Shown here piece by piece: positions 1 through 64,000 of a DNA stretch of 64,000 nt (within the stretch, counting starts at the first letter, position 1; the number at the start of each line of letters is the position of its first letter). The notes beneath the pieces are model-generated. The model made no database searches and had not been told where the DNA came from. It saw nothing but the letters and a program-made list of their open reading frames with translations. Source of the stretch: Leptospiraceae bacterium (GTDB lineage Bacteria; Spirochaetota; Leptospiria; Leptospirales; Leptonemataceae). Both the position numbers and the translations under genes were made by a program. The stretch is from positions 192,001 to 256,000 of the forward strand of contig JAVJNR010000003.1 in assembly GCA_040217195.1 (NCBI GenBank), read 5' to 3'.

Positions 1-251
1 ACAATGAATTCACAAGATTCAACCGCGGCACTTTTCCCAGACGAGCCAGCTCCGATTCTGTGAGCCTCAGTCTTCCCATATCAATAAAATATAGAAGAAT
101 TCTCCTCCAGGCACTCCAAAACCCGGATGCTCTACACGTAAACTGCTCACTTCCGACCTCTGTCTTATTTCAGTTCATTGCTGATTTGATTCCGGAAAGA
201 AGAATTCTGACTCCTGGATGACAGATGCCCAATGTTATAATTAATGGTTAT

Positions 252-728
252 ATGAGACTTCCATCATTCTTAACGCTAATATTAATATCTACGGCCGGTG
301 CATGTATGAGCCCTGCAGCTTCTGGCATTGATCTTAATTCCGGCAAAGATCAAGTGACTGCGGAAACTAGCAATGATGACCTTAAACCTCCGTCGGACAT
401 TAACCAGAGTTATAGTTTTGCTGGTAGTTGCATCTATCCTCAGGGATTTTGCGTGCAGGTCTATGCTTCGGATCCCGCTGCCGCCATCACTCAACTAATT
501 GTAATGGGTAAAAAGAGCTGTAGAATCTTGCCTCCCGGCAAAGGTAAACCTCAATGCGCGGATCTATTTACGAAAGCCCGATGCATTGGAACTCCGTTTA
601 CGCCTGAGTATGCTTCTGCAGGAACGGAGATTCAGATGGACCTATATTTTGATTCGGTACCGGATGAAAAAGGAAAGGCAAGCTGCACAGATAATGGGGG
701 TACTTTTCAGCTACTTTCAAAAGGTTAG
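252..728 (+). CDS. Cys-rich hypothetical lipoprotein
   Basis: ATG at 252 gives MRLPSFLTLILISTAGAC (signal peptide ending in lipobox-like Cys); six further Cys in the mature part. Confidence 0.6.
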   Translation: MRLPSFLTLILISTAGACMSPAASGIDLNSGKDQVTAETSNDDLKPPSDINQSYSFAGSCIYPQGFCVQVYASDPAAAITQLIVMGKKSCRILPPGKGKPQCADLFTKARCIGTPFTPEYASAGTEIQMDLYFDSVPDEKGKASCTDNGGTFQLLSKG

Positions 729-758
729 AGTTTGTATCCTCCAATCAACAACGGATTA

Positions 759-1697
759 TCACTTCAGCATTGCAGCATTCTCTTGTGCGACTTTTCGCCC
801 CAGTTCGAAATTGACTCCACCGCGACGCATTCGATGAGGTCCGAGCCTTGGAGTTTCAGTGCGAAACCAGAGCACTTTTACACCCCGGGCACGTGCCATC
901 TCCAGTCTTAATCGAATTAATTCATCCGAGATGATTTCATGGGATCGCTCCAGGGCACTCAAGAAACTGAACTTTTCCGGAGCGGATTCAGGACCACTGC
1001 GATACAGTGTTTGATGATCCGGATTCATCCTGGCATCGCCTCGTACGGAAAGGTATTCCTTTCTGGATTTCTTTCTTTCCATTGCTACAGGTATCACTTG
1101 ATGCACTATTATCCGGCGTATTCTATCATTTTCCAGCCAGTGTTCAAACGGGATGGGATCTGCAATCCCCCCATCCCAGTATAGATCGCCATCGATTTCC
1201 TTGGCCTGAAACAAACCAGGCATGGCTGCACTGGCCATTACGTAGTCCCTGATCAAGCCGGACCGGGCGGTTTCCGTTCTGCCAGCAGTAAGGTTGGCTA
1301 CCGACAATGCAAGTGTAGGATTCTTGCAGTCTTCAATCCTACGATCGCCAATAAATTCTTTGAGCAGTGCCTGTACTTTTTTTCCATCAAATGCACCGGT
1401 AATCCCTTTGCGATTTAACATCAATGCTGGCATGCGATAAGCAGCCTTCCATTCCAGGAATACGCGAGATAACCTGGGATTCAGAAATTCACGAGCAATT
1501 TCATCCGGGGCCATACCACCTGCATAGAGACCGGCCACAATAGCACCTGCGGAGGCACCGGCAACATGATCCGGGAAAACTTCCAGTTCATGAAGGCCCT
1601 GTAAGAAGCCCGCATGGGCGTAGAAACCAAAATAAGAGGAATTCAGGCAAAGGGCCGTTTGCCCTTTGCGAAAGAAACGAAGCCAGCGAAGATTCAA
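759..1697 (-). CDS. Patatin-like phospholipase
   Basis: GASAG nucleophile motif, SAAMPGLF, and DGG motif. Confidence 0.9.
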   Translation of the reverse strand: MNLRWLRFFRKGQTALCLNSSYFGFYAHAGFLQGLHELEVFPDHVAGASAGAIVAGLYAGGMAPDEIAREFLNPRLSRVFLEWKAAYRMPALMLNRKGITGAFDGKKVQALLKEFIGDRRIEDCKNPTLALSVANLTAGRTETARSGLIRDYVMASAAMPGLFQAKEIDGDLYWDGGIADPIPFEHWLENDRIRRIIVHQVIPVAMERKKSRKEYLSVRGDARMNPDHQTLYRSGPESAPEKFSFLSALERSHEIISDELIRLRLEMARARGVKVLWFRTETPRLGPHRMRRGGVNFELGRKVAQENAAMLK

Positions 1698-1734
1698 ACG
1701 AATCTCTCCGGATTACTTTCTATTGAGTCGAAGA

Positions 1735-2115
1735 CTAAAGGGCCCACAGATTTGCTACCACTCGGTCGCCCTGGGCGAATACTTCCATGCCATACTTTTT
1801 CCCGTCCGGGCTTTCAAACGTACCTTCCTTTCCATAGTCTTGCTCTAACACTTTCCACCCTGCTTTCTTCATTGCATCCAGAATCATTGCATAGGGCAGA
1901 CTGATCTTATCCGGCTTAATAAACGGAAATACAAGCTGAAGCTCTGTTCCACTGGATCTTACCACCTGGGCTCCCTCAATCTCAAGATTGAGGGTACTCC
2001 AGGGCTTTGCCAGGCCATCTCGGGATTTCGCGGAATCCGAATCGCTGCCGCAGCCAGCGCTGAGCAGCAACAGGACAGACACCAGGCAAATAGACAGAAC
2101 GGTTCGGTTTCGCAT
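1735..2115 (-). CDS. Hypothetical lipoprotein
   Basis: MRNRTVLSICLVSVLLLLSAGC lipobox; co-oriented with the patatin gene. Confidence 0.7.
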   Translation of the reverse strand: MRNRTVLSICLVSVLLLLSAGCGSDSDSAKSRDGLAKPWSTLNLEIEGAQVVRSSGTELQLVFPFIKPDKISLPYAMILDAMKKAGWKVLEQDYGKEGTFESPDGKKYGMEVFAQGDRVVANLWAL

Positions 2116-2207
2116 ATTGAAAGGTTCCTCTGGTCCTGGTCCGGGGCAAGGAGTTTTCCATCTACCAATTCCAGACCGCAGTCAAAAAATGTGTTGCCTC
2201 GACGCAT

Positions 2208-2239
2208 ACATATCGTTTATCTGCGATATAACGATATGT
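2208..2239. promoter_or_regulatory. Putative ArsR operator (10-12-10 inverted repeat)
   Basis: ACATATCGTT-N12-AACGATATGT overlapping the ArsR start codon. Confidence 0.7.
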
Positions 2240-2547
2240 CTAAATTGCCTAAAAAGCCTACCCTGCCCGATCAGCAATTACAGGATTTTCTGGATGCTGT
2301 TTCCAGCCGAACCCGCCAGAAACTGCTTCTTGCTTTTCTGGACGGCAAAGGTAGGACCGTTAATGAGCTCGTAGAATACTCCGGACTGGGACAGTCCACC
2401 GTTTCGGCCCATCTTTCGGCCCTTTATCGCGGAGGCCTGTTACACCGAGAAAAGAAAGGTAAAGAGGTATACTATCAGCCGGATCGGCAATCCATTCGCA
2501 GCACCTTGCAGAGGCTTTCCAGTTATCTGGAAAATTGCTGTCCTTGA
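2236..2547 (+). CDS. ArsR/SmtB family transcriptional regulator
   Basis: wHTH pattern TVNELVEYSGLGQSTVSAHLSALYRGGLL..EKKGKEVYY; C-terminal CCP; ATG at 2236 preferred. Confidence 0.9.
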   Translation: MSKLPKKPTLPDQQLQDFLDAVSSRTRQKLLLAFLDGKGRTVNELVEYSGLGQSTVSAHLSALYRGGLLHREKKGKEVYYQPDRQSIRSTLQRLSSYLENCCP

Positions 2548-2698
2548 TTCTGGGAGAATTCACTGAGGCCCTCGGTTTTTCCGAGATGAAATATCGTTAC
2601 ATCTAGATACCTCGTTTTATAGGTCTTCCGGCAATACAGATGTCCGGTGACGAAACCAGGTACCTAAAATGTGATTCAATTCAGGAGGAATACAGAAG

Positions 2699-3622
2699 AT
2701 GAAACATAGGAAACATGAGCAAAGTCCGCGCGACAGGACAGCGCAAGAATCGATCCCGATCAAAATATTAAAATACTCCGGATTTCCGGTCCTTCTGGGA
2801 TCGGTTGCTCTGGCACTGAGCCAGGATTCGCCTGTTCTGGCTTACGTGGCTCTGGCAGTGGTGGTAGCTATCGGATGGCTGTTCGAAAGGACCATTCCTT
2901 ACGAAATGGAAAGACGTATCGAGCCGGGTGCCCTTATACAAGACACGACGTTTAGCATCGTTACGCTTCTTGTAGGACCGGCTCTGGGGGTATTTCTTTC
3001 CTGGACTCTATCTAGAATTGACCTGGCAGTGACGGACCTAACCGCTTTAACGTGGCTACTGCAATTACCGCTGGCTTTGATCGTATCTGGTTTTCTGCCC
3101 TACGTTTTGCACAGATTGGCCCATGAAAAGGACGGCATTCTCTGGAGAGCCCATAGCATTCATCATGCTCCTCGCAGCGTCTATTGGCTTAATGCGCTTC
3201 GACTGCATCCGTTGAACACAGCATGGAATACGACTGCCGGGCTTATCCCACTATTGCTGCTGGGCTTTGACCCGGGCATTATTTTTATGACAGGAGTACT
3301 CAACAACTTCATGTCCATAGCGAACCACTTTAATGCAGACTTAAGACTGGGACCTTTGAATTTAATTTTCAATTCTGGCCAACTTCATCGCTGGCACCAC
3401 AATCGGGATCTAAGCATAGCAAATCATAATTATTCCAGCGGGCTTCTGATCTTCTGGGACCTGATGTTTGGGACCTATCTAATGCCCGAGCGAAAACAAA
3501 CAAACAGCGAAGTAGGACTTATGAATGAATCTAGTTATCCAATGACCTCCATAAAGGAACAATTGATCTTCCCTTTTCGCGGATTCGGCACTTGTTGCCC
3601 AGGACCTGGTCTGGCCGCTTGA
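2699..3622 (+). CDS. Sterol desaturase / fatty-acid hydroxylase family membrane protein
   Basis: His boxes HRLAH, HSIHH, HRWHH; NYS..L.FWDLMFGT; multiple TM segments; AGGAGG RBS. Confidence 0.9.
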   Translation: MKHRKHEQSPRDRTAQESIPIKILKYSGFPVLLGSVALALSQDSPVLAYVALAVVVAIGWLFERTIPYEMERRIEPGALIQDTTFSIVTLLVGPALGVFLSWTLSRIDLAVTDLTALTWLLQLPLALIVSGFLPYVLHRLAHEKDGILWRAHSIHHAPRSVYWLNALRLHPLNTAWNTTAGLIPLLLLGFDPGIIFMTGVLNNFMSIANHFNADLRLGPLNLIFNSGQLHRWHHNRDLSIANHNYSSGLLIFWDLMFGTYLMPERKQTNSEVGLMNESSYPMTSIKEQLIFPFRGFGTCCPGPGLAA

Positions 3623-3661
3623 TTCGCAAGTTTAGATTAAATCGAATCGCCCTTTCGATGG

Positions 3662-3690
3662 AACTCCGGCACTCAGTCATGCCGGGGTTT
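3662..3690. terminator. Hairpin between convergent genes (putative bidirectional terminator)
   Basis: AACTCCGGCA-ctcagtca-TGCCGGGGTTT. Confidence 0.5.
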
Positions 3691-3713
3691 CACCAATTTC
3701 TAGCAACCTGCTT

Positions 3714-4391
3714 TCATAATAGATCCAGAATCTTTGTTGTAAATGGTGTGTAATCCAGGTCCGACTCACGCTCAAACGAAAGCAATGGCAAAGGAACTAT
3801 CTTGCCATTCAGGTAAATCGTGCCTTTAAGATTGAAATCTACAAATTCATTGTCATAACGATCAAAAAACAATTTAAAGCGAGTCCCACCAGTTTCTGTG
3901 GTCTCTTCATAGGCCGATGCTACTTTTGATTCTATTTGATAGTCGTCCGGAAAGGTTTCTCCAAACTCCTGGGCACGGAGGCTAGCCAACCATTCATCCT
4001 TCTTTAAATCAATTCTGGAACCAGGGCTGGTCTCAAATTCTATCCAGACTTCCAGGGGTCTTGGTAAATCCCTGGTTACAGGCAGAACGGGAATTAAACA
4101 GGGCCCCATGCTGTGCTGCCAGGTTCCAGAGAGAGGAACATTTATCCGAACCTGAAAGTCTTCCGTTCGATAAATCGCTGAGTTTTCGCTCACCTGCCAG
4201 CCAGCTTCCTGAATGGGAACCATGGAATAATGGGATCGCAATGAGCTACAGCTACCCAGCAGAATGAAAGATAGGCCAACCAGTGCCAGGGCAGCTGTCT
4301 TTCGCGGAAGCCTATAATTTGCAGACGAGCGAATCAATTCAGAGAAAGGAATAGAAGAATACAGCCTGTAGAATCGGTCCGGGATATTCAC
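3714..4391 (-). CDS. Hypothetical lipoprotein (start uncertain)
   Basis: ALALVGLSFILLGSC lipobox-like segment; 225-aa ORF. Confidence 0.65.
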   Translation of the reverse strand: MNIPDRFYRLYSSIPFSELIRSSANYRLPRKTAALALVGLSFILLGSCSSLRSHYSMVPIQEAGWQVSENSAIYRTEDFQVRINVPLSGTWQHSMGPCLIPVLPVTRDLPRPLEVWIEFETSPGSRIDLKKDEWLASLRAQEFGETFPDDYQIESKVASAYEETTETGGTRFKLFFDRYDNEFVDFNLKGTIYLNGKIVPLPLLSFERESDLDYTPFTTKILDLL

Positions 4392-4641
4392 AGAAAGAAA
4401 CTGTCAGAACCGATAATGATGTCAAACAGGAACCGATAGTCCGGTCGCTCCACAAGTTCTATTTCAGATAATTCTTTCATTCAATCGTCTATCTCCTTTT
4501 TTCAATTGGCCAGCATACAGGAAAAACTGTCAACCCCGGTCCGAAGAATCGCCCGGTTCCTCCGGATTACTGCCCTCCCGAAGGAGCCGAACAATAAAGA
4601 AAAAATCGTGACTTTTATACCATACGCCCGAATCCTATACT

Positions 4642-5976
4642 ATGGATGCACAGTACAAGTATTTGATCATAGGCGCGGATGCAGCGGGCAATTCGGCTGT
4701 TGGGCAGATCCGTAGAAATGACAAAGAAGGTACCATAGGGATTCTGGAAAAAACTGAGATCATTTCCTATGGCGCCTGCGGTCTTCCCTATGCGATCAGC
4801 GGCTCCGTTAAATCCTTTGATGATCTAATACATTTTGATGGCCCCACGTTTGGGCAAAAAACAAAATCAGATGTATTGTTGAACCATGAAGCCATTGCAG
4901 TGGATACGAATTCTAGATCCGTCACCGCCAGAACTCCAGAAGGAGAGAAACAATTTGGCTACGAAAAGCTAATGATAGGGACCGGTGCACCGGCTCTGCG
5001 ATTGCCATTTATTGATTACGCCTCTCAGCGAGTCTTCGAATTGAAAACTGTTCCGGACGGACGGGCCATACATTCCTTTATTGAAAATCAAAAACCGAAG
5101 AAAGTTGCCATCATCGGTGCAGGTTATATTGGACTTGAAGCAGCTGAAAATTTTCAGGAACTGGGTATTCAGGTCACTATATTTGAAGCTCTGGATAGAC
5201 CCGTGCCTCGCCTGCCAGAAAGCCTTTCCAAATCCATAGTGTCTCAGATGAAGGATCATAACATCGAGTTTCATGCGAATACCGGTGTAAAATCGGTGAA
5301 AGAAACAGGCAATGGAATTGAACTGGGAACAGACCAGGGCATTGAAACTTTCGATTTTCTACTTGTAGCAGTAGGAGTGCGGCCGGCCACCTCCTTTCTC
5401 GAAGGTTCAGAAATCCAATTGCAGAAAGGCGCCATTGTAGTTGATCAGTACGGGCTAACCAACGTTGCTGAAGTCTATTCCGGCGGTGATTGCGCTCTGG
5501 TGTATCACAAACTCTTGAAGAAGCCAGTTTATTATCCCCTGGGGCATACTGCGAATAAACAAGGACGCATTGCAGGAATGAATATGAGCGGCGAACATTT
5601 ACCCTTTCCGGGCATCGTCGGTACCCAGGTATTCAAATTCTTTGATCGTGCGTATGCATTGACTGGACTTACAGCTCTCGAGGCGCTGGAGGCAGGATAC
5701 GAATTCGAAGAAACAAGCGCCATGCGACCCTCCAGGGCAGGCTATTATCCAGGCTCGGACAAAGTTAAGATGACCTTGCTTTTGAATAAAAAAGATGGAA
5801 CTCTACTTGGGGCGGCTATGTTCGGTCCTCTTGATAGCTACGGATTGATCGATGCTGCCTCAGCACTGATCAACATGGGGGCTCGAGCCGATGAAATTGC
5901 CTGGATGGACTTTGCCTATGCGCCTCCATTCGCCCCGGTATGGAATGCTTTGATTTCGGCTGCGGGTAAAAGCTAA
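4642..5976 (+). CDS. CoA-disulfide reductase / NADH oxidase family flavoprotein
   Basis: SYGACGLPY redox Cys, GAGYIGLE NAD-binding motif, GGDC, C-terminal YAPPF. Confidence 0.9.
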   Translation: MDAQYKYLIIGADAAGNSAVGQIRRNDKEGTIGILEKTEIISYGACGLPYAISGSVKSFDDLIHFDGPTFGQKTKSDVLLNHEAIAVDTNSRSVTARTPEGEKQFGYEKLMIGTGAPALRLPFIDYASQRVFELKTVPDGRAIHSFIENQKPKKVAIIGAGYIGLEAAENFQELGIQVTIFEALDRPVPRLPESLSKSIVSQMKDHNIEFHANTGVKSVKETGNGIELGTDQGIETFDFLLVAVGVRPATSFLEGSEIQLQKGAIVVDQYGLTNVAEVYSGGDCALVYHKLLKKPVYYPLGHTANKQGRIAGMNMSGEHLPFPGIVGTQVFKFFDRAYALTGLTALEALEAGYEFEETSAMRPSRAGYYPGSDKVKMTLLLNKKDGTLLGAAMFGPLDSYGLIDAASALINMGARADEIAWMDFAYAPPFAPVWNALISAAGKS

Positions 5977-6043
5977 ATAGCCGTTACTTCGAAATTCCGA
6001 TTCCGCTTGACCTTTTTTCCTCTGGCGGTCTCTGTATTTCCGG

Positions 6044-8175
6044 ATGAAAGCCAAACCCAGTACCGGTAACGCATTTTTAGCCCTTAGTTGGCGACTGGAG
6101 CTGTTCACTCATATAGTTCCTGTACCCATTTCCATTTATTTTTCGGCCACTCTGGTTCCCATGACTGAGGATCAGAGAATGACTGCATTTATTGCAGGTA
6201 CAATCAGCGGAACTCTAATGTTAATTCTGGGTATGGCCTGGCGTTACCTCAGGCTTCGGAAAGTACAGAAATTCCTGGCTCAGGGGGATCTACTAAAGCA
6301 TAAGAAGGGGCTATTGAATCATCCTCTTCAGGAGGCAATCGTAATTGCATTACGCTGGCTAACTGGAGTACCACTTGCGCATTTGATGTTCGCTTACCAC
6401 TATGGAGAGTTTCATTGGGCCCTCCATGCATCCACTCCGTTCTTGCTTTTGATTATTACTCCAGTATCCATGGCAGCCTATTTCTATATTTCTGAAAGCG
6501 TTCTGCGAAAGCCATTAAGTGGCCCGGATCTAAGAAGTCTTCCGGTACCAGGTCTGTTCCGTCTGGGCTATTTTCCAAGGCTTCTATTTACGGTGGTGGC
6601 TCTTATGCTCATGCCACTTACAATGCAGACCTATCTGATCTATCAATTCATCTATGGAAAGCTTCAGATTTCCAACCCTCTGTTTCATATTGGCATCGTA
6701 CTGATTCTATTTCTGATACCCACAGTCATTGCTGCTTTCGCCGTGGCCCGGGCGGTGCGGGCCGGCCTGGGAGATACAAGGGATGTGCTTTCCAGGCTGG
6801 GTGAGGGACACTTTGATATGTCTGCTTCGGCCAGAACTGCAGATGAATTCGGCGAGCAGGCTATCCATCTGAACAATGTAATTGAACGTCTTCGCACAAT
6901 GTACGAAAAGATAGAAGACATGAATCAGAATCTAGAAAAGCAGGTGAAGGATAGAACTTTACAACTGGAGAATACGCTCAAGGATGTAAGAGCGCTTAAA
7001 GCTCAGCAGGACGGGGATTACTATCTGACTTCGCATTTACTTAGACCACTTTCTTCTCAAGAAATAAAAAGCGAAACCGTGCAGATCGAGCAATTTGTAA
7101 AGCAGAAGAAGGAATTTCAGTTCGCGATCAATATGGAGAAATTGGCGGAGACCTGTGCACGGCCCATGAGCTCAGTCTCAGGGACCGATACTATGTAGTA
7201 TTCTTAAACGGTGATGCCATGGGAAAGTCCATCCAGGGAGCCGGCGGCGCAATTGTAATGGGAACCGTATTCAAATCCATTGTGGCCCGGACCGATATGG
7301 TGGCTTCGCAGAGATCCAGATTTCCAGAGCAATGGCTAAGAGATGCCTATACAGAACTGCAGACCGTTTTCGCCGCCTTTGATGGATTTATGCAGGCCTC
7401 TGCAAGCATTGGCTTAATCGATGAAGTCAATGGTTTTCTATATTTCATTAATGCAGATCATCCGGGTCTGGTACTCTATCGTAATGAGAAGGCCAGCTTT
7501 TTACCGGACGAAAGAAGTACAATGCGATTTGGGATTGAAGGGCTGGGAAATGAGTTTCACTTAAATACATTTCAGTTGCAGGCCGGTGATGTGATCTTAG
7601 CAGGTTCGGATGGCAGAGATGACCTGGTCGTAGGCACAGGTCCGGATGGAGTTCGGCAATTCAATGATGATGAAAACGCAATTCTTCAACATGTTGAAAA
7701 GACCGGAGCCGATCTCGCCGCTATGGTAGAATCTCTGGAACAATCCGGCGAGCTGGCGGATGATTTGAGTTTGCTGCGTATTTCCTTTCGAGAAAATGAA
7801 GTGGGCAACAGCGTGAACGGTACTGGAGATTTGCTGGAACGGGCCGCTTCTGCTTACAGAAATCGAGAATTTCTTAAGTCCGCAGGATTATACTCTGAGT
7901 ATGCAGGTCAGGATCCTTCCCGTGTTGATGTTTTTTTTCAGGCATCCTATTGCTATAAACTTGGACGGAGTTATGAGCTTGCTTGCGACTTCGGAGAAAG
8001 ATGCAGGATTCGTGATCCCCATCTGGTAAAGAACCTGATTAATCTTGGAGATGTTTACCGGCTTATGGGCGATCGATTCCGGGCACGAACCCTACTGGAA
8101 CAAGCCCTGTTATTGGAACCCGAGAACTCTTCGGCCAGGCAACTTGCATCTGCACTACAGCATCCAGCCGCCTGA
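6044..8175 (+). pseudogene. Membrane HAMP-SpoIIE (PP2C) phosphatase with C-terminal TPR, split by a 1-nt frameshift near 7123
   Basis: TM segments and HAMP (DEFGEQA..LN) in 6044-7198. From 7123 the other frame reads RDQYGEIGGDLCTAHE..FLNGDAMGKSIQGAGG and continues into 7219-8175 (GSDG, DDLSLL, TPR). Confidence 0.8.
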
Positions 8176-8307
8176 AAGAAAAAGTGTTTGCTAGAACCGG
8201 GGCCCAGGCTAGGTTCCGGGCTCTGAGATGACTTCCTCTTTGATCTGGACATTGATTGCTGTGTATGCAGGTTTCTTCTATCTACTACACTGGATGGAGA
8301 AGCGACT

Positions 8308-8895
8308 ATGATTCTGGGGCACTATGCGGCCGCCTATATCGCCCGGCCACACAATCGAATGGCTCCTTTCTGGTTATTATTGCTTTGTTCTAACCTGGCC
8401 GAGTTCCTATGGCTTGGGCTGGCCCTGGCCGGTGTGGAATCACCGGAACCATCGTCTTTGCTGGATGCCACCTTTCAAAATTTGAAAGTGCATATGACTT
8501 ACAGTCACAATCTGCTGCCCAATTTAACCCTGGGGATTCTGGCATACATTGTCATCTTTTTCGCTTACCGTTCTCAGAAGCTTGCTCTATGGTGCGGATT
8601 TCTCACCGTTTCGCACGTATGGCTGGATTTTATTGTAGGGTTCGAGCACCAAATTCTTGGACCGGAAAGTCTGAGCATTGGTCTGAATTCCTACGCCAGG
8701 TTCCCTCATCTGGCGGTGATCCTTGAATGGCTTTTCTCTGTGGGCTGTCTGTTGTACTATTTTAGAGCAGAGTCCATGGCCAATCGGACCGTTTCGGCCA
8801 GGAAGAAAGGAGCGCTTCTCATCGCCTTTTCTGTGGGAGTGCTTATCTGGCTGCCGAATGCCACCATTCCCATGCGAGAACTGCTTCCGTTTTGA
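8308..8895 (+). CDS. Membrane protein, metal-dependent hydrolase-like
   Basis: N-terminal GH, YSHNL and SHVWLD motifs within a multi-TM protein. Confidence 0.65.
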   Translation: MILGHYAAAYIARPHNRMAPFWLLLLCSNLAEFLWLGLALAGVESPEPSSLLDATFQNLKVHMTYSHNLLPNLTLGILAYIVIFFAYRSQKLALWCGFLTVSHVWLDFIVGFEHQILGPESLSIGLNSYARFPHLAVILEWLFSVGCLLYYFRAESMANRTVSARKKGALLIAFSVGVLIWLPNATIPMRELLPF

Positions 8896-9092
8896 TTCTG
8901 GCTAGGATTAACATCGCAATCCTGACGACTCTGTGACGGAATCCAGGTCGTAATCCAGACTGCTCGGTAATTGGACTCAAATTCGCACTCGGACTATTCC
9001 TGGCTCTTGTTTAGTTCGACCTGCCGCAATATTTTTCGCTTTTTAACAGAACTGTAGTTGCTTTTCGGGAAAGTTCTCCCAAAGCTGACACC

Positions 9093-9782
9093 ATGTCATC
9101 GCAACTATTTCTGTACGCTTTCTTCGCACTGAGTGCGGCCCATATCATTGGAGAGCTATTGCAGGACCCTATCCGTAAACGGATTCGCATGAGTACCAAA
9201 CCATTTCTAATGCCAGCTCTGATCGCATACAGTCTCTTGCATACAGATGAGCCAAACTGGTGGATTGTTGGAGGATTGCTATTGGGATGGGTTGGCGATG
9301 TAGTTTTGATGTATCCGAAAGTTGCCATAATGTTTCTCATTGGCCTGGCCTCTTTTCTCGTAGGTCATGGTCTCTATATCTATGCCTTCCTGGAATCCAC
9401 TGGTTTTCTGCAGAGTATGCCGGTATGGTTTATGGCCCTTTCAGCTGTATTCGCACTGGCAGCTGCAGCAATATTTGCCTACTTTAAGCCACATCTAACA
9501 GGCGAAAATGCTGACAAAAAGATTCCGGTGGCGCTTTACTCGGCAATAATCATGGCCATGAGCTACACTTCTCTGGCCATCTGGCTGAATGGCTCTGGCT
9601 CTGGAGTTTTCTTTGTGGCTCTTCCTTTCATCGGATCTCTATTCTTTATTGTTTCCGATGTCATTCTGGCAAAGCTGCTCTTTATCAAACCATTCAAATT
9701 CGATAAGGCCATCAACATGACTACCTACCTGGCCGGTCAATTCTTCATCGCGCAGGCGTATCTGCCCTATCCGTTTGGCTGA
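9093..9782 (+). CDS. Lysoplasmalogenase (YhhN/TMEM86) family, copy 1
   Basis: TKPFLMP, GDVVL, SFLVGH, FIVSD, TYLAGQ motifs. Confidence 0.9.
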   Translation: MSSQLFLYAFFALSAAHIIGELLQDPIRKRIRMSTKPFLMPALIAYSLLHTDEPNWWIVGGLLLGWVGDVVLMYPKVAIMFLIGLASFLVGHGLYIYAFLESTGFLQSMPVWFMALSAVFALAAAAIFAYFKPHLTGENADKKIPVALYSAIIMAMSYTSLAIWLNGSGSGVFFVALPFIGSLFFIVSDVILAKLLFIKPFKFDKAINMTTYLAGQFFIAQAYLPYPFG

Positions 9783-9927
9783 TCCAGGAGTTGTGCTGGA
9801 ATTCTGGATTGATGGTCGGTAAAGAAAGAGCGGATTCAAACCGAAAAGTTACTGCCCCTTTCCAAATAAATTCCGGTGTAGATAGAACAGTAGTTGGCCT
9901 GCAGAATGCGTCATCCAATCTCATACC

Positions 9928-10617
9928 ATGTCATCCCAACTGTTTCTATATGTCTTTTTTGCTCTCAGTGCAATTCACGTAATAGGAGAGTTCCTGCAGG
10001 ACCCGCTTCGCAAGCGGATTCGCATAAGTACCAAGCCATTGCTTATGCCGGCTTTGATCGCCTATAACCTATTACATACCAGTGATCCAAACTGGTGGAT
10101 TGTGGGCGGATTGCTCCTTGGTTGGGTGGGCGATGTAGTTCTAATGTTTCCCAGGATTGCCATAATGTTTCTCATTGGCCTGGCATCCTTTCTGGTGGGT
10201 CATGCTCTATTCATCTATGCATTTTTAGAATCCACAGCGTATCTGCAAGGAATGCCAATCTGGTTCATGGGGCTGTCAGCCGTATTCGCTTTTGCCGCAG
10301 CCGCTTTCTTTACATACTTCAAACCACATCTTACAGGTGACAATGCAGATAAGAAGATTCCAGTGGCTCTCTATGCATCCATTATCGTGGCCATGAGTTA
10401 TACATCCCTGGCTATCTGGTTAAACGGATCCGGTTCGGGAATTTTCTTTGTAGCTCTGCCCTTCATAGGATCGCTATGCTTCATTGTATCCGATTTCCTG
10501 CTGGCCAATCAGCTTTTTATCAAGCCGTTTAAGTATGACCAGGCAATTATTATGCTAACCTATCTAGCAGCTCAGTATTCTATCGCACAGGGTTATCTGC
10601 CTTATCCATTTGGTTGA
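9928..10617 (+). CDS. Lysoplasmalogenase (YhhN/TMEM86) family, copy 2
   Basis: Same motifs; 229 aa and colinear with copy 1. Confidence 0.9.
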   Translation: MSSQLFLYVFFALSAIHVIGEFLQDPLRKRIRISTKPLLMPALIAYNLLHTSDPNWWIVGGLLLGWVGDVVLMFPRIAIMFLIGLASFLVGHALFIYAFLESTAYLQGMPIWFMGLSAVFAFAAAAFFTYFKPHLTGDNADKKIPVALYASIIVAMSYTSLAIWLNGSGSGIFFVALPFIGSLCFIVSDFLLANQLFIKPFKYDQAIIMLTYLAAQYSIAQGYLPYPFG

Positions 10618-10726
10618 TGGCAGCGCTCCAATTAGCAGATAGAACTCTACAGAAAGGGGCGGACGCGAAGTAGATACCAATCGGAAAGACAGGGTCGCCC
10701 CCTCGTCGCCTGACTAAACTTGCACT

Positions 10727-12301
10727 TTACTCGAGCATCTCGGCGGCCAGATCTCCGAGAACATCCAGGTGCTTCAAGATTGGTTCTGTGGGGGGCAGGC
10801 CGCAGTTTATTCTCAGATAGTTACGGTAACCGGCTGAGGGAGAAAAGAGACTGCCTGGAGATACAGATATCCCTTCAGCCAAAGCCCGTTCCTGTAACTC
10901 CATGCTGTCTATTCCGGGGGGCAGCTCAAGCCAGAGCCAGAATCCACCTTCCGGGTTGGAAACTCGCAAATCCATAGTCCAATGATTCAATATTCGCTGC
11001 CTGAATGCATTCATGCGAATTCTGCTTTCTTTGCGAAGCGTTCGCAGGTGTCTATCAAACTGTCTTCGCCCCAGAAACAGAGAAAGTGTGGCCTCGGTTA
11101 GCTTTGAATTTCCCAGGCTAAGAGTACGAAGTCGTTCCAGAAGTGCATCATGAAAAGCCGATGGGCCTGCCAGCCAACCCAGCCGCATGGATGGGGCAAT
11201 ACTTTTGGCAAACGAAGAAACCAGAAAAACCCTGTCTCGATCCAGTGAAATAAGCGGAGGGCTCCTTCGAGCTCCATGATGAATTCCCCCATAGACATCG
11301 TCTTCGAGGACAAAAAAATCAAATTTATGGGCCAGACTAATTAGCTTATGTCTTCGCTCCTCGGACATCAAGGCACCGGTGGGATTGTGAAAGTTTGGTA
11401 CCGTAATCAGAAGCCTGGGCCGGGCACCTTTCTTCAATCTGTTTTCCAGTAGATCCACATCCAGTCCAGATTCTGGATCCACAGGTACTTCCAGGAATCG
11501 AAGCTTGAATTTTCGCACCTGATGCAAGAATCCGCTATAGCAGGGAGTTTCCAGGGCCACAAGATCGCCCGCAGAAACCAACTCACGAAGTACTATGTAG
11601 GCTGCTTCGGTGGCACTGCCGGTTAGAATCAGCTCCTGCCAGTTAAGCTCAACTCCAGCCTGACGGTACCGATATGAAATCTCCTTTCGCAACTCTGGAA
11701 GCCCCGGCGGAAAACTGTATGTATGGACACCTTCCGAGCGATACGCCTCTCCAAGGCATCGCTTCAGGGAACTCAGCGGTAGCATATCTTCCGATGGAAC
11801 AGCCAGACCAAAGGATGCACGGACAGACCGATTTCCCAGGTTCAGGGATCGGTCCAGGCCAGGATCCAGAGACAGACGTTGCAGTAGTCTACTTTCCTGA
11901 GGGCGAGGTGCCTCATCCGACTCTGCGGGCAAAGCATAGTATCCTCCTCCCGGTACGGATTGTATGCGACCAAGATCCAGTAATATGCGATACGCTTCCA
12001 CCACCGTTCCCTGGCTGAATCCGGATAGGCGAATAGACTGACGAATGGAGGGAAGTCTGGCTCCGGGCTTGAACTCACCGTTTTCCAGTGAATAGATCAT
12101 GCTACGTGCCAGTTGCATGGGCAGACTGTCTTCCTCTGTAACCTGAACAGAACCAGGGAGCTGCCCTGGGAGCGAAGTCATCGACCGGTCTGGCACGGTA
12201 GAAAGCTGCCTCATTCTTTGATTGGGGCCCGCTTTTCTTGTTCCTTGTATTGCCGCTTCTGAAGACACTTTCGTAGCTTTCTTTCCGGTTCTGGACTGCA
12301 T
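10727..12301 (-). CDS. MocR/GabR-type PLP-dependent GntR regulator (true start probably internal)
   Basis: GntR wHTH (PGARLPSIR..SQGTVVEAY) followed by class I aminotransferase domain (NPTG, EDDVY, SFAKSIAPSMRLGW). Confidence 0.9.
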   Translation of the reverse strand: MQSRTGKKATKVSSEAAIQGTRKAGPNQRMRQLSTVPDRSMTSLPGQLPGSVQVTEEDSLPMQLARSMIYSLENGEFKPGARLPSIRQSIRLSGFSQGTVVEAYRILLDLGRIQSVPGGGYYALPAESDEAPRPQESRLLQRLSLDPGLDRSLNLGNRSVRASFGLAVPSEDMLPLSSLKRCLGEAYRSEGVHTYSFPPGLPELRKEISYRYRQAGVELNWQELILTGSATEAAYIVLRELVSAGDLVALETPCYSGFLHQVRKFKLRFLEVPVDPESGLDVDLLENRLKKGARPRLLITVPNFHNPTGALMSEERRHKLISLAHKFDFFVLEDDVYGGIHHGARRSPPLISLDRDRVFLVSSFAKSIAPSMRLGWLAGPSAFHDALLERLRTLSLGNSKLTEATLSLFLGRRQFDRHLRTLRKESRIRMNAFRQRILNHWTMDLRVSNPEGGFWLWLELPPGIDSMELQERALAEGISVSPGSLFSPSAGYRNYLRINCGLPPTEPILKHLDVLGDLAAEMLE

Positions 12302-12302
12302 T

Positions 12303-12342
12303 CAACTGTTATACTGTTTTTTGCCGAATCTGCAACTGTTAT
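12303..12342. promoter_or_regulatory. Putative MocR operator (direct repeat)
   Basis: CAACTGTTAT at 12303-12312 and 12333-12342, in the gap between the divergent genes. Confidence 0.7.
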
Positions 12343-12356
12343 TTTTTTAGGGATGG

Positions 12357-13661
12357 ATGTATACTTCCACTATGAAACAGAGCAATTACCATCCAGTCCC
12401 TCCTATCAGACGATCTGTGGTACGAGATATTCTGGCTTTTCACAATCGACCGGATATGATTCCTTTCGCAGGCGGATTGCCAGATCCGACCACCCTGCCT
12501 GTGGCCGAGATGGCTCGAGCCGCTCAATATGTGCTTTCAAGGCAGGGAGCCGCAGCATTGCAATACGGCAAAAGCGAAGGGTTTGAACCTCTGCGAAGCT
12601 ACATCGCTGGATACCTCACCGGCCGCGGTTTCCCCAGCAACCCGGACCAGATTCTAATTACCAGCGGATCCCAGCAGGGCATGGATCTTATTTCTCGATG
12701 GTTACTCAGGCCAGGAGATTCCGTATTTACTACGGAACCCCTCTACAATGGGGCCTTGCAAAATTTCGATGCTCATCAGGCCAATATTCATCCTATTCTC
12801 TCAGACGATGAGGGCCCCTGCGAAGCAGCGTTACTGGCGGCCCTGCATCCGACCCGCCCTGCAATTGGAGGAGGATTCTTTTCTCTTTCGCGCAGAGTGA
12901 GCAATGATGGCGGACCGGGATTGCTTTATCTGCAGCCGACTCTGGCAAACCCCACAGGCTCTGTCATTTCGAACCATCGCCGCCAGATCATTGGCAAAGC
13001 TCTGCACCGGTTTCAGGGATGGATGCTGGAGGAAGATCCGTACGGAGAACTTCTGTTCGATTCAGAAAGACCTAATTTCATCTCAAGCTATCACCCGGCC
13101 AGAAGTGTTCTGCTGGGAAGCTTTTCTAAAATCGTTTCCCCTTCTTTGCGAATCGGCTGGGTTAGAGCCCCGGAAACGGCCATACAGAGCCTGCTGCCGC
13201 TCAAGCAGTCCATGGACTTGCATACCAATTTGTTTTCGCAGATGATGCTCCATAGGTTTCTGGAGGATGTGGATTTAACCAGGCATCTGGACTCCGTGCG
13301 AACCATTTATGCCCGGAAGCAACAGATTACCCTGGAGGCATTGCGACGCTACAATTTGCAGGGACGTTTCCAGGGAGAATTTTTGGCACCTGGAGGAGGC
13401 ATGTTTCTATGGCTAAGAACGGAAGTAGACTCGGATGCTCTGGCACGAGTTGCACTGGACAGAGGAGTTGCCGTTGTACCCGGATCAGCCTTCTTTTCCA
13501 ATCCGGAGGACGGAAAGAGCTTCATCCGATTGAACTACACTGCAGTGGATACACAGTCCATCGAACTGGGAGTTCAACGTCTGGCCCAGGCCTACAGGGA
13601 TCTGTCCCAGAAGCAGAATCAGCAGACAAAAAAGGGGCAACTCTCTGTAGCTTCCGTATGA
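12357..13661 (+). CDS. Class I PLP-dependent aminotransferase (LysN/Aro8-like)
   Basis: FAGGLP, ALQYG, ITSGSQQ, NPTG, EEDPY, SFSKIVSPSLRIGW. Confidence 0.9.
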   Translation: MYTSTMKQSNYHPVPPIRRSVVRDILAFHNRPDMIPFAGGLPDPTTLPVAEMARAAQYVLSRQGAAALQYGKSEGFEPLRSYIAGYLTGRGFPSNPDQILITSGSQQGMDLISRWLLRPGDSVFTTEPLYNGALQNFDAHQANIHPILSDDEGPCEAALLAALHPTRPAIGGGFFSLSRRVSNDGGPGLLYLQPTLANPTGSVISNHRRQIIGKALHRFQGWMLEEDPYGELLFDSERPNFISSYHPARSVLLGSFSKIVSPSLRIGWVRAPETAIQSLLPLKQSMDLHTNLFSQMMLHRFLEDVDLTRHLDSVRTIYARKQQITLEALRRYNLQGRFQGEFLAPGGGMFLWLRTEVDSDALARVALDRGVAVVPGSAFFSNPEDGKSFIRLNYTAVDTQSIELGVQRLAQAYRDLSQKQNQQTKKGQLSVASV

Positions 13662-13717
13662 CTTATGCCGAACTTTCGTTCATGCCAGACGGCTAATACG
13701 CTGGATTGAGAGATGAA

Positions 13718-14581
13718 ATGAAAGTTAAACAAATGATTCAACAGCATGAGGAGTCGGGAAGATATTTTGAAGTAGATGGAATACGCAGCTTTGCCCTGGA
13801 TCGCGGTGAGGGGGAAGCTGTGCTCTGCCTTCATGGTGTACCTGCATCGTCCTACTTATATAGAAAGGTAGTTCCGGCAATTGCTCACAATGGTATGCGC
13901 GGTATTGCAATTGATTTCCCCGGCCTGGGTCTGGCCGATCGACCGAAGGAATTCGATTATTCCTGGTCCGGATTGAGTACCTTTTGTGAAAAAGCAGCGG
14001 AGTCTCTGGAGCTCAAGAAATTTCATCTGGTAGTGCACGATATTGGAGGGCCCATCGGACTAATGCTGGCCGCCCGGGCTCCAGAAAAGATTCTCTCAGT
14101 TACGATTCTGAACACTCTGGTTGATGCAGATGAATTTCACAGACCATGGATGATGGCTCCTTTCGCATGGCCGATCGTAGATCGACTCTGGCTTGCATCC
14201 ATCAATCACTGGGTCCTTTACCTTCTATTTGTTTACACGGGCATCTACGAATTCTCAGACACCACGCGTCAGGAAATCTACGCCTATGTGGACTTACTGA
14301 AGCGTCAGGATCAAGGAAGGGCCTTTCTGAAGATCATGAAAGGCTTTGAATTAACGAAGGAAGTTCGAAATCAGTGCCATGCTGCAGTAAGCAACAAAGA
14401 TTACCCGGTGCAGCTACTCTGGGGAATGCAGGACCGGGCTCTGAAATTTAAGAAGTTTGGCCGAAGGATTATGGAAGTTGCTGACCTGGCCGCAGTAACC
14501 AAACTGAATGGAAAACACTTTTTACAGGAAGACAATGCCGGAGCTATTGCGGACAGGATTGCGCAGATTGCTGCAACTTAA
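13718..14581 (+). CDS. Alpha/beta hydrolase (haloalkane dehalogenase-like)
   Basis: HGVP, VHDIGG Asp nucleophile, C-terminal HFLQED. Confidence 0.85.
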   Translation: MKVKQMIQQHEESGRYFEVDGIRSFALDRGEGEAVLCLHGVPASSYLYRKVVPAIAHNGMRGIAIDFPGLGLADRPKEFDYSWSGLSTFCEKAAESLELKKFHLVVHDIGGPIGLMLAARAPEKILSVTILNTLVDADEFHRPWMMAPFAWPIVDRLWLASINHWVLYLLFVYTGIYEFSDTTRQEIYAYVDLLKRQDQGRAFLKIMKGFELTKEVRNQCHAAVSNKDYPVQLLWGMQDRALKFKKFGRRIMEVADLAAVTKLNGKHFLQEDNAGAIADRIAQIAAT

Positions 14582-14651
14582 CGCTTATGGACCGAACCTT
14601 GAACTTGAGAAATAACCTTTACTACATGCGCCAGAGGCTTCACTTTGATTC

Positions 14652-15452
14652 ATGTCATCAAAACATTTTGAATTTATCACGTATGAAGTGAAAGACCGAA
14701 TTTGCTACATTGGACTGAACCGCCCGAAAGCACGAAATGCAATGAACACAAAGATGCTGCGGGAATTCGCCCATGCACTTACAGCCTACGAGGATGAAGC
14801 AGAAGCCCGGTGTGCAGTGATTTTTGCCCATGGAAAAGCCTTCACTCTTGGATTGGAACTGGATGATGTAGCCCAAACCATGCGCAGCGGCAAAGGAATG
14901 CTTCCCGAAGGAGCAATAGATCCCTGGGAGGCCGGTAACGGGGCCAACCGGCTCCGCACCAAGCCCACCGTAGTTGCTGTTCATGGATTTTGCCTAACTC
15001 TTGGAATCGAATTCTTGCTCGCCAGCGATGTTCGCATTGCAGCTCCCTCCTCCCGATTTGGTCAGGTTGAAGTTCAGCGAGGGATCATGCCATTTGGAGG
15101 AGCCACCTTTCGTTTCGTTCAAACAGCCGGCTGGGGTAATGCCATGCGATATATGCTGACCGGCGATGATTTCAATGCCGAAGAAGCACTTCGCATTGGT
15201 CTCATTCAGGAAGTTGTAGAAAAAGACCGACTGATGGAACGAGCCACGGAACTGGCAACCCGTATTGCAGATCAAGCCCCGCTGGCAGTCCAGGCTACCA
15301 TCGCATCCTCTCGCAAAGCGCAACTGGAAGGAGTGGAAGCCTGCAAAAATGAATTATTACCGGTTACTTTACGATTGATGGACACTGAAGATGCAGCGGA
15401 AGGCGTCCAATCCTTTATAGAGAAACGAAAGGCAAACTATAAAGGGAAATAA
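14652..15452 (+). CDS. Enoyl-CoA hydratase/isomerase (crotonase) family
   Basis: LNRPKARNA, AFTLGLEL, EVQRGIMPFGG, EGVQSFIEKR. Confidence 0.9.
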   Translation: MSSKHFEFITYEVKDRICYIGLNRPKARNAMNTKMLREFAHALTAYEDEAEARCAVIFAHGKAFTLGLELDDVAQTMRSGKGMLPEGAIDPWEAGNGANRLRTKPTVVAVHGFCLTLGIEFLLASDVRIAAPSSRFGQVEVQRGIMPFGGATFRFVQTAGWGNAMRYMLTGDDFNAEEALRIGLIQEVVEKDRLMERATELATRIADQAPLAVQATIASSRKAQLEGVEACKNELLPVTLRLMDTEDAAEGVQSFIEKRKANYKGK

Positions 15453-15786
15453 TTCCGGAGCAGTTCCTGGCGGGCTATTCGCCATACGACAATAAATTGC
15501 TACCCGGCGAATAGGACTGCGTAAGATAGAGTCTGCCCGGCCCTGACTTTAATTCGAAGATCTCCACAGATTCTGACCAAAAGGTGGGATGGGCGCACCT
15601 CCTGATATTGAAAAGCCCCCCGCCAATAGTACCACATCTGGAATGGCTATCCAGAACTTTTCATCGAATCGGAAGGTTCGCCTAAAATCCAAGCAGCCGT
15701 GCAAAGGCGAACTTTGCCGAAGGCAACGCAGGTCGGAGGGGCGATGCTCTCCCCTCTCCCCGTGGACCAATTGTCAATCCAATCCC

Positions 15787-15876
15787 CGGGTTCGACTTAA
15801 AACACCATTGGGGGCAAAGGCGAACCCGACATTGTCATCTTTCTCTTGACATCATCTGGAAATCTGATACCCGCGG
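15787..15876. repeat. Dispersed conserved non-coding element, copy A
   Basis: GGTTCGACTTAAAACAC-N11-AAGGCGAACCCG-N7-CATCTTTCTCTTGACA-N11-TCTGATACCCGCGG; matches 59609-59690. Confidence 0.65.
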
Positions 15877-15923
15877 GCCCGCTTCCAACACAGGGAACTA
15901 GCTTCCATATTTTCAGAAATGAA

Positions 15924-16535
15924 CTACTGAGGCGATCCTCTGTAATAGTGCCATAGAAATATACTTCCGGCTGTGCGATAGGGAGCCCAGTGCTCCACTG
16001 CCTTGCGAGCCTGAGAAACAGACAGCGGTTTTCTTTTTCGCTTCAAGCGAGTGAGAGCATGACGCAAAGCCAGATCGTCGGCCGCAAAAACATCCTTTCG
16101 ATTCAACGAGAACATAAGAAATATCTCGGCTGACCATCGACCCAAACCTCTCTGGGCCTGTATCAATTCAATTATCTCTTTATCGGATAGATACTTCATT
16201 CGCTCAAAATCTAGTTCACCCTGAAGACAGGCTTCCGCAATTCCTTTCACATACTCCACCTTTCGCGTGGAAAGACCAGCGTTGCGTAATTCCTGGGAGT
16301 CCACGGACTGTACTGTTTCTGCCTCAATAGTCTGCAAAAGTGCTTGCGCTTTCTGAAAAACCGAAGTTGCCGCTTCTTTACTGATCTGCTGACTTATGAC
16401 TATTCGAAACAGAGCCTCAAACCCCTGCCGCATCGGTCTAGTCGCCGGATACCCGTATTCTTCCAGAGCCTGGGCAATATCTGAGTCAATTCTACCAAGT
16501 AGATTGATGTGCTTTCTCAACGTTGATCGCTGCAT
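15924..16535 (-). CDS. alkA: DNA-3-methyladenine glycosylase (AlkA/HhH-GPD family)
   Basis: ISQQIS, HhH RGLGRWSAE, DDLAL, WAPYRT. Confidence 0.85.
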   Translation of the reverse strand: MQRSTLRKHINLLGRIDSDIAQALEEYGYPATRPMRQGFEALFRIVISQQISKEAATSVFQKAQALLQTIEAETVQSVDSQELRNAGLSTRKVEYVKGIAEACLQGELDFERMKYLSDKEIIELIQAQRGLGRWSAEIFLMFSLNRKDVFAADDLALRHALTRLKRKRKPLSVSQARKAVEHWAPYRTAGSIFLWHYYRGSPQ

Positions 16536-16641
16536 GTTGCTTTGTTCGTAAAAAGGAATCAGTCTGAGTCGCTGGCTCTGGCCACATGGATGAGTTCCAG
16601 GTCCGGTGGCCTGTCCCCCCTCCCGCGATTATCTTTCCAGG

Positions 16642-17403
16642 TTATATTTGATCCTGGACTCCATCCAGGTGCTCATCGGGTAGGCTAAGTGTCATTGTAT
16701 CCGCTGCAGGAGCGGAGCATGAGATAAGACTTTGCAGAGTATTCGCGAATCGGATTCTGTCTGCTGTTTTCCAGAATTGTCGATTCAGCTCTATGAAGCC
16801 TTCAGCCGATACATCCAGCACCTGTTCAATCTCATAGGAAGCAAGGATATGGGCCGCCCATTCATCTACGATGCGATGGGAGGCATAAAAATAAGAAAAT
16901 CTTGAATGTACATATTCCCGGCGCCCTTCCGGAACATCGTTCCACAGTTCATGGATGAAGCTCCGATACTCCCTGTTCAGATAATACATTGCATGAGAAA
17001 TCTCATGCTTCAAAGTCAGTGCGCACTGGTAATTCCATTCCGACCCGGCGATTGTGGGCGATCTTAGCAAGGCAAAGTACAGATAAGGAAGACTGGATGC
17101 AGACTCACGGACCAACCAGGATTCGTATTCGTTTCGGTCCGACTCGGGATAGGTTGCAGAAAATTTTACAACATCGGCGCCACTGAAATTACTTCCGAAG
17201 AAGATTTCCTGATACTGCTGACTTTGCTCCGATTTCCAGTGATCCTGTACATCGCCAATACTGAACCGGTCTGATTGAAATACAGGATTCTCCAGGAAAT
17301 GAGAAATTCGAGCCGTGGCATATAGAAATTGTTTCGGTGGCAAAAGCATGATGCGAACCGTACCTTCACATAGCTCCCAGTCCTCGATATAGAGTGGTTT
17401 CAT
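16642..17403 (-). CDS. Hypothetical protein with HExxH zinc-metallopeptidase motif
   Basis: LKHEISHAMYY with a downstream DEWAAH. Confidence 0.6.
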   Translation of the reverse strand: MKPLYIEDWELCEGTVRIMLLPPKQFLYATARISHFLENPVFQSDRFSIGDVQDHWKSEQSQQYQEIFFGSNFSGADVVKFSATYPESDRNEYESWLVRESASSLPYLYFALLRSPTIAGSEWNYQCALTLKHEISHAMYYLNREYRSFIHELWNDVPEGRREYVHSRFSYFYASHRIVDEWAAHILASYEIEQVLDVSAEGFIELNRQFWKTADRIRFANTLQSLISCSAPAADTMTLSLPDEHLDGVQDQI

Positions 17404-17666
17404 GGCTGCTCATTAACTTTATCGAACCAGACTCTGAATATCAAGCCTAAATCTGCGGCAAAGCGACGCCCCGGATGCAAATTCGGCGCAAGGCAACATT
17501 GCTCCCATCCGCATTATTGCCGTTGAATTATTGAACATCTCACTTTGTGGCACAGTCCAGGCCCATTGCCCCATTCGCAGGATTCGCAGAATCATTCCAG
17601 TGACCAGCGATCTATTTTCTACCGCGGTTTCGTTGACCGGAAAAACCTTCAATTGGCAATAGACTC

Positions 17667-18323
17667 ATGCTAATGCAAATTGTGGCCTGGACGGCCTCTC
17701 TGTTCGTATTCCTCTCATTCTTTATGAAAACCATGGTCCCGCTTAGAATCATGGCTATCGTCAGTAATCTGACCTTTATCGCCTATGCATTGCTTGGAAT
17801 TCAAGAGGGCGTCTTTGACAAAGTGGCGGCCATTTTCGTTCTACACGTGGTGCTGTTACCCTTGAATATCACTCGTCTTTACCAGATGACATCTTTGATT
17901 AACAAGGTGCACCGGGCTTCCAACCATGAATCAGGAGTAGATTACTTAATTCCTCATATGTCAAAGAAAGAATATGAGAAGGGTCATGTACTCTTTCGCC
18001 AGGGCGATCCAGCAGATGGGATTTTTTTCATTCAAAAGGGCACCGTCCAGCTTCCGGAATTCGGCAAGACCATGGAGGCAGGGGCAGTATTCGGGGAAGT
18101 GGGAATTTTTTCTCCGGACAATGTGCGAGCCGGTACGGTAATCTGCGATGATGCCTGCACGGTTTACCAGATTTCGCGCGAAAAGGTATTGCAGCTTTAC
18201 TATCAGACTCCGGAATTTGCCTTCTATATGATGCGCTCGGTGGCCCAGATCGTTCAAGATAATACTGAAATATTAACAAGCATGGCCGGAAAGAAAGAAG
18301 CCGCTCAATTGAAGGCAGGCTGA
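17667..18323 (+). CDS. Membrane protein with cyclic-nucleotide-binding domain
   Basis: N-terminal TMs (MKTMVPLR..LPLN); LFRQGDPAD, FGEVGIF, R.GTV cNMP motifs. Confidence 0.85.
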   Translation: MLMQIVAWTASLFVFLSFFMKTMVPLRIMAIVSNLTFIAYALLGIQEGVFDKVAAIFVLHVVLLPLNITRLYQMTSLINKVHRASNHESGVDYLIPHMSKKEYEKGHVLFRQGDPADGIFFIQKGTVQLPEFGKTMEAGAVFGEVGIFSPDNVRAGTVICDDACTVYQISREKVLQLYYQTPEFAFYMMRSVAQIVQDNTEILTSMAGKKEAAQLKAG

Positions 18324-18447
18324 GTCATCCGCTGAGTCATCCATTGATGCCCTGGTTGCGCATGGCCCGGAAAAGATTCCGTGCCAGAACCAGCCCTCGG
18401 GAACCATTGTCACGGACTCTTCTTTTCGACCATTAATGAACGATTGA

Positions 18448-20286
18448 TCAGGCGGCCACTGCCTTCGGGCTTTCTACTTCCGTGGCTTCCCTTTCTTCCT
18501 TTCGCGCAAAGTTCCTGGTTCCGGCTTCCGCCGAAGTTCTGGCTCTCAGGAATTGCCCCAGCTTCTTTTTGCCAACTACAGGAGTGAATTGACCCATTTC
18601 GAATGCTATGGCACCTCCTACAACAACGAAGGGCACGGTGGCATCGTTTCTACGCACAAGACGTTCATGACCCTTGAATCGTTCCATGGGTTCTTCATGA
18701 ATCTCCTCCAGGGAAAAATCCAGATGTTCCGGATCAATCAATACCAGGTCTGCTCGGGCCCCTTCATATAAATGACCGGCTTCTATACCGTGCCAATCCG
18801 CCAGTTCTTTGGTTACTCGCCAGACAGCTTTCTCCAGAGACATGATAGGCTTACCCTCCTTGTGCGAATCCTGCACCAACTTTAGCAATCTGAGCGGGAA
18901 ATTATAATGAGCCATATTACGAAGATGAGCTCCGGCATCCGAGAATCCAATCAACACCTGACTCGAAGAAACGATTTTCTGAAGTGGCTTTAATCGATCA
19001 TTTCCCACCTTTGTATGCCAGCGGATGGCCTTATCATATTGATAGACCAGATCAAGAAAAGCATCCTCGGAGCTTTTGTTTTGTTCCTTTGCAACATCTG
19101 CAAATGTCTTTCCAATTAGAGAATCATCCGGGCACTCGACAATACGTGCAAGACCAAAGTTACGATGGAATACCCTGGGTGAGAATGGATTTCTCCATTG
19201 TCTCTTGAACCATTTCCTGTATTCTTTGCTGTCTAATAGTTTGCGCCGCTGTTCTACCTGATCTTCATAGTCAAGAGCCCTTGAGCCGGCTCCAAACTCT
19301 TCGAATACCACCAGATCAATGCCATCGGACCATACATCGAACAATTCAGGCAGTGCCTGGTAGCGAAACTTACCTCTGAAGAAATTGGCCATCCTGGAAA
19401 AGATGGGAAGCATGCGATAGATTGATCGATTGGATCGAATGTCCATTAGAGAAACAAGGGACACTCTAAGTTTTCGAAACATGGATAGGCCCAGATAAAC
19501 AAAGACCTCATATTTTGTTGAAATGTTTGGAATACACTGCAAAGAAGAGTCTTTCCTGGCAACCAGGCGAATGCAATGAAATAGCTCGGACCAGCTGGCA
19601 TAACTGGAAGGAAGCAATTGGCTGCGAAATCGATTACCTCCTACTTTATCCCAGAAGTTAGTATTTATGGAAAGCCCCAGATACCCCAGATCAATTCCCT
19701 CTTCGATCAATTGCAGGATCTGATTCATCTCATCGGTTGTGGGTTTTTGCTTTGTCAATGATCGCTCAAATCCCATTACGTGGCTTCTTACAGCGGAATA
19801 GCCGACGTAGGAAGCTACGTTTACACCCAGGGGCAACGTCTCAAAGTGATCTCTATATTGCTCCAGGGTTTCCCAGGTTTTCTTTTCTTTCATCAAAGGA
19901 AGTAAAGAATCATAGGGGATGGCCTCCACCCGGGTAAACATATCGGTCACATCTTCGGCGCTTCCAAGAGCTGCAGAAAGAGAACAGCTACCCATGAATA
20001 TGGTTGTAACTCCGTGTCGCAGAGACTCAGGTAGCTCCGGCATAACTTCTACTTCTGCATCGTAATGTGTATGAATATCAATAAATCCAGGAGTAATCCA
20101 TTTACCTGTAGCATCAATGATACGGGCCCCGGCAACGCCCTCTATAGGCTGGTCAGATATGCGACTTACCTTTCCATTTTCTATAAGCAAGTGCCGCAGG
20201 CGAGCTTTGCTCTGTGTTCCATCAAACAATAGTCCGTTATTAATTATCAGCGTTGGCTGGTCTGCACTTGAAATACTGGCGCTCAT
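18448..20286 (-). CDS. N-acyl-D-amino-acid deacylase family amidohydrolase
   Basis: PGFIDIHTHYD, SDAGAH, GARADLV. Confidence 0.9.
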   Translation of the reverse strand: MSASISSADQPTLIINNGLLFDGTQSKARLRHLLIENGKVSRISDQPIEGVAGARIIDATGKWITPGFIDIHTHYDAEVEVMPELPESLRHGVTTIFMGSCSLSAALGSAEDVTDMFTRVEAIPYDSLLPLMKEKKTWETLEQYRDHFETLPLGVNVASYVGYSAVRSHVMGFERSLTKQKPTTDEMNQILQLIEEGIDLGYLGLSINTNFWDKVGGNRFRSQLLPSSYASWSELFHCIRLVARKDSSLQCIPNISTKYEVFVYLGLSMFRKLRVSLVSLMDIRSNRSIYRMLPIFSRMANFFRGKFRYQALPELFDVWSDGIDLVVFEEFGAGSRALDYEDQVEQRRKLLDSKEYRKWFKRQWRNPFSPRVFHRNFGLARIVECPDDSLIGKTFADVAKEQNKSSEDAFLDLVYQYDKAIRWHTKVGNDRLKPLQKIVSSSQVLIGFSDAGAHLRNMAHYNFPLRLLKLVQDSHKEGKPIMSLEKAVWRVTKELADWHGIEAGHLYEGARADLVLIDPEHLDFSLEEIHEEPMERFKGHERLVRRNDATVPFVVVGGAIAFEMGQFTPVVGKKKLGQFLRARTSAEAGTRNFARKEEREATEVESPKAVAA

Positions 20287-20659
20287 AGTCCCCCCTTGCA
20301 ATCCATAGAAACTTCAATTCGAAAATCTATTCTATTTAATTCTTTTTGGATTTTCGATTTTTCGCGTTCACCTATGAACTAGATTGTCTTTTTGGATTCG
20401 CATTGCTAGTCACCGGACTGTGTCCCGGAACTTCACTCTATGATCTTTTATTTGCCCTATTGAATATTGACTCCAGAATCAATGTCAACGGGTTTTTTTG
20501 TAACTCACGATACGATCAACCCAGACCTGCCGTGGCCGCGTTATTTCCCAAAACCGGCAGAGAGCCAGGATTTCCGGTCTTTAGCCCGGAGCGCATCATA
20601 CCGGGCGCGAAAACTCGGTTATTGTGGACAGATATTAAGAATGGTTAAGTTTATGCCCT

Positions 20660-21658
20660 ATGTCCAGGAATCAAATTCTTATCATCGCCCTGACAGGCAT
20701 TGTATTTCTAGCTGCCATTCTCTGTTTCTATCTGTTTCGTCCCTTAAGCCATGCTCCTTCGCCGGCCACCTTTTCCTGCGCCGAGCTGAATGAAGGCAGG
20801 TTTCAGGCCTTTAAACCAAACCCGAACTATATCTATGGAATCGCCCTGGCCTATAGCCAGCACATTGAAGAAACTGCATCCGGATTCGATCCTGATGAAC
20901 CGCCACCTATTTTTGAAAAGAACTCCAGAGCCCTGACCAGAAATACTGAAATCATTGCAATGCCCAAAAGACAGGATTTGATCCAGGCCATGGAGGACTT
21001 CGAACCAGGGCTGGGCAAGACTGTGGATCAGGATTTCGAAGATCTTCCCGTGCTTCTGGACTATGAAGTGGAGTTAGCTTTTGTTCTTCTGGAGGATTTT
21101 TCCGCATCGGATCTTCAGAGTGATGATTTTTCTCCTGCACTGGGCTTTTTTCTGGCCAACGATGTTTCGGCCCGTACCATCGCGGTGATGGGCGAAGGAC
21201 AGAAAAATCGATACGAATACTGGGGACTGTCCAAGAGCTTTCCAGGATTTCTTCCCGTTTCGGACAAATTGTGGATTCCCGACAATCCAGGTCCCACAAC
21301 TCTGCCCTGCATCACAATCGAGACCTATGTGAACGAGGAATTGCGACAGAGCACTTCCACGGAAGATATGATTTATACTCCGGCCGAGCTAATTCGTCAG
21401 ATTCAAAAGAATTATCCGGACCGAAAGTTAAGCAAAGGAGACCTGGTTCTTATGGGAACTCCCGGTGGCGTAGCTTTCCAGACTCCACGCTGGCTGGCCC
21501 GTCTGGGAACTCTTGTGGGCATGGACCGGTTTGCCAAATTGAAGGCAGTTCTTCGACGGGATCGTTCTCGATTTCTAGAAGTAGGCGATACCATGCGAAT
21601 CCAGGCCCGAGAATTTGCAACTGTAAGCAATGAAATTGCAGCACCCAACGGGGATTAA
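20660..21658 (+). CDS. Fumarylacetoacetate hydrolase family protein with N-terminal membrane anchor
   Basis: DYEVELA, ANDVSAR, SKSFPGFLP, GDLVLMGTPGGV; hydrophobic N-terminus. Confidence 0.85.
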   Translation: MSRNQILIIALTGIVFLAAILCFYLFRPLSHAPSPATFSCAELNEGRFQAFKPNPNYIYGIALAYSQHIEETASGFDPDEPPPIFEKNSRALTRNTEIIAMPKRQDLIQAMEDFEPGLGKTVDQDFEDLPVLLDYEVELAFVLLEDFSASDLQSDDFSPALGFFLANDVSARTIAVMGEGQKNRYEYWGLSKSFPGFLPVSDKLWIPDNPGPTTLPCITIETYVNEELRQSTSTEDMIYTPAELIRQIQKNYPDRKLSKGDLVLMGTPGGVAFQTPRWLARLGTLVGMDRFAKLKAVLRRDRSRFLEVGDTMRIQAREFATVSNEIAAPNGD

Positions 21659-21747
21659 CATCTGATTCGCTACAAATGGAGCTAACTATCCTGAACTTTA
21701 AATCTTTTAGTTGACATATACTTCTTTTTACCCCGCTCTGATGCTCC

Positions 21748-22059
21748 ATGGGCTTGCGAACCCACCGTGATAAATACTACTTGCTGTTTTGTCTTTTGAT
21801 CCTTCTGGGACTCTACAGATATTATTTCCCGAATCACTCGGAAGAATCCCACATTCCACCTTCCGCAGAGTATAGCATAAACTTTCATAGAGAGGCAGAG
21901 TTCATTGTACCGCCAGGCCCTGCCCGATCGGTGAATGCCACGGGTCAGATGCGTGCACTATTAAGCGAAGAATTGAATCGCCAGGATTTGTACAATCGTT
22001 TCCCGGACAACAAATCTGCATCCGATTCCAGGAGTACGGAGTTTTTTGGATGCAATTAG
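21748..22059 (+). CDS. Small single-TM hypothetical protein, first gene of the vWA-tubulin operon
   Basis: YLLFCLLILLGLY TM segment; overlaps the next gene by 10 nt; TTGACA upstream at 21712. Confidence 0.5.
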   Translation: MGLRTHRDKYYLLFCLLILLGLYRYYFPNHSEESHIPPSAEYSINFHREAEFIVPPGPARSVNATGQMRALLSEELNRQDLYNRFPDNKSASDSRSTEFFGCN

Positions 22060-24137
22060 TCAGTTGCCGAATCTTTAACCGGCTAATCTTATTAAAGCTC
22101 GTTCCAGTTGTTCTACTGCTACTCTCCAGTGCAATTCTGGCCAAACCGGACAAATCTAGAAGTAAAGGTCATTTCGTATCGGTTGTGCTTGTTCTGGACA
22201 TTTCCGGCTCCATGTCTGTAAACGATCCTGATCGACTGAGCTGGGACGCAGCAAATCTAATGGCGAATCTTCTGAGCCAGGGGGATGAAATTGGCCTGGT
22301 GCTTTTTAATCATGAAGTAGTAAGCACTCTTGGTCCTCTGCGAATTGGCCAGGATAATATCAGTAGAGATACAATCAAAGAAAGGCTTTCCGGGCGATAC
22401 AATGGCGGTACGGATATTCTTGGTGCCGTAAACAAAGGCATGGATATGCTGGGAAATGTACAATCGTCGCCCAGACGAAAGAAGGCAATACTGGTTCTCA
22501 CGGACGGCGCAGATCAGAGCTCACTGGACTCCTATAGAGCTGCCCATCTAAGATCTCTGAACCAGGGAATTACGATTTTTCCTGTTGCAATGGGAACCGA
22601 GCCCAGCAAAGAAAAATTGCTGGCACTTACCGACGAATCAGAACTATTGCAGGCCAATCAGCCCCAGGAATTACCGGATACATTTTCTATTATCTACGCT
22701 CGCCTATTCGACTCCATGATTTCGCGACCGCAGGGCACTGGAACAGGCTTTGTTTTTCAGGCCCATCCGCTTACCGCTGAAATGAACCTCATCCTTTCGG
22801 ACGATGATCCAGGCAGCTTGAACTTTACCGTTTATGATCCAGCTGGAAAGGCCCTGTCGAGCAACGAGGCCAGACACGGAAAGAAGTTCATTTCGCTTCA
22901 GATCGTTTCACCCACTCCGGGAGAGTGGAAAGTTCAAACCACAAGAATCCCGGACAATATGAGTTTGCTCCAGATTGCAGACCTGAAGCTAGAAGTGAAA
23001 TGGGGAGATGTTAGCCCACTGAAGAAAACAATAACCGTGGACCAGGCCAGATTGCTTACAGAAAACGGCACTCGGATCCTGGACGAAGAGCGGTACTATC
23101 GAGGCACAAGGTTCGAACTGGTGGTGCGGGGCCCTGGTGGAGAGAAAACATATGAACTAAGAGACGATGGTCAGGGAGCGGATCGCCAGGCCAACGATCG
23201 GATTTTTGCAGGCACTGGAAAGATCGATGGAATTGGCCAGTACAGCTATTATGTAAGAGTTCACTTTCCTGTCTTTAAACCCACCTCCGAAAGGTACTTT
23301 CTGGCCCTCCAGGAGAAGGTCTGGTTCAGGCTAAAATGGCAAACCAATGCAGCCCCGGCGGTACAGCAGGGACAGATCCTGGGTCTGCCCATTCAAATAA
23401 CAGAAAACAAACCGGCCGATCCAGAGGGAGAAAACATCCATGTTCGACTACATCCAAAATCTGGGCCCGACTGGAACTCTATTGAGCTATTAAATACGGA
23501 ACTAAATGTTAAAGAACGTTCTCCGGGAACCGTGCGAATTCGTCCGGATTATTACCGCGGCATAGATCTTGGATTGTTTAGCGCAACACCCGGTACCTAC
23601 GAAGGCGAACTGGAGTTTTTCTATCCGGGTCAGGATAGCGTTCGCCTGCCAGTCAAATTCGAAGTAAGATCGGCCCCTTTTCTTGATAAATTGCTGGGAG
23701 CCCTTATATTCTGGTCTTGCATTGCGCTGGTGATCGCAATTCTAATGGGACTGCGAAAGGCTGTGTGGTTTCCAAGAAAAATGAGAATCTTCCTTTGGGA
23801 TGAACATGGACAGAGAAAGCGCAGCAGCGATATCCTGCCCCGAAGCAAGTGGCTCTATGGAAAAAGCAGCCTTCAAATTGGCTCAGCCACTCTGTTCTCC
23901 CGAGGACATAAAAGCACCAATCATGATCTATATTACGAGGAAGACGGTATCCGGCAGAGAGAGCCGGTAGGAAAGCACCAAATCATACTCACACCCGCCG
24001 GCGGTTATGTGGTGGTGAGCGATGGTTACTTGAGCTTTGATCAGGAAATGAATCTGGGAGATCAAATCGGCCGGACTTATCGGCGAAGCCCCCTATCCCC
24101 GGAAGAAGAAGTCAGAATAATAGAAAGCGAATTCTAA
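22050..24137 (+). CDS. Exported, C-terminally membrane-anchored vWA domain protein
   Basis: Signal peptide; MIDAS DISGS, GGTD, LTDG; beta-rich middle including LRDDGQGADRQANDRIFAG; TM LLGALIFWSCIALVIAILMGL; basic tail. Confidence 0.9.
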   Translation: MQLVSCRIFNRLILLKLVPVVLLLLSSAILAKPDKSRSKGHFVSVVLVLDISGSMSVNDPDRLSWDAANLMANLLSQGDEIGLVLFNHEVVSTLGPLRIGQDNISRDTIKERLSGRYNGGTDILGAVNKGMDMLGNVQSSPRRKKAILVLTDGADQSSLDSYRAAHLRSLNQGITIFPVAMGTEPSKEKLLALTDESELLQANQPQELPDTFSIIYARLFDSMISRPQGTGTGFVFQAHPLTAEMNLILSDDDPGSLNFTVYDPAGKALSSNEARHGKKFISLQIVSPTPGEWKVQTTRIPDNMSLLQIADLKLEVKWGDVSPLKKTITVDQARLLTENGTRILDEERYYRGTRFELVVRGPGGEKTYELRDDGQGADRQANDRIFAGTGKIDGIGQYSYYVRVHFPVFKPTSERYFLALQEKVWFRLKWQTNAAPAVQQGQILGLPIQITENKPADPEGENIHVRLHPKSGPDWNSIELLNTELNVKERSPGTVRIRPDYYRGIDLGLFSATPGTYEGELEFFYPGQDSVRLPVKFEVRSAPFLDKLLGALIFWSCIALVIAILMGLRKAVWFPRKMRIFLWDEHGQRKRSSDILPRSKWLYGKSSLQIGSATLFSRGHKSTNHDLYYEEDGIRQREPVGKHQIILTPAGGYVVVSDGYLSFDQEMNLGDQIGRTYRRSPLSPEEEVRIIESEF

Positions 24138-24214
24138 GAAGCTTTCCATTCAGGACCTTGCTCGCATGGAAACACTGGATGCAATAATTGGATTCGCATA
24201 ACATTGAGGAAGAA

Positions 24215-27200
24215 ATGGCAAAAGAAATCGAAAGTTTTACACCACATTTAGTACTGGGAATTGGAGGAACCGGAAGTCGAGTGCTGCAGCGACTTATGGA
24301 GCTCACCTCAGCGCAGAAAGACCGAGTCAAGGCACTGCAAAAAAACAGGCTTCTAAATTTTGTTGCTATTGATACGGACGTAAACGATCTTCAGAAGCTT
24401 GGATTGCCGCGGCAGAATCAAATTCTCATCTCTGAAGGTGTGAATATGCCGGTCTACGCTGGCACCCGAAAAAGAGAAGATGAGTTAAGACCACTGGATG
24501 AACGTACTTTTCGCTGGTTTCCTCCCAGAGATGAGGTGGGCACATCGTTTGAAACACATAACCTGGGAAACGGGGCTGGCCAAATTCGATTCTACTCCAG
24601 GATCGGATGGGAATATACATGCCAGAATATGAATCTGGAAAGCCAGTTTGAAAACCTGCTGGGTAGCCTGATCAGTATCGACGTGAACAAGACTGTTCTT
24701 TCCGAAAGTCCAACCATTATTGCAACCATAGTTGGATCCATTGCAGGAGGAACCGGCTCAGGGGTCTTCTTACAGGTCGCCGCCATGCTGAAAGATATCG
24801 CGGCCAGGAAATTGAAAAGACAGCTTCTGGTCAAAGGCTACTTCTTTACTGCTGATATCTATACGCGGGGAGGCCTACTGCCAGAAGAGCAGCATGATGA
24901 CATAAAGGCCAATACCTATGCCTGCCTGAAAGATCTAAATGCTTTTAATCGATTACTAACTCGCATCAATCGACCAATTCTGTTCGATGAAGGGGACCTG
25001 GATTTTATCTGGAACCCAAGGGATGGTCGCCGGGATCTGAGCACAATTATGTACCGTCCATACGATATGGTGTATATTGTAGATGCTACAAATAGCACCG
25101 GCACATTACCGGTGGGACCCGGCATAGAGTTTCGCGCCTATGAGTCCATGCTTGCTGATGCACTTTACTGCTCCATATTCACTCCAATTTCATCCAAAGC
25201 GCTGAGCATAGAGAACAATGAAATAATAAACAAGATTGCTGCAGAACAATCCGGAGATGACTTCCCCGGGTATGGAGCGGTAGGTGCTGCAAGAGTCGTA
25301 TTTCCGGTGGATGATGTTTCAGATTTCCTTAGCTACAAGTATTGTCAGAGTATTCTGAGTTCCCAGTGGGCACGACTGGATCGAAGCCATCAGGAAAACC
25401 TGGTGGAATTCAATCGAGCCCAGGACCAGGGACGGTATAACGTCAAGATGCCTGAAAGACATCAGGACTTTATTCGAGACTTTGAATCCGAAGTGGCCCG
25501 GGGCGATGAAGCGGATCCCTCAATCGTAGCCGCATCCAACCATTACAAATATCTCACAGGTACGGAGCATTCCGGAGGTATACCTCATGGCGCTGATCTA
25601 AAATCCGTTCTGGAGCAATCCGCATTTGTTCGCGCCCTGGACGAAGAAATAGAACATCGAATCCTGGGGCATTTCCATACGGACAGTCATAACGTAATTT
25701 CTGAAAAGGGATTCTCCAGAACCATGATTCGAGATTACAATACTGTGGGTATCCTGCAACAGGACCGAAATCATCAGGTAGAATATTTGCGAGGACTGTT
25801 GCACAACAATGATCGCCACCTAAATGCAATCAAGCAGACGATACGCGACCTTGAAGCCACCCTGGCCCGCCAAATAGTGAGAGACTGTCTAGATGATGAT
25901 GCCTCCGCGAGAACTTCTGAGCGAATGGATCAGCTCAAAGATTATCAGCTTATTCGATGGCTAACTCTCGACCCCACAAAGAAGGGGCATAACATATTCT
26001 TTATACGATACTTCCTTTCCAGAGAACTGGAAAGTCTGCGAGCGGCACTGGAATCCCTGAAGAAAGAACGACATTCCCTGGAAAGAAAGTTTCAACGAAA
26101 TTCTAGAGCCTTTGATGATCCATCGACCGAAGACATTGTAGAAACTCCACTCCAGTTGCTGGAACAGAACATGGCCGGCTCCGGCATCAATGGAGTGATG
26201 CAGAAATTTCATGATGTGGTTACTTTTCGAAATAACTTTGTTCATGGTATGGTTTCGGGTACCGGAGAATGGAGTCAGGATCTGGACACCTGGATGAAGG
26301 ATAGATTGCGTCTGGAGCTAGAAGCGTTTGCCGTTGATATAAAAATGCAGGTTTATGAAGCTCTGTTCAAGCGCCTGGGGTTTGATCAACTGGGAAGTCA
26401 GGGTGGATTGCTGGATGTAGTCCACAGGCTGGCAGATACAATCATTTCAATCAGCGAATTATTCGAACGAAATGTTGAAAACAAAAGACAACGAAATTTA
26501 CAGGGCGGTAAGCTTGCAGGCGCTGTTCTTGTACATTGTCAGCCAGAGTCCAAAGATTACATATGGAAATCTGTGGGCGGAGAATTGAGAAGTGCCAATT
26601 CCGTTCTCGTGGATACTTACCAGGGATTGATCAACTTCTGCGAGACTACCTGGAGAGATATTCAAAGCATTTCCGCACCCAGCCCGGAAGTTGAAAAGCA
26701 AAGGATTTCTTCTATCTATCAGAGATCTTTCCGATTGAATGCATATGACGAAACTGATCCGGGACCAGTATTTGAAAAGTTAATCCAGCCATCCAGGAAA
26801 TTTCTGGAGGCAGCCTTGCGAAAGAAATACAATGTATTGAGCGCCATGCTGGAAGAGGCAGAATATGTGAGGGGAGTTTCCTTTGCAGACACCGATGAGA
26901 AAATGCAGTACCTGGCCGAGCAACTGGGCATAGCGTTTTCCAATGCTGCACCGTTTACGAATGTGTTCAAGGATGCAACTCCCATAAATGTTATCGCATA
27001 CAATCATGGGCTAATTGATAGCGGAATGCATGAAATTCTGGAGAAGTTTGGTGGAGATCGCAGTGTTTCGCAGGGAGGAAGTATCGATGATCCCAATGTG
27101 GTCATCTTCTACCGTACAATGGTAGGCCAGAAGATGTCTGAATTCAGAAATGTATTGGAGTTCCGACGATACTATGTGGATTCAGTGATCAATCGACATA

Positions 27201-27739
27201 TCCATCGTGAATGGCCGGATCTCTTGCCAGAGCTTTCCGATGAAATTGAGCTGGAGCATTTTAAAACCTTCGCTTTCTGCGAAGCGGCCGGTATCATTCA
27301 ATGTGCAGATGCGGATCGCGGAGAATATCAGTATGATCTTGCATTCAGGGACCCGTCCCATCAGGAATGGCGGCCTCTGGGCTCAAGCTACCGTAATTCA
27401 CTCGTTGGTCTGAGGCACATGATTCGAAAGCACTCCGAATTTCGTAATGCTATCTCAGACCAGGAAAGCAAAGAACGATCCAGGTATGATCGCCGTTCCA
27501 GTTTTGACTTCGCAGATAAACTATTCCATCTAATGGATAGCTTTCAGTCCAGAGCCAGCAGCATCAAAGATGGTCTGGATGATAAGAGCATTACGCCGCA
27601 TATCCTGGAGAGACTGGCCGAGGCCTGTTCGGAAATTGTGGTTGAGATGGTTTCTGGCACTGAAGTCGAATTCCAGGAGGCCAGAAAGGGAGCCAGAGAG
27701 CGAAAACCTGGAAATGGATCTCAAGTAGTCGGACGATAG
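24215..27739 (+). CDS. FtsZ/tubulin-like GTPase (Tubulin_2 / FtsZl1 type) with long helical C-terminus
   Basis: GIGGTG, AIDTD, GAGQIR, GSIAGGTGSG signature, ANTYACLKDL; GAGGA RBS before ATG 24215. Confidence 0.9.
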   Translation: MAKEIESFTPHLVLGIGGTGSRVLQRLMELTSAQKDRVKALQKNRLLNFVAIDTDVNDLQKLGLPRQNQILISEGVNMPVYAGTRKREDELRPLDERTFRWFPPRDEVGTSFETHNLGNGAGQIRFYSRIGWEYTCQNMNLESQFENLLGSLISIDVNKTVLSESPTIIATIVGSIAGGTGSGVFLQVAAMLKDIAARKLKRQLLVKGYFFTADIYTRGGLLPEEQHDDIKANTYACLKDLNAFNRLLTRINRPILFDEGDLDFIWNPRDGRRDLSTIMYRPYDMVYIVDATNSTGTLPVGPGIEFRAYESMLADALYCSIFTPISSKALSIENNEIINKIAAEQSGDDFPGYGAVGAARVVFPVDDVSDFLSYKYCQSILSSQWARLDRSHQENLVEFNRAQDQGRYNVKMPERHQDFIRDFESEVARGDEADPSIVAASNHYKYLTGTEHSGGIPHGADLKSVLEQSAFVRALDEEIEHRILGHFHTDSHNVISEKGFSRTMIRDYNTVGILQQDRNHQVEYLRGLLHNNDRHLNAIKQTIRDLEATLARQIVRDCLDDDASARTSERMDQLKDYQLIRWLTLDPTKKGHNIFFIRYFLSRELESLRAALESLKKERHSLERKFQRNSRAFDDPSTEDIVETPLQLLEQNMAGSGINGVMQKFHDVVTFRNNFVHGMVSGTGEWSQDLDTWMKDRLRLELEAFAVDIKMQVYEALFKRLGFDQLGSQGGLLDVVHRLADTIISISELFERNVENKRQRNLQGGKLAGAVLVHCQPESKDYIWKSVGGELRSANSVLVDTYQGLINFCETTWRDIQSISAPSPEVEKQRISSIYQRSFRLNAYDETDPGPVFEKLIQPSRKFLEAALRKKYNVLSAMLEEAEYVRGVSFADTDEKMQYLAEQLGIAFSNAAPFTNVFKDATPINVIAYNHGLIDSGMHEILEKFGGDRSVSQGGSIDDPNVVIFYRTMVGQKMSEFRNVLEFRRYYVDSVINRHIHREWPDLLPELSDEIELEHFKTFAFCEAAGIIQCADADRGEYQYDLAFRDPSHQEWRPLGSSYRNSLVGLRHMIRKHSEFRNAISDQESKERSRYDRRSSFDFADKLFHLMDSFQSRASSIKDGLDDKSITPHILERLAEACSEIVVEMVSGTEVEFQEARKGARERKPGNGSQVVGR

Positions 27740-27740
27740 G

Positions 27741-30404
27741 ATGGCTTCCAAGGTTTCCAGCCTGGTACTTCAGATTGGCCATCAAATCCAGCGGTTGAAC
27801 GAAGACCTGCAGGATGAATTGTCAACCGAAGACCGAATTCGATTTCTGCGAGCAGAATTAAGGTCTTTGAATAAGGGGCAGACAATCCTGCGCCTGTCCG
27901 GTAATAGTGATTCCGGAGTTCATGAGGTGGACCCTGCAAACCAGGCTGGGATTTATCAGGAGCAACCGCTCTTAGATCCTATCTATACATGCCTACTGGA
28001 TGAGATTCAGGCATTGCTGCAATTCGAGCCAGGCGATCATATGAATCGTCAGGTCCGAATCATTGTGCATGGCTCATTAACGGCTGCAGAAGACCGTAGC
28101 TGTTTTCTGAAGATTCTGCAATACCTGGCAGTGGTTCTCAAGAGCTTTTCTGCAAATGTCATTCGTCTGGTTCCGGTCATTCCATTCGCCAGCCGAAACG
28201 ATGCACAATTTTTCGCAAACCTGAGAGCCCTGGATGAAAGGTTCCGGGAAATGGAGCAAATCTACAGGTATGGCTCTGCGACTCCACCGGAGCTCCATGG
28301 TAGCCATTATCCACCCTATTTAAAGAGAGTAATTCTGATCTCGGATGACCTGGGGGGTCAGATCATGAACTCTGATGAACAGTCTTCGCTCTTATTCTTA
28401 ACTCTGCGACTTCTATGCGAACCGGGTGGATTCGTAAACAGATATAGAATCTATAGAGATGATGATACCCAATCAGATAGTCTGGAGAAATGGCTTCAGG
28501 TGGACGATCTTCTGAGTCCTGTGGGTGAAGTAGTTGATCCCTGGTCCGGTCCATATAGCTCTATTGGTTTTATTCACTATGGCATAGATGTAAAAAGAAT
28601 TAATCGAGTGATGAAGCTCTACCTGTATCATCTACTTATTGAAAAGCTGGCCCAGCCCGAGCTCATAGAAGGAGAATACGTTTTTCAGAATGCGGACAAT
28701 GAACTAGAACAATTAATACTGCGCCAAATGCAGGGTCAGGTCCATCCGGGTAGCCTGGAAATCATGAACCAGGAGGAATGTAGCGAAGCCTGGAACGAGC
28801 TGGTCCGAATTCAGAGCGTTAGCAAAGAATCGAAAAAGCTTTCCCTGGACCAGCCTGCATTGAAAGAGCTTGCCCGAAGCCTGCGAAAAGCCGGCCAGAA
28901 TGAACAAAAAGGATCCACACAATCAGATGTTATTGCTGTAATCGATGACCTCCAATCCACACTGGACCGACAGCTACCAGACTATGAGGATCTGGGTGCC
29001 CAGTTCTCAGATCTTTATCGGCGTGTGGCCCGGATTGTAGATCAGAAGGCTGTGCATTTTGCCAGTCAGATCAAAAGAAGATTCAGCCTGGTTGTGGAAT
29101 CTATTGCAAATTATTCTGAAGTGAATGAATCCGATTCTACATTGCATCAGGCAAGGCAGCTTAGCGAATATTTCAAGGAAAGCAGTGAAAAATCCATTCT
29201 CTCTCGTTGGCGCGGTCTGTCTTATGTATTGCAAAGAGCTTACAGAGAGCTTGTGACCCATCGCCAGAACATTCATCATCTTAGACTGACTCGCAGCAGA
29301 CTGGCCCCGGTGGAACACCTGCAGGAATCCGAGAATGGATTTCGCAGTAAATTGCAGGAAATTCGAAAAAGAGCCCTGAAACTCGGAAATGCCAGGTTCA
29401 GCCTGCTAATACCAGCTCTTCTGGGAACAATACTTGGTCTGACTGGATTAATTATACATTCCTCCCCTTTCGCTCCAGTAAGCGTTAGACTACCTTTTCA
29501 TCTACTTCATACAGCCATTGATCTAATTCTTCCAGATTCCATGCGAAATGCCACATTCTTCGCAGGACAGGCATCCCTCACTCTACCTGGAGCAATCTTC
29601 TGGGGCATTTTCATAGGAGCTGGTTTTCTATCCGCATACCTGCTTCGTCGCCATCAGTCCAGCAAGGCAACCCATCTCCAGGAGGAAGTAAATGAAGCCC
29701 TGAATTCCTATCTACAATCTCTGAAGATTCGGCCGGACCAGATCTTAGAGTCTCAGGCCTATTTCCGAGAAGGAAGATTTCTGCAGGAATATGCCAACCT
29801 CATTCGCCGCACACTTTTTCATTTTCATTCCTATGATCATGCATCCGGACAGGTGGCTCGCAGAATTCGACATGAATTGTTAATTCGTGGAGCCAGGCTA
29901 GAAGGAAAGAAGCTTCGCTTTGATGCAAACCATTTGCGACAGACCACAATAGAGTCCGACATGGTGGATCGATTCGAAATCAGTCTGCTCAAATCCCGGG
30001 AACTGGAAAGAATGGCAGACCGAATTCTGGAAAGGGATTTAACCGGAGAACTTCTGGCCGCACTTCAGGTCTTTTCCTGCGAAGAAAACCAGGAAGATAT
30101 AATGGATCGCAAATTGGATGAGTTGCTGCTACGCGATCTACCGCTCCATGAAGTTGAACGGATAATTTCACAACATGTAGAAGATTCAGCTTCCGAGAGC
30201 CTAAAGCAGGCAGCCACAGGCAAGAGACCCTTCTGGGCTCTATCTCTGAATCCAGAAAACTACACTGGCGGCGCTTTTGTGCGCAAAACCTTTCAGGGGG
30301 ACCGCAATTTCGGTGAAATGTTTCATCTGTTCTATGTTCGGCGAGGATTCTCCCTGGAAGAACTGGAACGGACCATCCGCTCCGCAAGTCAGGAGGCGCT
30401 TTGA
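27741..30404 (+). CDS. Degenerate tubulin-like paralogue with coiled coils and two TM segments
   Basis: N-terminal blocks colinear with the upstream tubulin but the Gly-rich loops are lost; TM segments near aa 550-635. Confidence 0.65.
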   Translation: MASKVSSLVLQIGHQIQRLNEDLQDELSTEDRIRFLRAELRSLNKGQTILRLSGNSDSGVHEVDPANQAGIYQEQPLLDPIYTCLLDEIQALLQFEPGDHMNRQVRIIVHGSLTAAEDRSCFLKILQYLAVVLKSFSANVIRLVPVIPFASRNDAQFFANLRALDERFREMEQIYRYGSATPPELHGSHYPPYLKRVILISDDLGGQIMNSDEQSSLLFLTLRLLCEPGGFVNRYRIYRDDDTQSDSLEKWLQVDDLLSPVGEVVDPWSGPYSSIGFIHYGIDVKRINRVMKLYLYHLLIEKLAQPELIEGEYVFQNADNELEQLILRQMQGQVHPGSLEIMNQEECSEAWNELVRIQSVSKESKKLSLDQPALKELARSLRKAGQNEQKGSTQSDVIAVIDDLQSTLDRQLPDYEDLGAQFSDLYRRVARIVDQKAVHFASQIKRRFSLVVESIANYSEVNESDSTLHQARQLSEYFKESSEKSILSRWRGLSYVLQRAYRELVTHRQNIHHLRLTRSRLAPVEHLQESENGFRSKLQEIRKRALKLGNARFSLLIPALLGTILGLTGLIIHSSPFAPVSVRLPFHLLHTAIDLILPDSMRNATFFAGQASLTLPGAIFWGIFIGAGFLSAYLLRRHQSSKATHLQEEVNEALNSYLQSLKIRPDQILESQAYFREGRFLQEYANLIRRTLFHFHSYDHASGQVARRIRHELLIRGARLEGKKLRFDANHLRQTTIESDMVDRFEISLLKSRELERMADRILERDLTGELLAALQVFSCEENQEDIMDRKLDELLLRDLPLHEVERIISQHVEDSASESLKQAATGKRPFWALSLNPENYTGGAFVRKTFQGDRNFGEMFHLFYVRRGFSLEELERTIRSASQEAL

Positions 30405-33400
30405 TGGGTTTTCTGGACGGCATCCTTTCGCTTGCCTATTTCTTTTTTGTATTGTTTCTACTGATGCATGGTATTCAGAATCTCAAAGAGTGCTATGCCG
30501 CTCTTAAGAGATATCGCTCGGGCAAGAAAGTACAATATGAAAAATCCCTCCAGCACCTGGCTCCCGGTGCGGGCGCTGTATTTGCTGGAATCCTTACTTT
30601 CTTTATTCTCTCTGTACCTGCACTGATAGAAACATTGTTCTATGCAGACAGCAATTCCATTCTATTTCGCACGGCAACTGCTCTGGCCTTTGAATATGAA
30701 TTACTGGGAAGCATTTTCTCGGCTGCAGGCGCTCCGGCCACTCCCGATGCCGTAGCTCAGATCATTCTGGACATTATTCCTGTCCATTTCTGGCAGCTAA
30801 TTCTCTTTCTCATCGGATATTTCGCATATCGAATTCTAACCTCCCAATTCTCTCGCATGTTTCAAGAGCCATCCGCTTTGATGCGATCAAGGCTGCCCGT
30901 AGATTTTGAGAATTCAGATCCAGAAACTCCACCCGTACTTTCGCCCTATACTTCCTTTGTATCCGGATCCATTTTTTTCTTTATTGGTGCAGGTATGCTG
31001 CTATTCCCATCTGCAGAGATGCAGTATGAGATTATTAGCGGCCGCGACATGGGTGGCTTCCTCTCTGTAATTCACGATCTCCAGGCTTTCATTCTACTCA
31101 GCAGTCAGTCCAATCATCATGTATTTCAGAATTCACATATTGCCGATTTTTTGCCCTGCATTCTGGCGCTGGTAGGTATGGGTATTCTGGAATTCACCGC
31201 CAGAGGATTATCAGAAAAATCCCGGCCGCCCTATACCGGAAATCAATCTGGAATTCATCTGGCTTTTAAGCGAAATCAGTTCGATTTCCTGGAAGATTTG
31301 CAGAAGAAAATTGGTCAGGTGCAGCCGCTGTTCGAAAATAATCCAACGTCCGGCGGTCGTAGCCCGCGAATAGAAGAAATAGATAGGGGGGCGCTGAAAA
31401 GGACTGTAGCAGAAACTCATGAGGAGTATCGCTTTGAAACTCTGGAAACCGAAAATCCGTTCTGGAGCGATATTCTGGAAAGACTGAACGTTGATCGTCT
31501 GTACACAACTCAATGGGAAGTAATCCAGAAAACAGCCACCGGTCAGAAAGTAGTCCTTTCAATGGAACCTGGTTCGGGCAAAATGCTTTCTGTTTTTCTG
31601 TCTGCCATGTACCAGGTAGTGCAAAAATTTCAGTCCGTACTGATCCTGGTTCCAGATGATAGCATTGCCGATGAAATCAAAGCCAGGTATTATGCGAAAA
31701 TCCAGGATTTACACTGGATGCAGGGATTATCCTTGCAGATTCTTACAAGCGATGAGGACAGAAGAGACACCGGCCATGTAACTGCCCTGGCCATGCAGGA
31801 ACTGCCCAGCGAAAGGCAGCCAGACATTATTCTTGCAACTCCCGATAGGCTTCATGGACTATTGAAAACCAGAGCCAGAGCACGGGATTTTATTCAGAAT
31901 CTGGGATTTGTAGCCATTGTTGAGGGTTCTTTGCATGGACATGTTCAGTCTCTACATACAGCTATGGTGCTGCGAAGATTCTTCACCATGGTTCGTCTGG
32001 TATTTCGCGGCCGGTACGGCGCCCGCTGGATGGGCGAAGATGGATTTCCTGAACTGGGGGTTCTGGTTACTCTGGAAAACTGTTCCAACGCAGATGCTTT
32101 TGCATCATTTTTGACCGGCCTGGATTTTTTGCCGGCCAATGTAATTTCTGCCTCACAGGCCCCCGTTCGACCCAAGAACGTTTACACCATCAAAGTAGAT
32201 TCAAGAAAAACAGGACAAACTCCCGGCCCACTGGCCATTTTTGATGCAGCCATGCAAAATCAGCAAGTTCCTCTTTTACTGCTTGGGTACGGCGAAAGAC
32301 TGATTCTGGCAGATAAGATTCGAATCGCTAGATACATTGAACAAAATTCAGGACAGGCTCGTTCAGATGTTCTAAAATCAATGTTTCTTGAATCTGAGCT
32401 GGTGAGGGGCCGCGAAAATGAAGGCTTCCTGGAGAATTCCTGGCAGCTGCTGGAATCCAGAGTCGCTGTTGTCGACCCTACCCATGATCCCGGAAAGTCC
32501 ATGTCCTTAATATCATCTATGGGTCTTTTTGCTGCGGGAGAGGCACCTCTGATTCTAATACCAATATACCTGGAAATGGATCGCATTCGGGCCCGCAGAC
32601 TGATGTCAGATGCAGGTCTATGGTCCGGATCCGGTTCCAGTTCGCCGCAACTGATCATCCCTGAATTCGATTCCAGGACTCTGCCTATATTGAAGTCCCA
32701 TTTGCATTGCCTGTTTGAAGAAATGGATCGTAGTTTTCTAAAAGGATACTCCGAGCCAGATCTTTTATCTCTCTTTGGTGGAGGTTTGAATCAGCGAATG
32801 GCTGATTTGATCCATCTGAGCATCCAGGAAATGGTTGCGGCCTGGAAAATTCGACCTCAGGAAAATGAAGAGCATATATCCTACGAAGCTGTTTCCACCC
32901 TGGAGGATATATATGATTTTTCATTCGACACTGTATCGCAAAGATCAGCAGTAAATGTCACTGTATTAAATACAACTAAAGTCAAGCATCTGGAATCGTT
33001 TGACCTTGAGTTCAAATATCCACCAGGTTCGGTAGTGCTATTCGACGGTAAGCGACGTCGCTTGCTCCAGGCTTCAGAAAAAGAAAATGCGGAAAATTAC
33101 GCTACTGGTTCCTCTGCTGCCGTTATGCTGGGCGCCGAGCATGAGACCTTCTACTCCAGAACAAAAATTCAGCTACTGACCGATTTCTGGAAACATTATC
33201 AGCAGAACCAATCGGACTACCAGGTTGAAAGCAGGTTCGTAGCGGCCGGAGACAAGACCATTTCGGTGCAATTCATCCGTCCAGATGGGCCGGGGACGCC
33301 CCTATCTTCGGAAATAATGGACAGCCCCCGGAATTCGCAATGCCTGGAAGTGGAATGGAGTGCAGGCGAGCTGGAGTATCGAGATGCCATTACGGATCGC

Positions 33401-33961
33401 ATTATTAGCCGCACCGATGTGCGAACCGAGAGGTCCGAGTCTGCCGGAAAATTAATTCTTAGCCCGGATGAGATTCTACACGTACTGATCTCTTCTGATG
33501 AATTCGATTCTGACAGTCCTGCACCGGAACAAGAAAATTCCGACGAAGAAACAGAAAGCACCGGCTCGGAACAATCATCTGAACCGATGACTGTACCAAA
33601 CGAAGTCATCGATTTATTCGACCTGGAATTCAAGAAGGGAATCGCTCTTCTAGTTTCCAATCATGAAGATTTGCTTGAGACCAGGGTACAAATCGGTTCA
33701 GGAATCTTTCTAACTCTAATTCATAAGCCTGTGTTTAGCAGCAACTTGCTCTCAATCATTGAGTCCGATCTCTGCGGCGAGAATCTTCATGGAACGTCCA
33801 GAATACTCACAGGTCTTGCAGAAAACACCACACTGCTGGAACACTTCACTTTCCTGAAAAAGTTCAGAATACCATTTCAAACCAGGGAAGCCCCGGCTTC
33901 GAATGTGCCGCAACTACTGGACGAAAACTGGGAAGATATTGCTTCGGAGGAGCATTTATGA
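30404..33961 (+). CDS. Multi-pass membrane protein fused to a degenerate YprA/Hrq1-like SF2 helicase
   Basis: About 5 N-terminal TMs; RLYTTQ, PGSGKM, PDIILATPDRLH, VAIVEGS, AMVLRR, LKSHLHC; TGATG overlap with the upstream gene. Confidence 0.75.
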   Translation: MGFLDGILSLAYFFFVLFLLMHGIQNLKECYAALKRYRSGKKVQYEKSLQHLAPGAGAVFAGILTFFILSVPALIETLFYADSNSILFRTATALAFEYELLGSIFSAAGAPATPDAVAQIILDIIPVHFWQLILFLIGYFAYRILTSQFSRMFQEPSALMRSRLPVDFENSDPETPPVLSPYTSFVSGSIFFFIGAGMLLFPSAEMQYEIISGRDMGGFLSVIHDLQAFILLSSQSNHHVFQNSHIADFLPCILALVGMGILEFTARGLSEKSRPPYTGNQSGIHLAFKRNQFDFLEDLQKKIGQVQPLFENNPTSGGRSPRIEEIDRGALKRTVAETHEEYRFETLETENPFWSDILERLNVDRLYTTQWEVIQKTATGQKVVLSMEPGSGKMLSVFLSAMYQVVQKFQSVLILVPDDSIADEIKARYYAKIQDLHWMQGLSLQILTSDEDRRDTGHVTALAMQELPSERQPDIILATPDRLHGLLKTRARARDFIQNLGFVAIVEGSLHGHVQSLHTAMVLRRFFTMVRLVFRGRYGARWMGEDGFPELGVLVTLENCSNADAFASFLTGLDFLPANVISASQAPVRPKNVYTIKVDSRKTGQTPGPLAIFDAAMQNQQVPLLLLGYGERLILADKIRIARYIEQNSGQARSDVLKSMFLESELVRGRENEGFLENSWQLLESRVAVVDPTHDPGKSMSLISSMGLFAAGEAPLILIPIYLEMDRIRARRLMSDAGLWSGSGSSSPQLIIPEFDSRTLPILKSHLHCLFEEMDRSFLKGYSEPDLLSLFGGGLNQRMADLIHLSIQEMVAAWKIRPQENEEHISYEAVSTLEDIYDFSFDTVSQRSAVNVTVLNTTKVKHLESFDLEFKYPPGSVVLFDGKRRRLLQASEKENAENYATGSSAAVMLGAEHETFYSRTKIQLLTDFWKHYQQNQSDYQVESRFVAAGDKTISVQFIRPDGPGTPLSSEIMDSPRNSQCLEVEWSAGELEYRDAITDRIISRTDVRTERSESAGKLILSPDEILHVLISSDEFDSDSPAPEQENSDEETESTGSEQSSEPMTVPNEVIDLFDLEFKKGIALLVSNHEDLLETRVQIGSGIFLTLIHKPVFSSNLLSIIESDLCGENLHGTSRILTGLAENTTLLEHFTFLKKFRIPFQTREAPASNVPQLLDENWEDIASEEHL

Positions 33962-35007
33962 AACGTTCGGAAGCCTCCCATCCGGCCCATTTGCAGAGGG
34001 ACTCCAATGAAAGGTACAGAGCAGATCTTTCCAGGGATTTTGTAAATATCAAGATCCATCGCCCGGAAATAAAACGAAGATCCTCCCAGCCTGCGTTTCT
34101 GGACCATCCGCTGCTGCGATGGGCATTCAAGAAGGTTCTGACCACCGCGGAAAGCCAGATTTCTGTGGAGTACTGCTATCGTTGTGAAGTACTTCTCGAA
34201 GGCGACACTTCCAGACTGGAGCCGCCCCTGCTATGCGAACCATGCGGCCAGGAGGTGTTCAGTCACCATTCCACCGAGGATGGAATGCAACCCGGGGATT
34301 CTCGGTCTAAGAACCCTCGAATCAGACCCTCCCATGACTTTCTAAATCGGTATTCTATTATTGAAAGCACAGGTGTGGATCCAGTTCGAGCGTCTGGAGT
34401 TCGTCTGCCAGAGCAAGTGGGCTCGAATTCCTCCGAAGTTCCATTTTGTATCTTTACAGGGAAATTCATAGGAGAAGAAAGCTTTCTAGTAGGCCCATTT
34501 AAAGCGCCAGCCTCGGTGGCTCGAAGATTGCTCCGCGGCCAGATAGATGAACTGGATGAGATCGCAAATGGAATGATTCTTCCTTTTCTTTCGCTTTACA
34601 ATCTTCATCCAGGGCAGATGCAGCTGGAGATTCACTGGGGCAGCCGGATCAGTAAAAACGCAGCAAGCCATCCAAGGTATCAAAAATTCGCCTATGTTAT
34701 CAATCCAGGGCTTCGAATACTGAAAATCGAAATCGATCTGTCCGATGGAGCACCGAATTACTATGAATTCATGCTTGCTCTAGTATCTCTGATTGGATGT
34801 TTTTGCAATGATAAAGAAATTGATCGCTACGGGGATCCTTCCAGCAACGATTTATTGATCTATCTTGAAGCGGAGCTTGTTTTTGCATTCAGCGCCAACA
34901 CAAAGAGTATGGAGCGATACGCTAAACAATTCCTACCCAAACACAGGCGTAACCGAATTAGAGACACCTACATGGAAGCCATTCGCAGCCGAAGGCCTCG
35001 CTCCTGA
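33958..35007 (+). CDS. Hypothetical protein with CxxC...CxxC Zn-ribbon, last gene of the operon
   Basis: CYRC and CEPC pairs; ATGA overlap with the upstream gene. Confidence 0.7.
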   Translation: MKRSEASHPAHLQRDSNERYRADLSRDFVNIKIHRPEIKRRSSQPAFLDHPLLRWAFKKVLTTAESQISVEYCYRCEVLLEGDTSRLEPPLLCEPCGQEVFSHHSTEDGMQPGDSRSKNPRIRPSHDFLNRYSIIESTGVDPVRASGVRLPEQVGSNSSEVPFCIFTGKFIGEESFLVGPFKAPASVARRLLRGQIDELDEIANGMILPFLSLYNLHPGQMQLEIHWGSRISKNAASHPRYQKFAYVINPGLRILKIEIDLSDGAPNYYEFMLALVSLIGCFCNDKEIDRYGDPSSNDLLIYLEAELVFAFSANTKSMERYAKQFLPKHRRNRIRDTYMEAIRSRRPRS

Positions 35008-35201
35008 TAGGCCAGGTTCTGCTTCGCCCGGTGGGTTTAGTCTCTGAATACCCCTATTAAGCTTCCGGGTGCGAAAGCCCCCGCATCTAGCTTATAATTC
35101 TGGATTCTGGTTACCAGCATTCCACCGCTTCCTGGAAGCCCCCGGAAGGTAATATTTGCAGCTCCGGGTGAATTTCAATAAACCTTTTTTATGGTTGCCG
35201 G

Positions 35202-35954
35202 ATGCTACGAACCTGCACTGGATGCATTATGCGAGCCGTGGATAATAGAAGGAACGGCAACCTGCATTATGGCGCTTCGAGAGCAGGCTATATTGCTGGA
35301 TTGACCAGCACTATTCTGTTACTGTCTATCTTCACCGGAAACTGCTTTCTGCATCCCATAAGTGGTACCGGACCATCCCAGGAACTCTTTGGCCTTTCTG
35401 ATGAGCAGTCCAATGAAAAGCTTTTTGCAGCACTCCTGGCTAGCTTGGCCAACCTGGACGCCAGTTCTGCAACTCACATCACACTTTATAATGCAGGAAC
35501 CACCGATGGAGATATGGGAGGCCTGAGCGGTGCCAACGCCATTTGTAATGCGTCCTCCAACAAACCAGAAGGAACCACTGGAGTGGCCTTCCTATCCACA
35601 TCGAGCCAGGCTTTATTGTTACTCCCTGGTGTTCCATTGGACCTACCAGTTCAGGGACCCAACGGATTACCTCTTGCCACAGATTGGTTCGACCTCTTCG
35701 GTTTTGAACAGACAATTTTGAACACCCTGGGCGATGCAGAGGTTTTACCCTTTGCCTCCAATGAGTTTTACTCGGGCACTGCTCCAGATGGATTTCCGGA
35801 GCCTGGATATACCTGTGATGACTGGAACAGCTCTGACAGCCGTTCGTTCTTTGCCACAGTGGGAATTGGAGATGAAACTTCTGATTTCTGGATTTCCCAC
35901 ACGGATCCTCCCGGCTGTAATGCGATTCTCTATCTACTCTGTGCAGCCTGGTAA
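35202..35954 (+). CDS. DUF1554 (endostatin-like, Len-type) lipoprotein, copy 1 (start uncertain)
   Basis: GDMGGLSGANAIC, AFLST, DWFDLF, TCDDW, terminal LCAAW. Confidence 0.75.
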   Translation: MLRTCTGCIMRAVDNRRNGNLHYGASRAGYIAGLTSTILLLSIFTGNCFLHPISGTGPSQELFGLSDEQSNEKLFAALLASLANLDASSATHITLYNAGTTDGDMGGLSGANAICNASSNKPEGTTGVAFLSTSSQALLLLPGVPLDLPVQGPNGLPLATDWFDLFGFEQTILNTLGDAEVLPFASNEFYSGTAPDGFPEPGYTCDDWNSSDSRSFFATVGIGDETSDFWISHTDPPGCNAILYLLCAAW

Positions 35955-36045
35955 TTTCCAGGCGCGGATTTGCTGGGCGGACCGCCCGGAATATTTTATT
36001 GTTTTTTTTTATTGATATATTTCCCTACCATATCCATTTTTCTGT

Positions 36046-36747
36046 ATGCTCGATGGGAGAAATCTCCAAAAGCTGATTTCCCGGATCAGAAACCAGCTCA
36101 CTTGCCTCTGGATTCTCTTTCCCCTGATATTAACCACAGCCTGCGTTTTGCATCCGGCTACCGGCACCGAACCATCCAGGGAACTTTTTGGGCTGAATGA
36201 CTCAAGGCCGGAAGATGCTTTGTTGATCTCAGGCTTAATCATGGGACTGGATGCGGCGCCTGCTACCCCGCAAATCATGCTCTACGCTGCTGGCAGTATG
36301 GATGGTGGCATGGGAGGTATCCAGAATGCTAACGGTTTCTGCCAGAGCTCCCCCAGCCAGCCGCCAGGCACTATGAGCAAGGCATTCCTTTCCACCTCGG
36401 ACCAGGACTTGATCAGTTTGCCAGGGGTCCCTGCGGATCTGGCTGTACGGGGGCCGAACGGTTCGTTGATAGCTGATAACTGGTCTGATCTATTTGGAAC
36501 TGGCGAATCAATCGAGAATTCTATGTACGATGCAGGCGTATTGCCCTTCCCCTCAAGTACATTCTATACAGGAACCGATGTCAATGGACAATCCAGTAAC
36601 TTGAATACCTGCCTTGACTGGAACAGCCCATCCCTTCAAGATACCGGAGCAGTAGGCATTGCCAACCTGACTGCGGAGAATTGGATCAACGGAGGCGCGC
36701 CCATGGAATGCGCCTATTCCCATTCTATCCTGTGCGCAGCCTGGTAA
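36046..36747 (+). CDS. DUF1554 (endostatin-like, Len-type) lipoprotein, copy 2
   Basis: GGMGGIQNANGFC, AFLST, NWSDLF, TCLDW, LCAAW; lipobox LTTAC. Confidence 0.75.
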   Translation: MLDGRNLQKLISRIRNQLTCLWILFPLILTTACVLHPATGTEPSRELFGLNDSRPEDALLISGLIMGLDAAPATPQIMLYAAGSMDGGMGGIQNANGFCQSSPSQPPGTMSKAFLSTSDQDLISLPGVPADLAVRGPNGSLIADNWSDLFGTGESIENSMYDAGVLPFPSSTFYTGTDVNGQSSNLNTCLDWNSPSLQDTGAVGIANLTAENWINGGAPMECAYSHSILCAAW

Positions 36748-36963
36748 TCCATTAGTTTAATCACCGGATTCCGGTACCAATCAGGGATTCCCGAAATCGC
36801 CAGGAACTCTACAATCCAGCGCCAAAGGTTTACCACTCATTTCCTGGCTGCCACCAGTTCCCGTAAAAACGATTCTACTATCCAGCGAACCCTTACTCTC
36901 CATCTCTGACCCTGGCGAGGCAATTGAACGGTAGCGCCAGCAATCTAAAATGGGAGGGAATCC

Positions 36964-37764
36964 ATGTGGTTAAGAACCAGCTGTAACTTTACCTTTGATA
37001 TTCAGTTTCCCACACCCTTTATCTGGATGCTTAGACCCCGCAGTGGTCCACTGCAATGGGTGGCCCGCGAAGAGTTCATGGTTCACCCTCAGGTTCCTGT
37101 TTTCGAATTCACAGATTCTTTTGGCAATCTTTGCCAGCGCATGGTGGCACCTCCAGGAAGATTTGAACTAAATACAAGCGCCGATGTGCATACTCCGGAT
37201 CAAATAGATCAGGGATTTGGTGAGCCAATGATTCTGGTTCAGTACCTACCGGAATCGGTGCTGCATTATTTGCTTCCCAGTCGTTATTGCGAATCGGATC
37301 GATTTAATTGGATGGCCACAGAAATCACTGCAGGCGAAAAGCCTGGCTATGACCAGGTGGCAGCTATCAATCAATGGCTTCAGTCCTCCATTCGATTTGA
37401 GCCGGGCAGCAGCGATATCCCCGTATCCGCTGTGGAAGTGAATCAAAGACAGGTTGGGGTCTGCCGGGATCTTTCGCATCTTGGAATTGCACTCTGTCGA
37501 GCAATGACCATCCCTGCCCGGCTGGTGGTAGGATATCTCCATGAACTGAAACCAATGGATTTACATGCCTGGTTCGAAGCTTTCGTTGGAGGACGATGGT
37601 ATAAATTTGATCCTACTCAAACTTCCTTGAGAGGCGGATATGTTGCCACCGGCTATGGAAGGGATGCCGCCGATGTTGCCATTTATAATCAGTTCGGCCC
37701 GCCGGTTTTCCCTCTATCCAACAAGGTAGAAATCGAAAAGCTGGAACGAGACGAACCCGCTTGA
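36964..37764 (+). CDS. Transglutaminase-like family protein
   Basis: [31 protein letters not shown]. Confidence 0.9.
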
Positions 37765-37920
37765 TTGCCCGAGTCCATTAAGGACAGGCATTCCTGCTTG
37801 TTTGCTCAGTATCTTCCGTTTTTCTGACCATAGATTCGGAACTATTCTGAAACAGTGCCTTTGGTTGCCCCTGGTCCCCAATCAGCCCTGTCCGGGAATA
37901 TGCCCAGATAAAGAGGAACG

Positions 37921-38997
37921 ATGAACCGTATTACATTTCCAGGCGGAAGTGCCTTCTATCAAACTTTAAAGCAAAGGGTGGATGACTACTTCCAGACCAG
38001 TCGTAAAAGTAAAGCAGGCAATGCCTCCATGTATGTAAAGACCGGCATCATCCTGCTCTGGCTTGCTGCTTCCTATGTACTTCTAGTTTTCTTTTCTGCA
38101 TCCTTCATTATGGCTTTGATTACCGCATTCTTTGTGGCTCAGGGATTCGTTCTGGTCGGTTTCAACATTATGCATGATGCGAATCATGGCAGCTACAGCG
38201 AACGAAAAGGAATAAACCGTTTAATGGGCTGGACCCTGGATCTAATTGGCGGTAGCAGCCACCTATGGAAACACAAGCATAATGTACTGCATCATACATA
38301 TACGAATGTAGCTGACCTGGACGATGACCTGGATACAGGCGGTCTGCTCAGACTGAGCCCCACGCAAGAATGGAAACCCTGGCATAAGTTTCAACAATGG
38401 TATGCCTTCCCTCTTTATAGCCTGCTAACCATTTCCTGGTTGACCTTCTACGATTTTCAAAAGCTATTCACAGGACGTATTGGAAATCATCAGTTACCTC
38501 AGACTCTTTTACGCGATAAACTATTCTTCTTTCTTACCAAGGTATTCTATTTCACATATACCATTGCCATACCACTTTTTTTCCATCCCATACTCCATGT
38601 GCTTATGGGATTTCTGGCAATTCACATCGTAACTGGTATAACCCTGGCTGTTGTATTCCAGCTAGCTCATACCACACCGGCCACAGAATTTCCAGAGGCC
38701 AATGCAGATTCCGGAAGACTGCCGGAGGATTGGGCCACCCATCAGGTCAGGACAACGGCAGATTTCGCCCCCAATAATCCTGTGGTTAGCTGGTATCTGG
38801 GTGGTTTAAATTATCAGATCGAACACCATCTGTTCAGTCGAGTCTGCCATGTACATTATCCGGCTCTCAGCGAAATTGTACGCCAGACCTGCGAAGAGTT
38901 TTCTATTCGATATCAATCCTTTCCAACGGTGCGATCTGCTTTTATGGCCCATTGGCGGTTTCTGAGGGACCTGGGAAAACAGCCTGCCGCTGCATGA
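37921..38997 (+). CDS. Acyl-CoA / fatty-acid desaturase (Delta6 / linoleoyl-CoA type)
   Basis: HDANH, HNVLHH, QIEHH His boxes. Confidence 0.92.
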   Translation: MNRITFPGGSAFYQTLKQRVDDYFQTSRKSKAGNASMYVKTGIILLWLAASYVLLVFFSASFIMALITAFFVAQGFVLVGFNIMHDANHGSYSERKGINRLMGWTLDLIGGSSHLWKHKHNVLHHTYTNVADLDDDLDTGGLLRLSPTQEWKPWHKFQQWYAFPLYSLLTISWLTFYDFQKLFTGRIGNHQLPQTLLRDKLFFFLTKVFYFTYTIAIPLFFHPILHVLMGFLAIHIVTGITLAVVFQLAHTTPATEFPEANADSGRLPEDWATHQVRTTADFAPNNPVVSWYLGGLNYQIEHHLFSRVCHVHYPALSEIVRQTCEEFSIRYQSFPTVRSAFMAHWRFLRDLGKQPAAA

Positions 38998-39258
38998 CTC
39001 CTTAGATCTGAAATTATCCCGCCGAAGGTAGATCCCAATGGCTTGAGCCTTTCAGAAGGGCTTATTTTCAGAACTGATCGGACTGTAGAGACTTTTATGC
39101 TGAATGGATTTTCTATTCTTTGAAGCTCGAAGGTTTCGCACCGATGAACCGGCAAAGGGCCAGAACCGGAAGTGTCTGTAAGATAACATCGCTCAGCTCG
39201 TCCCCTGGTGTCTGATTCTTAAGCCAGGTTAAATAATACCGGACCTCAATCATGAACC

Positions 39259-40170
39259 TCAGGAGCCCTTTCTGGATGGGTATTTTAGATAGGTAAGCAT
39301 CACTCCAATCAATACCAGCCCCAGCCCGAGTAAGTCCACAGCCTGCACCTCATCGCCAAAGGCCAGCCAGGCCATGATCATGGTAACCGGAGGTCCGAGG
39401 TAGAACAATGCAGCCACTCGGGTAGCATCCATTCGATGGATGAGCATCCACATCAAAGAATAGGCACCCAGCGAAACGGCAAGAATCAACCAGGCCATGG
39501 AAGCAATAAAGGCCGGATTCCAGTCCACGTACAGTCCTTCGAGGAAAATAGCAGGTAAGGCTACGGTACCCACGGTTGCAATGCTCTGGTAGAACAGCGA
39601 AAGGCCGCCAGGCATAGATTCATAATCCTCTTTCAGATTCAATCTACGCTGAAAAAGACTGGCCACCGTTATTGCGATTACCGAGCCCAGGGGAATCAAC
39701 CAGGCGAATACCTCTTCTGCATCACTAAAATTCACTCGCAGGACCACAGGTATGGCAACTCCTGCAAATCCGATGAATAAACCCATCCAGCGGTTCCAGG
39801 GAGTGGATTCGCCTGTAACGATGCCGGACAATGCTCCAGTCACCAGAGGCTGAAGCGCCACCACCAGGGCAACAATGCCTGCAGGCACTCCATAATCGAT
39901 GGCAATCAGAACACAGGAAAGCCAGACTCCATGCGCCAGTGCACCGTTAAACATCTGGGGCCAGACAATTTTCCACCCGGACCAGCGAAGCTGCCTGGTA
40001 ACGATTAGATACATTGCAAGAAGAACTGCCAGTGCCAGATACCGAAAGAATAGAAGGCTGAATGGCCCGGTGAAGGGTAAACCATACTCTGCGCCAATGA
40101 ATCCGGAGTTCCAGAGAAGCACGAAACCGATAATCAGTACGATGTTTGCCTGTTGATCTTTTTTCTCCAT
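39259..40170 (-). CDS. DMT/EamA family transporter
   Basis: About 10 TMs, LWNSGFI, ALQP, FYLGPP. Confidence 0.9.
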   Translation of the reverse strand: MEKKDQQANIVLIIGFVLLWNSGFIGAEYGLPFTGPFSLLFFRYLALAVLLAMYLIVTRQLRWSGWKIVWPQMFNGALAHGVWLSCVLIAIDYGVPAGIVALVVALQPLVTGALSGIVTGESTPWNRWMGLFIGFAGVAIPVVLRVNFSDAEEVFAWLIPLGSVIAITVASLFQRRLNLKEDYESMPGGLSLFYQSIATVGTVALPAIFLEGLYVDWNPAFIASMAWLILAVSLGAYSLMWMLIHRMDATRVAALFYLGPPVTMIMAWLAFGDEVQAVDLLGLGLVLIGVMLTYLKYPSRKGS

Positions 40171-40373
40171 GCGAATTGTGGAGCCCTTCTTAGAATTGAA
40201 GTAGTCACAGCGCCAGAAGAATTTTTGCAGAAAAACGGTCTGCCCCAGGATCCGAAAGCAGAATTACACTCGAAACATCGATTCTGATGCAGAGCTTACT
40301 GTCTTTCGAGAGTCGAATCCAGACATTAGTTATAGGCCTTGACATTTTTCGAAAACCACCTGGCATATGAACC

Positions 40374-40907
40374 ATGGGCATTGATAATTCTCAAAAAGCA
40401 ACCCTGCGGGATACGAAAACTCAGCGGAATGGAAATAGTTCCAGGCAGATCACTTTGATTCGGTTATCCTTGTTCATTCTGCTCTCTGGCCTTGTGACCA
40501 CAGCGATCCATTGCAGCTTCCATTGCGGAACCAATCCTTCCAACAGGATCAAGCTTCCCATTCAATCAGATAAGTCCGCCGCCGAAGTACAGACCGCAGT
40601 CCAGCAAGCATTGCCCGAAATCAAAGCTGCAATACAGGAAGATCTAATACAGACATTCCCGGAATTCGATATCGCAAGCACAGAAGGAACCTGGTTTTCC
40701 GTATCTAGAGGTAGTGCCATTCTAAACGGTAAGGATTACTCCTACTGTGAACTTGTAATTCGGCTGAAGTATGATGGCCGCTCCCCATCATTTGAGGAGG
40801 TGCGAAATCTACTGATGAAGTCTGCCAGGAGCTCCCTGGAAAAGGATGGATGGACTGTAGTTCCGGTAAACTCTCTGGGTTTTCCGGTATTCGACCAGGT
40901 CCCTTAG
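40374..40907 (+). CDS. Hypothetical exported protein / lipoprotein
   Basis: Hydrophobic segment followed by HCSFHCG; 177-aa ORF. Confidence 0.55.
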   Translation: MGIDNSQKATLRDTKTQRNGNSSRQITLIRLSLFILLSGLVTTAIHCSFHCGTNPSNRIKLPIQSDKSAAEVQTAVQQALPEIKAAIQEDLIQTFPEFDIASTEGTWFSVSRGSAILNGKDYSYCELVIRLKYDGRSPSFEEVRNLLMKSARSSLEKDGWTVVPVNSLGFPVFDQVP

Positions 40908-41061
40908 TACAGGTATCTTGCCTTTTGGCCATGGCGGTTCCCTTCCGGAATTCCATGGTAGGCCCGGGCCCTTGCTTCAATCCTTCCATGAACGAAATCC
41001 CTGGCCTGACATTAAACAAGGAAAGTCGGGACCGGGAATTTTTGCATTGACCGGATAGGCG

Positions 41062-42717
41062 ATGAAGCCTCCCAACCTTTCCATTATGCGAAATCTCAAT
41101 GGAATCACGATTTCTCTTTTTCTATTTCTCAATACAGCGTTACAGGCTGCCCCTTTCGAATTTCCGGATACAGCCGTGTATCATTACAATGTGACTTACA
41201 ACGGAACATGGGGGCCCGCCGGCGCAGAACTTCCCTGGCTACAAGCTCAAATGAACTTCAACCCCAGGGTTGTGGACTATCCCTGCTGTCCTGTTATTCT
41301 ACTGAGCACCCGCCTTGCCCAGGGCAGCACTGGCGATCTGAAAGGCCTAACTCAGAGTCCTCCCGGTACAATCAGCCTTTATGCACCCATCGTCCGGATG
41401 GGTGTTCGCTTACAGGGAAATGGCCCGGTCTATTTGTCGCAAAGCACAGATTATGGAGTCATCAAAACCGTAACCCTGACTCAATCCAGCCCGCCGGCAA
41501 CAGCCAGTTCCAGTCTCTGGCACTGGTTACAGTTCTCATTTGACAGCGCCTTCAATGTGAATCCAGCCGTTTCGAATTATAACCGGGCAAGCAATTCTGC
41601 GCCATCCACTCCCACCAACTACGGTCCATCCGAAAACCTCAAGGAAAAGGGATACTATCTGGTAGATGGACAACTTCGCTTTCCAGCACCCATCAACGAT
41701 CTACGAACCAGATATGACCAGAGTCAGGGAAGTTTATTTCGACTGATCATGGATGAATCCTGGATGAGTCATTATGACATCGTTATCCTATCGCAAAAAG
41801 ATGGCCATTACTCGGGAGCCGCCATTCCACATCTTCGCATCACCAATGGAAGGCCCAATAGTTTTGTGAGATTTCATTTTCTGGCCCTGTACGAACCCTA
41901 TTACAACAAAGATGCAACTCTGGTGAGTAACACTCGTTTCCTGTTCGTGCAGAAAGCCTGGGGATCCCTTTCTTCGCGCAAAGGACAGATTTGCCTGCAT
42001 GCGGAATGCATCCAGGGAGACTCAGAGAAAGAGGAAAAGGAAGAACCTAAACGACGACCGGATCCAAGAAAAAAGCCTCCGATCGAAGTGAAGCCAGGAA
42101 AGGACAAGCCTGTTATTCTAGATAGAATTCGCAAAGAGAATGAAATGCAGGCCGTCCAGAGAGATCGACTGTTCAAACCTGAAATCAAACTTCCGGGATC
42201 CTGGAAGCCCCTGGCGCCGGCCCGGGTGGCCGTTCGACTGATTGCCGCTCCGGGATCAGACCTGAATGGAGTGAGCCTTCAATTTTCCGCCTATAGAAAA
42301 TCAGATAATCGTCTCACCAGGGCCACTTTGCAGCGCGAAAAGTACAGTCCCGTGGATGCACGTTATCACCAGTCAAAATTTGATCCGCCCATCAATCAAA
42401 TTCATCCTGCACCCTTAGACGAAGAGCGATACTATCTAAACATTGATGATTCCCCGGGTACGGAATATGGCTTCAGCTGTAGTGTAATCTATCGGACTAC
42501 CGGCCATAATTGCTCGGCGGGTAATCCCAATGAAACTATAGTTTCGGTTACTCTGATCACTTCCGTTGATGGAAGGAATCCAAAGCGAAAAGAGTTTCGA
42601 CGATTTGAAGATGCCTTTGCAGCCTACCGTGTGGCTCAGGCATATTCCGCCCAGAAGTATCTGCCGGATGAAGATTCCTATTTACTATTTGAAATACAGT
42701 TTAAAAAGCCAGAGTAG
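41062..42717 (+). CDS. Hypothetical secreted two-domain protein
   Basis: Signal peptide ending ALQA; central charged Pro/Lys/Glu linker. Confidence 0.7.
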   Translation: MKPPNLSIMRNLNGITISLFLFLNTALQAAPFEFPDTAVYHYNVTYNGTWGPAGAELPWLQAQMNFNPRVVDYPCCPVILLSTRLAQGSTGDLKGLTQSPPGTISLYAPIVRMGVRLQGNGPVYLSQSTDYGVIKTVTLTQSSPPATASSSLWHWLQFSFDSAFNVNPAVSNYNRASNSAPSTPTNYGPSENLKEKGYYLVDGQLRFPAPINDLRTRYDQSQGSLFRLIMDESWMSHYDIVILSQKDGHYSGAAIPHLRITNGRPNSFVRFHFLALYEPYYNKDATLVSNTRFLFVQKAWGSLSSRKGQICLHAECIQGDSEKEEKEEPKRRPDPRKKPPIEVKPGKDKPVILDRIRKENEMQAVQRDRLFKPEIKLPGSWKPLAPARVAVRLIAAPGSDLNGVSLQFSAYRKSDNRLTRATLQREKYSPVDARYHQSKFDPPINQIHPAPLDEERYYLNIDDSPGTEYGFSCSVIYRTTGHNCSAGNPNETIVSVTLITSVDGRNPKRKEFRRFEDAFAAYRVAQAYSAQKYLPDEDSYLLFEIQFKKPE

Positions 42718-42904
42718 AAAAACTTCTGTCAGCAGGCAGGAGCAACCGGCTCGTCCCGGGCCATGCGAATATCTCCGGCTTATCGCCAGGCCTGCTGCTG
42801 TGGGTAGGATTGGTTCCACCGGGTCTCGGTTTCTGGAGGGACAACCAGAAAGGCCATGGACTAAAGCTATGGACTTCCAGCTGTTTTTTCTGGATTTTGA
42901 CTCC

Positions 42905-43603
42905 ATGACTTCTAGACTCCAGCCTCGATCGTTGATTAAAGCCGTTGTCCCCGGGGCCACGCCCGGGTTTTACTCAAGTGTTGCCTTCTCGTCCTTCGAA
43001 ATTGCACAAAAATCCTGGCAACAATTACGATCCAATCTATCATGGCTTTTGGCACATTTGTCTGTATTGATCTTCGCTTCTGGCCTGGCGATGTTGCTAC
43101 AAGCGCCAGGGTCGCTCTCAGCCCAAACGCTCACAATACAAAGATCGTCCTCTTCCATTACCTTTCAGATAGGCTCCTTCTGGGGCGATGTGGATGGTAG
43201 ATTTAATACCTGGGATTCCAGTGTAACCGTCAGTTCAGATTTTTCGCGGAGCTCCGGACAGGTCACCATCCAGATTGCATCCATTGATACGAATAATAGC
43301 GGCCGCGATGAACACCTGAGGGATCCAGATTTTTTTGCCGCCAGTCAATTTCCCACAGCCACCTACGTACTGAAATCAATAACTTCGGATGAGAATTCTG
43401 TAACCACCGATGGCACAATTACTATTCGCGGAACGTCCAGGCCATTGCAGATCGTATTCAAAAAACAGCAATCCGCCGGGAATATTCGTCTTAACGGCAG
43501 CTTCAGCATTAACCGTAAATCTTTTGGAATCAGCTATGACTCAATAATGAATCCAATCGATGATAATGTCCGGATCAATCTATCCATTCTTCTAACGAAA
43601 TAG
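42905..43603 (+). CDS. YceI family lipid/polyisoprenoid-binding protein (start uncertain, probably downstream)
   Basis: SIDTNNSGRDEHLR.PDFF...FP, GTITIRG, INRKSFGI. Confidence 0.85.
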   Translation: MTSRLQPRSLIKAVVPGATPGFYSSVAFSSFEIAQKSWQQLRSNLSWLLAHLSVLIFASGLAMLLQAPGSLSAQTLTIQRSSSSITFQIGSFWGDVDGRFNTWDSSVTVSSDFSRSSGQVTIQIASIDTNNSGRDEHLRDPDFFAASQFPTATYVLKSITSDENSVTTDGTITIRGTSRPLQIVFKKQQSAGNIRLNGSFSINRKSFGISYDSIMNPIDDNVRINLSILLTK

Positions 43604-43720
43604 TATTCGCGTTTGAGGATTTACTCGGGTCTGCAGCCTGGATGCGAATTTGCCTCAAAACACTTTCGGCTGATGGTATAATGAATGCTAATTGGCCCTT
43701 CCAGGTAAGGGCTCTCTGAA

Positions 43721-44854
43721 TCAGCGAATGCCTTTCCGTGACAACAGAGCGGGCCAGCCAAATCCAGGAATATGATAGGTCATCACTTCCGGGTTACGGA
43801 GCATGGCCACAGCGTAACTTTCATTGCTATGCTCCATGCGAATCTTCTTTTTATCACTTTCCTCCAGGAATCTTCTTTCATGTTCATTAAATAGTAGAGG
43901 CCAGCCTGTTGGTAATATGTAGGCCAGTTTGTCCCGGTTCTCCCACCAAAGGTCAGCCAATTCCTCCAGAGCGTAGGGATCCCTTCCATGCTCTTCTACA
44001 GCTTTGTTCAATTCCTTCTGAAAGTGATCCTGCACCACTCCATGCAACCGGTTCATTTCTTTCTGACTAATCCTATCATAGCTCTCCTCAGTCAGCTCGC
44101 GCAGCCGAATTCTGCTACCCATCACATACGTCAGCTTCGCAGGCATACCGAAGTAAAAGGACCAGGGAAGTAGAGAAACAAGGGTTGTGAGCGGCCCCAC
44201 CGGCAGGAAAGGCAAACCGATTTTCTGCACTATGCGATTCAGCATCTCCACTCGATATCCATAGGGATTGATGTATTCTCCATTTACAGTAAGAACCGGC
44301 ACAATATCTGTATGATACTTCAGTGCCATGCGAATCATACTATTGGAGAATCTCTGAAGTTGGTACCGATGATCGAAACCTTTACCTATGCCTGCAATTC
44401 CTTCGGGATAGATCACTACTGCCTGGTGTGGACGATTGGTAAGAGCATCGAAATTTCGCAGAGTGGCATCTACACCCCCTATTCGGTGCCAGAAGTTATC
44501 GATGAAAAAAGGATGCATCACTCGCATACGAGAAAGAGCCGGAGCAATTAAGGCCCGCACAGGGTGCTTTTCACTGTAACCCTGCATTCTGTAAAGGGTG
44601 GATGCAAATACCAGAGCATCCCAGGGGAAAGCCATACCGGAGTGATTGCCCGCATAAATGAGCGGAGCTTCCTTTGTTTCCGTATGAGGTAATGTATCAA
44701 AACCAATCAGACGCGCACGGAAGTAATACTTGTCCAGAAAATCCAGGACGTTTCGACAAATGCTGGCTGTGTATTCCGGATCATAGTATTGATCAATGGT
44801 ATCCAGTCTGGATTGCTGGATTCTCTGATTTATCTCCGATTCGCTTCTGGCCAT
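43721..44854 (-). CDS. Lysophospholipid / glycerolipid acyltransferase family protein
   Basis: NHSG....WD and YPEG motifs. Confidence 0.8.
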   Translation of the reverse strand: MARSESEINQRIQQSRLDTIDQYYDPEYTASICRNVLDFLDKYYFRARLIGFDTLPHTETKEAPLIYAGNHSGMAFPWDALVFASTLYRMQGYSEKHPVRALIAPALSRMRVMHPFFIDNFWHRIGGVDATLRNFDALTNRPHQAVVIYPEGIAGIGKGFDHRYQLQRFSNSMIRMALKYHTDIVPVLTVNGEYINPYGYRVEMLNRIVQKIGLPFLPVGPLTTLVSLLPWSFYFGMPAKLTYVMGSRIRLRELTEESYDRISQKEMNRLHGVVQDHFQKELNKAVEEHGRDPYALEELADLWWENRDKLAYILPTGWPLLFNEHERRFLEESDKKKIRMEHSNESYAVAMLRNPEVMTYHIPGFGWPALLSRKGIR

Positions 44855-45082
44855 AGCAGAACTTCTATTCCGGTAACAAATAAATCAAATCAATTTCTCA
44901 GATTAATAGACAGGATTGATGCTACGCACCACAGATAGGCGCTGTACATACTGAGCGCTGCTTGACCGATTGGTAGAGGCCGGGTAATGGTTTGACTCTA
45001 TTCTGGAATCCACCATCCTAGAATCGCTGATAGGACCAAAGGAATTGATCGCCGGTAGTCCGGCGCGAAGGCGGATTCATAG

Positions 45083-45760
45083 ATGGAAGGCACAGACAAA
45101 GCAAGACAGTTAATTGATGATAGAGAGCAGGCGCCGGACAACCTGGACAGAGCCGAAACAACCCTCAAAGAAATAATCCGGACCGATGCCAGCAATGCTC
45201 GGGCCCATGGATTACTCAGCGAAATCCAGTACTGGAGAGGCGAAATTAACAACGAAGACCTGATGGATATATATCAACTGGGTGTGGAATACGGCAAGAA
45301 GGGAGTGGAACTGGACGAAAACAATATTGAATCCCAGTTCTGGCTTTCCGTCAATTATGGGTTTTACGGCGAAGCTCGCGGCATTCTCAGTAGCCTGTTC
45401 TTAATTGATCCAATCGAAAATGCAATCAACAAATCTCTGCAGATTGATGAATCCTATTTTTTTGGCGGTCCGCACCGAGCCATGGGCTGGTTCCTCCATC
45501 GTGTTCCTCCATGGCCTCTGGGCAAGGGAGATAACCGCAAAGGTCTGATGCATCTGGAAAAAGCTCTGGAGTTTGGTCCAGACTTCTACCTGAATCGTCT
45601 CTATATCGCACAGGTTCTAATTGCACTTCGAGACAGGGAGGGAGCCCGGCAGCATCTGGAATGGGTCCTGAATGCACCTATTTCGAGTAAGCATCCAGCC
45701 GAGGACAAAAAATATAAGGACCAGGCAGGACAGATCATGGAGAGCTCACGGCTTTCTTAA
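45083..45760 (+). CDS. Tetratricopeptide repeat protein
   Basis: Helical TPR-like repeats, GGPHRAMG, HLEKALE. Confidence 0.8.
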   Translation: MEGTDKARQLIDDREQAPDNLDRAETTLKEIIRTDASNARAHGLLSEIQYWRGEINNEDLMDIYQLGVEYGKKGVELDENNIESQFWLSVNYGFYGEARGILSSLFLIDPIENAINKSLQIDESYFFGGPHRAMGWFLHRVPPWPLGKGDNRKGLMHLEKALEFGPDFYLNRLYIAQVLIALRDREGARQHLEWVLNAPISSKHPAEDKKYKDQAGQIMESSRLS

Positions 45761-45907
45761 AAGCGCTTTTGAATTTCCCCGTGAAATGAAGATACCGTTT
45801 CATAGGGTTCGGATAGTAATGAGTCATTTGCCCATTTTTTGAATCTGCAGTCTCGCAAATCGGTTCCGCTGCCTCTCGGCACAATTCCCTTAAAACCACC
45901 TGGAGCC

Positions 45908-46645
45908 CTATCCTCGAGGCACCGCCACTTCAAGATATTCCCGCACTCCTTCGCCATACTCCAGTCTGCCATAGATCTCAAATCGTTCTGCCCTGTCTGG
46001 GGACCACCAGTAGGATCCCTGATTGCAATCATGATAAGCCTTGAACAGAATCTTCCAACCACCCAGTGCCTCGATCTTGTTTTCCAGTTCTCGAATCCTG
46101 GAATCCCGGTCTGCGCGATGAATCTTTCTATGCGTTGCATAAAAAGGACGAATCATAGGCTGATAGTAATAGGGAGTGGAAAAACGATAACCTTTAATCC
46201 TTGCGCGATAGCGAGAGTCAACTATCCGACCTCCCAGGTCTCGCAACGGTTGAAAGACACCGAATTCAAAGAGTTTCTTGTAATGTTCGGGAAGCTCCCA
46301 TTTTTCATGGCGAACAATCTGTAGCTCGGGCTCCAGTGTTTCGTACTGCCTGGATTTTCTTCGATAGCGAAAATCCTTTCTGTGTGAACGAATGCTATGA
46401 TTGATGTGCTTTAGAATCTCCGCGAAAGTAGAGGCATCCTTCCGAGCGGCCACATCTGCTCGTAATTCAAAGGTCTGCTCCCAGCCGGCACGGACAGGCT
46501 TTTCCAGCTCGATCCAGTCTTTAAGTTCTGCCTCAGGATCCCGATATTTACCCTGACGTCGAAGACGCAGATACTCATCCTGTAGCTTTCGCAGTTCCTG
46601 ATTGTGCTTCTCTAAAAAGAACTTTCGCTGTCTTCGACTTTCCAT
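45908..46645 (-). CDS. Very basic hypothetical protein
   Basis: Arg/Lys-rich ORF (WIELEKPVRAGW...LRADVA); preferred over the antisense ORFs. Confidence 0.7.
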   Translation of the reverse strand: MESRRQRKFFLEKHNQELRKLQDEYLRLRRQGKYRDPEAELKDWIELEKPVRAGWEQTFELRADVAARKDASTFAEILKHINHSIRSHRKDFRYRRKSRQYETLEPELQIVRHEKWELPEHYKKLFEFGVFQPLRDLGGRIVDSRYRARIKGYRFSTPYYYQPMIRPFYATHRKIHRADRDSRIRELENKIEALGGWKILFKAYHDCNQGSYWWSPDRAERFEIYGRLEYGEGVREYLEVAVPRG

Positions 46646-46863
46646 AATGCCAGCTACCGGGGAAATCAAAACCAGAATGCGAATAAGCCCTGCCAGGGGT
46701 CCATCGAAAAATCTGGGCCTCTATCAAAGCATTTCAGAAAGCCTCTGGAGCGGATGTGGATGCAATAGTAGGCGCAAAAACCGCCGGTGCTTTTTTCCAA
46801 CAAACTACGCGATTCTTCTGCGCTATCCGAACTGAAAGGGTAAATGCAATCTGGATAAATCCA

Positions 46864-47925
46864 TTAATCGCAGACTGAGATCATGACATTATCATTTAAG
46901 GCAGGGCTTACAGCCACAAATGTACCGCTTCCGTAAGCAATGGACAACCAGGCATGATCGTTGGGCGCCTGTTGCGAAGTCCAGTTTGTTCCATCCGGGG
47001 TAACCATGATGCTGTCTGTGGTTGCGCTCGCCGAAACAGATACAAACAGTCCATCGCCGTACGTTACCGTACTCCACATCTCGGGTGCAACGGCTGAATG
47101 AAAGTCCCAGTCAGCTCCATTGCTGGAACTCATAGTTGTGCTGCCAAGTTCTACTCCGACGAATTTCCCGTTCCCGTATACCACGTCCCACCAGGTAGCG
47201 CTTCCTGCTATCTGAGCCGTCCAATTGATTCCATCGGAGGAGGTCATTACCCGGTTGGTCCCGTCGCTAGATACGGCTACGAATAGTCCATCGCCAAAAG
47301 TGACATTGTTCCAGCTATTAAGTTCTGCGGCCGAATGAGAAGTCCAGCTGATCCCATCGATGGAGCGCATGACTCGATTCGCTCCGTCAGAGGATACGGC
47401 CACGTAGATTCCATTTCCGTAGGCTATAGAGGTCCAGCTATTGGCGGCTGCTGCCGTTCTAGCAGTCCAATTAAAGCCATCCGCGGATGTCATAACTCGA
47501 TTAGAACCATCCGATGACACAGCCACAAAAAGTCCATTTCCGTATATGATCCCGGCCCAGCTATTTCCTTCTGCGGAGGACCAGGGTGACCATTCAACCC
47601 CCGTAGTGGATGTCATGACCTGGTTTGAACCGCCGGAGGAAAGGGCGACGAACAGACCATTTCCAAAAGTTACTGCCGTCCAGAAGTTAGGTTCCGTCGC
47701 CGAATACGGGGTCCAGACCGTACCGTCGTCCGAGCAATCAATGGGCGGAAAGAGGGTCAGGGCGGCAAACAGTAGGAGATTACTGGAATCTTCTACTGCA
47801 TCGGAATCCATGCCTTGAACCAGGGGATGCGCCACACATTGAACAGCCATTGCGGTGGTTAGAAGCAGGAGTACCAGGTGCCTGAGCGCCAGAATTTTCC
47901 GGTGTTTATAAATGAAAGGTGCCAT
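46864..47925 (-). CDS. Lipoprotein with seven ~41-aa repeats (likely beta-propeller)
   Basis: Repeat W..V.[YF]G[ND]G.FVAVSS.G.N.VMTS.DG..W seen seven times; lipobox-like AVQC. Confidence 0.8.
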   Translation of the reverse strand: MAPFIYKHRKILALRHLVLLLLTTAMAVQCVAHPLVQGMDSDAVEDSSNLLLFAALTLFPPIDCSDDGTVWTPYSATEPNFWTAVTFGNGLFVALSSGGSNQVMTSTTGVEWSPWSSAEGNSWAGIIYGNGLFVAVSSDGSNRVMTSADGFNWTARTAAAANSWTSIAYGNGIYVAVSSDGANRVMRSIDGISWTSHSAAELNSWNNVTFGDGLFVAVSSDGTNRVMTSSDGINWTAQIAGSATWWDVVYGNGKFVGVELGSTTMSSSNGADWDFHSAVAPEMWSTVTYGDGLFVSVSASATTDSIMVTPDGTNWTSQQAPNDHAWLSIAYGSGTFVAVSPALNDNVMISVCD

Positions 47926-48043
47926 GGTCCTGCCTTTTCGCTGCCTGCACGGGCAGCGACATTGCTGCAATGGTAGGCTCCCCCCATCATCCCAGACTGT
48001 ATTCAGGAACCTGGCAAGCCCTTTTGTGAGAATCGGATCCTGA

Positions 48044-48451
48044 TTAGTTTTCTGGTTTCGCGCCGGGAAACCACTCTACATGCATGTCACAGGATCGGCC
48101 AAAATAGACCGCCCTCTTGCCAGCGAGAGATACAAAGTAGCCCACGCAGCCTGCCTGTGCAATCCTCTTGCAAAACTCTCTGTATCGGATTTCCTGGCTC
48201 TGACTTGCACGAATGGCCTGCTCAATGCCTGCCGCGGAGAAAGTCATGGCCGGATTCGGATATTGTTGGCACTGCACCGATTCCCAGGATCCGTCCGCCA
48301 AATAGTAAATCCTGGTGGAGGTGAGCATGTCTGCATAGTAGCGCTCCACTCCGGCTTCCATCAAGCTTCGCACAATCTCTGGAAAAGGCAATCTCTCCTG
48401 ATCGGAGGCAAGGGTCATTTCCCGGACCAATTCTTTTACATTTTGTTCCAT
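48044..48451 (-). CDS. DUF1398 family protein
   Basis: FPEIVRSLMEAGVERYYAD, AGCVGYFVSLAGKRAVYFGR. Confidence 0.85.
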   Translation of the reverse strand: MEQNVKELVREMTLASDQERLPFPEIVRSLMEAGVERYYADMLTSTRIYYLADGSWESVQCQQYPNPAMTFSAAGIEQAIRASQSQEIRYREFCKRIAQAGCVGYFVSLAGKRAVYFGRSCDMHVEWFPGAKPEN

Positions 48452-48545
48452 ACGATTCTCCTGAATCAAATTTTCAATTCCTTCCAGAACTCGCCCGGGC
48501 GGGAACATTCCTGATACGCACAGAACCCCTCAAGACCTGGCTTGC

Positions 48546-49004
48546 TTATCCAATGGGTTTGGATTTTAGACCTTTCATTTGAACAATTTCTTCCATAGCG
48601 CACTGAATCATTTTGCGAATTTCAGGCTCTAAATGGCCAAAGTACTCTTCATCGTTTTGATCTGCCAGCCTGGAAAGCACAGGGATCAGTTGTCTGCCCC
48701 GGGCATTGAGCTTCAAACAATGCGCCCTTCCATCCTCTTCCTGATTTCTGTCAATCAGTCCTTTATTCAGCAAACGCTCCGAAAGCTTGGAAATGGCCCC
48801 ACGGGTCAAACCCAGGCTCTGGGCCAATTGGCCGGGCCTGGATTCGCCATCGTAGAGCTGTCTGAGTAGAACCCATTCGGCTACGGTTACCCCTTTTGCC
48901 TGCACCTTCTGCGCAAACGAATGGGATACCTGATTCGATACATACCTAAGCCAGTAACCGAGATGGACCTCCAGACCGCTGATTTCCTTGTTCTTTCCCT
49001 TCAT
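48546..49004 (-). CDS. MarR family regulator
   Basis: HLGYWLRYVSNQVS, wHTH LTRGAISKL. Confidence 0.9.
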   Translation of the reverse strand: MKGKNKEISGLEVHLGYWLRYVSNQVSHSFAQKVQAKGVTVAEWVLLRQLYDGESRPGQLAQSLGLTRGAISKLSERLLNKGLIDRNQEEDGRAHCLKLNARGRQLIPVLSRLADQNDEEYFGHLEPEIRKMIQCAMEEIVQMKGLKSKPIG

Positions 49005-49035
49005 GCAAGACCTGAAACAGGATGGACTCCCCATT

Positions 49036-49051
49036 TAGTTTCCTAGTCAAC
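49036..49051. promoter_or_regulatory. Putative MarR operator
   Basis: Imperfect palindrome GTT-TC-CTAG-TC-AAC containing a minus-strand TTGACT, upstream of marR. Confidence 0.55.
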
Positions 49052-49303
49052 ATTTATATTGCATCCGGGTCGATTTTTGAAGTATTCGTACAGGGTTATG
49101 GACAGAAAGGATGCGCTTACCTGGATGAGGCCATGGCTCTTGCCCTGCTCAGTATTCCATGTCCAGGCTACTATGCGAAACAGTTGCCATCTAAATCAAG
49201 CCTCTGTGACCGTTTGTCTGGAGATATTTTCGGATTCAAAAGGGGCCGAATGGATCCCGGGCCCAATGAGAGAATCAAAACCTTCGATTTTCACACCATG
49301 GGA

Positions 49304-50449
49304 TTACTGCTGAATGGCTCTTTTATTCTTGAGCATCTTTCCCGCCAGCGCATAGCCTCCATCAGCCGAATCTACAAAATGCACTTCTCGATGGGAACCC
49401 ATATGTAGCAGACAGGTTAGCAAGGCTCGGTTGCTTTCATGAATCCCGTATAGAATTTTGCCTTCGCGCTCAAGGCCGTCGAGATATTCAATCAAAGCTG
49501 AAAGACTCTGCTGGTCTGCATTCAGTGTGGTTTTCAGTGAACCATCGAATTTGTAATAATCGCTGGAAAGCATTTGATATTCATCCAATCGTTTCAACTC
49601 ATACCAGCCAGACTTGAGCGGCAAGCCGAACTTCATGGCGATGGCACATGCGAACCGCTCCAGGTGAATTCGCATTAGAGTGGCCAGGTAGGTCAGCTTG
49701 CTACGACCGATTGTTTGTGCCTTTCCTTCCCGTTTCAGATCATTTGATCCGCCTAGCTGAATTCCATCTAGATGCAGGGGGTTGGATTCACCCAGGATGC
49801 GCTTCATGGCCTCCTGTAGATTTCGCAAATCCTGGGCAGGAAATTCTGCCTGCTTAAACTCTACCACCAGGGAAAAGGTTATGGGTTTCTTTCCTGGAAT
49901 GTCCTGCCAGCGACAGGTAAATCCCTGAAAGCTGGCTACGGTTTCAGGTTTCTCCTCGGAGATCATATAGGGGATTGCGAAATCTGTTTTTAGCAGTGAT
50001 TCTGCATCCCGAATGCCTCCGGATATAATGGCCTGATCATAGTATTCGGAAACCCGCAATCGAGCCACCTGAATAGGAGGAAGAACCTGAACCGGAAACA
50101 GGGCCACTCTTAAAGACAGATCATAGAGCTCTTTTACTTTGTTCGCCGTATCTGCAAGGACAGACTTCAAATCCTCTTGCTTACTTTGAGGAGGGAGTAG
50201 CAAAGCCATGCCATCGCCACCGAATACAAAAGGATAATCCAGACCGCCCATATAGTTGGCCACAGCAATCACGGCCAGGGCACCTGCAATGTTTACCTCT
50301 TTATAGCGTCCATCCTGAATAGCCGCTGTGCTGTTCACTACGTCCGTCATGACCAGACTCCAGTCATGGGGCACTGCCTTATAGAAAGAAGTATCCCCAA
50401 TCTGGTCATAGGCCTCCATGGGCCTCAGATCGTTGAAGAATGAATTCAT
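49304..50449 (-). CDS. DUF3095 family protein
   Basis: TDVVNST, GRYKEVN, FVFGGDG, CRW, KFDG, HFVD..DGGYALA. Confidence 0.85.
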   Translation of the reverse strand: MNSFFNDLRPMEAYDQIGDTSFYKAVPHDWSLVMTDVVNSTAAIQDGRYKEVNIAGALAVIAVANYMGGLDYPFVFGGDGMALLLPPQSKQEDLKSVLADTANKVKELYDLSLRVALFPVQVLPPIQVARLRVSEYYDQAIISGGIRDAESLLKTDFAIPYMISEEKPETVASFQGFTCRWQDIPGKKPITFSLVVEFKQAEFPAQDLRNLQEAMKRILGESNPLHLDGIQLGGSNDLKREGKAQTIGRSKLTYLATLMRIHLERFACAIAMKFGLPLKSGWYELKRLDEYQMLSSDYYKFDGSLKTTLNADQQSLSALIEYLDGLEREGKILYGIHESNRALLTCLLHMGSHREVHFVDSADGGYALAGKMLKNKRAIQQ

Positions 50450-50651
50450 AACCAGAATCTGAATACCCGGAGGTGAATTACAACGAGAAAGTCAGACAGT
50501 CTGGCAGTTTGCAGTATTCACAGTTCAACAAGCTGGAGGTTGATTACCCGGTGGATGCACCAACCAATTAGTTTTGCCTTGCAGTTGGCAGGCCAATGGA
50601 TCTATTCCGGGGGCACAGGGAGACCAGCTTCGGGTACTCCCTGCCCGGATT

Positions 50652-51170
50652 TCAGAAATCGTCTCTTACGACATACAATGGAAAAGCTGGCTGACCGATA
50701 GGCTTCATGGCCAACGAAATCAACAAGGTCTCATTGTCATCTGGCGCCACTCGATTGGGGCGAATCTCCCCACATCCGCAACAGCGATGCAGGAGCACCC
50801 ATTCTCCGCTGCGAACCCAGATGGCGATGGGTTCCATCAGACTTTTACAGTTTGATGAACGATCTCCTGGGCTGACATCCAGATGAACACTATGCAAACA
50901 CAATGGACAATGATTTCTCTGTTTTGTTCCGGATTCGGGGATACCGATGACATGCTTGCAGTTTCTGCATCGGAACTCCCGGGACGGCCTTCGCCGATCG
51001 GACAGGGATAGCTTCGATTCCGATTGTGCATCCGGGTCCGAGAATGGCCGCAAGCCTCCCCCTGCAGACAAACCATATTCTGATTCGTCGTCAAAACCAG
51101 GCTTTCGCCTGCTCTGTTTTCTTTTCCTAGAATTCCTGGAGTAACCTGCGAATTCTTCGTAGTCTTTCAT
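50652..51170 (-). CDS. RNHCP domain protein
   Basis: FRCRNC, RNHCPLCLHSVHLD, PGDR, HRCCGC. Confidence 0.9.
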   Translation of the reverse strand: MKDYEEFAGYSRNSRKRKQSRRKPGFDDESEYGLSAGGGLRPFSDPDAQSESKLSLSDRRRPSREFRCRNCKHVIGIPESGTKQRNHCPLCLHSVHLDVSPGDRSSNCKSLMEPIAIWVRSGEWVLLHRCCGCGEIRPNRVAPDDNETLLISLAMKPIGQPAFPLYVVRDDF

Positions 51171-51173
51171 GAA

Positions 51174-51339
51174 ACCCTGTGGCGCATAGGATCACCGGTC
51201 GCTACCGGCGATGGCTTCAAGGGGCCCGCAGAGAGATTCCTTCGCCTGCATCCAACGGGGATGGCCAGATCATAGATTCCGTTCAGCGCGACGAGGGTCC
51301 GATCCACGGACCCTATTACAGGGTGGCTAGATGTGTCAT
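51174..51339 (-). promoter_or_regulatory. Structured leader with uORF (putative translational attenuator)
   Basis: uORF MTHLATL* at 51339-51316, several hairpins, and long-range ACCCUGU/ACAGGGU complementarity next to the RNHCP start. Confidence 0.55.
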
Positions 51340-51450
51340 AAAAATCCGAAAAAGCTGAAGCTTCTATGCGAATGAGCTCAATTATTCAGGGAAAGTCAAG
51401 AAATTTAATACAGAATGGGTCGTTAGCATCTTCTCATTAGCAGCCGGCAC

Positions 51451-52059
51451 CTAGGCCATCAGACTGTCCAGAAATCTATCCAGCACAGCCTGCGCATCCG
51501 CCAGAGATTTCGCTTCCTGCTTTTGCTCGGCCAACCAGAGCGCGGCCTCATTCATGGCACCGCTTAGCATATAACTCAAGGCATCCAGAGGAAGTCTCTT
51601 AAGCACTCCTGAGTTCATTAGTTCTTCCAGTCCTTTGCGAAGCTCCCTTACACCGTTCTGTGCATCAATCCTTCTCCATTCATGCCATCCAAGTACGGCC
51701 GGACCGTCCACCAGGACAATCCTCCGCAGATCAGCCCTGGATGCGGTTTCCACAAAGGCATGGCACCCCAGGCGCAGCCCCTGCCACGGATCCTCCACAC
51801 TGCTGAAAGATTCTTCAATGGCGGCCAGAATCTCTCCCTGGGCCTCTTCCAGGACAGCGCGAAACAGATCCATTTTGTCCTCAAATTGATGATACAGAGC
51901 TCCCCGGGTTAGACCGGCCCGCCCTACCAGCTTTTCCAGCGATAAGCCAGCATAGCCTGCTCGTGCGAATTCGCTTCTGGCCAGCTTCATCAATCGCTTC
52001 CTGGTATCGGCTGCCTGCTGCTTCTTGGTTACCGGTCGTCTGGCTTTCTTTGTGGCCAT
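51451..52059 (-). CDS. TetR family regulator
   Basis: AGLTRGALYHQFEDKMDLF HTH; DGPAVLGW..WR. Confidence 0.9.
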   Translation of the reverse strand: MATKKARRPVTKKQQAADTRKRLMKLARSEFARAGYAGLSLEKLVGRAGLTRGALYHQFEDKMDLFRAVLEEAQGEILAAIEESFSSVEDPWQGLRLGCHAFVETASRADLRRIVLVDGPAVLGWHEWRRIDAQNGVRELRKGLEELMNSGVLKRLPLDALSYMLSGAMNEAALWLAEQKQEAKSLADAQAVLDRFLDSLMA

Positions 52060-52106
52060 GCCCCAGTTGATTGCTGCTGGTCTCTCAGGCCATCCCTTTT
52101 CAAAAT

Positions 52107-52184
52107 ACATACATACTGTACGGAAAAACGCTTGCCCCAACCACTCCCTTGCATCTAATTACACATACATACTGTATGTATGTG
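52107..52184. promoter_or_regulatory. TetR operators (one perfect, one partial)
   Basis: CACATACATAC-T-GTATGTATGTG at 52162-52184; partial copy ACATACATACTGTA at 52107-52120. Confidence 0.85.
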
Positions 52185-52341
52185 AGCAAACAAGTCTGAG
52201 ATCTAGATATGAGAAGAACCCGGGCGCCCTGGAGTGATAACATTGAATAACATGTCCGCCAGAGAACTGGCCAGCGAACAGAGCGGCCTCCATTCAGCGG
52301 AAAAACTCTTAGAGCTCGGAAAACAAAAAAGGAGAAAATCG

Positions 52342-52797
52342 ATGAATAAAAGTAAGATGAACATTCAGCTGGATAGTTTCTATCCTGTGCTTGGCACCGC
52401 CGACGTTGAGCGCTCCGCCGCATTCTACAGAGAGGTCATGGGCTTTCAGACCACCTTCGAAGCCGATTGGTACATAAGCCTCATTTCCGAAGATGGTCGC
52501 TTCCAGCTAGCTATTCTGGATTACTCGCATCCCAGTGTTCCAGAGGCATTTCGTCGTCCTACCACAGGCTTACTTCTGAATTTTGAAGTTCAGGATGTGG
52601 ACCAGCAATATGAACGGTTAAAAAAGCTTGGAAGGCCCATCCACCGGACGCTTCGCTCAGAAGATTGGGGTCAGAGACATTTCATCACCGAGGATCCGGA
52701 CGGTAATCTGATAGATATGATAACGGTCATCCCTCCAGACGGGACATATCGAGAAATGTATGATTCAACGGTGGCCGCCAAACTGAGTGAGGGATAG
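52342..52797 (+). CDS. VOC / glyoxalase family protein
   Basis: [35 protein letters not shown] before 52342. Confidence 0.9.
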
Positions 52798-52813
52798 AAT
52801 CCATCAAATACCG

Positions 52814-52835
52814 GCCCTGGGATTGATTCCAGGGC
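52814..52835. terminator. Hairpin after the VOC gene
   Basis: GCCCTGG-N8-CCAGGGC, with no clear U-tract. Confidence 0.4.
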
Positions 52836-52903
52836 TGAATTGAAAGTTACTTACTTTCGATTCCACAAAAAGGATTTACACCTCATGGAAGCTCCAGATC
52901 AGT

Positions 52904-54949
52904 ATGCGCTCCATGCACAGTCTGCTTTTCCAACGCCCTGCTAACCAGAATTTTGTGGGCTCCCCCTTTTTGCTAATTCTACTGGCCTTCTTACTGTTGG
53001 CCACGAATTGCAATCCAGAACCGGCGGTGGACCCGCTGGCGCAAGACGGATTCATGCAGGCGCAAGCTTACAACATTTCTGATTCGCCCCTGCCTCTTGC
53101 CGGAGAATGGATGTTTCAATGGAATGAATGGGTTAACCCTTCCAGTCCACCGGAAAGGACCGATTCGAACCTACGTAAGGTCAAGGTCCCCAGTCACTGG
53201 ACGGATTATCCATCCACAGCTTCGCAACCTTCGCATGAAACAACATCAGCATCCGAGGAACAACCTTCAGTGGTTTCGAACAGAGATCCTGGATTACCAG
53301 TGAAAGGAAAGGCCTCCTTCTGGCTCCGTATTCAGTTGGATCCAAATATTGATGAGATATCTTTGCGAATACCATCCATGGATACATCCTTTGTTCTATA
53401 CTGGAACGGAAAGGAAATTGCCAGAAATGGATATCTGACAGACGATCTCCAGGGAACCAAACCGGTTTACTATGCCCCCCAGCAGGTTCGCGTGCCTAAC
53501 CAGAAAGAAAATCTTCTGGTCATTCATATGGGTAACCTGGTGTACCCGCGGCCTGGACTCCGGGACACCATCCTGATAGGCACAGAAAAGCTAATTTCCG
53601 GAATATCGAGCTACAGTAATTATTTTGCATTCTTCATCATTGGAGCTCTGAGCCTATTAACAATCTATCATCTCGGTATCTATGCAATGCGAAGGGAAGA
53701 TCGGTCCCCATTGTATTTTTCTCTTTTCTGTATGATCATTCTGGTGCGACTTCTTGTCACCGGAGAGGGACTGGCGTATCGCTTCTGGCCCATTAACTGG
53801 AACATATCCACAGCGCTTGAATACCTGACTTTTTATCTGGCTCCCGTTCCCTTTCTGCTCTTTTTAAGATCTCTATACCCTGAAGAAAGGATTCGATTCG
53901 CAGATGAGACCATTTATGCAATGTCCGCCAGCTATGCGCTGTTCGTATTGGTTGCACCCATCGGTCTTTACACACAGTCCCTGGCATCATACCAGGTTGT
54001 GGCAGCCCTGTGCGTTGTATATGCCCTGGGGATTCTTACTGTGGCCGCCATTCGCGGTCGCGACACAGCCCGCAGCTTTATGGTCGGAGCCCTTATCCTT
54101 ATCGCAACCCTGGTAAACGATATTCTTTATTCTCAAAGAATAATCCAATCCATGTTTATCTTTCCTGCGGGCGTATTCTTATTCTTCTTTTCGCAGGCAT
54201 TCTTGCTGAGCCGTCGATTTGCCATAGCTTTCCGCACGGCAGAAACCCTTACACTTGAACTGGATCAGAAAGTCAAAGATCGAACAAAGGACCTGGAACT
54301 TGCCCGAAATCGTTCGGATGAACTGCTTCGTAACATCCTGCCTGATTCAGTAGCCCAGGAACTAAAAGAGAAAGGATCGGTAACGCCTCAGTATCATCCT
54401 CTGGTCACAGTCCTTTTTGTGGACTTTGTGGACTTTACTCGAATTAGCGAGCGCTGGCATCCCAGTGAACTGGTAACTGAGCTGGATGCCTGTTTTAGCG
54501 CATTTGATGAGATTACCCAGAGAAATCACCTGGAAAAGCTCAAAACCATTGGCGATTCGTATATGGCAGCAGCCGGCATTCCGCTATCCAGAGCTGATCA
54601 TGCATTTCTGGCCTGCGAGGCAGCGCTAGAAATCTCTTCATGGATGCATTCCTACCAATCCAGAATGGAGATGGCTCGCAATCCGGTCTGGAATTTTAGG
54701 ATAGGAATGCACAGTGGTCCAGTAACGGCCGGTGTTATAGGTACCAATAAGTTTGCCTACGATATCTGGGGCGATACAGTGAACACTGCCAGTCGAATGG
54801 AACGATTTGCACCTCCGGGACAGATAAATATTTCCGCTGCCACATACGAAATTGTAAAGGAACGGTACAACTGCGAAACGAGAGAGAAAGTAGAGATTCC
54901 AGGAAAAGGTTTAATGCAATGTTACTCTCTGGCCAGAAAACCAGTTTGA
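52904..54949 (+). CDS. 7TM-DISM adenylate/guanylate cyclase
   Basis: LAGEWMFQW extracellular domain, 7TM region, FVDFVDFT, KTIGDSYM, YDIWGDTVNTASRME. Confidence 0.92.
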   Translation: MRSMHSLLFQRPANQNFVGSPFLLILLAFLLLATNCNPEPAVDPLAQDGFMQAQAYNISDSPLPLAGEWMFQWNEWVNPSSPPERTDSNLRKVKVPSHWTDYPSTASQPSHETTSASEEQPSVVSNRDPGLPVKGKASFWLRIQLDPNIDEISLRIPSMDTSFVLYWNGKEIARNGYLTDDLQGTKPVYYAPQQVRVPNQKENLLVIHMGNLVYPRPGLRDTILIGTEKLISGISSYSNYFAFFIIGALSLLTIYHLGIYAMRREDRSPLYFSLFCMIILVRLLVTGEGLAYRFWPINWNISTALEYLTFYLAPVPFLLFLRSLYPEERIRFADETIYAMSASYALFVLVAPIGLYTQSLASYQVVAALCVVYALGILTVAAIRGRDTARSFMVGALILIATLVNDILYSQRIIQSMFIFPAGVFLFFFSQAFLLSRRFAIAFRTAETLTLELDQKVKDRTKDLELARNRSDELLRNILPDSVAQELKEKGSVTPQYHPLVTVLFVDFVDFTRISERWHPSELVTELDACFSAFDEITQRNHLEKLKTIGDSYMAAAGIPLSRADHAFLACEAALEISSWMHSYQSRMEMARNPVWNFRIGMHSGPVTAGVIGTNKFAYDIWGDTVNTASRMERFAPPGQINISAATYEIVKERYNCETREKVEIPGKGLMQCYSLARKPV

Positions 54950-55214
54950 TAGATTTAAAATTGAAGTCTCACTGTGATCTGACACTGTAAACTTGTTTCC
55001 ATATTATGACTTACAGCTCTGAAGAGGACCGTAAATTCATTCAAGCTCATTACCAGAGAATAGATGGCTCTACAAAGATTCCTGCTGCATTCAAGACCTC
55101 GCAGTCCAGATAAAATCCGGAGCAACACAGATACATCATATCACACCGGACTGTGCAATGGTTTTGCCCATAAATTCTGGCAGACAAGAAGTTCTCAGCG
55201 ACTTATGATTGACC

Positions 55215-55964
55215 ATGATTCTAATGCCCATGGCCAGCGAAGAGTTCGATCCCACCGAAGCGTCCATACTGTACAAGCATCTGCATGAAGCAGGCTATGA
55301 AGTGACCTTTGCCACATCCGATGGCCGGCCTGCCAGCCCCGACGATCGAATGATGACCGGACGCAGCCTGGGGATCTGGTCCGGAATGCTTAAAGCTCGC
55401 GCCGATGCCGTGGAAGCGTGCGAACTCATGATGAAGGACCCGGCCTTCCAGTCCCCCATTCAATGGAATGAAATGAAACCATCAAGATTTCGTGCACTTG
55501 CCCTGCACGGTGGTCATGGTCCCGGAATGCGTCCTTATCTGGAATCCACCGAAATCATGAATGTGATTCGCACTTTCATAGAGGAAAAAAAACCTCTGGG
55601 AGCGATTTGTCATGGAGTAGTGCTTCTGGCCCGAACCCAAAAAGCCGATGGAACCTCTGTAATTCACGGCCGAAAATGCACTACATTACTGAAATCTCAG
55701 GAACTGGCCGCCCACAACATGACCAGGGTCTGGCTCAAGGACTACTATCGTACCTATCCCGACACCACCTGTCAGGATGAAGTGACCGCCGCATTAAAGG
55801 ATCCAGGAGACTTTCAAATTGGCCCAAGACCTCTGTTTCGAGATTCACCCGGAAAACTAAATCGCGGATTCGCCTTCCGAGATGAAAACCTAATAACTGC
55901 ACGTTGGCCAGGAGATGCATACAACTATGCAAGAGGCTTTTTGGATTTGTTGAAAGATCATTGA
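55215..55964 (+). CDS. DJ-1/PfpI (class I GATase-like) protein
   Basis: FDPTE, GGH, AICHG, TARWPGD. Confidence 0.88.
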   Translation: MILMPMASEEFDPTEASILYKHLHEAGYEVTFATSDGRPASPDDRMMTGRSLGIWSGMLKARADAVEACELMMKDPAFQSPIQWNEMKPSRFRALALHGGHGPGMRPYLESTEIMNVIRTFIEEKKPLGAICHGVVLLARTQKADGTSVIHGRKCTTLLKSQELAAHNMTRVWLKDYYRTYPDTTCQDEVTAALKDPGDFQIGPRPLFRDSPGKLNRGFAFRDENLITARWPGDAYNYARGFLDLLKDH

Positions 55965-56126
55965 GGTCCAGGGCCTCAATAATGAACGGTATGGATCATA
56001 GGCCATGCGATCATCGAGTGCAACTGGCAGGCTCCAGTGCTCCGTTCCGGGCAGAATCCCGGAATGCCAGACCGGGCGTATGAATTTCTCAAAATAGGAC
56101 CGGTCAAACCAGGTAGCCGTGGCTAT

Positions 56127-56546
56127 TCAGTTCGCACAAACAGTAAGAATTCTATCATCTGGCTCGGAGCAAAAGGCCAAATCACAATCCCGGTCCGGCC
56201 CATTCTCGCTGCAGAGATTCAATTGTTTCCTTACCGTCTTTCGCATTCTCTCAAGCTCCCGGATTGAATTTTCCAGAATCGTCAGACGCTGATCGAGCGT
56301 TTCACGCAACGATAAGCAACTGGACTCAGTTTTCTCCCCGGGATTCGTCAATTCTTTGATTTCTGAAATTGTAAGTCCCAGTGTCTTGAGCTCAGTTATC
56401 CAGTCTACTTTAGTCTTTAACTCCGGGGGATAATCCCGGTATCCATTTTCGCCACGAGGCACTTTTCCCAGCAACCCCTGCTTCTCATAGAACCTTAAAG
56501 TGTCTCTCGATAATCCAGATAATCGCCCCAGTTCACCAATTCTCAT
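56127..56546 (-). CDS. MerR family metal-responsive regulator (ZntR/CadR-like)
   Basis: MRIGEL..TLRFYE HTH; Cys at the start of the dimer helix and a C-terminal C-x8-C-x4-C cluster. Confidence 0.9.
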   Translation of the reverse strand: MRIGELGRLSGLSRDTLRFYEKQGLLGKVPRGENGYRDYPPELKTKVDWITELKTLGLTISEIKELTNPGEKTESSCLSLRETLDQRLTILENSIRELERMRKTVRKQLNLCSENGPDRDCDLAFCSEPDDRILTVCAN

Positions 56547-56564
56547 TTTTTTTACCCCCCACTA

Positions 56565-56596
56565 TTGACCCTGGACTGCACTCCAGGGCTTACATT
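56565..56596 (+). promoter_or_regulatory. MerR-type promoter/operator with long spacer
   Basis: -35 TTGACC, 20-nt spacer, -10 TACATT; dyad CCCTGGACTG/CACTCCAGGG at 56569-56588. Confidence 0.85.
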
Positions 56597-56636
56597 GAAC
56601 CAACTAACGCTCAATCGAATAGACAAGGAGGAACCT

Positions 56637-57092
56637 ATGAAAAGAAAAAGAATACTATTGGCCGGAGGTGCAGGACTTCTGGGCACATTATTTATGACTC
56701 TTCTTATGCTTGTTGGAGTGAATTCAGGCATGGCACCTATGCCGGAGCCCATTCCGCGCGCCATCGTTGGTAGTCTGCTACCTCTTTCAGGTGCTCCGCT
56801 AATGCTCGTAGCCATGATCTCTCATTTTGTGTATGGAGCTGTATGGGCTATTCTGGCGGACCAAACCTTTCCGGATTTTGACTGGATTCGCGGAATCATG
56901 CTCGGCGCTTTTCTGTGGATCATCATGCAGCTTGTGGTCCTACCCCTGATTGGCTGGGGATTCTTTGGAATCAACCATACACCTGCCATCGCAGTGGCCA
57001 CTCTGATTCTTCATTTGATCTATGGAGCGACCACCGGTCTCATTATTCAAAAATGGGTTAGCACAGCAGATAAAGCGAACTCAGCGGTTTGA
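56637..57092 (+). CDS. Four-TM membrane protein with His/Met motifs (DUF6789/DUF2938-like)
   Basis: AAGGAGG RBS; MAPMPEP, SHFVYG, LHLIYG. Confidence 0.8.
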   Translation: MKRKRILLAGGAGLLGTLFMTLLMLVGVNSGMAPMPEPIPRAIVGSLLPLSGAPLMLVAMISHFVYGAVWAILADQTFPDFDWIRGIMLGAFLWIIMQLVVLPLIGWGFFGINHTPAIAVATLILHLIYGATTGLIIQKWVSTADKANSAV

Positions 57093-57103
57093 TGGCAGTC
57101 GGC

Positions 57104-57138
57104 CTCCTGGTTGCCTGCAGAAAACAGGCAGCCAGGAG
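57104..57138. terminator. Strong hairpin after the MerR target gene
   Basis: CTCCTGGTTGCCTG-N7-CAGGCAGCCAGGAG. Confidence 0.55.
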
Positions 57139-57205
57139 ATGAAAGATCAAGCTATGAAAATGAAAATCTACTGACCGTAAACCCGGAAATCCAAACTCTG
57201 GGACT

Positions 57206-58237
57206 ATGAAGTTTCGCGAACAGATTGTCGAATCCGCCGGCCTTAAGCTCTATATGAAATGGGCCAATCCGACCGGGTCGAAAACGACAGTGCTTTTTCT
57301 GCATGGTTTTCCAGACGATCATGACACCTGGAGTTATCAGCTAGAAGGTCTGGCCAGGCGATACAGAGTAGCAGCACTGGAGCTTCGCGGAGTGAACCGT
57401 AGTCAGAGACCTCGTCCCGGAAAGGCTTATGCGATTCGAAACATTTTGCCAGACATCAGTCGTACCATTGAGGCCCTGGGAGGCGAAAGGGTACATTTGA
57501 TTGGCCATGATTGGGGTAGCATGATCGGTTGGTGTTACGCCACGGATCCAATATACAGCCAGAACTTGATTAGCTATCAGGGAATGTCCGCCCCGCACCC
57601 GGGAACCATACTCACCTACATGGCAGAGAAGCTCAAAGGATTTAACCTGGGACCTCTCGGGCGGCAACTGCTCAAATCCTGGTATGTTTGGTTCTTTCAG
57701 ATTCCATTTCTGCCAGAGTTTTCGATTCGCATACTTCCCCCGGAATGGAGAGGGCGATTGCTGAAAAAAGGTGGCATGTCCGCATCCGATCCGCTGGTCC
57801 TTAAGTCCACCGAAGAATTCGCGGCCATAACAACTGGTACTATCAATCTGTACCGACAACTGATTCGGCGACGACCAGGCCGGCCAATGCAGCCGGTTAT
57901 TCCCACCCAGCAGATTATTCCATCCGGGGATTTATTTGTTTCCAGAGAATTGTATCATGGCCAGACAAAACTCCTGGCCGGGCCGAATTATGGGGAAGTT
58001 CCCGTGGATGGTCCACACTGGATTCATCGCACACAGCCAGAATTGATCAATCGGATCCTTATAGATTTTATTGAAAAGAACGGATCCGAGGTTGCCACCA
58101 AAGGCGGCATGAAGCGAAAAGAAGCAAGCCCCACTGCAAGTTCCGGCCGGCGAAGCAAGGGCAATGCGACGCGTCCTGTAGAGAAGAAATCGAAAAAGAA
58201 GACCAGTAAACGCTCGGCTAAAAAAAATAGGCCCTAG
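57206..58237 (+). CDS. Alpha/beta hydrolase (epoxide hydrolase-like) with basic C-terminal tail
   Basis: HGFP, GHDWG, SWYVWFFQ, HWIH. Confidence 0.88.
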   Translation: MKFREQIVESAGLKLYMKWANPTGSKTTVLFLHGFPDDHDTWSYQLEGLARRYRVAALELRGVNRSQRPRPGKAYAIRNILPDISRTIEALGGERVHLIGHDWGSMIGWCYATDPIYSQNLISYQGMSAPHPGTILTYMAEKLKGFNLGPLGRQLLKSWYVWFFQIPFLPEFSIRILPPEWRGRLLKKGGMSASDPLVLKSTEEFAAITTGTINLYRQLIRRRPGRPMQPVIPTQQIIPSGDLFVSRELYHGQTKLLAGPNYGEVPVDGPHWIHRTQPELINRILIDFIEKNGSEVATKGGMKRKEASPTASSGRRSKGNATRPVEKKSKKKTSKRSAKKNRP

Positions 58238-58523
58238 TATCCAGATTCCTTTGTCCGCAAAACGATAATCGAATACCGATTTACCAGACGTTAAGAGTCT
58301 GCCATTCGGGCCCGGGTATTTTCATCGAGCGGTTTTCAGAGTCACTGCTGCAATGTTTTATGCTGTACCGAAGTCCAGGCACCTGGAGAATTTTGCCGGG
58401 AGCCGTAGATTCTTGACCATACCTGTATCTTTCCTTTCACCTCGAACCGCAGACTTCCGCATTTTTCGCATCCAACGCCGATTTCGCTTGAACCTGAAGT
58501 AGACAGGACCGGTCTTAACTATA

Positions 58524-59339
58524 ATGAAATCTGGAATTTCGCTTAAAGGGGCTGTTGCCCTGACCCTGATCATTTCTGCTGCTTCCCTATTTGCTGGCCC
58601 CGCTAACCCCTGGAAATCTGAATTAACCGGCCGTGAGATTTCCTTTATCTTTCGCTGTGCTCTATTGAAAGAAGACCCCTCCTGGATGTGGGCCAACGAT
58701 GGAGAGACCATTCGGGTAGGTGCACATGAATTTGGGCACCTTCTGGGGGCCGCTCAGCATATCCGATACAGTGCATTGCCTACCTGCATCACCCATTATG
58801 CAATCCTGGATTATCCTTCGGAAGAAAGAGATTACTTTCATGGCCTGTCTGCACTTTCTGGAATTCCCATATTTCAGGAAAGACAGGGCTCCCAAATCTA
58901 TTCAAACGAAATCAACTATTACAATCCTACCTTGATTAGCTGGATCAAAGACAATATGATCCCGGATCCGAATACTCCTTTGACTCTGGAAGCCAATTTC
59001 CAGAAGCTCTACGATATTGTTGCGAAGCGAAATGCTAGAATCCTGGCATACACTCTTGTTGAACTCAAACGGTCCGGTGATCTTAAGAAACATTATGAAA
59101 AGTACCTGGAATTGAATGGTCAGGGCCGAGTGGATATGAAGCATACTATTCTTCGAGATTCTCCACTTCAAGATGTTTACAGCGCTGAGCAAAACGATCC
59201 GTACGGATACAACTTTGGACCCGGTCATGCAGCCACTTTCTGGTTTCGCCGAGAAATGGATGGGACGACTGAGGACGTGATGGAGCTTCTGAAAGCCGTA
59301 TTTCAGAGATACGATCAGGAAGCTCTGAGCCAACTATAG
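58524..59339 (+). CDS. Secreted hypothetical protein with HExxH motif
   Basis: Signal peptide ending LFA; GAHEFGHLLG. Confidence 0.7.
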   Translation: MKSGISLKGAVALTLIISAASLFAGPANPWKSELTGREISFIFRCALLKEDPSWMWANDGETIRVGAHEFGHLLGAAQHIRYSALPTCITHYAILDYPSEERDYFHGLSALSGIPIFQERQGSQIYSNEINYYNPTLISWIKDNMIPDPNTPLTLEANFQKLYDIVAKRNARILAYTLVELKRSGDLKKHYEKYLELNGQGRVDMKHTILRDSPLQDVYSAEQNDPYGYNFGPGHAATFWFRREMDGTTEDVMELLKAVFQRYDQEALSQL

Positions 59340-59608
59340 TTCAGATGCTTCTAATAATTCAGGCAGAAAACCTGGTTCTACTCAGAATCGGGTTCTGGGA
59401 ATAAGTCGAACTTCCTGGCAGAATCGATTTTCATGGAGAAACGTTCGCCGGATGCTGGACGGCCAGATCACTTTCGATCACCGCCCGGGGGTTCGTATAA
59501 TATCGTTTTCTTGTTTATTACCCGAATTCTTTTACGAAACGAATTTGATTGTCAATCACGTATGGGCCTCCAGACTTTTGCCCCCCCACATTAGCCTGCA
59601 GTAACGTA

Positions 59609-59690
59609 GGTGCGACTTAAAGCACTGGTCGGTGTATAAGGCGAACCCGCCATCTTTCCTTGACAAACCCAGAATTTCTGATACCGGCGG
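59609..59690. repeat. Dispersed conserved non-coding element, copy B
   Basis: GGTGCGACTTAAAGCAC-N12-AAGGCGAACCCG-C-CATCTTTCCTTGACA-N11-TCTGATACCGGCGG. Confidence 0.65.
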
Positions 59691-59751
59691 AAGCCAGTAT
59701 AGTCCTGCTCAAAAACTTTTGACATATCCGGGAATAAATGCAGCGTATGCC

Positions 59752-61659
59752 ATGCGTCTTCGAATTGTACTACTTATCTTTCTTTTAGCCGTCCTGGTGG
59801 CTTGTAAACGGGAAACCTTCCAGCCGGCCAAAGAGCCAATGTCATTACGGGTAATCAATCATTCAAAACCCATCGACCTGGTGGCTGAGCCATTAAAAGA
59901 GCAGATGATCTCCTGGGACGGCAAAAGCATACCGGAACTAAAGATTGAAGGGATCCTTAACATCGAGTATCGCGATGAGTATTATCAGTATTTACAACTG
60001 AAGTGCCCTGCAGAACTAAAATGCAATGGTTCCAACGCATTTGCCCCGGTGAGCCTTGCAATGGAACTGCATCCAGATGGCAAGATTGCACCGATGTATT
60101 CTAAAGAGCATCGAAAGAAAAGACCGTTTCTCATTGTACCTTCCAATCAGAGCGAAAAGATCGATTCCCTCATGTCCTGGCTTAAGAATCCGGCAAATTC
60201 CCAGGTGCCGGAAATGTTTGATGAGCAGTTGCTAAATGCGACAGTAAACTTCTTTTTGGATTCTCTTCCGGCCCCCGAGCAGGAAGGACGGATTGCTGGC
60301 TGGTATTATCTGGGCCAGGCCATGCGAGAGGGAGACTACGATCCAAATTTCGAACCATTCCTCAAGCGCTTCAAGGAATTAGACCGAATCGCTCATATAG
60401 ATGCACGGCTCGAAGATATAAGGAAAGCCCACGAAGAAGACCGATCCCTACCCGGAGAATTGACTCTTCCGCAGGCGCAGTTTCTACAAGCCTTTAGAGA
60501 ACTGGTGAGCCCCAAATTCCTGGATTCACTGGACAGCTATTACTACGATTTCCCGTTCCTGGCCAAAACCAACTCCGGGCTGGCTTCTGCCATGAACAAT
60601 CAGAACCTGCCAGTCTATAAAGAAAGAGTCGTTAAGGATCTGCTTCAGGAAGCTAGCTACACTGCAATCAGCCGACGGATTATTCCAGCCCAGAGCAACC
60701 AAATGCTAAACGAAAATCCAGCGCCCAGCGAAATTGAAAAACCCATGGAAACCGAATCATCCGATTCCGACCTGGGGGAGGCCACGACGCAAAGCAATGG
60801 AACGTCGGAACCCGGCGAAAACCGTAAACCGAAACTGGAGGTGACCTCAAAAGAATTTTCGAAAGGAAGTGGACTTTCCATTCAGGTATCAACCGATCCT
60901 ATCGTTCAATTAACGTCCATTCGCGCAAAGCCCCACAAAAAGGGATTGAACCTGGTCGTTCTCGGAGTTGCAAAAGACAGCGGAAACAAGTATGAATATG
61001 AACTGGAGCCCGGAAAGGAATCCAGCTATTTGCTTGCAGCACGATCATCCACGGTTCAAAAATTCAAAGCTATGTCAGATGATGAAATAATGGAAAAACC
61101 TGACTATGCGCATCGGCTATTTCTTGCGGCCTTAAAGTACGGACAGGGAAAATATGAAAAGAAAGAAAGAAAATTCCAGTATGTGGTACAGATGGACCAG
61201 CCTGCCTACTGGAAAATTCTCACTATTATCAAATCCAATCAGGCCATCGATGTTCACGACGAAAGCACATATTCAGGCCCTCTGGAAATGGCAGAAAGCG
61301 AATCCAGGTTACGCTGGGCACAGCACTACGACAAAGACTTGAATCTATCCCAGTTAAAACTTCACGGCTATTTCCACATGTGCGAAAGAGGCTGCTGGGA
61401 TGAAACTATTGAAGTTTCCTGTCTGGACAATACAGAAGACAGCTTTCTGATTCTTGAGTTTCCTGCAAAAGCATTAACGCAAGAATCTTTCCAGAAAGAA
61501 GATATCGAAGCCCTGCTGGTCCATAAAAAGCTGAGCACGAACGAAACCTACTACATGGATCAACTTTGCACACAGGCTCTGGGGATTCCAGTGCAGGAAG
61601 AGTTCACGGATTGGATTGCAGGTCTACCTCAAGGGCATTCCAATGTGGCCGCCCGATAA
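59752..61659 (+). CDS. Large hypothetical lipoprotein
   Basis: MRLRIVLLIFLLAVLVAC lipobox at ATG 59752. Confidence 0.75.
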   Translation: MRLRIVLLIFLLAVLVACKRETFQPAKEPMSLRVINHSKPIDLVAEPLKEQMISWDGKSIPELKIEGILNIEYRDEYYQYLQLKCPAELKCNGSNAFAPVSLAMELHPDGKIAPMYSKEHRKKRPFLIVPSNQSEKIDSLMSWLKNPANSQVPEMFDEQLLNATVNFFLDSLPAPEQEGRIAGWYYLGQAMREGDYDPNFEPFLKRFKELDRIAHIDARLEDIRKAHEEDRSLPGELTLPQAQFLQAFRELVSPKFLDSLDSYYYDFPFLAKTNSGLASAMNNQNLPVYKERVVKDLLQEASYTAISRRIIPAQSNQMLNENPAPSEIEKPMETESSDSDLGEATTQSNGTSEPGENRKPKLEVTSKEFSKGSGLSIQVSTDPIVQLTSIRAKPHKKGLNLVVLGVAKDSGNKYEYELEPGKESSYLLAARSSTVQKFKAMSDDEIMEKPDYAHRLFLAALKYGQGKYEKKERKFQYVVQMDQPAYWKILTIIKSNQAIDVHDESTYSGPLEMAESESRLRWAQHYDKDLNLSQLKLHGYFHMCERGCWDETIEVSCLDNTEDSFLILEFPAKALTQESFQKEDIEALLVHKKLSTNETYYMDQLCTQALGIPVQEEFTDWIAGLPQGHSNVAAR

Positions 61660-61687
61660 GCCATTCCCTGGAATAGTATAATCCGGA

Positions 61688-62914
61688 ATGTCTCCCTGGC
61701 GAATTCCATTGCTCAGTCTCGTCATTCTGGCCCTTTCCACCGGAATCCTCTTGCTGGCCTCCCCGGCCCGACAGACGGTTGCACCCCGGCTCTCCGGTGC
61801 TCAGATTTACGGAAAGATTCAGGGGTTGGGTCCGGGCTGTGCTGGTTGCCATCTGAGCGTAAAACTGGGTCTGGACGGACCGGCCGCCTCGGGTCTAAGC
61901 AAGGGAATACACCCTGTGCGAAAAAAACTTCTGGAGCATCCGTTCTTCGAATTGGACTCCCGGGAATGTACCGGCTGTCATACGAAAGTCCACAAGTCCT
62001 GGAACGATTCTGCCCATGGTCAATCATTCAGTAATCCCATCTTTCAACATGCATTCAAAAGGGACAAAAAGGCCTGGTGCTTGAACTGCCATGCCCCCCT
62101 CTGGGAACCGGACTCCATGGATCCAGAGCAAATCGCCAGAGATCCGGATTTTCGTGCGCTTTACGCTCAGGGAATTAACTGCGCAACCTGCCATATACGG
62201 AATGGTGCCATTGTTGGTCCCACGAACTTTTCCGGTAGAGAAGAAGAACTATTTCATCCAGTGACCTACGATCCAGGGTTGGGCCGGGAAACCTTCTGCG
62301 CAGGCTGTCATCAGTTTAACTTTGTAGATAAGTTGGAACCTTTCGTCGTGTATGCAAACGATATGGCCATGCAAAACACAGTAGCCGAGTTTACAGAGCA
62401 TCGCAAAACTCTGCCTTCCAATCTGAAAAAACAATGCGTTGATTGTCATTTCAGTCCAGAACATCAATTAAAAACCGCAATCCAGACTTCCAGCACACCA
62501 GAGATAGAACTAACTCTGAAGCTGGAGCGCCTGTACCAGAAGACTGAAAAGACAAACAACTATCGACTGACCTGGAGTATCCAGATGAACAACCTGGGGC
62601 ATCATTATCCCACAGGAGATCTATTCCGGATTCTTACTCTGTACGCTTACGACAGTAGCGGAAATGAAGTCTATCGATACGACTTTAGAAAAGAGGTTCG
62701 AGTCATCGATCGCGCCCTTGTTCGCGATACAACACTGAAACCTGAGGCTGGATCAATGATCGCCCGAAGAAATTCAGAAGTTTTTCTCTCGGTGCCAGCA
62801 AAACGGTGCGAACTGGTATACCGATTACAGGGAAGCATAGAGCCAAAAATTCATTCGGAATTCGAAACCGGCGTCCTGAGAAAAACTCTGTATAGCGGTC
62901 CATGCAAGAAATAG
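61688..62914 (+). CDS. Multiheme c-type cytochrome (6 CxxCH)
   Basis: CAGCH, CTGCH, CLNCH, CATCH, CAGCH, CVDCH; signal peptide; GHHYPTG. Confidence 0.9.
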   Translation: MSPWRIPLLSLVILALSTGILLLASPARQTVAPRLSGAQIYGKIQGLGPGCAGCHLSVKLGLDGPAASGLSKGIHPVRKKLLEHPFFELDSRECTGCHTKVHKSWNDSAHGQSFSNPIFQHAFKRDKKAWCLNCHAPLWEPDSMDPEQIARDPDFRALYAQGINCATCHIRNGAIVGPTNFSGREEELFHPVTYDPGLGRETFCAGCHQFNFVDKLEPFVVYANDMAMQNTVAEFTEHRKTLPSNLKKQCVDCHFSPEHQLKTAIQTSSTPEIELTLKLERLYQKTEKTNNYRLTWSIQMNNLGHHYPTGDLFRILTLYAYDSSGNEVYRYDFRKEVRVIDRALVRDTTLKPEAGSMIARRNSEVFLSVPAKRCELVYRLQGSIEPKIHSEFETGVLRKTLYSGPCKK

Positions 62915-62972
62915 ACATCTCCAGACCAACTATAGTTCAGCTGCTTTTCAAGACCCGGGAAACGTTAAATCA

Positions 62973-64000
62973 TCAATGGCGCACCAGGTGCACGCTGGAC
63001 CCGGAGCTTGTTTTTTTCAAATGCAGCTGGCAGGGTATAGTGCGTTTTAGTTCGGATACATGAGAGATAATTCCCACCATTCGGTTTTCGCGGATCTCCT
63101 CCAGAATGTTCATGGCCCGATTCAAGGCCTCTTCATCAAGTGTACCGAAGCCCTCGTCCAGAAATAGAGAATCCATTTCAATAGTGCCTGCTCGCTCCTG
63201 TATGACGTCTGCAAGTCCCAGAGCCAGGGACAGAGATGCCAGAAACTTTTCTCCTCCGGATAGCGATTTGACGCTTCGCGGCACTCCTGTATGGGCATCC
63301 ATAATGTCCAGATTCAGTCCAGTTTGCCGGTTCTGATGCTCAATATCTGCATTCACTATCAGAGCGTATCTGCCGTCGGAAAGCCTGGAAAGTCTGTGAT
63401 TCGCATGGTCCGTAACATCCCTCAGATAGTAATTCAGAACAAAATTCTCAAAGTTTACCTTCTTGCGATTGAAACCGGCCAGGTCATCTGCTAACTGGAA
63501 CAGAGCTCGGTTCTGAGTTTGAAGATTCTTGATTCGCTCCTGTAGCTCGGATCGTCGCTTCTTCTGTCTGGTAATTTCCTCCAGCGCCGATCGCTTGCCT
63601 TCAATTTCCTTTTCCAGTGCATCCACTCTAATGCCAATCTGCTGGATCTGATCTGCAACGATTTGAGCATCCGGTCTGGTCTTCCCGAAAAGCTCCTTTT
63701 TCAAGTTTTTGAGAATAGTCTGAACCCGCTCCAGATTCCTGTCAAAGTCCTGGAGTCGCTCATTCTGTATGACGAACTCTTTCTCATCCATGGAAGCCTG
63801 GCGTACCTGATCCATGGATTCAAACCCGGCTTTCTTTAGCTGCTTTTCAAGGCTCTTAAGCCTATCCTTTTTTTCCAGGGATGCCTGTTTGAGTTGCTCT
63901 TCCACGGACTTCAGGTTTGCCTGATTGCTACTGCTGGCCTCGGCATGCTCCCTTTCCATTCTATCGATAGACGCCATGTCTGTTTCAATTTGTGCAGATT
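62973..64000 (-). CDS. sbcC: SbcC exonuclease ATPase subunit, C-terminal part (truncated by the window edge)
   Basis: Coiled coil, LSGGE signature, FLDEGFGTLD, IISHV. Confidence 0.9.
   Translation of the reverse strand, partial: SAQIETDMASIDRMEREHAEASSSNQANLKSVEEQLKQASLEKKDRLKSLEKQLKKAGFESMDQVRQASMDEKEFVIQNERLQDFDRNLERVQTILKNLKKELFGKTRPDAQIVADQIQQIGIRVDALEKEIEGKRSALEEITRQKKRRSELQERIKNLQTQNRALFQLADDLAGFNRKKVNFENFVLNYYLRDVTDHANHRLSRLSDGRYALIVNADIEHQNRQTGLNLDIMDAHTGVPRSVKSLSGGEKFLASLSLALGLADVIQERAGTIEMDSLFLDEGFGTLDEEALNRAMNILEEIRENRMVGIISHVSELKRTIPCQLHLKKTSSGSSVHLVRH

Follow-up and report, generated by a model that had tools for sequence, protein, structure and literature searches.

The question raised by this locus is what an uncultured spirochaete may build from a tubulin-like protein, a vWA protein and several large membrane partners encoded side by side, and whether such a set has been met before. 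No branch of the tubulin superfamily is more diverged than FtsZl1/Tubulin_2, the family to which the tubulin-like component belongs, and, fifteen years on, we know of no member that has been studied experimentally. The genes occupy positions 21748..35007 of the window, i.e. of the whole 64-kb stretch analysed (contig JAVJNR010000003.1, positions 192,001 to 256,000), and are designated here g1–g6:

g1, 21748..22059, + strand: small protein of 103 aa with one N-terminal hydrophobic helix (ORF call)
g2, 22050..24137, + strand: exported vWA protein of 695 aa (Pfam VWA and TM segments)
g3, 24215 (ATG; alternative TTG at 24188)..27739, + strand: FtsZl1/Tubulin_2 predicted GTPase of 1174 aa (Pfam Tubulin_2)
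g4, 27741..30404, + strand: genus-restricted TM-hairpin protein of 887 aa (hydropathy)
g5, 30404..33961, + strand: polytopic putative pseudo-helicase of 1185 aa (Pfam DEAD and TM segments)
g6, 33958..35007, + strand: predicted cytoplasmic CxxC...CxxC protein of 349 aa (ORF and CxxC pairs)

All six ORFs are co-oriented and tightly coupled: g1 and g2 overlap by 10 nt, g2 and g3 are separated by 77 nt (50 nt with the TTG start), g3 and g4 by 1 nt, while the g4/g5 and g5/g6 junctions read TGATG and ATGA. The ORF calls thus reproduce the arrangement and every junction given in the preliminary description of this DNA. Another genome of the genus (G005) has an orthologous operon whose six genes follow one another in the same order and have the same flanking genes, and amino acid identity between orthologues ranges from 71 to 97% at dN/dS of 0.007–0.095, with dS saturated. 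All six are therefore real coding genes under purifying selection. Promoter and terminator scans of the locus gave matches at chance level only, in line with six chance neighbours that do not work together. However, at only one of the five junctions are adjacent genes more than 1 nt apart; G005 keeps both order and content although synonymous sites have diverged to saturation; in the genomes compared the genes occur together or not at all; and their order recurs in distant lineages. The chance-neighbour reading is hardly credible and close to refuted. Judged by its sequence, the locus is a real six-gene operon, and the co-conservation on which its earlier interpretation depended is observed both within the genus and, at the level of the cassette type, in distant loci.

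The tubulin-like protein g3 matches Pfam Tubulin_2 (PF13809) with E 3.2e-47 (161.9 bits against a 27-bit cut-off). It has the N-terminal FtsZ/tubulin-like GTPase domain with a GGGTG(S/T)G-type loop by which FtsZl1 is defined, and both of its loops, T1 GIGGTGS and T4 AGGTGSG, are intact and fall into invariant alignment columns, so that its previous assignment to FtsZl1 stands. In the remainder of its 1174 aa, a long C-terminal extension, Pfam finds neither FtsZ_C nor Tubulin_C, in whose place FtsZl1 proteins have a coiled coil and an alpha-helical domain, and the protein has no TM segment. It aligns end to end with relatives P0010–P0012, and H995, W1000 and P1001 mark C-terminal columns conserved among relatives. 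Matches to relatives reach E 1.8e-39; the nearest ones outside the genus share only about 31% identity, in the N-terminal third. With 97.0% identity to the G005 orthologue and dN/dS of 0.007, g3 is conserved better than any other gene of the region, the genes flanking the operon showing 59–91%, which fits a protein with many interfaces. It can be described as a soluble tubulin-like predicted GTPase with intact GTP loops and exceptionally strong constraint.

Its upstream neighbour g2 contains a VWA domain (Pfam E 2.6e-11, residues 45–197) with intact MIDAS (DISGS at 50–54, followed by GGTD and LTDGAD), as expected for the adjacent vWA gene (DxSxS) of FtsZl1–vWA operons. Hydropathy places a signal or TM segment at 12–30 and a TM segment at 548–566, giving a layout of vWA, beta-rich ectodomain, C-terminal TM and cytoplasmic tail of ~130 aa. 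The protein is thus predicted to be exported, with a complete metal-binding site, and anchored by one C-terminal helix. It is 88.9% identical to the G005 orthologue (dN/dS 0.036), and the profile of vWA proteins encoded upstream of related tubulin-like genes matches it with E 4.9e-6.

Related tubulin-like genes from 72 metagenomic loci form 24 clusters, 12 of which have at least 5.9 kb downstream. Among these 12, a vWA-profile protein was registered upstream in 8, a TM-hairpin protein of profile X also in 8, and a polytopic protein of family Y downstream in 11. Hence the nearest relatives of g3 in the 72 loci have the recurrent order vWA, FtsZl1, TM-hairpin protein, polytopic protein; in one locus a single 1748-aa ORF combines X and Y. 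In X proteins, the positional counterparts of g4, the hairpin lies at about 70% of the length. Family Y aligns with the SF2 RecA1 domain (hhalign 93–94%, E 1.4e-7 to 2.5e-7), and according to these profiles it is a degenerate SF2 helicase. At the level of sequence, the present analysis thus adds evidence for a dead SF2 helicase in the large polytopic partner family; the word "helicase" does not occur in the main text or supplements of Makarova and Koonin (2010, Biol Direct 5:33, PMC2875224). A cassette vWA-FtsZl1-B5-B12 is nevertheless tabulated in Additional file 5 of that work (BACCAP_04121-04124 and RUMLAC_01526-01529), where the rows matching the cassette belong to firmicutes. Since order, sizes and annotation text agree, we infer that X and Y correspond to B5 and B12; the sequences themselves were not the basis of this equation.

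Between the operon and the tabulated rows gene order is the same, and the sizes agree (vWA about 700–860 aa, FtsZl1 about 1140–1180 aa, third protein about 660–890 aa, fourth membrane protein about 1200–1430 aa). Both have an exported anchored vWA protein, intact GTP loops, a TM hairpin in the third protein and an N-terminally polytopic fourth one. With FtsZl1–vWA operons in general, as outlined in the same source, the locus shares the Tubulin_2 N-terminal domain, the GGTGSG-type loop, the long C-terminal extension, the adjacent intact-MIDAS vWA gene, membrane-associated partners and a patchy distribution, whereas the partners listed there for other FtsZl1 subtypes (protein kinase, diverged GTPase, OmpA, MotA/ExbB) are absent here. 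In the operon g1 and g6 are extra, and, except for g3 and the vWA domain, the partners are restricted to one spirochaete genus. Thus, a cassette of this kind was already catalogued in 2010 and the locus is its rare, strongly diverged version, which adds a spirochaete member to a type so far tabulated for firmicutes. The earlier statement that no functional description of the combination exists holds insofar as our literature search found neither an experimental study nor a functional description of such a cassette; the combination itself, as Additional file 5 indicates, has precedent.

Protein g4 had been taken for an inactive tubulin paralogue, which comparison did not confirm. BLASTP of g3 against g4 gave nothing significant, and full-length hhalign gave no match. 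The best local match of g4 to the tubulin profile, the S4-T4-H4 segment, is weak (hmmsearch −0.6) and was equalled in 25 of 1000 shuffles (p about 0.025). The N-terminal 330 aa gave hhalign E 0.06, with T4 as the best segment and a score of 21.0, which none of 40 column shuffles reached (maximum 19.8), and 4 of 30 Atlas feature hits fell into clusters in which Tubulin_2 is present in 17% of members. The intact NTPase motifs described before are seen in g3, while g4 as a tubulin is unproven. No Pfam match was obtained for g4 even at E 5, no known family was recognised, its homologues among 1.84 billion representatives are confined to the genus level, and its AlphaFold model is unusable (pLDDT 34.9). 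The protein is 88.1% identical to the G005 orthologue (dN/dS 0.032). Its TM segments, 554–572 and 612–630, form a hairpin at 62–71% of the length between a large N-terminal and a C-terminal part, both predicted to be cytoplasmic. B5-like proteins are about 650–720 aa long with a TM hairpin, and the 887-aa g4 has such a hairpin too, but no similarity in sequence links it to the B5-like proteins of the metagenomic loci (hhalign with X E 0.44; absent from hmmsearch hits at E <= 10). By position and topology, rather than by sequence similarity, g4 appears to take the place of the B5-like TM-hairpin protein found in related cassettes.

The next protein, g5, has five N-terminal TM helices within residues 4–265, a DEAD match (Pfam E 3.3e-9, residues 370–506) inside an MrfA/YprA-like RecA1 domain (about 346–531), and then about 650 aa of unrecognised fold; both folds modelled for the locus had pLDDT below 40. 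Its nearest solved relative is YprA (PDB 6znp, E 5.1e-5, YprA residues 49–212). An MrfA/YprA-type helicase with DEAD, Helicase_C, WHD_HRQ1 and MZB domains is encoded in the same genome (G000:C2, locus L123:890-3208) and matches g5 with BLASTP E 1e-8 (24% identity over 232 aa); the alignment of own-genome SF2 RecA1 domains gives hhalign 96.4%, E 1.4e-9. What g5 shares with these enzymes is the RecA1 lobe. In contrast to their intact motif I (GxGKT/S) and motif II (DExH), g5 has GSGKM aligned to YprA ASGKT (Thr to Met) and VEGS aligned to DELH (Asp to Val), both kept in the G005 orthologue (77.8% identity, dN/dS 0.061), and the five TM helices set it further apart. Pfam detects neither Helicase_C, winged-helix nor MZB domain in g5, nor a second RecA lobe, for which hhalign against the own-genome RecA2 alignment gave E 0.74; a very diverged lobe is possible. 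The earlier reading of g5 as an inactive YprA-like helicase is in line with these matches and spoiled motifs, whereas the nucleic-acid sensing suggested for it is conjecture. However, the P-loop Lys (GSGK) and the motif II Glu survive and are conserved, and therefore g5 may bind nucleotide.

As in B12-type fourth proteins, g5 is N-terminally polytopic with a helicase-derived core. Unlike them it has a Pfam-detectable DEAD domain and lacks the C-terminal Zn finger and zincin (HExxH); neither CxxC nor HExxH occurs in its sequence. Against the Y family hhalign gives 67% with E 5.1e-5 across 225 columns, and hmmsearch gives E 1.6e-4 to 3e-3. RecA1 is the only region in common: neither the N-terminal nor the C-terminal part shows anything (E 0.1–0.15 for the C-terminal 656 aa). 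In this way g5 probably bridges the Y family to MrfA/YprA helicases. It is, however, closer to ordinary SF2 helicases (E 1.4e-9) than to Y (E 5.1e-5), and, taken with the RecA1-only overlap and the missing Zn ribbon and HExxH, this makes an independent helicase recruitment possible.

In that case the operon could serve nucleic-acid uptake, export or anchoring at the membrane, g5 being a nucleotide-binding, membrane-tethered MrfA/YprA-type helicase and the tubulin-like protein a TubZ-type segregation motor. The greater closeness of g5 to canonical RecA1 than to Y, its match to the own-genome helicase, the two conserved catalytic-motif residues and the zinc ribbon of g6 are in line with this. 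The undetected RecA2 lobe, the Met and Val substitutions and the missing MZB and winged-helix domains are not; g5 also shares position and N-terminal polytopic architecture with the motif-less Y family, and DNA-binding families were not detected in any of the six genes. The CYRC...CEPC motif of g6, both pairs of which are kept in the G005 orthologue (71.0% identity, dN/dS 0.084), fits the Zn-ribbon label given before, but against the own-genome helicase E is at least 1.2 and the MZB domain is not matched. Neither Pfam nor PDB gives a match for this lineage-specific protein, which has a conserved C-terminal domain of unrecognised fold. With the Y C-terminus it has a single Cys pair in common (E 0.076), and it has no HExxH. 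Altogether we regard nucleic-acid handling as very unlikely.

Membrane orientation of the products was assigned by the positive-inside rule: the vWA domain comes to lie outside, the tubulin-like protein and the soluble domains of g4 and g5 inside, in agreement with the trans-envelope topology suggested before. Proteins g4 and g5 can thus be described as inner-membrane proteins with large domains facing the cytoplasm, g5 being built on an MrfA/YprA-type RecA1 with spoiled motifs. Of the four products to which TM segments had been ascribed, hydropathy confirms g2, g4 and g5; in g1 the stretch YYLLFCLLILLGLYRYYF is visible by eye and stays below the threshold. This small protein, which has no match in Pfam, NCBIfam or PADLOC and is 82.5% identical to the G005 orthologue (dN/dS 0.095), is a probable N-in membrane anchor.

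Classification of the locus as a vWA / FtsZl1 / TM-hairpin / polytopic helicase-derived cassette is well supported, and we consider it fairly probable that it is a strongly diverged, spirochaete-specific vWA-FtsZl1 membrane cassette of the B5/B12 subtype working by the mechanism proposed here, which, like its function, we infer. The vWA ectodomain of g2 would bind a ligand outside the inner membrane, while on its cytoplasmic side GTP-bound g3 would assemble upon a platform made of the g2 tail, g4 and g5; g5 would serve as a scaffold and not as a motor. The output may be local remodelling of the membrane or envelope, or regulation of a partner activity. Canonical cassettes could have this activity in the zincin-type domain that ends the helicase-derived protein; here such a domain is absent, and the separate zinc-ribbon protein g6 is encoded next. 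A bolder combination, which we find quite unlikely, treats g5 as a surviving intermediate in the origin of B12 proteins from an MrfA/YprA-type helicase and, at the same time, the cassette as a bacterial outside-in signalling device resembling the integrin–cytoskeleton link, where a vWA ligand acts via single-pass and hairpin partners on GTP-dependent tubulin-like assembly upon a helicase-derived scaffold that may itself bind nucleotide and so integrate an intracellular signal. For the membrane cassette the locus sharpens the targets of future tests, namely membrane sidedness of domains, pseudo-enzymes and a constrained hub gene.

An anti-phage or conflict role had also been suggested: a surface vWA domain or helicase remnant would sense the invader and tubulin-like assembly would set off a response directed at the membrane, either abortive infection or exclusion. 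YprA-like helicases do occur in defence systems. Kaur, Burroughs, Iyer and Aravind (2020, eLife 9:e52696, PMC7159879), in the part devoted to them, read GAP1-N2 GTPase-centric tubulin/vWA/HSP70 neighbourhoods of firmicutes and actinobacteria as conflict systems; like our operon, these combine a tubulin-domain protein with a C-terminal extension and a membrane protein whose vWA domain is extracellular. The components that define them in that account, GAP1-N2 (TRAFAC) GTPase, HSP70 and FNIII-repeat protein, are, however, found neither among the six proteins nor in flanking genes. PADLOC-DB 2.0.0 defence models match 0 of 6 operon proteins, and none of the 14 cassette proteins taken from three other loci (L038, L047 and L072) is matched by PADLOC; the 64-kb window contains metabolic and regulatory genes only, with no defence or mobile ones. 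Strong purifying selection on all genes leaves no fast-evolving sensor, and the helicase motifs are spoiled. Thus the defence role is not borne out and seems rather unlikely, although the distribution speaks in its favour. The cassette type is phyletically patchy and occurs on a 645-kb Azospirillum plasmid, and the operon is accessory: of 61 related genomes 3 have g4, and G002 lacks the operon at the syntenic site, where only about 930 bp and a single DUF1554-like gene separate the flanking genes. This clean presence/absence polymorphism within one genus shows that the operon is dispensable.

Re-reading of the ORFs and of the junction sequences confirmed that the six genes g1–g6 are co-oriented and closely spaced: g1 and g2 overlap by 10 nt, gaps of 77 and 1 nt come next, and the last two junctions are TGATG and ATGA, exactly as the preliminary description had it.

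Genes of the operon and their neighbours (positions in the window)
20660-21658: fumarylacetoacetate-hydrolase gene, 5' flank of g1
21748-22059, + strand: g1, ORF of 103 aa
22050-24137, + strand: g2, ORF of 695 aa
24215-27739, + strand: g3, 1174 aa from ATG; TTG at 24188 also open
27741-30404, + strand: g4, ORF of 887 aa
30404-33961, + strand: g5, ORF of 1185 aa
33958-35007, + strand: g6, ORF of 349 aa
35202-36747: two DUF1554 genes, 3' flank of g6

The six genes make up a genuine, coherent operon of accessory nature. In base composition it does not differ from the remainder of the window, and promoter and terminator scans of it stayed at chance level. Two metatranscriptome runs of a sample that contains this DNA gave no contig at the locus, a result without bearing on its expression. 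The co-conservation on which the operon had been made to depend was found in G005, a genome of the same genus, where all six genes have syntenic counterparts in unchanged order between unchanged flanks. Amino acid identities to these counterparts are 82.5, 88.9, 97.0, 88.1, 77.8 and 71.0% for g1 to g6, and the corresponding dN/dS ratios, computed with dS saturated at 1.1–3.2, are 0.095, 0.036, 0.007, 0.032, 0.061 and 0.084. Conservation of g3 exceeds that of all five flanking genes compared (59–91% identity); the tandem DUF1554-like genes at 35202-36747 evolve fastest in the region (67.8% and 59.4%). Among 61 related genomes g4 was registered in three, namely that of the window, G005 and, as fragments, G001. 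In the related genome G002 (94% complete) only ~930 bp separate the flanking genes, and this interval contains a single DUF1554-like gene and not the operon, which may thus be regarded as a 13-kb presence/absence polymorphism. Neither mobile-element nor defence genes were found near it. Word-indexed searches confined the homologues of g4 and g5 to the genus, giving two proteins for each, and a full HMMER search of 1.84 billion representatives led to the same result for g4: two of its five matches were dismissed as spurious LRR/Ig repeat proteins, and the other three are g4 itself or fragments from the genus.

Assignment of g3 to the FtsZl1 family was borne out by its Tubulin_2 match (E 3.2e-47) with intact GIGGTGS and AGGTGSG loops, and all columns invariant among 17 aligned relatives are kept in it. 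Within the phylum its relatives occur in 5 other genomes of 300 and do not exceed 27% identity, while the best ones found anywhere show ~31% identity over the N-terminal third. They include a protein from an alphaproteobacterial MAG and one encoded on an Azospirillum ramasamyi plasmid, where all neighbouring genes are annotated as 'hypothetical'. One more relative, putatively viral (25% identity, E 1e-28), is encoded by the unannotated 9.8-kb faecal sequence MT836542.1 labelled 'Bacteriophage sp.'. The genome of the window (G000) has a second Tubulin_2 gene of 1275 aa at G000:C5:311922-315749 (L004:11922-15749) with the Pfam match split by an insertion; a 300-aa protein without family and a patatin-like phospholipase are encoded upstream of it. 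It is this split-match type and not the type of g3 that is common across the family: ORFs of ~1275–1294 aa were found in 10 of the 41 genomes searched, with additional truncated ORFs in G003 and G012. A contiguous Tubulin_2 match in G012 was rejected as a relative of the operon, as it lies on a 3.7-kb contig without similarity to g1–g6.

The product of g2 contains a vWA domain (Pfam E 2.6e-11) with a complete MIDAS, in which DISGS is joined by a Thr and an Asp further downstream. It starts with a signal-like helix; after its second helix (548–566) come Arg/Lys and then a ~130-aa tail. Because of this arrangement of helices and the charges behind the second one, the vWA part is expected to lie outside the inner membrane, with the tail on the cytoplasmic side.

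For g5 the preliminary description had proposed a disabled helicase, and the data support it. Of its five helices within residues 4–265, the first, third and fifth are each followed by a Lys/Arg-rich loop, so that everything past residue 266 should be cytoplasmic; a DEAD-family RecA1 lobe lies downstream of the helices (Pfam E 3.3e-9). The nearest solved relative is YprA of B. subtilis (E 5.1e-5), and the MrfA/YprA-type helicase of the same genome, built of DEAD, Helicase_C, WHD_HRQ1 and MZB domains, matches g5 over the RecA1 lobe only (E 1e-8). The sequence of motif I is GSGKM and that of motif II VEGS, versus DELH in YprA, both being identical in the G005 orthologue. Pfam found no second RecA lobe in g5, and comparison with a RecA2-lobe alignment of the own-genome helicases gave E 0.74. 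The AlphaFold2 model (pLDDT 37.5, 12-row alignment including rows from the Y family, see below) was too poor for fold search. In g6 the Cys pairs of the suggested zinc ribbon, CYRC and CEPC, are present and kept in the G005 orthologue, and nothing else recognisable was detected in this protein. Assignment of g6 to HNH_2 was rejected: fungal HNH_2 clusters of the protein-language-model Atlas score 0.87, under the 0.9 level taken for a lead, the Pfam HNH_2 model has no match in G000 or G005, and hhalign against the related-genome HNH_2 alignment gave E 0.28.

The order of genes in the operon has a precedent. With a 4-row alignment as a query, 72 metagenomic loci with g3 relatives at their centre were collected and grouped into 24 clusters, 12 of which have at least 5.9 kb of downstream sequence and were used for counting. 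A vWA-profile protein is encoded upstream of the tubulin-like gene in 8 of the 12, and a polytopic protein of 762–1748 aa (family Y) two genes downstream of it in 11. The TM helices of Y are N-terminal, and most of its forms carry a Cys ribbon together with HELTHxWQ at the C-terminus. The gene between the tubulin-like gene and that of Y fits the profile of family X (650–720 aa, TM hairpin at ~70% of the length) in 8 clusters. From order, size and annotation we infer that X and Y correspond to B5 and B12, the third and fourth proteins of the vWA-FtsZl1-B5-B12 cassette in the comparative study of Makarova & Koonin 2010 (PMC2875224). In the marine locus L032 (13484-18730) X and Y are apparently fused in one ORF of 1748 aa, which would be a Rosetta-stone hint of their binding. 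In L031 the vWA gene of a canonical cassette is immediately preceded by the gene of a 1115-aa FtsH-like protein (4019-7366; two AAA+ domains and Peptidase_M41). In L033 a co-oriented Tn3-family transposase gene (4151-6421; DUF4158 and DDE_Tnp_Tn3) lies ~1.1 kb downstream of a shortened, 752-aa tubulin-like gene, with a 207-aa opposite-strand ORF between them, and the cassette may be disrupted there.

When 2200 ORFs of the 72 loci were searched by phmmer with g1, g2, g4, g5 and g6, nothing was found at E ≤ 0.01, and links for these proteins emerged only with profiles. The cassette vWA profile matches g2, signal peptide and MIDAS included (E 4.9e-6), and the iterated Y profile matches residues 346–528 of g5 (E 1.6e-4 to 3e-3), while hhalign of g5 versus ten Y proteins gave 67% probability and E 5.1e-5 over 225 columns. 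With the RecA1-lobe alignment of seven own-genome helicases g5 aligns at 96.4% (E 1.4e-9) and Y at 93–94% (E 1.4e-7 to 2.5e-7). Because Y fits this alignment and has no Gly-Lys at the P-loop position, the family is, judged by its sequence, a dead helicase. Probably g5 is a less decayed relative of Y; recruitment of a similar lobe in parallel appears less likely, even though no similarity was detected between them beyond RecA1. Comparison of g6 with MZB and with the Y C-terminus gave no support for its splitting off from either. The canonical cassette has a zincin output domain, which the operon lacks, and g4 shares with X its position and topology and nothing else. We regard the operon as a strongly diverged form of a cassette type catalogued in 2010, and the suggestion that its combination of genes is without precedent did not hold. 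In the main text and supplements of that paper the word 'helicase' occurs 0 times.

The pseudo-tubulin nature of g4 was not established. No known family was assigned to this protein, which has a hairpin of two helices (554–572 and 612–630) with positive charges flanking the cytoplasmic side. By eye its N-terminus can be overlaid on g3 (SLVLQIGHQIQRL on HLVLGIGGTGSRVL; RIIVHGSLTAAEDRSCFLKIL on ATIVGSIAGGTGSGVFLQVA), with weak statistics. The best local match of the tubulin N-domain profile is the T4 segment, equalled by 25 of 1000 shuffles; hhalign with residues 1–330 gave E 0.06 and a score of 21.0, the best of 40 column shuffles reaching 19.8; and 4 of 30 Atlas neighbours are clusters with 17% of members carrying Tubulin_2. 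BLASTP of g3 versus g4 gave nothing significant and full-length hhalign no match. The AlphaFold2 model (pLDDT 34.9, alignment of four rows) was too poor for fold search. Family X gave E 0.37 with the tubulin profile, so that B5-like proteins are not detectably tubulin-like. Taken together, these comparisons leave the chances of g4 being a pseudo-tubulin about even.

A membrane complex with an outward vWA receptor is the best-supported inference about the function of the operon. The receptor would be coupled inward through its own tail and further via the hairpin protein and the helicase-derived scaffold, ending at the cytoplasmic face in a tubulin-like assembly that depends on GTP. The accessory status of the operon and its patchy distribution make a defence role possible as well; PADLOC, however, was negative both for the operon and for three canonical cassettes (14 proteins), and the anti-phage role proposed for it thus gained no positive support. 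Kaur et al. 2020 (PMC7159879), in the part available, read as a conflict system a different, GTPase-centred tubulin/vWA neighbourhood. Literature searches found no published experimental work on the function of operon or cassette; as anticipated, the accessible portions of the sources offer comparative and phylogenetic studies only, including a 2023 phylogeny where Tubulin_2 proteins were set aside as uncharacterised.

Elsewhere in the window two tandem YhhN-family genes of 229 aa each occupy 9093-10617, and a 7TMR-DISM sensor fused with an adenylate/guanylate cyclase domain is encoded at 52904-54949.

Follow-up and report, generated by a model that had tools for sequence, protein, structure and literature searches.

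FtsZl1-vWA operons, including the family 'B12', were predicted in 2010 by Makarova and Koonin (PMC2875224), and that description has not yet been followed by a known function for FtsZl1 proteins. The word 'helicase' has 0 occurrences in the main text and six supplements of that paper. Tubulin-domain and membrane vWA genes also occur in the GAP1-N2 GTPase-centric conflict systems, which are encoded by a patchy operon and predicted to work near the membrane; the portions of their description used here contain no dead helicase (PMC7159879, Kaur et al. 2020). YprA helicases, in turn, are central to several defence systems, namely DISARM (DrmA/B), Druantia (DruE), ARMADA, BRIGADE and TALON, and the terms 'tubulin', 'transmembrane' and 'vWA' have 0 occurrences in the portion of the survey text used here (PMC12458937). 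The operon class that we analyze is already in print, while its helicase part, alone or in combination with FtsZl1-vWA, was not found described in the literature searched, from which subscription papers largely fell outside.

A six-gene FtsZl1-vWA cassette

The window (the whole 64,000-nucleotide stretch of Leptospiraceae DNA analyzed here) carries six genes that together span about 13.3 kb, with limits set by the empty site of a congener, in the order small ORF, vWA receptor, FtsZl1 tubulin-like GTPase, membrane protein, pseudo-helicase and Cys4 protein, all on the + strand. The initial annotation had described the pseudo-helicase but missed its context, this FtsZl1 (Tubulin_2)-vWA cassette to which the gene belongs. 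The first gene (21748..22059) encodes 103 aa with a hydrophobic N-terminus, is conserved at the ortholog locus (L026:1355-1666) and is absent from the empty site. The vWA protein (22050..24137, 695 aa; Pfam VWA E 3e-11; NF041940) has an N-terminal hydrophobic segment, an intact DxSxS, a choice-of-anchor-X-like stretch, a membrane segment at aa 548-566 and a short cytoplasmic tail. The FtsZl1/Tubulin_2 GTPase (24188..27739, 1183 aa; PF13809 E 3e-47) keeps its GIGGTG and GGTGSG loops and, at 97% identity to its ortholog, shows the strongest conservation in the cassette.

The product of the fourth gene (27741..30404) is 887 aa long, contains a membrane hairpin (aa 554-572 and 617-635) and has no family match. 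By sequence, a degenerate tubulin-like N-terminus is possible, which would recall the twin-tubulin variants with a second, degenerate tubulin gene behind FtsZl1; the comparison with tubulin gave 26 columns near the T4 loop at an hhalign E of 0.49, a value that did not improve on that of a control region, leaving the idea of a dead tubulin unsupported. The last gene (33958..35007) encodes a 349-aa protein with CxxC...CxxC (aa 73, 93) and adjoins the 3' side of the pseudo-helicase gene in all three genomes carrying the latter. Searches of Pfam, PHROG and PDB gave no useful match for it, and its best Atlas score, 0.87 to HNH_2 clusters, serves as a lead only. In family B12 (RUMLAC_01526 / BACCAP_04121), compared with the cassette by gene order and length only, a Zn finger is fused to a zincin protease, whereas in this cassette a gene of its own encodes the Cys4 part and HExxH is missing; it could conceivably be the dead, split remnant of such a fusion. 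A by-eye assignment as a dead zincin is itself unsupported, and a DA1-like family gave no match at E<=10 (0/3 genomes).

The cassette resembles the 2010 operons in that a vWA gene is followed by FtsZl1 and membrane proteins without assigned function. It has their GTP-binding loop with a long helical C-terminus, the adjacent DxSxS vWA protein and membrane proteins, here of 887 and 1185 aa, and encodes no kinase, OmpA or further GTPase gene of those operons besides FtsZl1. It shares the tubulin-domain and membrane vWA genes with the GAP1-N2 systems as far as their description was used, but the defining genes of the latter are DO-GTPase, GAP1 and FNIII, none of which was matched among the six cassette genes in a scan limited to Pfam and NCBIfam models. 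The YprA-based defence systems have the same helicase family and an accessory distribution but use methylases and nucleases, none of which is encoded in the cassette, and no PADLOC model fits the five cassette proteins compared. Promoter and terminator sites were no more numerous in the cassette than in shuffled sequences. The GC content of the cassette genes (0.47-0.49) matches that of the genome (0.486) and thus gives no sign of recent transfer.

The cassette is accessory and patchily distributed

Three of 190 genomes of the class carry the cassette. The same gene order is found in G005, G001 carries the cassette in pieces, and the congener G002 has the empty site. The cassette may have been gained in one branch or lost in G002. 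The pseudo-helicase gene was found at 0/7 other FtsZl1 loci inspected in the class, three of them on contigs under 10 kb. A homolog at 26% identity (L029) is preceded by an FtsZl1 C-terminus (E 8e-13) and a homolog of the 887-aa protein (E 6e-5). The pseudo-helicase very probably works with its cassette. Its distribution, patchy and all-or-none, points to a function in stress or conflict more than to housekeeping, and a conflict role in particular is proposed tentatively.

Scans with a Myxococcota-type alignment returned 67 pattern matches in metagenomes and 37 in viral contigs, with 0 relatives in either set, and a plasmid scan using P0006 gave no match. Four of the six plasmid matches to FtsZl1 were inspected. 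One, from Azospirillum, has the order FtsZl1, 710 aa, 1118 aa and vWA, with a membrane protein in the slot of the pseudo-helicase which, by eye, has neither Q-motif nor P-loop. Its match to motifs Ia-II (E 0.078; shuffles 0.24-0.88, reversed 0.10) is not significant, and we do not count the 1118-aa protein as a homolog.

A membrane-anchored protein with an MrfA-like fold

The pseudo-helicase gene (30404..33961, + strand) is open from a TTG at 30401 or the ATG at 30404 to its stop at 33961, giving 1185 aa counted from the ATG. The gene overlaps both of its neighbours, at its ATG with the preceding stop codon (TGATG) and at its stop with the following start (ATGA). Pfam matches, a PDB sequence match, profile alignment and a fold model identify the product as MrfA/YprA-type. 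Pfam DEAD matches it at E 3e-9, and its nearest solved relative is B. subtilis YprA/MrfA (E 5e-5 with the single sequence, 5e-29 with the family profile); the sequence relationship is therefore beyond chance. Every block cited in the initial annotation was located: RLYTTQ at 31496 (aa 365), GSGKM at 31571 (aa 390), LVPDDSIA at 31646, TPDRLH at 31838, VEGS at 31919, AMVLRR at 31961, (T)LEN at 32069, FASFLTG at 32099, LKSHLHC at 32690 and YPPGSVVLFDG at 33017.

The proposed multi-TM N-terminus was borne out by a hydropathy scan (19-residue window, mean >=1.6), which is not a topology predictor and whose threshold yields false positives, since one peak is also called in soluble MrfA. Five hydrophobic segments (aa 3-21, 57-75, 120-138, 183-201 and 246-264) make up the putative anchor (30410..31195, + strand), with a marginal further peak at aa 701-719, and the loop charges agree with a predicted N-out / C-in orientation. 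The same scan called 4-5 N-terminal segments in 16/16 homologs having the full N-terminus.

The fold was modeled from a 25-row alignment of membrane-anchored homologs, with no active helicase among its rows. Its pLDDT is mostly 70-85 across aa 289-312 and 352-745 and below 50 in the anchor region, and the model is unreliable past aa 770. The lack of a tandem RecA fold in a predicted structure had been named beforehand as the outcome that would refute the helicase assignment; the model predicts this fold with confidence, and its closest structure is MrfA. The top four Foldseek matches were all MrfA (E 1e-14 to 3e-13), and the modeled region (aa 289-806) aligned with 6ZNP with Z 22.5 and rmsd 4.1 over 407 residues. 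A single-sequence fold was set aside (mean pLDDT 37).

RecA1 (aa 352-585; 31457..32158, + strand) was delimited by motif alignment, ortholog comparison and pLDDT, and RecA2 (aa 586-745; 32159..32638, + strand), in which motifs IV, V and VI are not conserved, by profile alignment and the fold model. The C-terminal part (32672..33958, + strand) would comprise, by global profile alignment, a winged-helix start, a beta-rich region, an acidic linker (aa 1029-1066) and an MZB/DUF1998-like end. This alignment spans the winged-helix, OB and MZB (DUF1998) domains, where the window protein has no Pfam match and the model has pLDDT <50 past aa 770; relatives match PF09369 (MZB), and Atlas neighbours carry WHD_HRQ1, at 0.95. 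As had been claimed, the C-terminal Cys4 ligands of DUF1998 are absent, and the MZB/DUF1998-like end is left without zinc ligands: the protein holds six scattered Cys and no Cys4 cluster.

The protein has in common with MrfA/YprA (DUF1998, COG1205; PDB 6ZNP/6ZNQ/6ZNS; yeast Hrq1) the tandem RecA fold, the N-terminal arm, the family blocks (H..LRR, HxxC, YP..G), the Q-motif and the P-loop. Unlike them, it has 4-5 membrane segments and has lost DExH, SAT, motif VI, the ssDNA-binding motifs and, in the window copy, the zinc ligands.

Catalytic and DNA-binding motifs are lost while the nucleotide pocket is largely kept

Motifs were counted in 19 aligned membrane-anchored homologs, including Myxococcota, which represent only four independent deep lineages (3 + 1 + 1 + 14); the fragments P0009, P0010 and P0012 (258-356 aa) lay outside the comparison. 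The first Asp of Walker B is kept in 0/19 and a complete SAT in 0/19, the Thr after the Walker A Lys/Arg in 3/19, and QxxGRxGR in 0/18 homologs reaching motif VI, one of which has an Arg after the Gly. In the window protein Walker A reads GSGKM, motif II IVEGS, motif III TLEN and motif VI ISSMGLFAAG. RecA1 is substituted at the Walker A Thr (M394), the Walker B Asp (V506) and motifs Ia, Ib, Ic and III; RecA2 keeps its fold and G707 but has no arginine finger. Three of the original motif calls needed refinement. VEGS does replace DEAH with loss of the first Asp (V506), but an acid persists at the catalytic-Glu position (E507). The QRxGRxGR consensus is indeed absent, yet the alignment locates motif VI (aa 703-712), of which only G707 is kept. 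TPDRLH, described as retained, is present but only half kept (TNPDMLH to ATPDRLH). Since the loss is common to close and distant homologs, the earlier proposal of catalytic death stands: judged by its motifs, the protein is very probably ATPase-dead. K393 and E507 (an acid in 18/19) would suit an ATPase that is slow or atypical and receives its arginine finger in trans from a partner. This reading is very unlikely: the two Mg2+ ligands have been replaced (Thr to Met, Asp to Val), motif III is gone, the family has mostly Pro-Asp at motif II, and Arg replaces the Walker A Lys in 10/19.

In MrfA, as far as the report was used here, Y56, Q59 and K82 plus R384 hold AMPPNP without Mg2+, and ssDNA is bound via motifs Ia/Ib/Ic and IV/IVa/V (PMC7797055). 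In the sequence alignment the first three correspond to Y367, Q370 and K393 of the pseudo-helicase, and RecA1 keeps the Q-motif Y367/Q370, the P-loop S391-G392-K393 and the acid E507. Across the homologs, Q370, G392, Lys/Arg393 and Tyr/His367 are each kept in 19/19; the alternation of only Lys and Arg at position 393 is what is expected of a phosphate contact. The pocket is nevertheless incomplete, as it lacks the Arg of motif VI with which MrfA contacts the gamma-phosphate. Q-motif and P-loop residues could also persist for folding alone. On balance, the evidence leans slightly towards nucleotide binding.

The DNA-binding side looks different. The Thr, Lys and Gln of motif Ia are each kept in 0/19, the Gly-Asp-Thr of Ib in 0/19 and the Thr and Asn of Ic in 0/19. 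Motif Ia has turned acidic (PDDSIADE), motifs IV and V are unrecognisable, in a region of less certain alignment, and the core carries a net charge of -2, compared with +9 for the MrfA of the same genome. Among 11 polar or aromatic positions common to the four deep lineages (aa 340-760), five belong to the pocket and none to DNA binding. The protein thus likely holds no ssDNA in the usual groove. The earlier suggestion of a binder or scaffold is upheld for the scaffold, whereas retention of the adenine/phosphate pocket alongside loss of the ssDNA-binding motifs speaks against a nucleic-acid binder.

These counts bear on two rival readings. A membrane-tethered sensor that, like the YprA helicases of DISARM, Druantia and ARMADA, recognises phage or plasmid DNA and triggers the tubulin-like protein would fit the defence role of that family (PMC12458937, in the portion used), the accessory cassette with its empty site, the MZB/Cys4 cysteines kept in 7/16 homologs reaching the C-terminus, and a Meiothermus plasmid on which vWA-FtsZl1 lies amid genes annotated DUF1156, Swt1 HEPN and BrxL. 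We consider it improbable, given the complete loss of the invariant Ia, Ib and Ic residues, the acidic motif Ia, a core that is not basic and a window copy without zinc ligands. The RecA pair might instead be a rigid membrane platform that binds neither nucleotide nor nucleic acid, with Q-motif and P-loop kept for folding. The lost motif VI Arg and Mg2+ ligands are consistent with this, as are conserved polar residues outside the pocket (R524, R525, T556, D637); if the Azospirillum membrane protein, seemingly without the whole pocket, were a homolog, the pocket would be dispensable. The concentration of shared positions in the pocket, the strict Lys/Arg393 and the non-significance of the Azospirillum match argue against such a platform, which we regard as a minority possibility.

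The pseudo-helicase is maintained by selection and is not a decayed mrfA

Against its same-genus ortholog the pseudo-helicase has pS 0.72, pN 0.13 and dN/dS of about 0.06, with synonymous sites near saturation. RecA1 is 92% identical (dN/dS about 0.03), while the fast-evolving acidic linker, as internal control, has dN/dS of about 0.8. Neutral decay, raised earlier as the alternative to a shared motif loss, thus gives way to purifying selection. All nine population variants in the ORF, among the best-supported ones listed, are synonymous. Contigs from four public runs, one of which may be the window's own sample, aligned to the cassette without indel, and no RNA run was among the public runs listed as carrying it.

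The same genome encodes an intact MrfA (772 aa) elsewhere. Many substituted motifs and a faster-evolving C-terminal part (61-69% identity) might suggest a decaying duplicate of that mrfA with a membrane segment acquired by accident. This is barely credible: the low dN/dS already contradicts it, all three genomes have an open frame across the matched stretch, and 16 full-length homologs have the same architecture. In the tree, a single branch separates the dead copies from active MrfA (support 98/93, and 100/96 in a second tree omitting the long branches P0003, P0004 and L019), and a topology joining the pseudo-helicase with the same-genus MrfA was rejected (p-AU 0.03, subject to a long-branch caveat). 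The gene ahead of the intact MrfA looks, on our own reading, like mrfB; the pseudo-helicase has no mrfB neighbour. A database copy of the pseudo-helicase (P0001) differs from the window protein at a few amino acids.

A proposed nucleotide-holding scaffold at the membrane

The fold, family-wide motif loss, purifying selection and cassette membership are established by these comparisons. Since the residues that burn ATP and grip DNA are lost, those that hold ATP are kept and the gene travels with the cassette, an enzyme body has apparently been reused as a scaffold or switch. Our model, to which we give about even credence, is that the pseudo-helicase, docked at the membrane and probably able to bind nucleotide, serves an FtsZl1-vWA machine as scaffold or switch and is not a DNA sensor. 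In the distant past an MrfA/YprA helicase body would have been joined to a membrane anchor of 4-5 helices, would have ceased ATP hydrolysis and ssDNA gripping, and would now be docked on the cytoplasmic side of the membrane. It may bind adenine nucleotide without Mg2+ through Q-motif and P-loop, and occupancy could set the opening of the two RecA domains. The vWA protein might sense something outside the inner membrane, FtsZl1 might assemble at the membrane on the scaffold of the 887-aa protein and pseudo-helicase, and the trailing Cys4 protein could be cargo or regulator. A bolder and rather doubtful extension is that membrane-inserted pseudo-helicases across phyla are Mg-independent sensors of ATP/ADP, or of a nucleotide signal, that gate tubulin-like polymer assembly at the inner membrane in answer to a vWA surface receptor. 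The whole would be a trans-envelope, cytoskeleton-based immune or contact-response machine with a retired DNA-repair/defence helicase as its switch.

If the scaffold/switch model is true, a bacterial helicase from a family known for DNA repair and antiphage defence has become a membrane-bound nucleotide switch. It predicts no ATPase, no ssDNA binding, and adenine-nucleotide binding dependent on Q370 and K393. Being compact (six genes, about 13.3 kb) and bounded by the empty site, the cassette can be cloned and tested whole. The proposed switch would work as in the inactive C-terminal cassette of Brr2, which, in the portion of the report used, has a tight hold on adenine nucleotides and exerts its influence allosterically (PMC8220420). 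Both are enzymatically inactive SF2 double-RecA proteins. The Brr2 cassette differs in being eukaryotic, Ski2-like, soluble and fused to an active cassette; it would be a functional analogue only, of no special kinship, and Brr2 is also among the structural matches of the fold model (Z about 18).

Fold and membrane anchor of the pseudo-helicase

The pseudo-helicase ORF runs on the forward strand from an ATG at 30404 to 33961 and encodes 1185 residues, with an alternative TTG start one codon upstream (30401). Every motif block listed for it in the initial annotation was present at its place, and the C-terminal Cys4 cluster, described there as missing, is indeed absent. Residues 370-506 match the Pfam DEAD model and an NCBIfam DECH helicase model also matches the protein (E 3e-9 each), the best solved relative being Bacillus subtilis YprA/MrfA. 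Hydropathy placed five hydrophobic segments within aa 3-264; four to five were present in 16/16 homologs with a full N-terminus. Loops 1 and 5 of this anchor are rich in Lys/Arg and loops 2 and 4 are acidic. As these charges fit such a topology, the anchor would be N-out, with a cytoplasmic helicase body.

We then modelled the structure from a 25-row alignment containing only membrane-anchored homologs, active helicases being excluded. In agreement with the helicase body initially proposed, the model contains two RecA domains and is confident at aa 289-312 and over most of 352-745. Foldseek returned four MrfA structures in the top places (E 1e-14 to 3e-13), and a second structural aligner superposed residues 289-806 of the model on MrfA 3-462 (Z 22.5, rmsd 4.1, 407 residues), with Brr2, Pol theta and Hel308 scoring below MrfA at Z ~18. 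A global-mode alignment of the dead-family profile to that of active MrfA covered 677 columns at probability 100 and E 4.5e-53, and is confident mainly in RecA1, the HxxC block and the YP..G block. The Atlas neighbours of aa 335-930 were clusters combining DEAD, Helicase_C and WHD_HRQ1 (0.95-0.96). Because the model is unreliable past aa 770, the WH-OB-MZB layout that we propose for the C-terminal part has a sequence basis only.

Catalytic motifs are lost and part of a predicted nucleotide pocket is kept

The motif loss noticed in this copy proved to be common to its homologs. Across 19 aligned membrane-anchored sequences, the first Asp of Walker B and the Ser and Thr of motif III were kept in none, the Walker A Thr was absent in 16, and motif VI was intact in 0/18, with an Arg after its Gly in one. 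The zinc cysteines were kept in 7 of the 16 homologs reaching the C-terminus; therefore, their loss is lineage-specific.

A different set of residues was retained. Tyr/His367, Gln370, Ser/Thr391, Gly392 and Lys/Arg393 each occur in all 19 homologs, and position 507 is acidic in 18. Between aa 340 and 760, 11 polar or aromatic positions are common to the four homolog lineages, and five of these are the kept pocket positions. As reported in the accessible part of PMC7797055, in the MrfA-DNA-AMPPNP structure the adenine is bound by Y56 and Q59 and the gamma-phosphate is reached by K82 and R384; no Mg2+ takes part, and T83, D185, E186 and H188 make no contact. Of this Mg-free pose the pseudo-helicase keeps the three RecA1 contacts; the RecA2 arginine is missing, as are the residues that would ligate Mg2+. 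Since the three contacts are kept, the protein is predicted from its sequence to bind nucleotide. The missing Mg2+ ligands count against the idea of a slow ATPase, its active site completed in trans, which we regard as very improbable.

Motifs Ia/Ib/Ic and IV/IVa/V form the ssDNA grip of MrfA (PMC7797055, accessible part). The Thr-Lys and Gln of Ia, the Gly-Asp-Thr of Ib and the Thr-Asn of Ic, all invariant motif residues, were found in 0/19 dead homologs; motif Ia of the pseudo-helicase reads PDDSIADE, and the net charge of its core is -2, versus +9 in the comparison MrfA of the same genome. It is against these values that a nucleic-acid sensor acting in defence must be weighed, and we consider such a sensor rather unlikely.

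A rare, deep-branching and constrained family

Searching 1.84 billion representatives with the pseudo-helicase gave 13 matches. Apart from its own cluster, these comprised six distant proteins with a membrane anchor, three MrfA-like proteins of the active kind and three fragments. Ten further homologs, of the Myxococcota type, came from a second search; one of them is named from Polyangium aurulentum. The 19 membrane-anchored homologs form four deep lineages (3, 1, 1 and 14 sequences). In a RecA1 tree of 41 rows, a branch with support 98/93 separated the dead copies from active MrfA, and the split held without three long rows (100/96). Grouping the three genus-level dead copies with the same-genus MrfA was rejected at p-AU 0.03, a value obtained with long branches and a narrow outgroup. 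The window's genome carries an intact MrfA (772 aa) on another contig.

The gene is rare, being found in 3/190 genomes of the class; a scan of 401 genomes of the phylum yielded one further match, and this proved to be an intact MrfA. Two other genomes of the genus carry close orthologs, at 79% and 71% identity. Against the G005 ortholog, 78% identical, we obtained pN 0.134, pS 0.719 and dN/dS ~0.06 (Nei-Gojobori), with a dS that is imprecise and near saturation. By region, identity was 85% in the membrane anchor, 92% in RecA1, 81% in RecA2 and 25% in the acidic linker; dN/dS was 0.03 in RecA1 and 0.8 in the linker. The fragment in G001 gave 0.07. Among the best-supported population variants listed, all nine that fall within the ORF were synonymous, and no indel was seen in it in four runs. 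Neutral decay, under which the lost motifs would mark a degenerating gene, is contradicted by these values and is hardly credible. The database copy differs from the window protein by a few amino acids. The pseudo-helicase is real and conserved, not an artefact. We file it as a pseudo-enzyme derivative because it derives from MrfA/YprA yet fails the catalytic tests of that family.

The pseudo-helicase belongs to an FtsZl1-vWA cassette

The pseudo-helicase is gene 5 of six closely packed genes. It is preceded by a 103-aa ORF (21748), a vWA protein (22050) that has two hydrophobic segments and keeps its DxSxS motif, an FtsZl1/Tubulin_2 protein with intact loops (24188) and an 887-aa protein (27741) whose sequence shows a membrane hairpin, and followed by a 349-aa protein with two CxxC motifs (33958). 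Readings of the 887-aa protein as a dead tubulin and of the 349-aa protein as a dead zincin were tested and found unsupported. Gene order is identical in G005, and in G001 the cassette is in pieces. The congener G002, whose genome is 94% complete, yielded no cassette; there the two flanking genes, FAA-hydrolase and DUF1554-like, sit side by side. A tandem pair of DUF1554/endostatin-like genes directly follows the cassette in the window (35202-36747), where G002 has one; population variants are concentrated at 35129-35322.

At a more distant locus (L029), a gene with 26% identity to the pseudo-helicase has upstream of it the C-terminal end of an FtsZl1 (E 8e-13) and a homolog of the 887-aa protein (E 6e-5), the latter in two overlapping frames of 307 and 878 aa (L029:722-4046). 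On an Azospirillum ramasamyi plasmid (NZ_CP029832.1, L080:14995-26600), FtsZl1 is followed by three genes annotated as hypothetical, one of 710 aa, one for a membrane protein of 1118 aa and a vWA-like one of 897 aa, and a divergent vWA/TAXI-like operon lies alongside. The 1118-aa protein aligned with motifs Ia-II of the pseudo-helicase at a non-significant E of 0.078, its pocket seemingly absent. Possibly, this is a more eroded version of the cassette.

The cassette fits the definition of the FtsZl1-vWA operons of Makarova and Koonin 2010 (PMC2875224). That paper lists two loci whose gene order is vWA, FtsZl1, B5, B12, B12 being a 1418-1435-aa membrane-associated Zn-finger/zincin protein, and the word 'helicase' is absent from its main text and six supplements. 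The available text of Kaur et al. 2020 (PMC7159879) places tubulin-vWA themes inside GAP1-N2 systems and describes no pseudo-helicase-type gene; that of Bell et al. 2025 (PMC12458937) surveys YprA clades and mentions no tubulin, vWA or transmembrane forms. Our literature searches found no published description of the pseudo-helicase with FtsZl1-vWA.

We hypothesize, with even confidence for and against, that the pseudo-helicase is a membrane-docked scaffold with a RecA pair that would go on binding adenine nucleotide and could thereby change shape, and that it would organise the FtsZl1 GTPase and its partners beneath the vWA receptor. An inert scaffold, making no such use of the pocket residues kept in all 19 homologs, seems to us less likely. 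Three observations suggest that the cassette acts in conflict: it is patchily distributed and present either whole or not at all; YprA helicases (PMC12458937) and tubulin-vWA systems (PMC7159879) are on record in defence; and on one plasmid a vWA-FtsZl1 pair sits among defence-like genes. PADLOC models gave no match to the five cassette proteins scanned.

Other tubulin-like loci and window genes

Tubulin_2 genes were found in 30/190 genomes of the class, mostly of another type, and no pseudo-helicase gene lay near the seven other loci inspected, three of them on short contigs. The common type, present in most of the 30, is represented in the window's genome by a second, unlinked gene (contig C5, L034:12966-17750). 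It encodes 1275 aa, its GTPase domain carries a long insertion, and the gene before it, for a 300-aa membrane protein, appears FHA-like by eye. In G447 (L067:6285-15530), the genes after Tubulin_2 are one of 1072 aa, in which HSP70-like motifs can be made out by eye, and two unknown ones, a pairing that recalls the tubulin plus HSP70 systems of PMC7159879. On a Meiothermus plasmid (NZ_CP021131.1, L082:1-18395), vWA, FtsZl1 and an unknown gene are flanked by annotated helicase-related, DUF1156, Swt1 HEPN and BrxL genes, and on an Azospirillum plasmid (NZ_CP039644.1, L083:8030-23066) FtsZl1 lies amid three caspase-family, three OmpA and two DUF4384 genes. Elsewhere in the window, a HAMP/PP2C-like signalling gene (6044-8175) seems by eye to be broken near 7198-7219, perhaps through a frameshift, so that it forms two successive ORFs, and two near-duplicate membrane genes of 229 aa each lie in tandem at 9093-10617.
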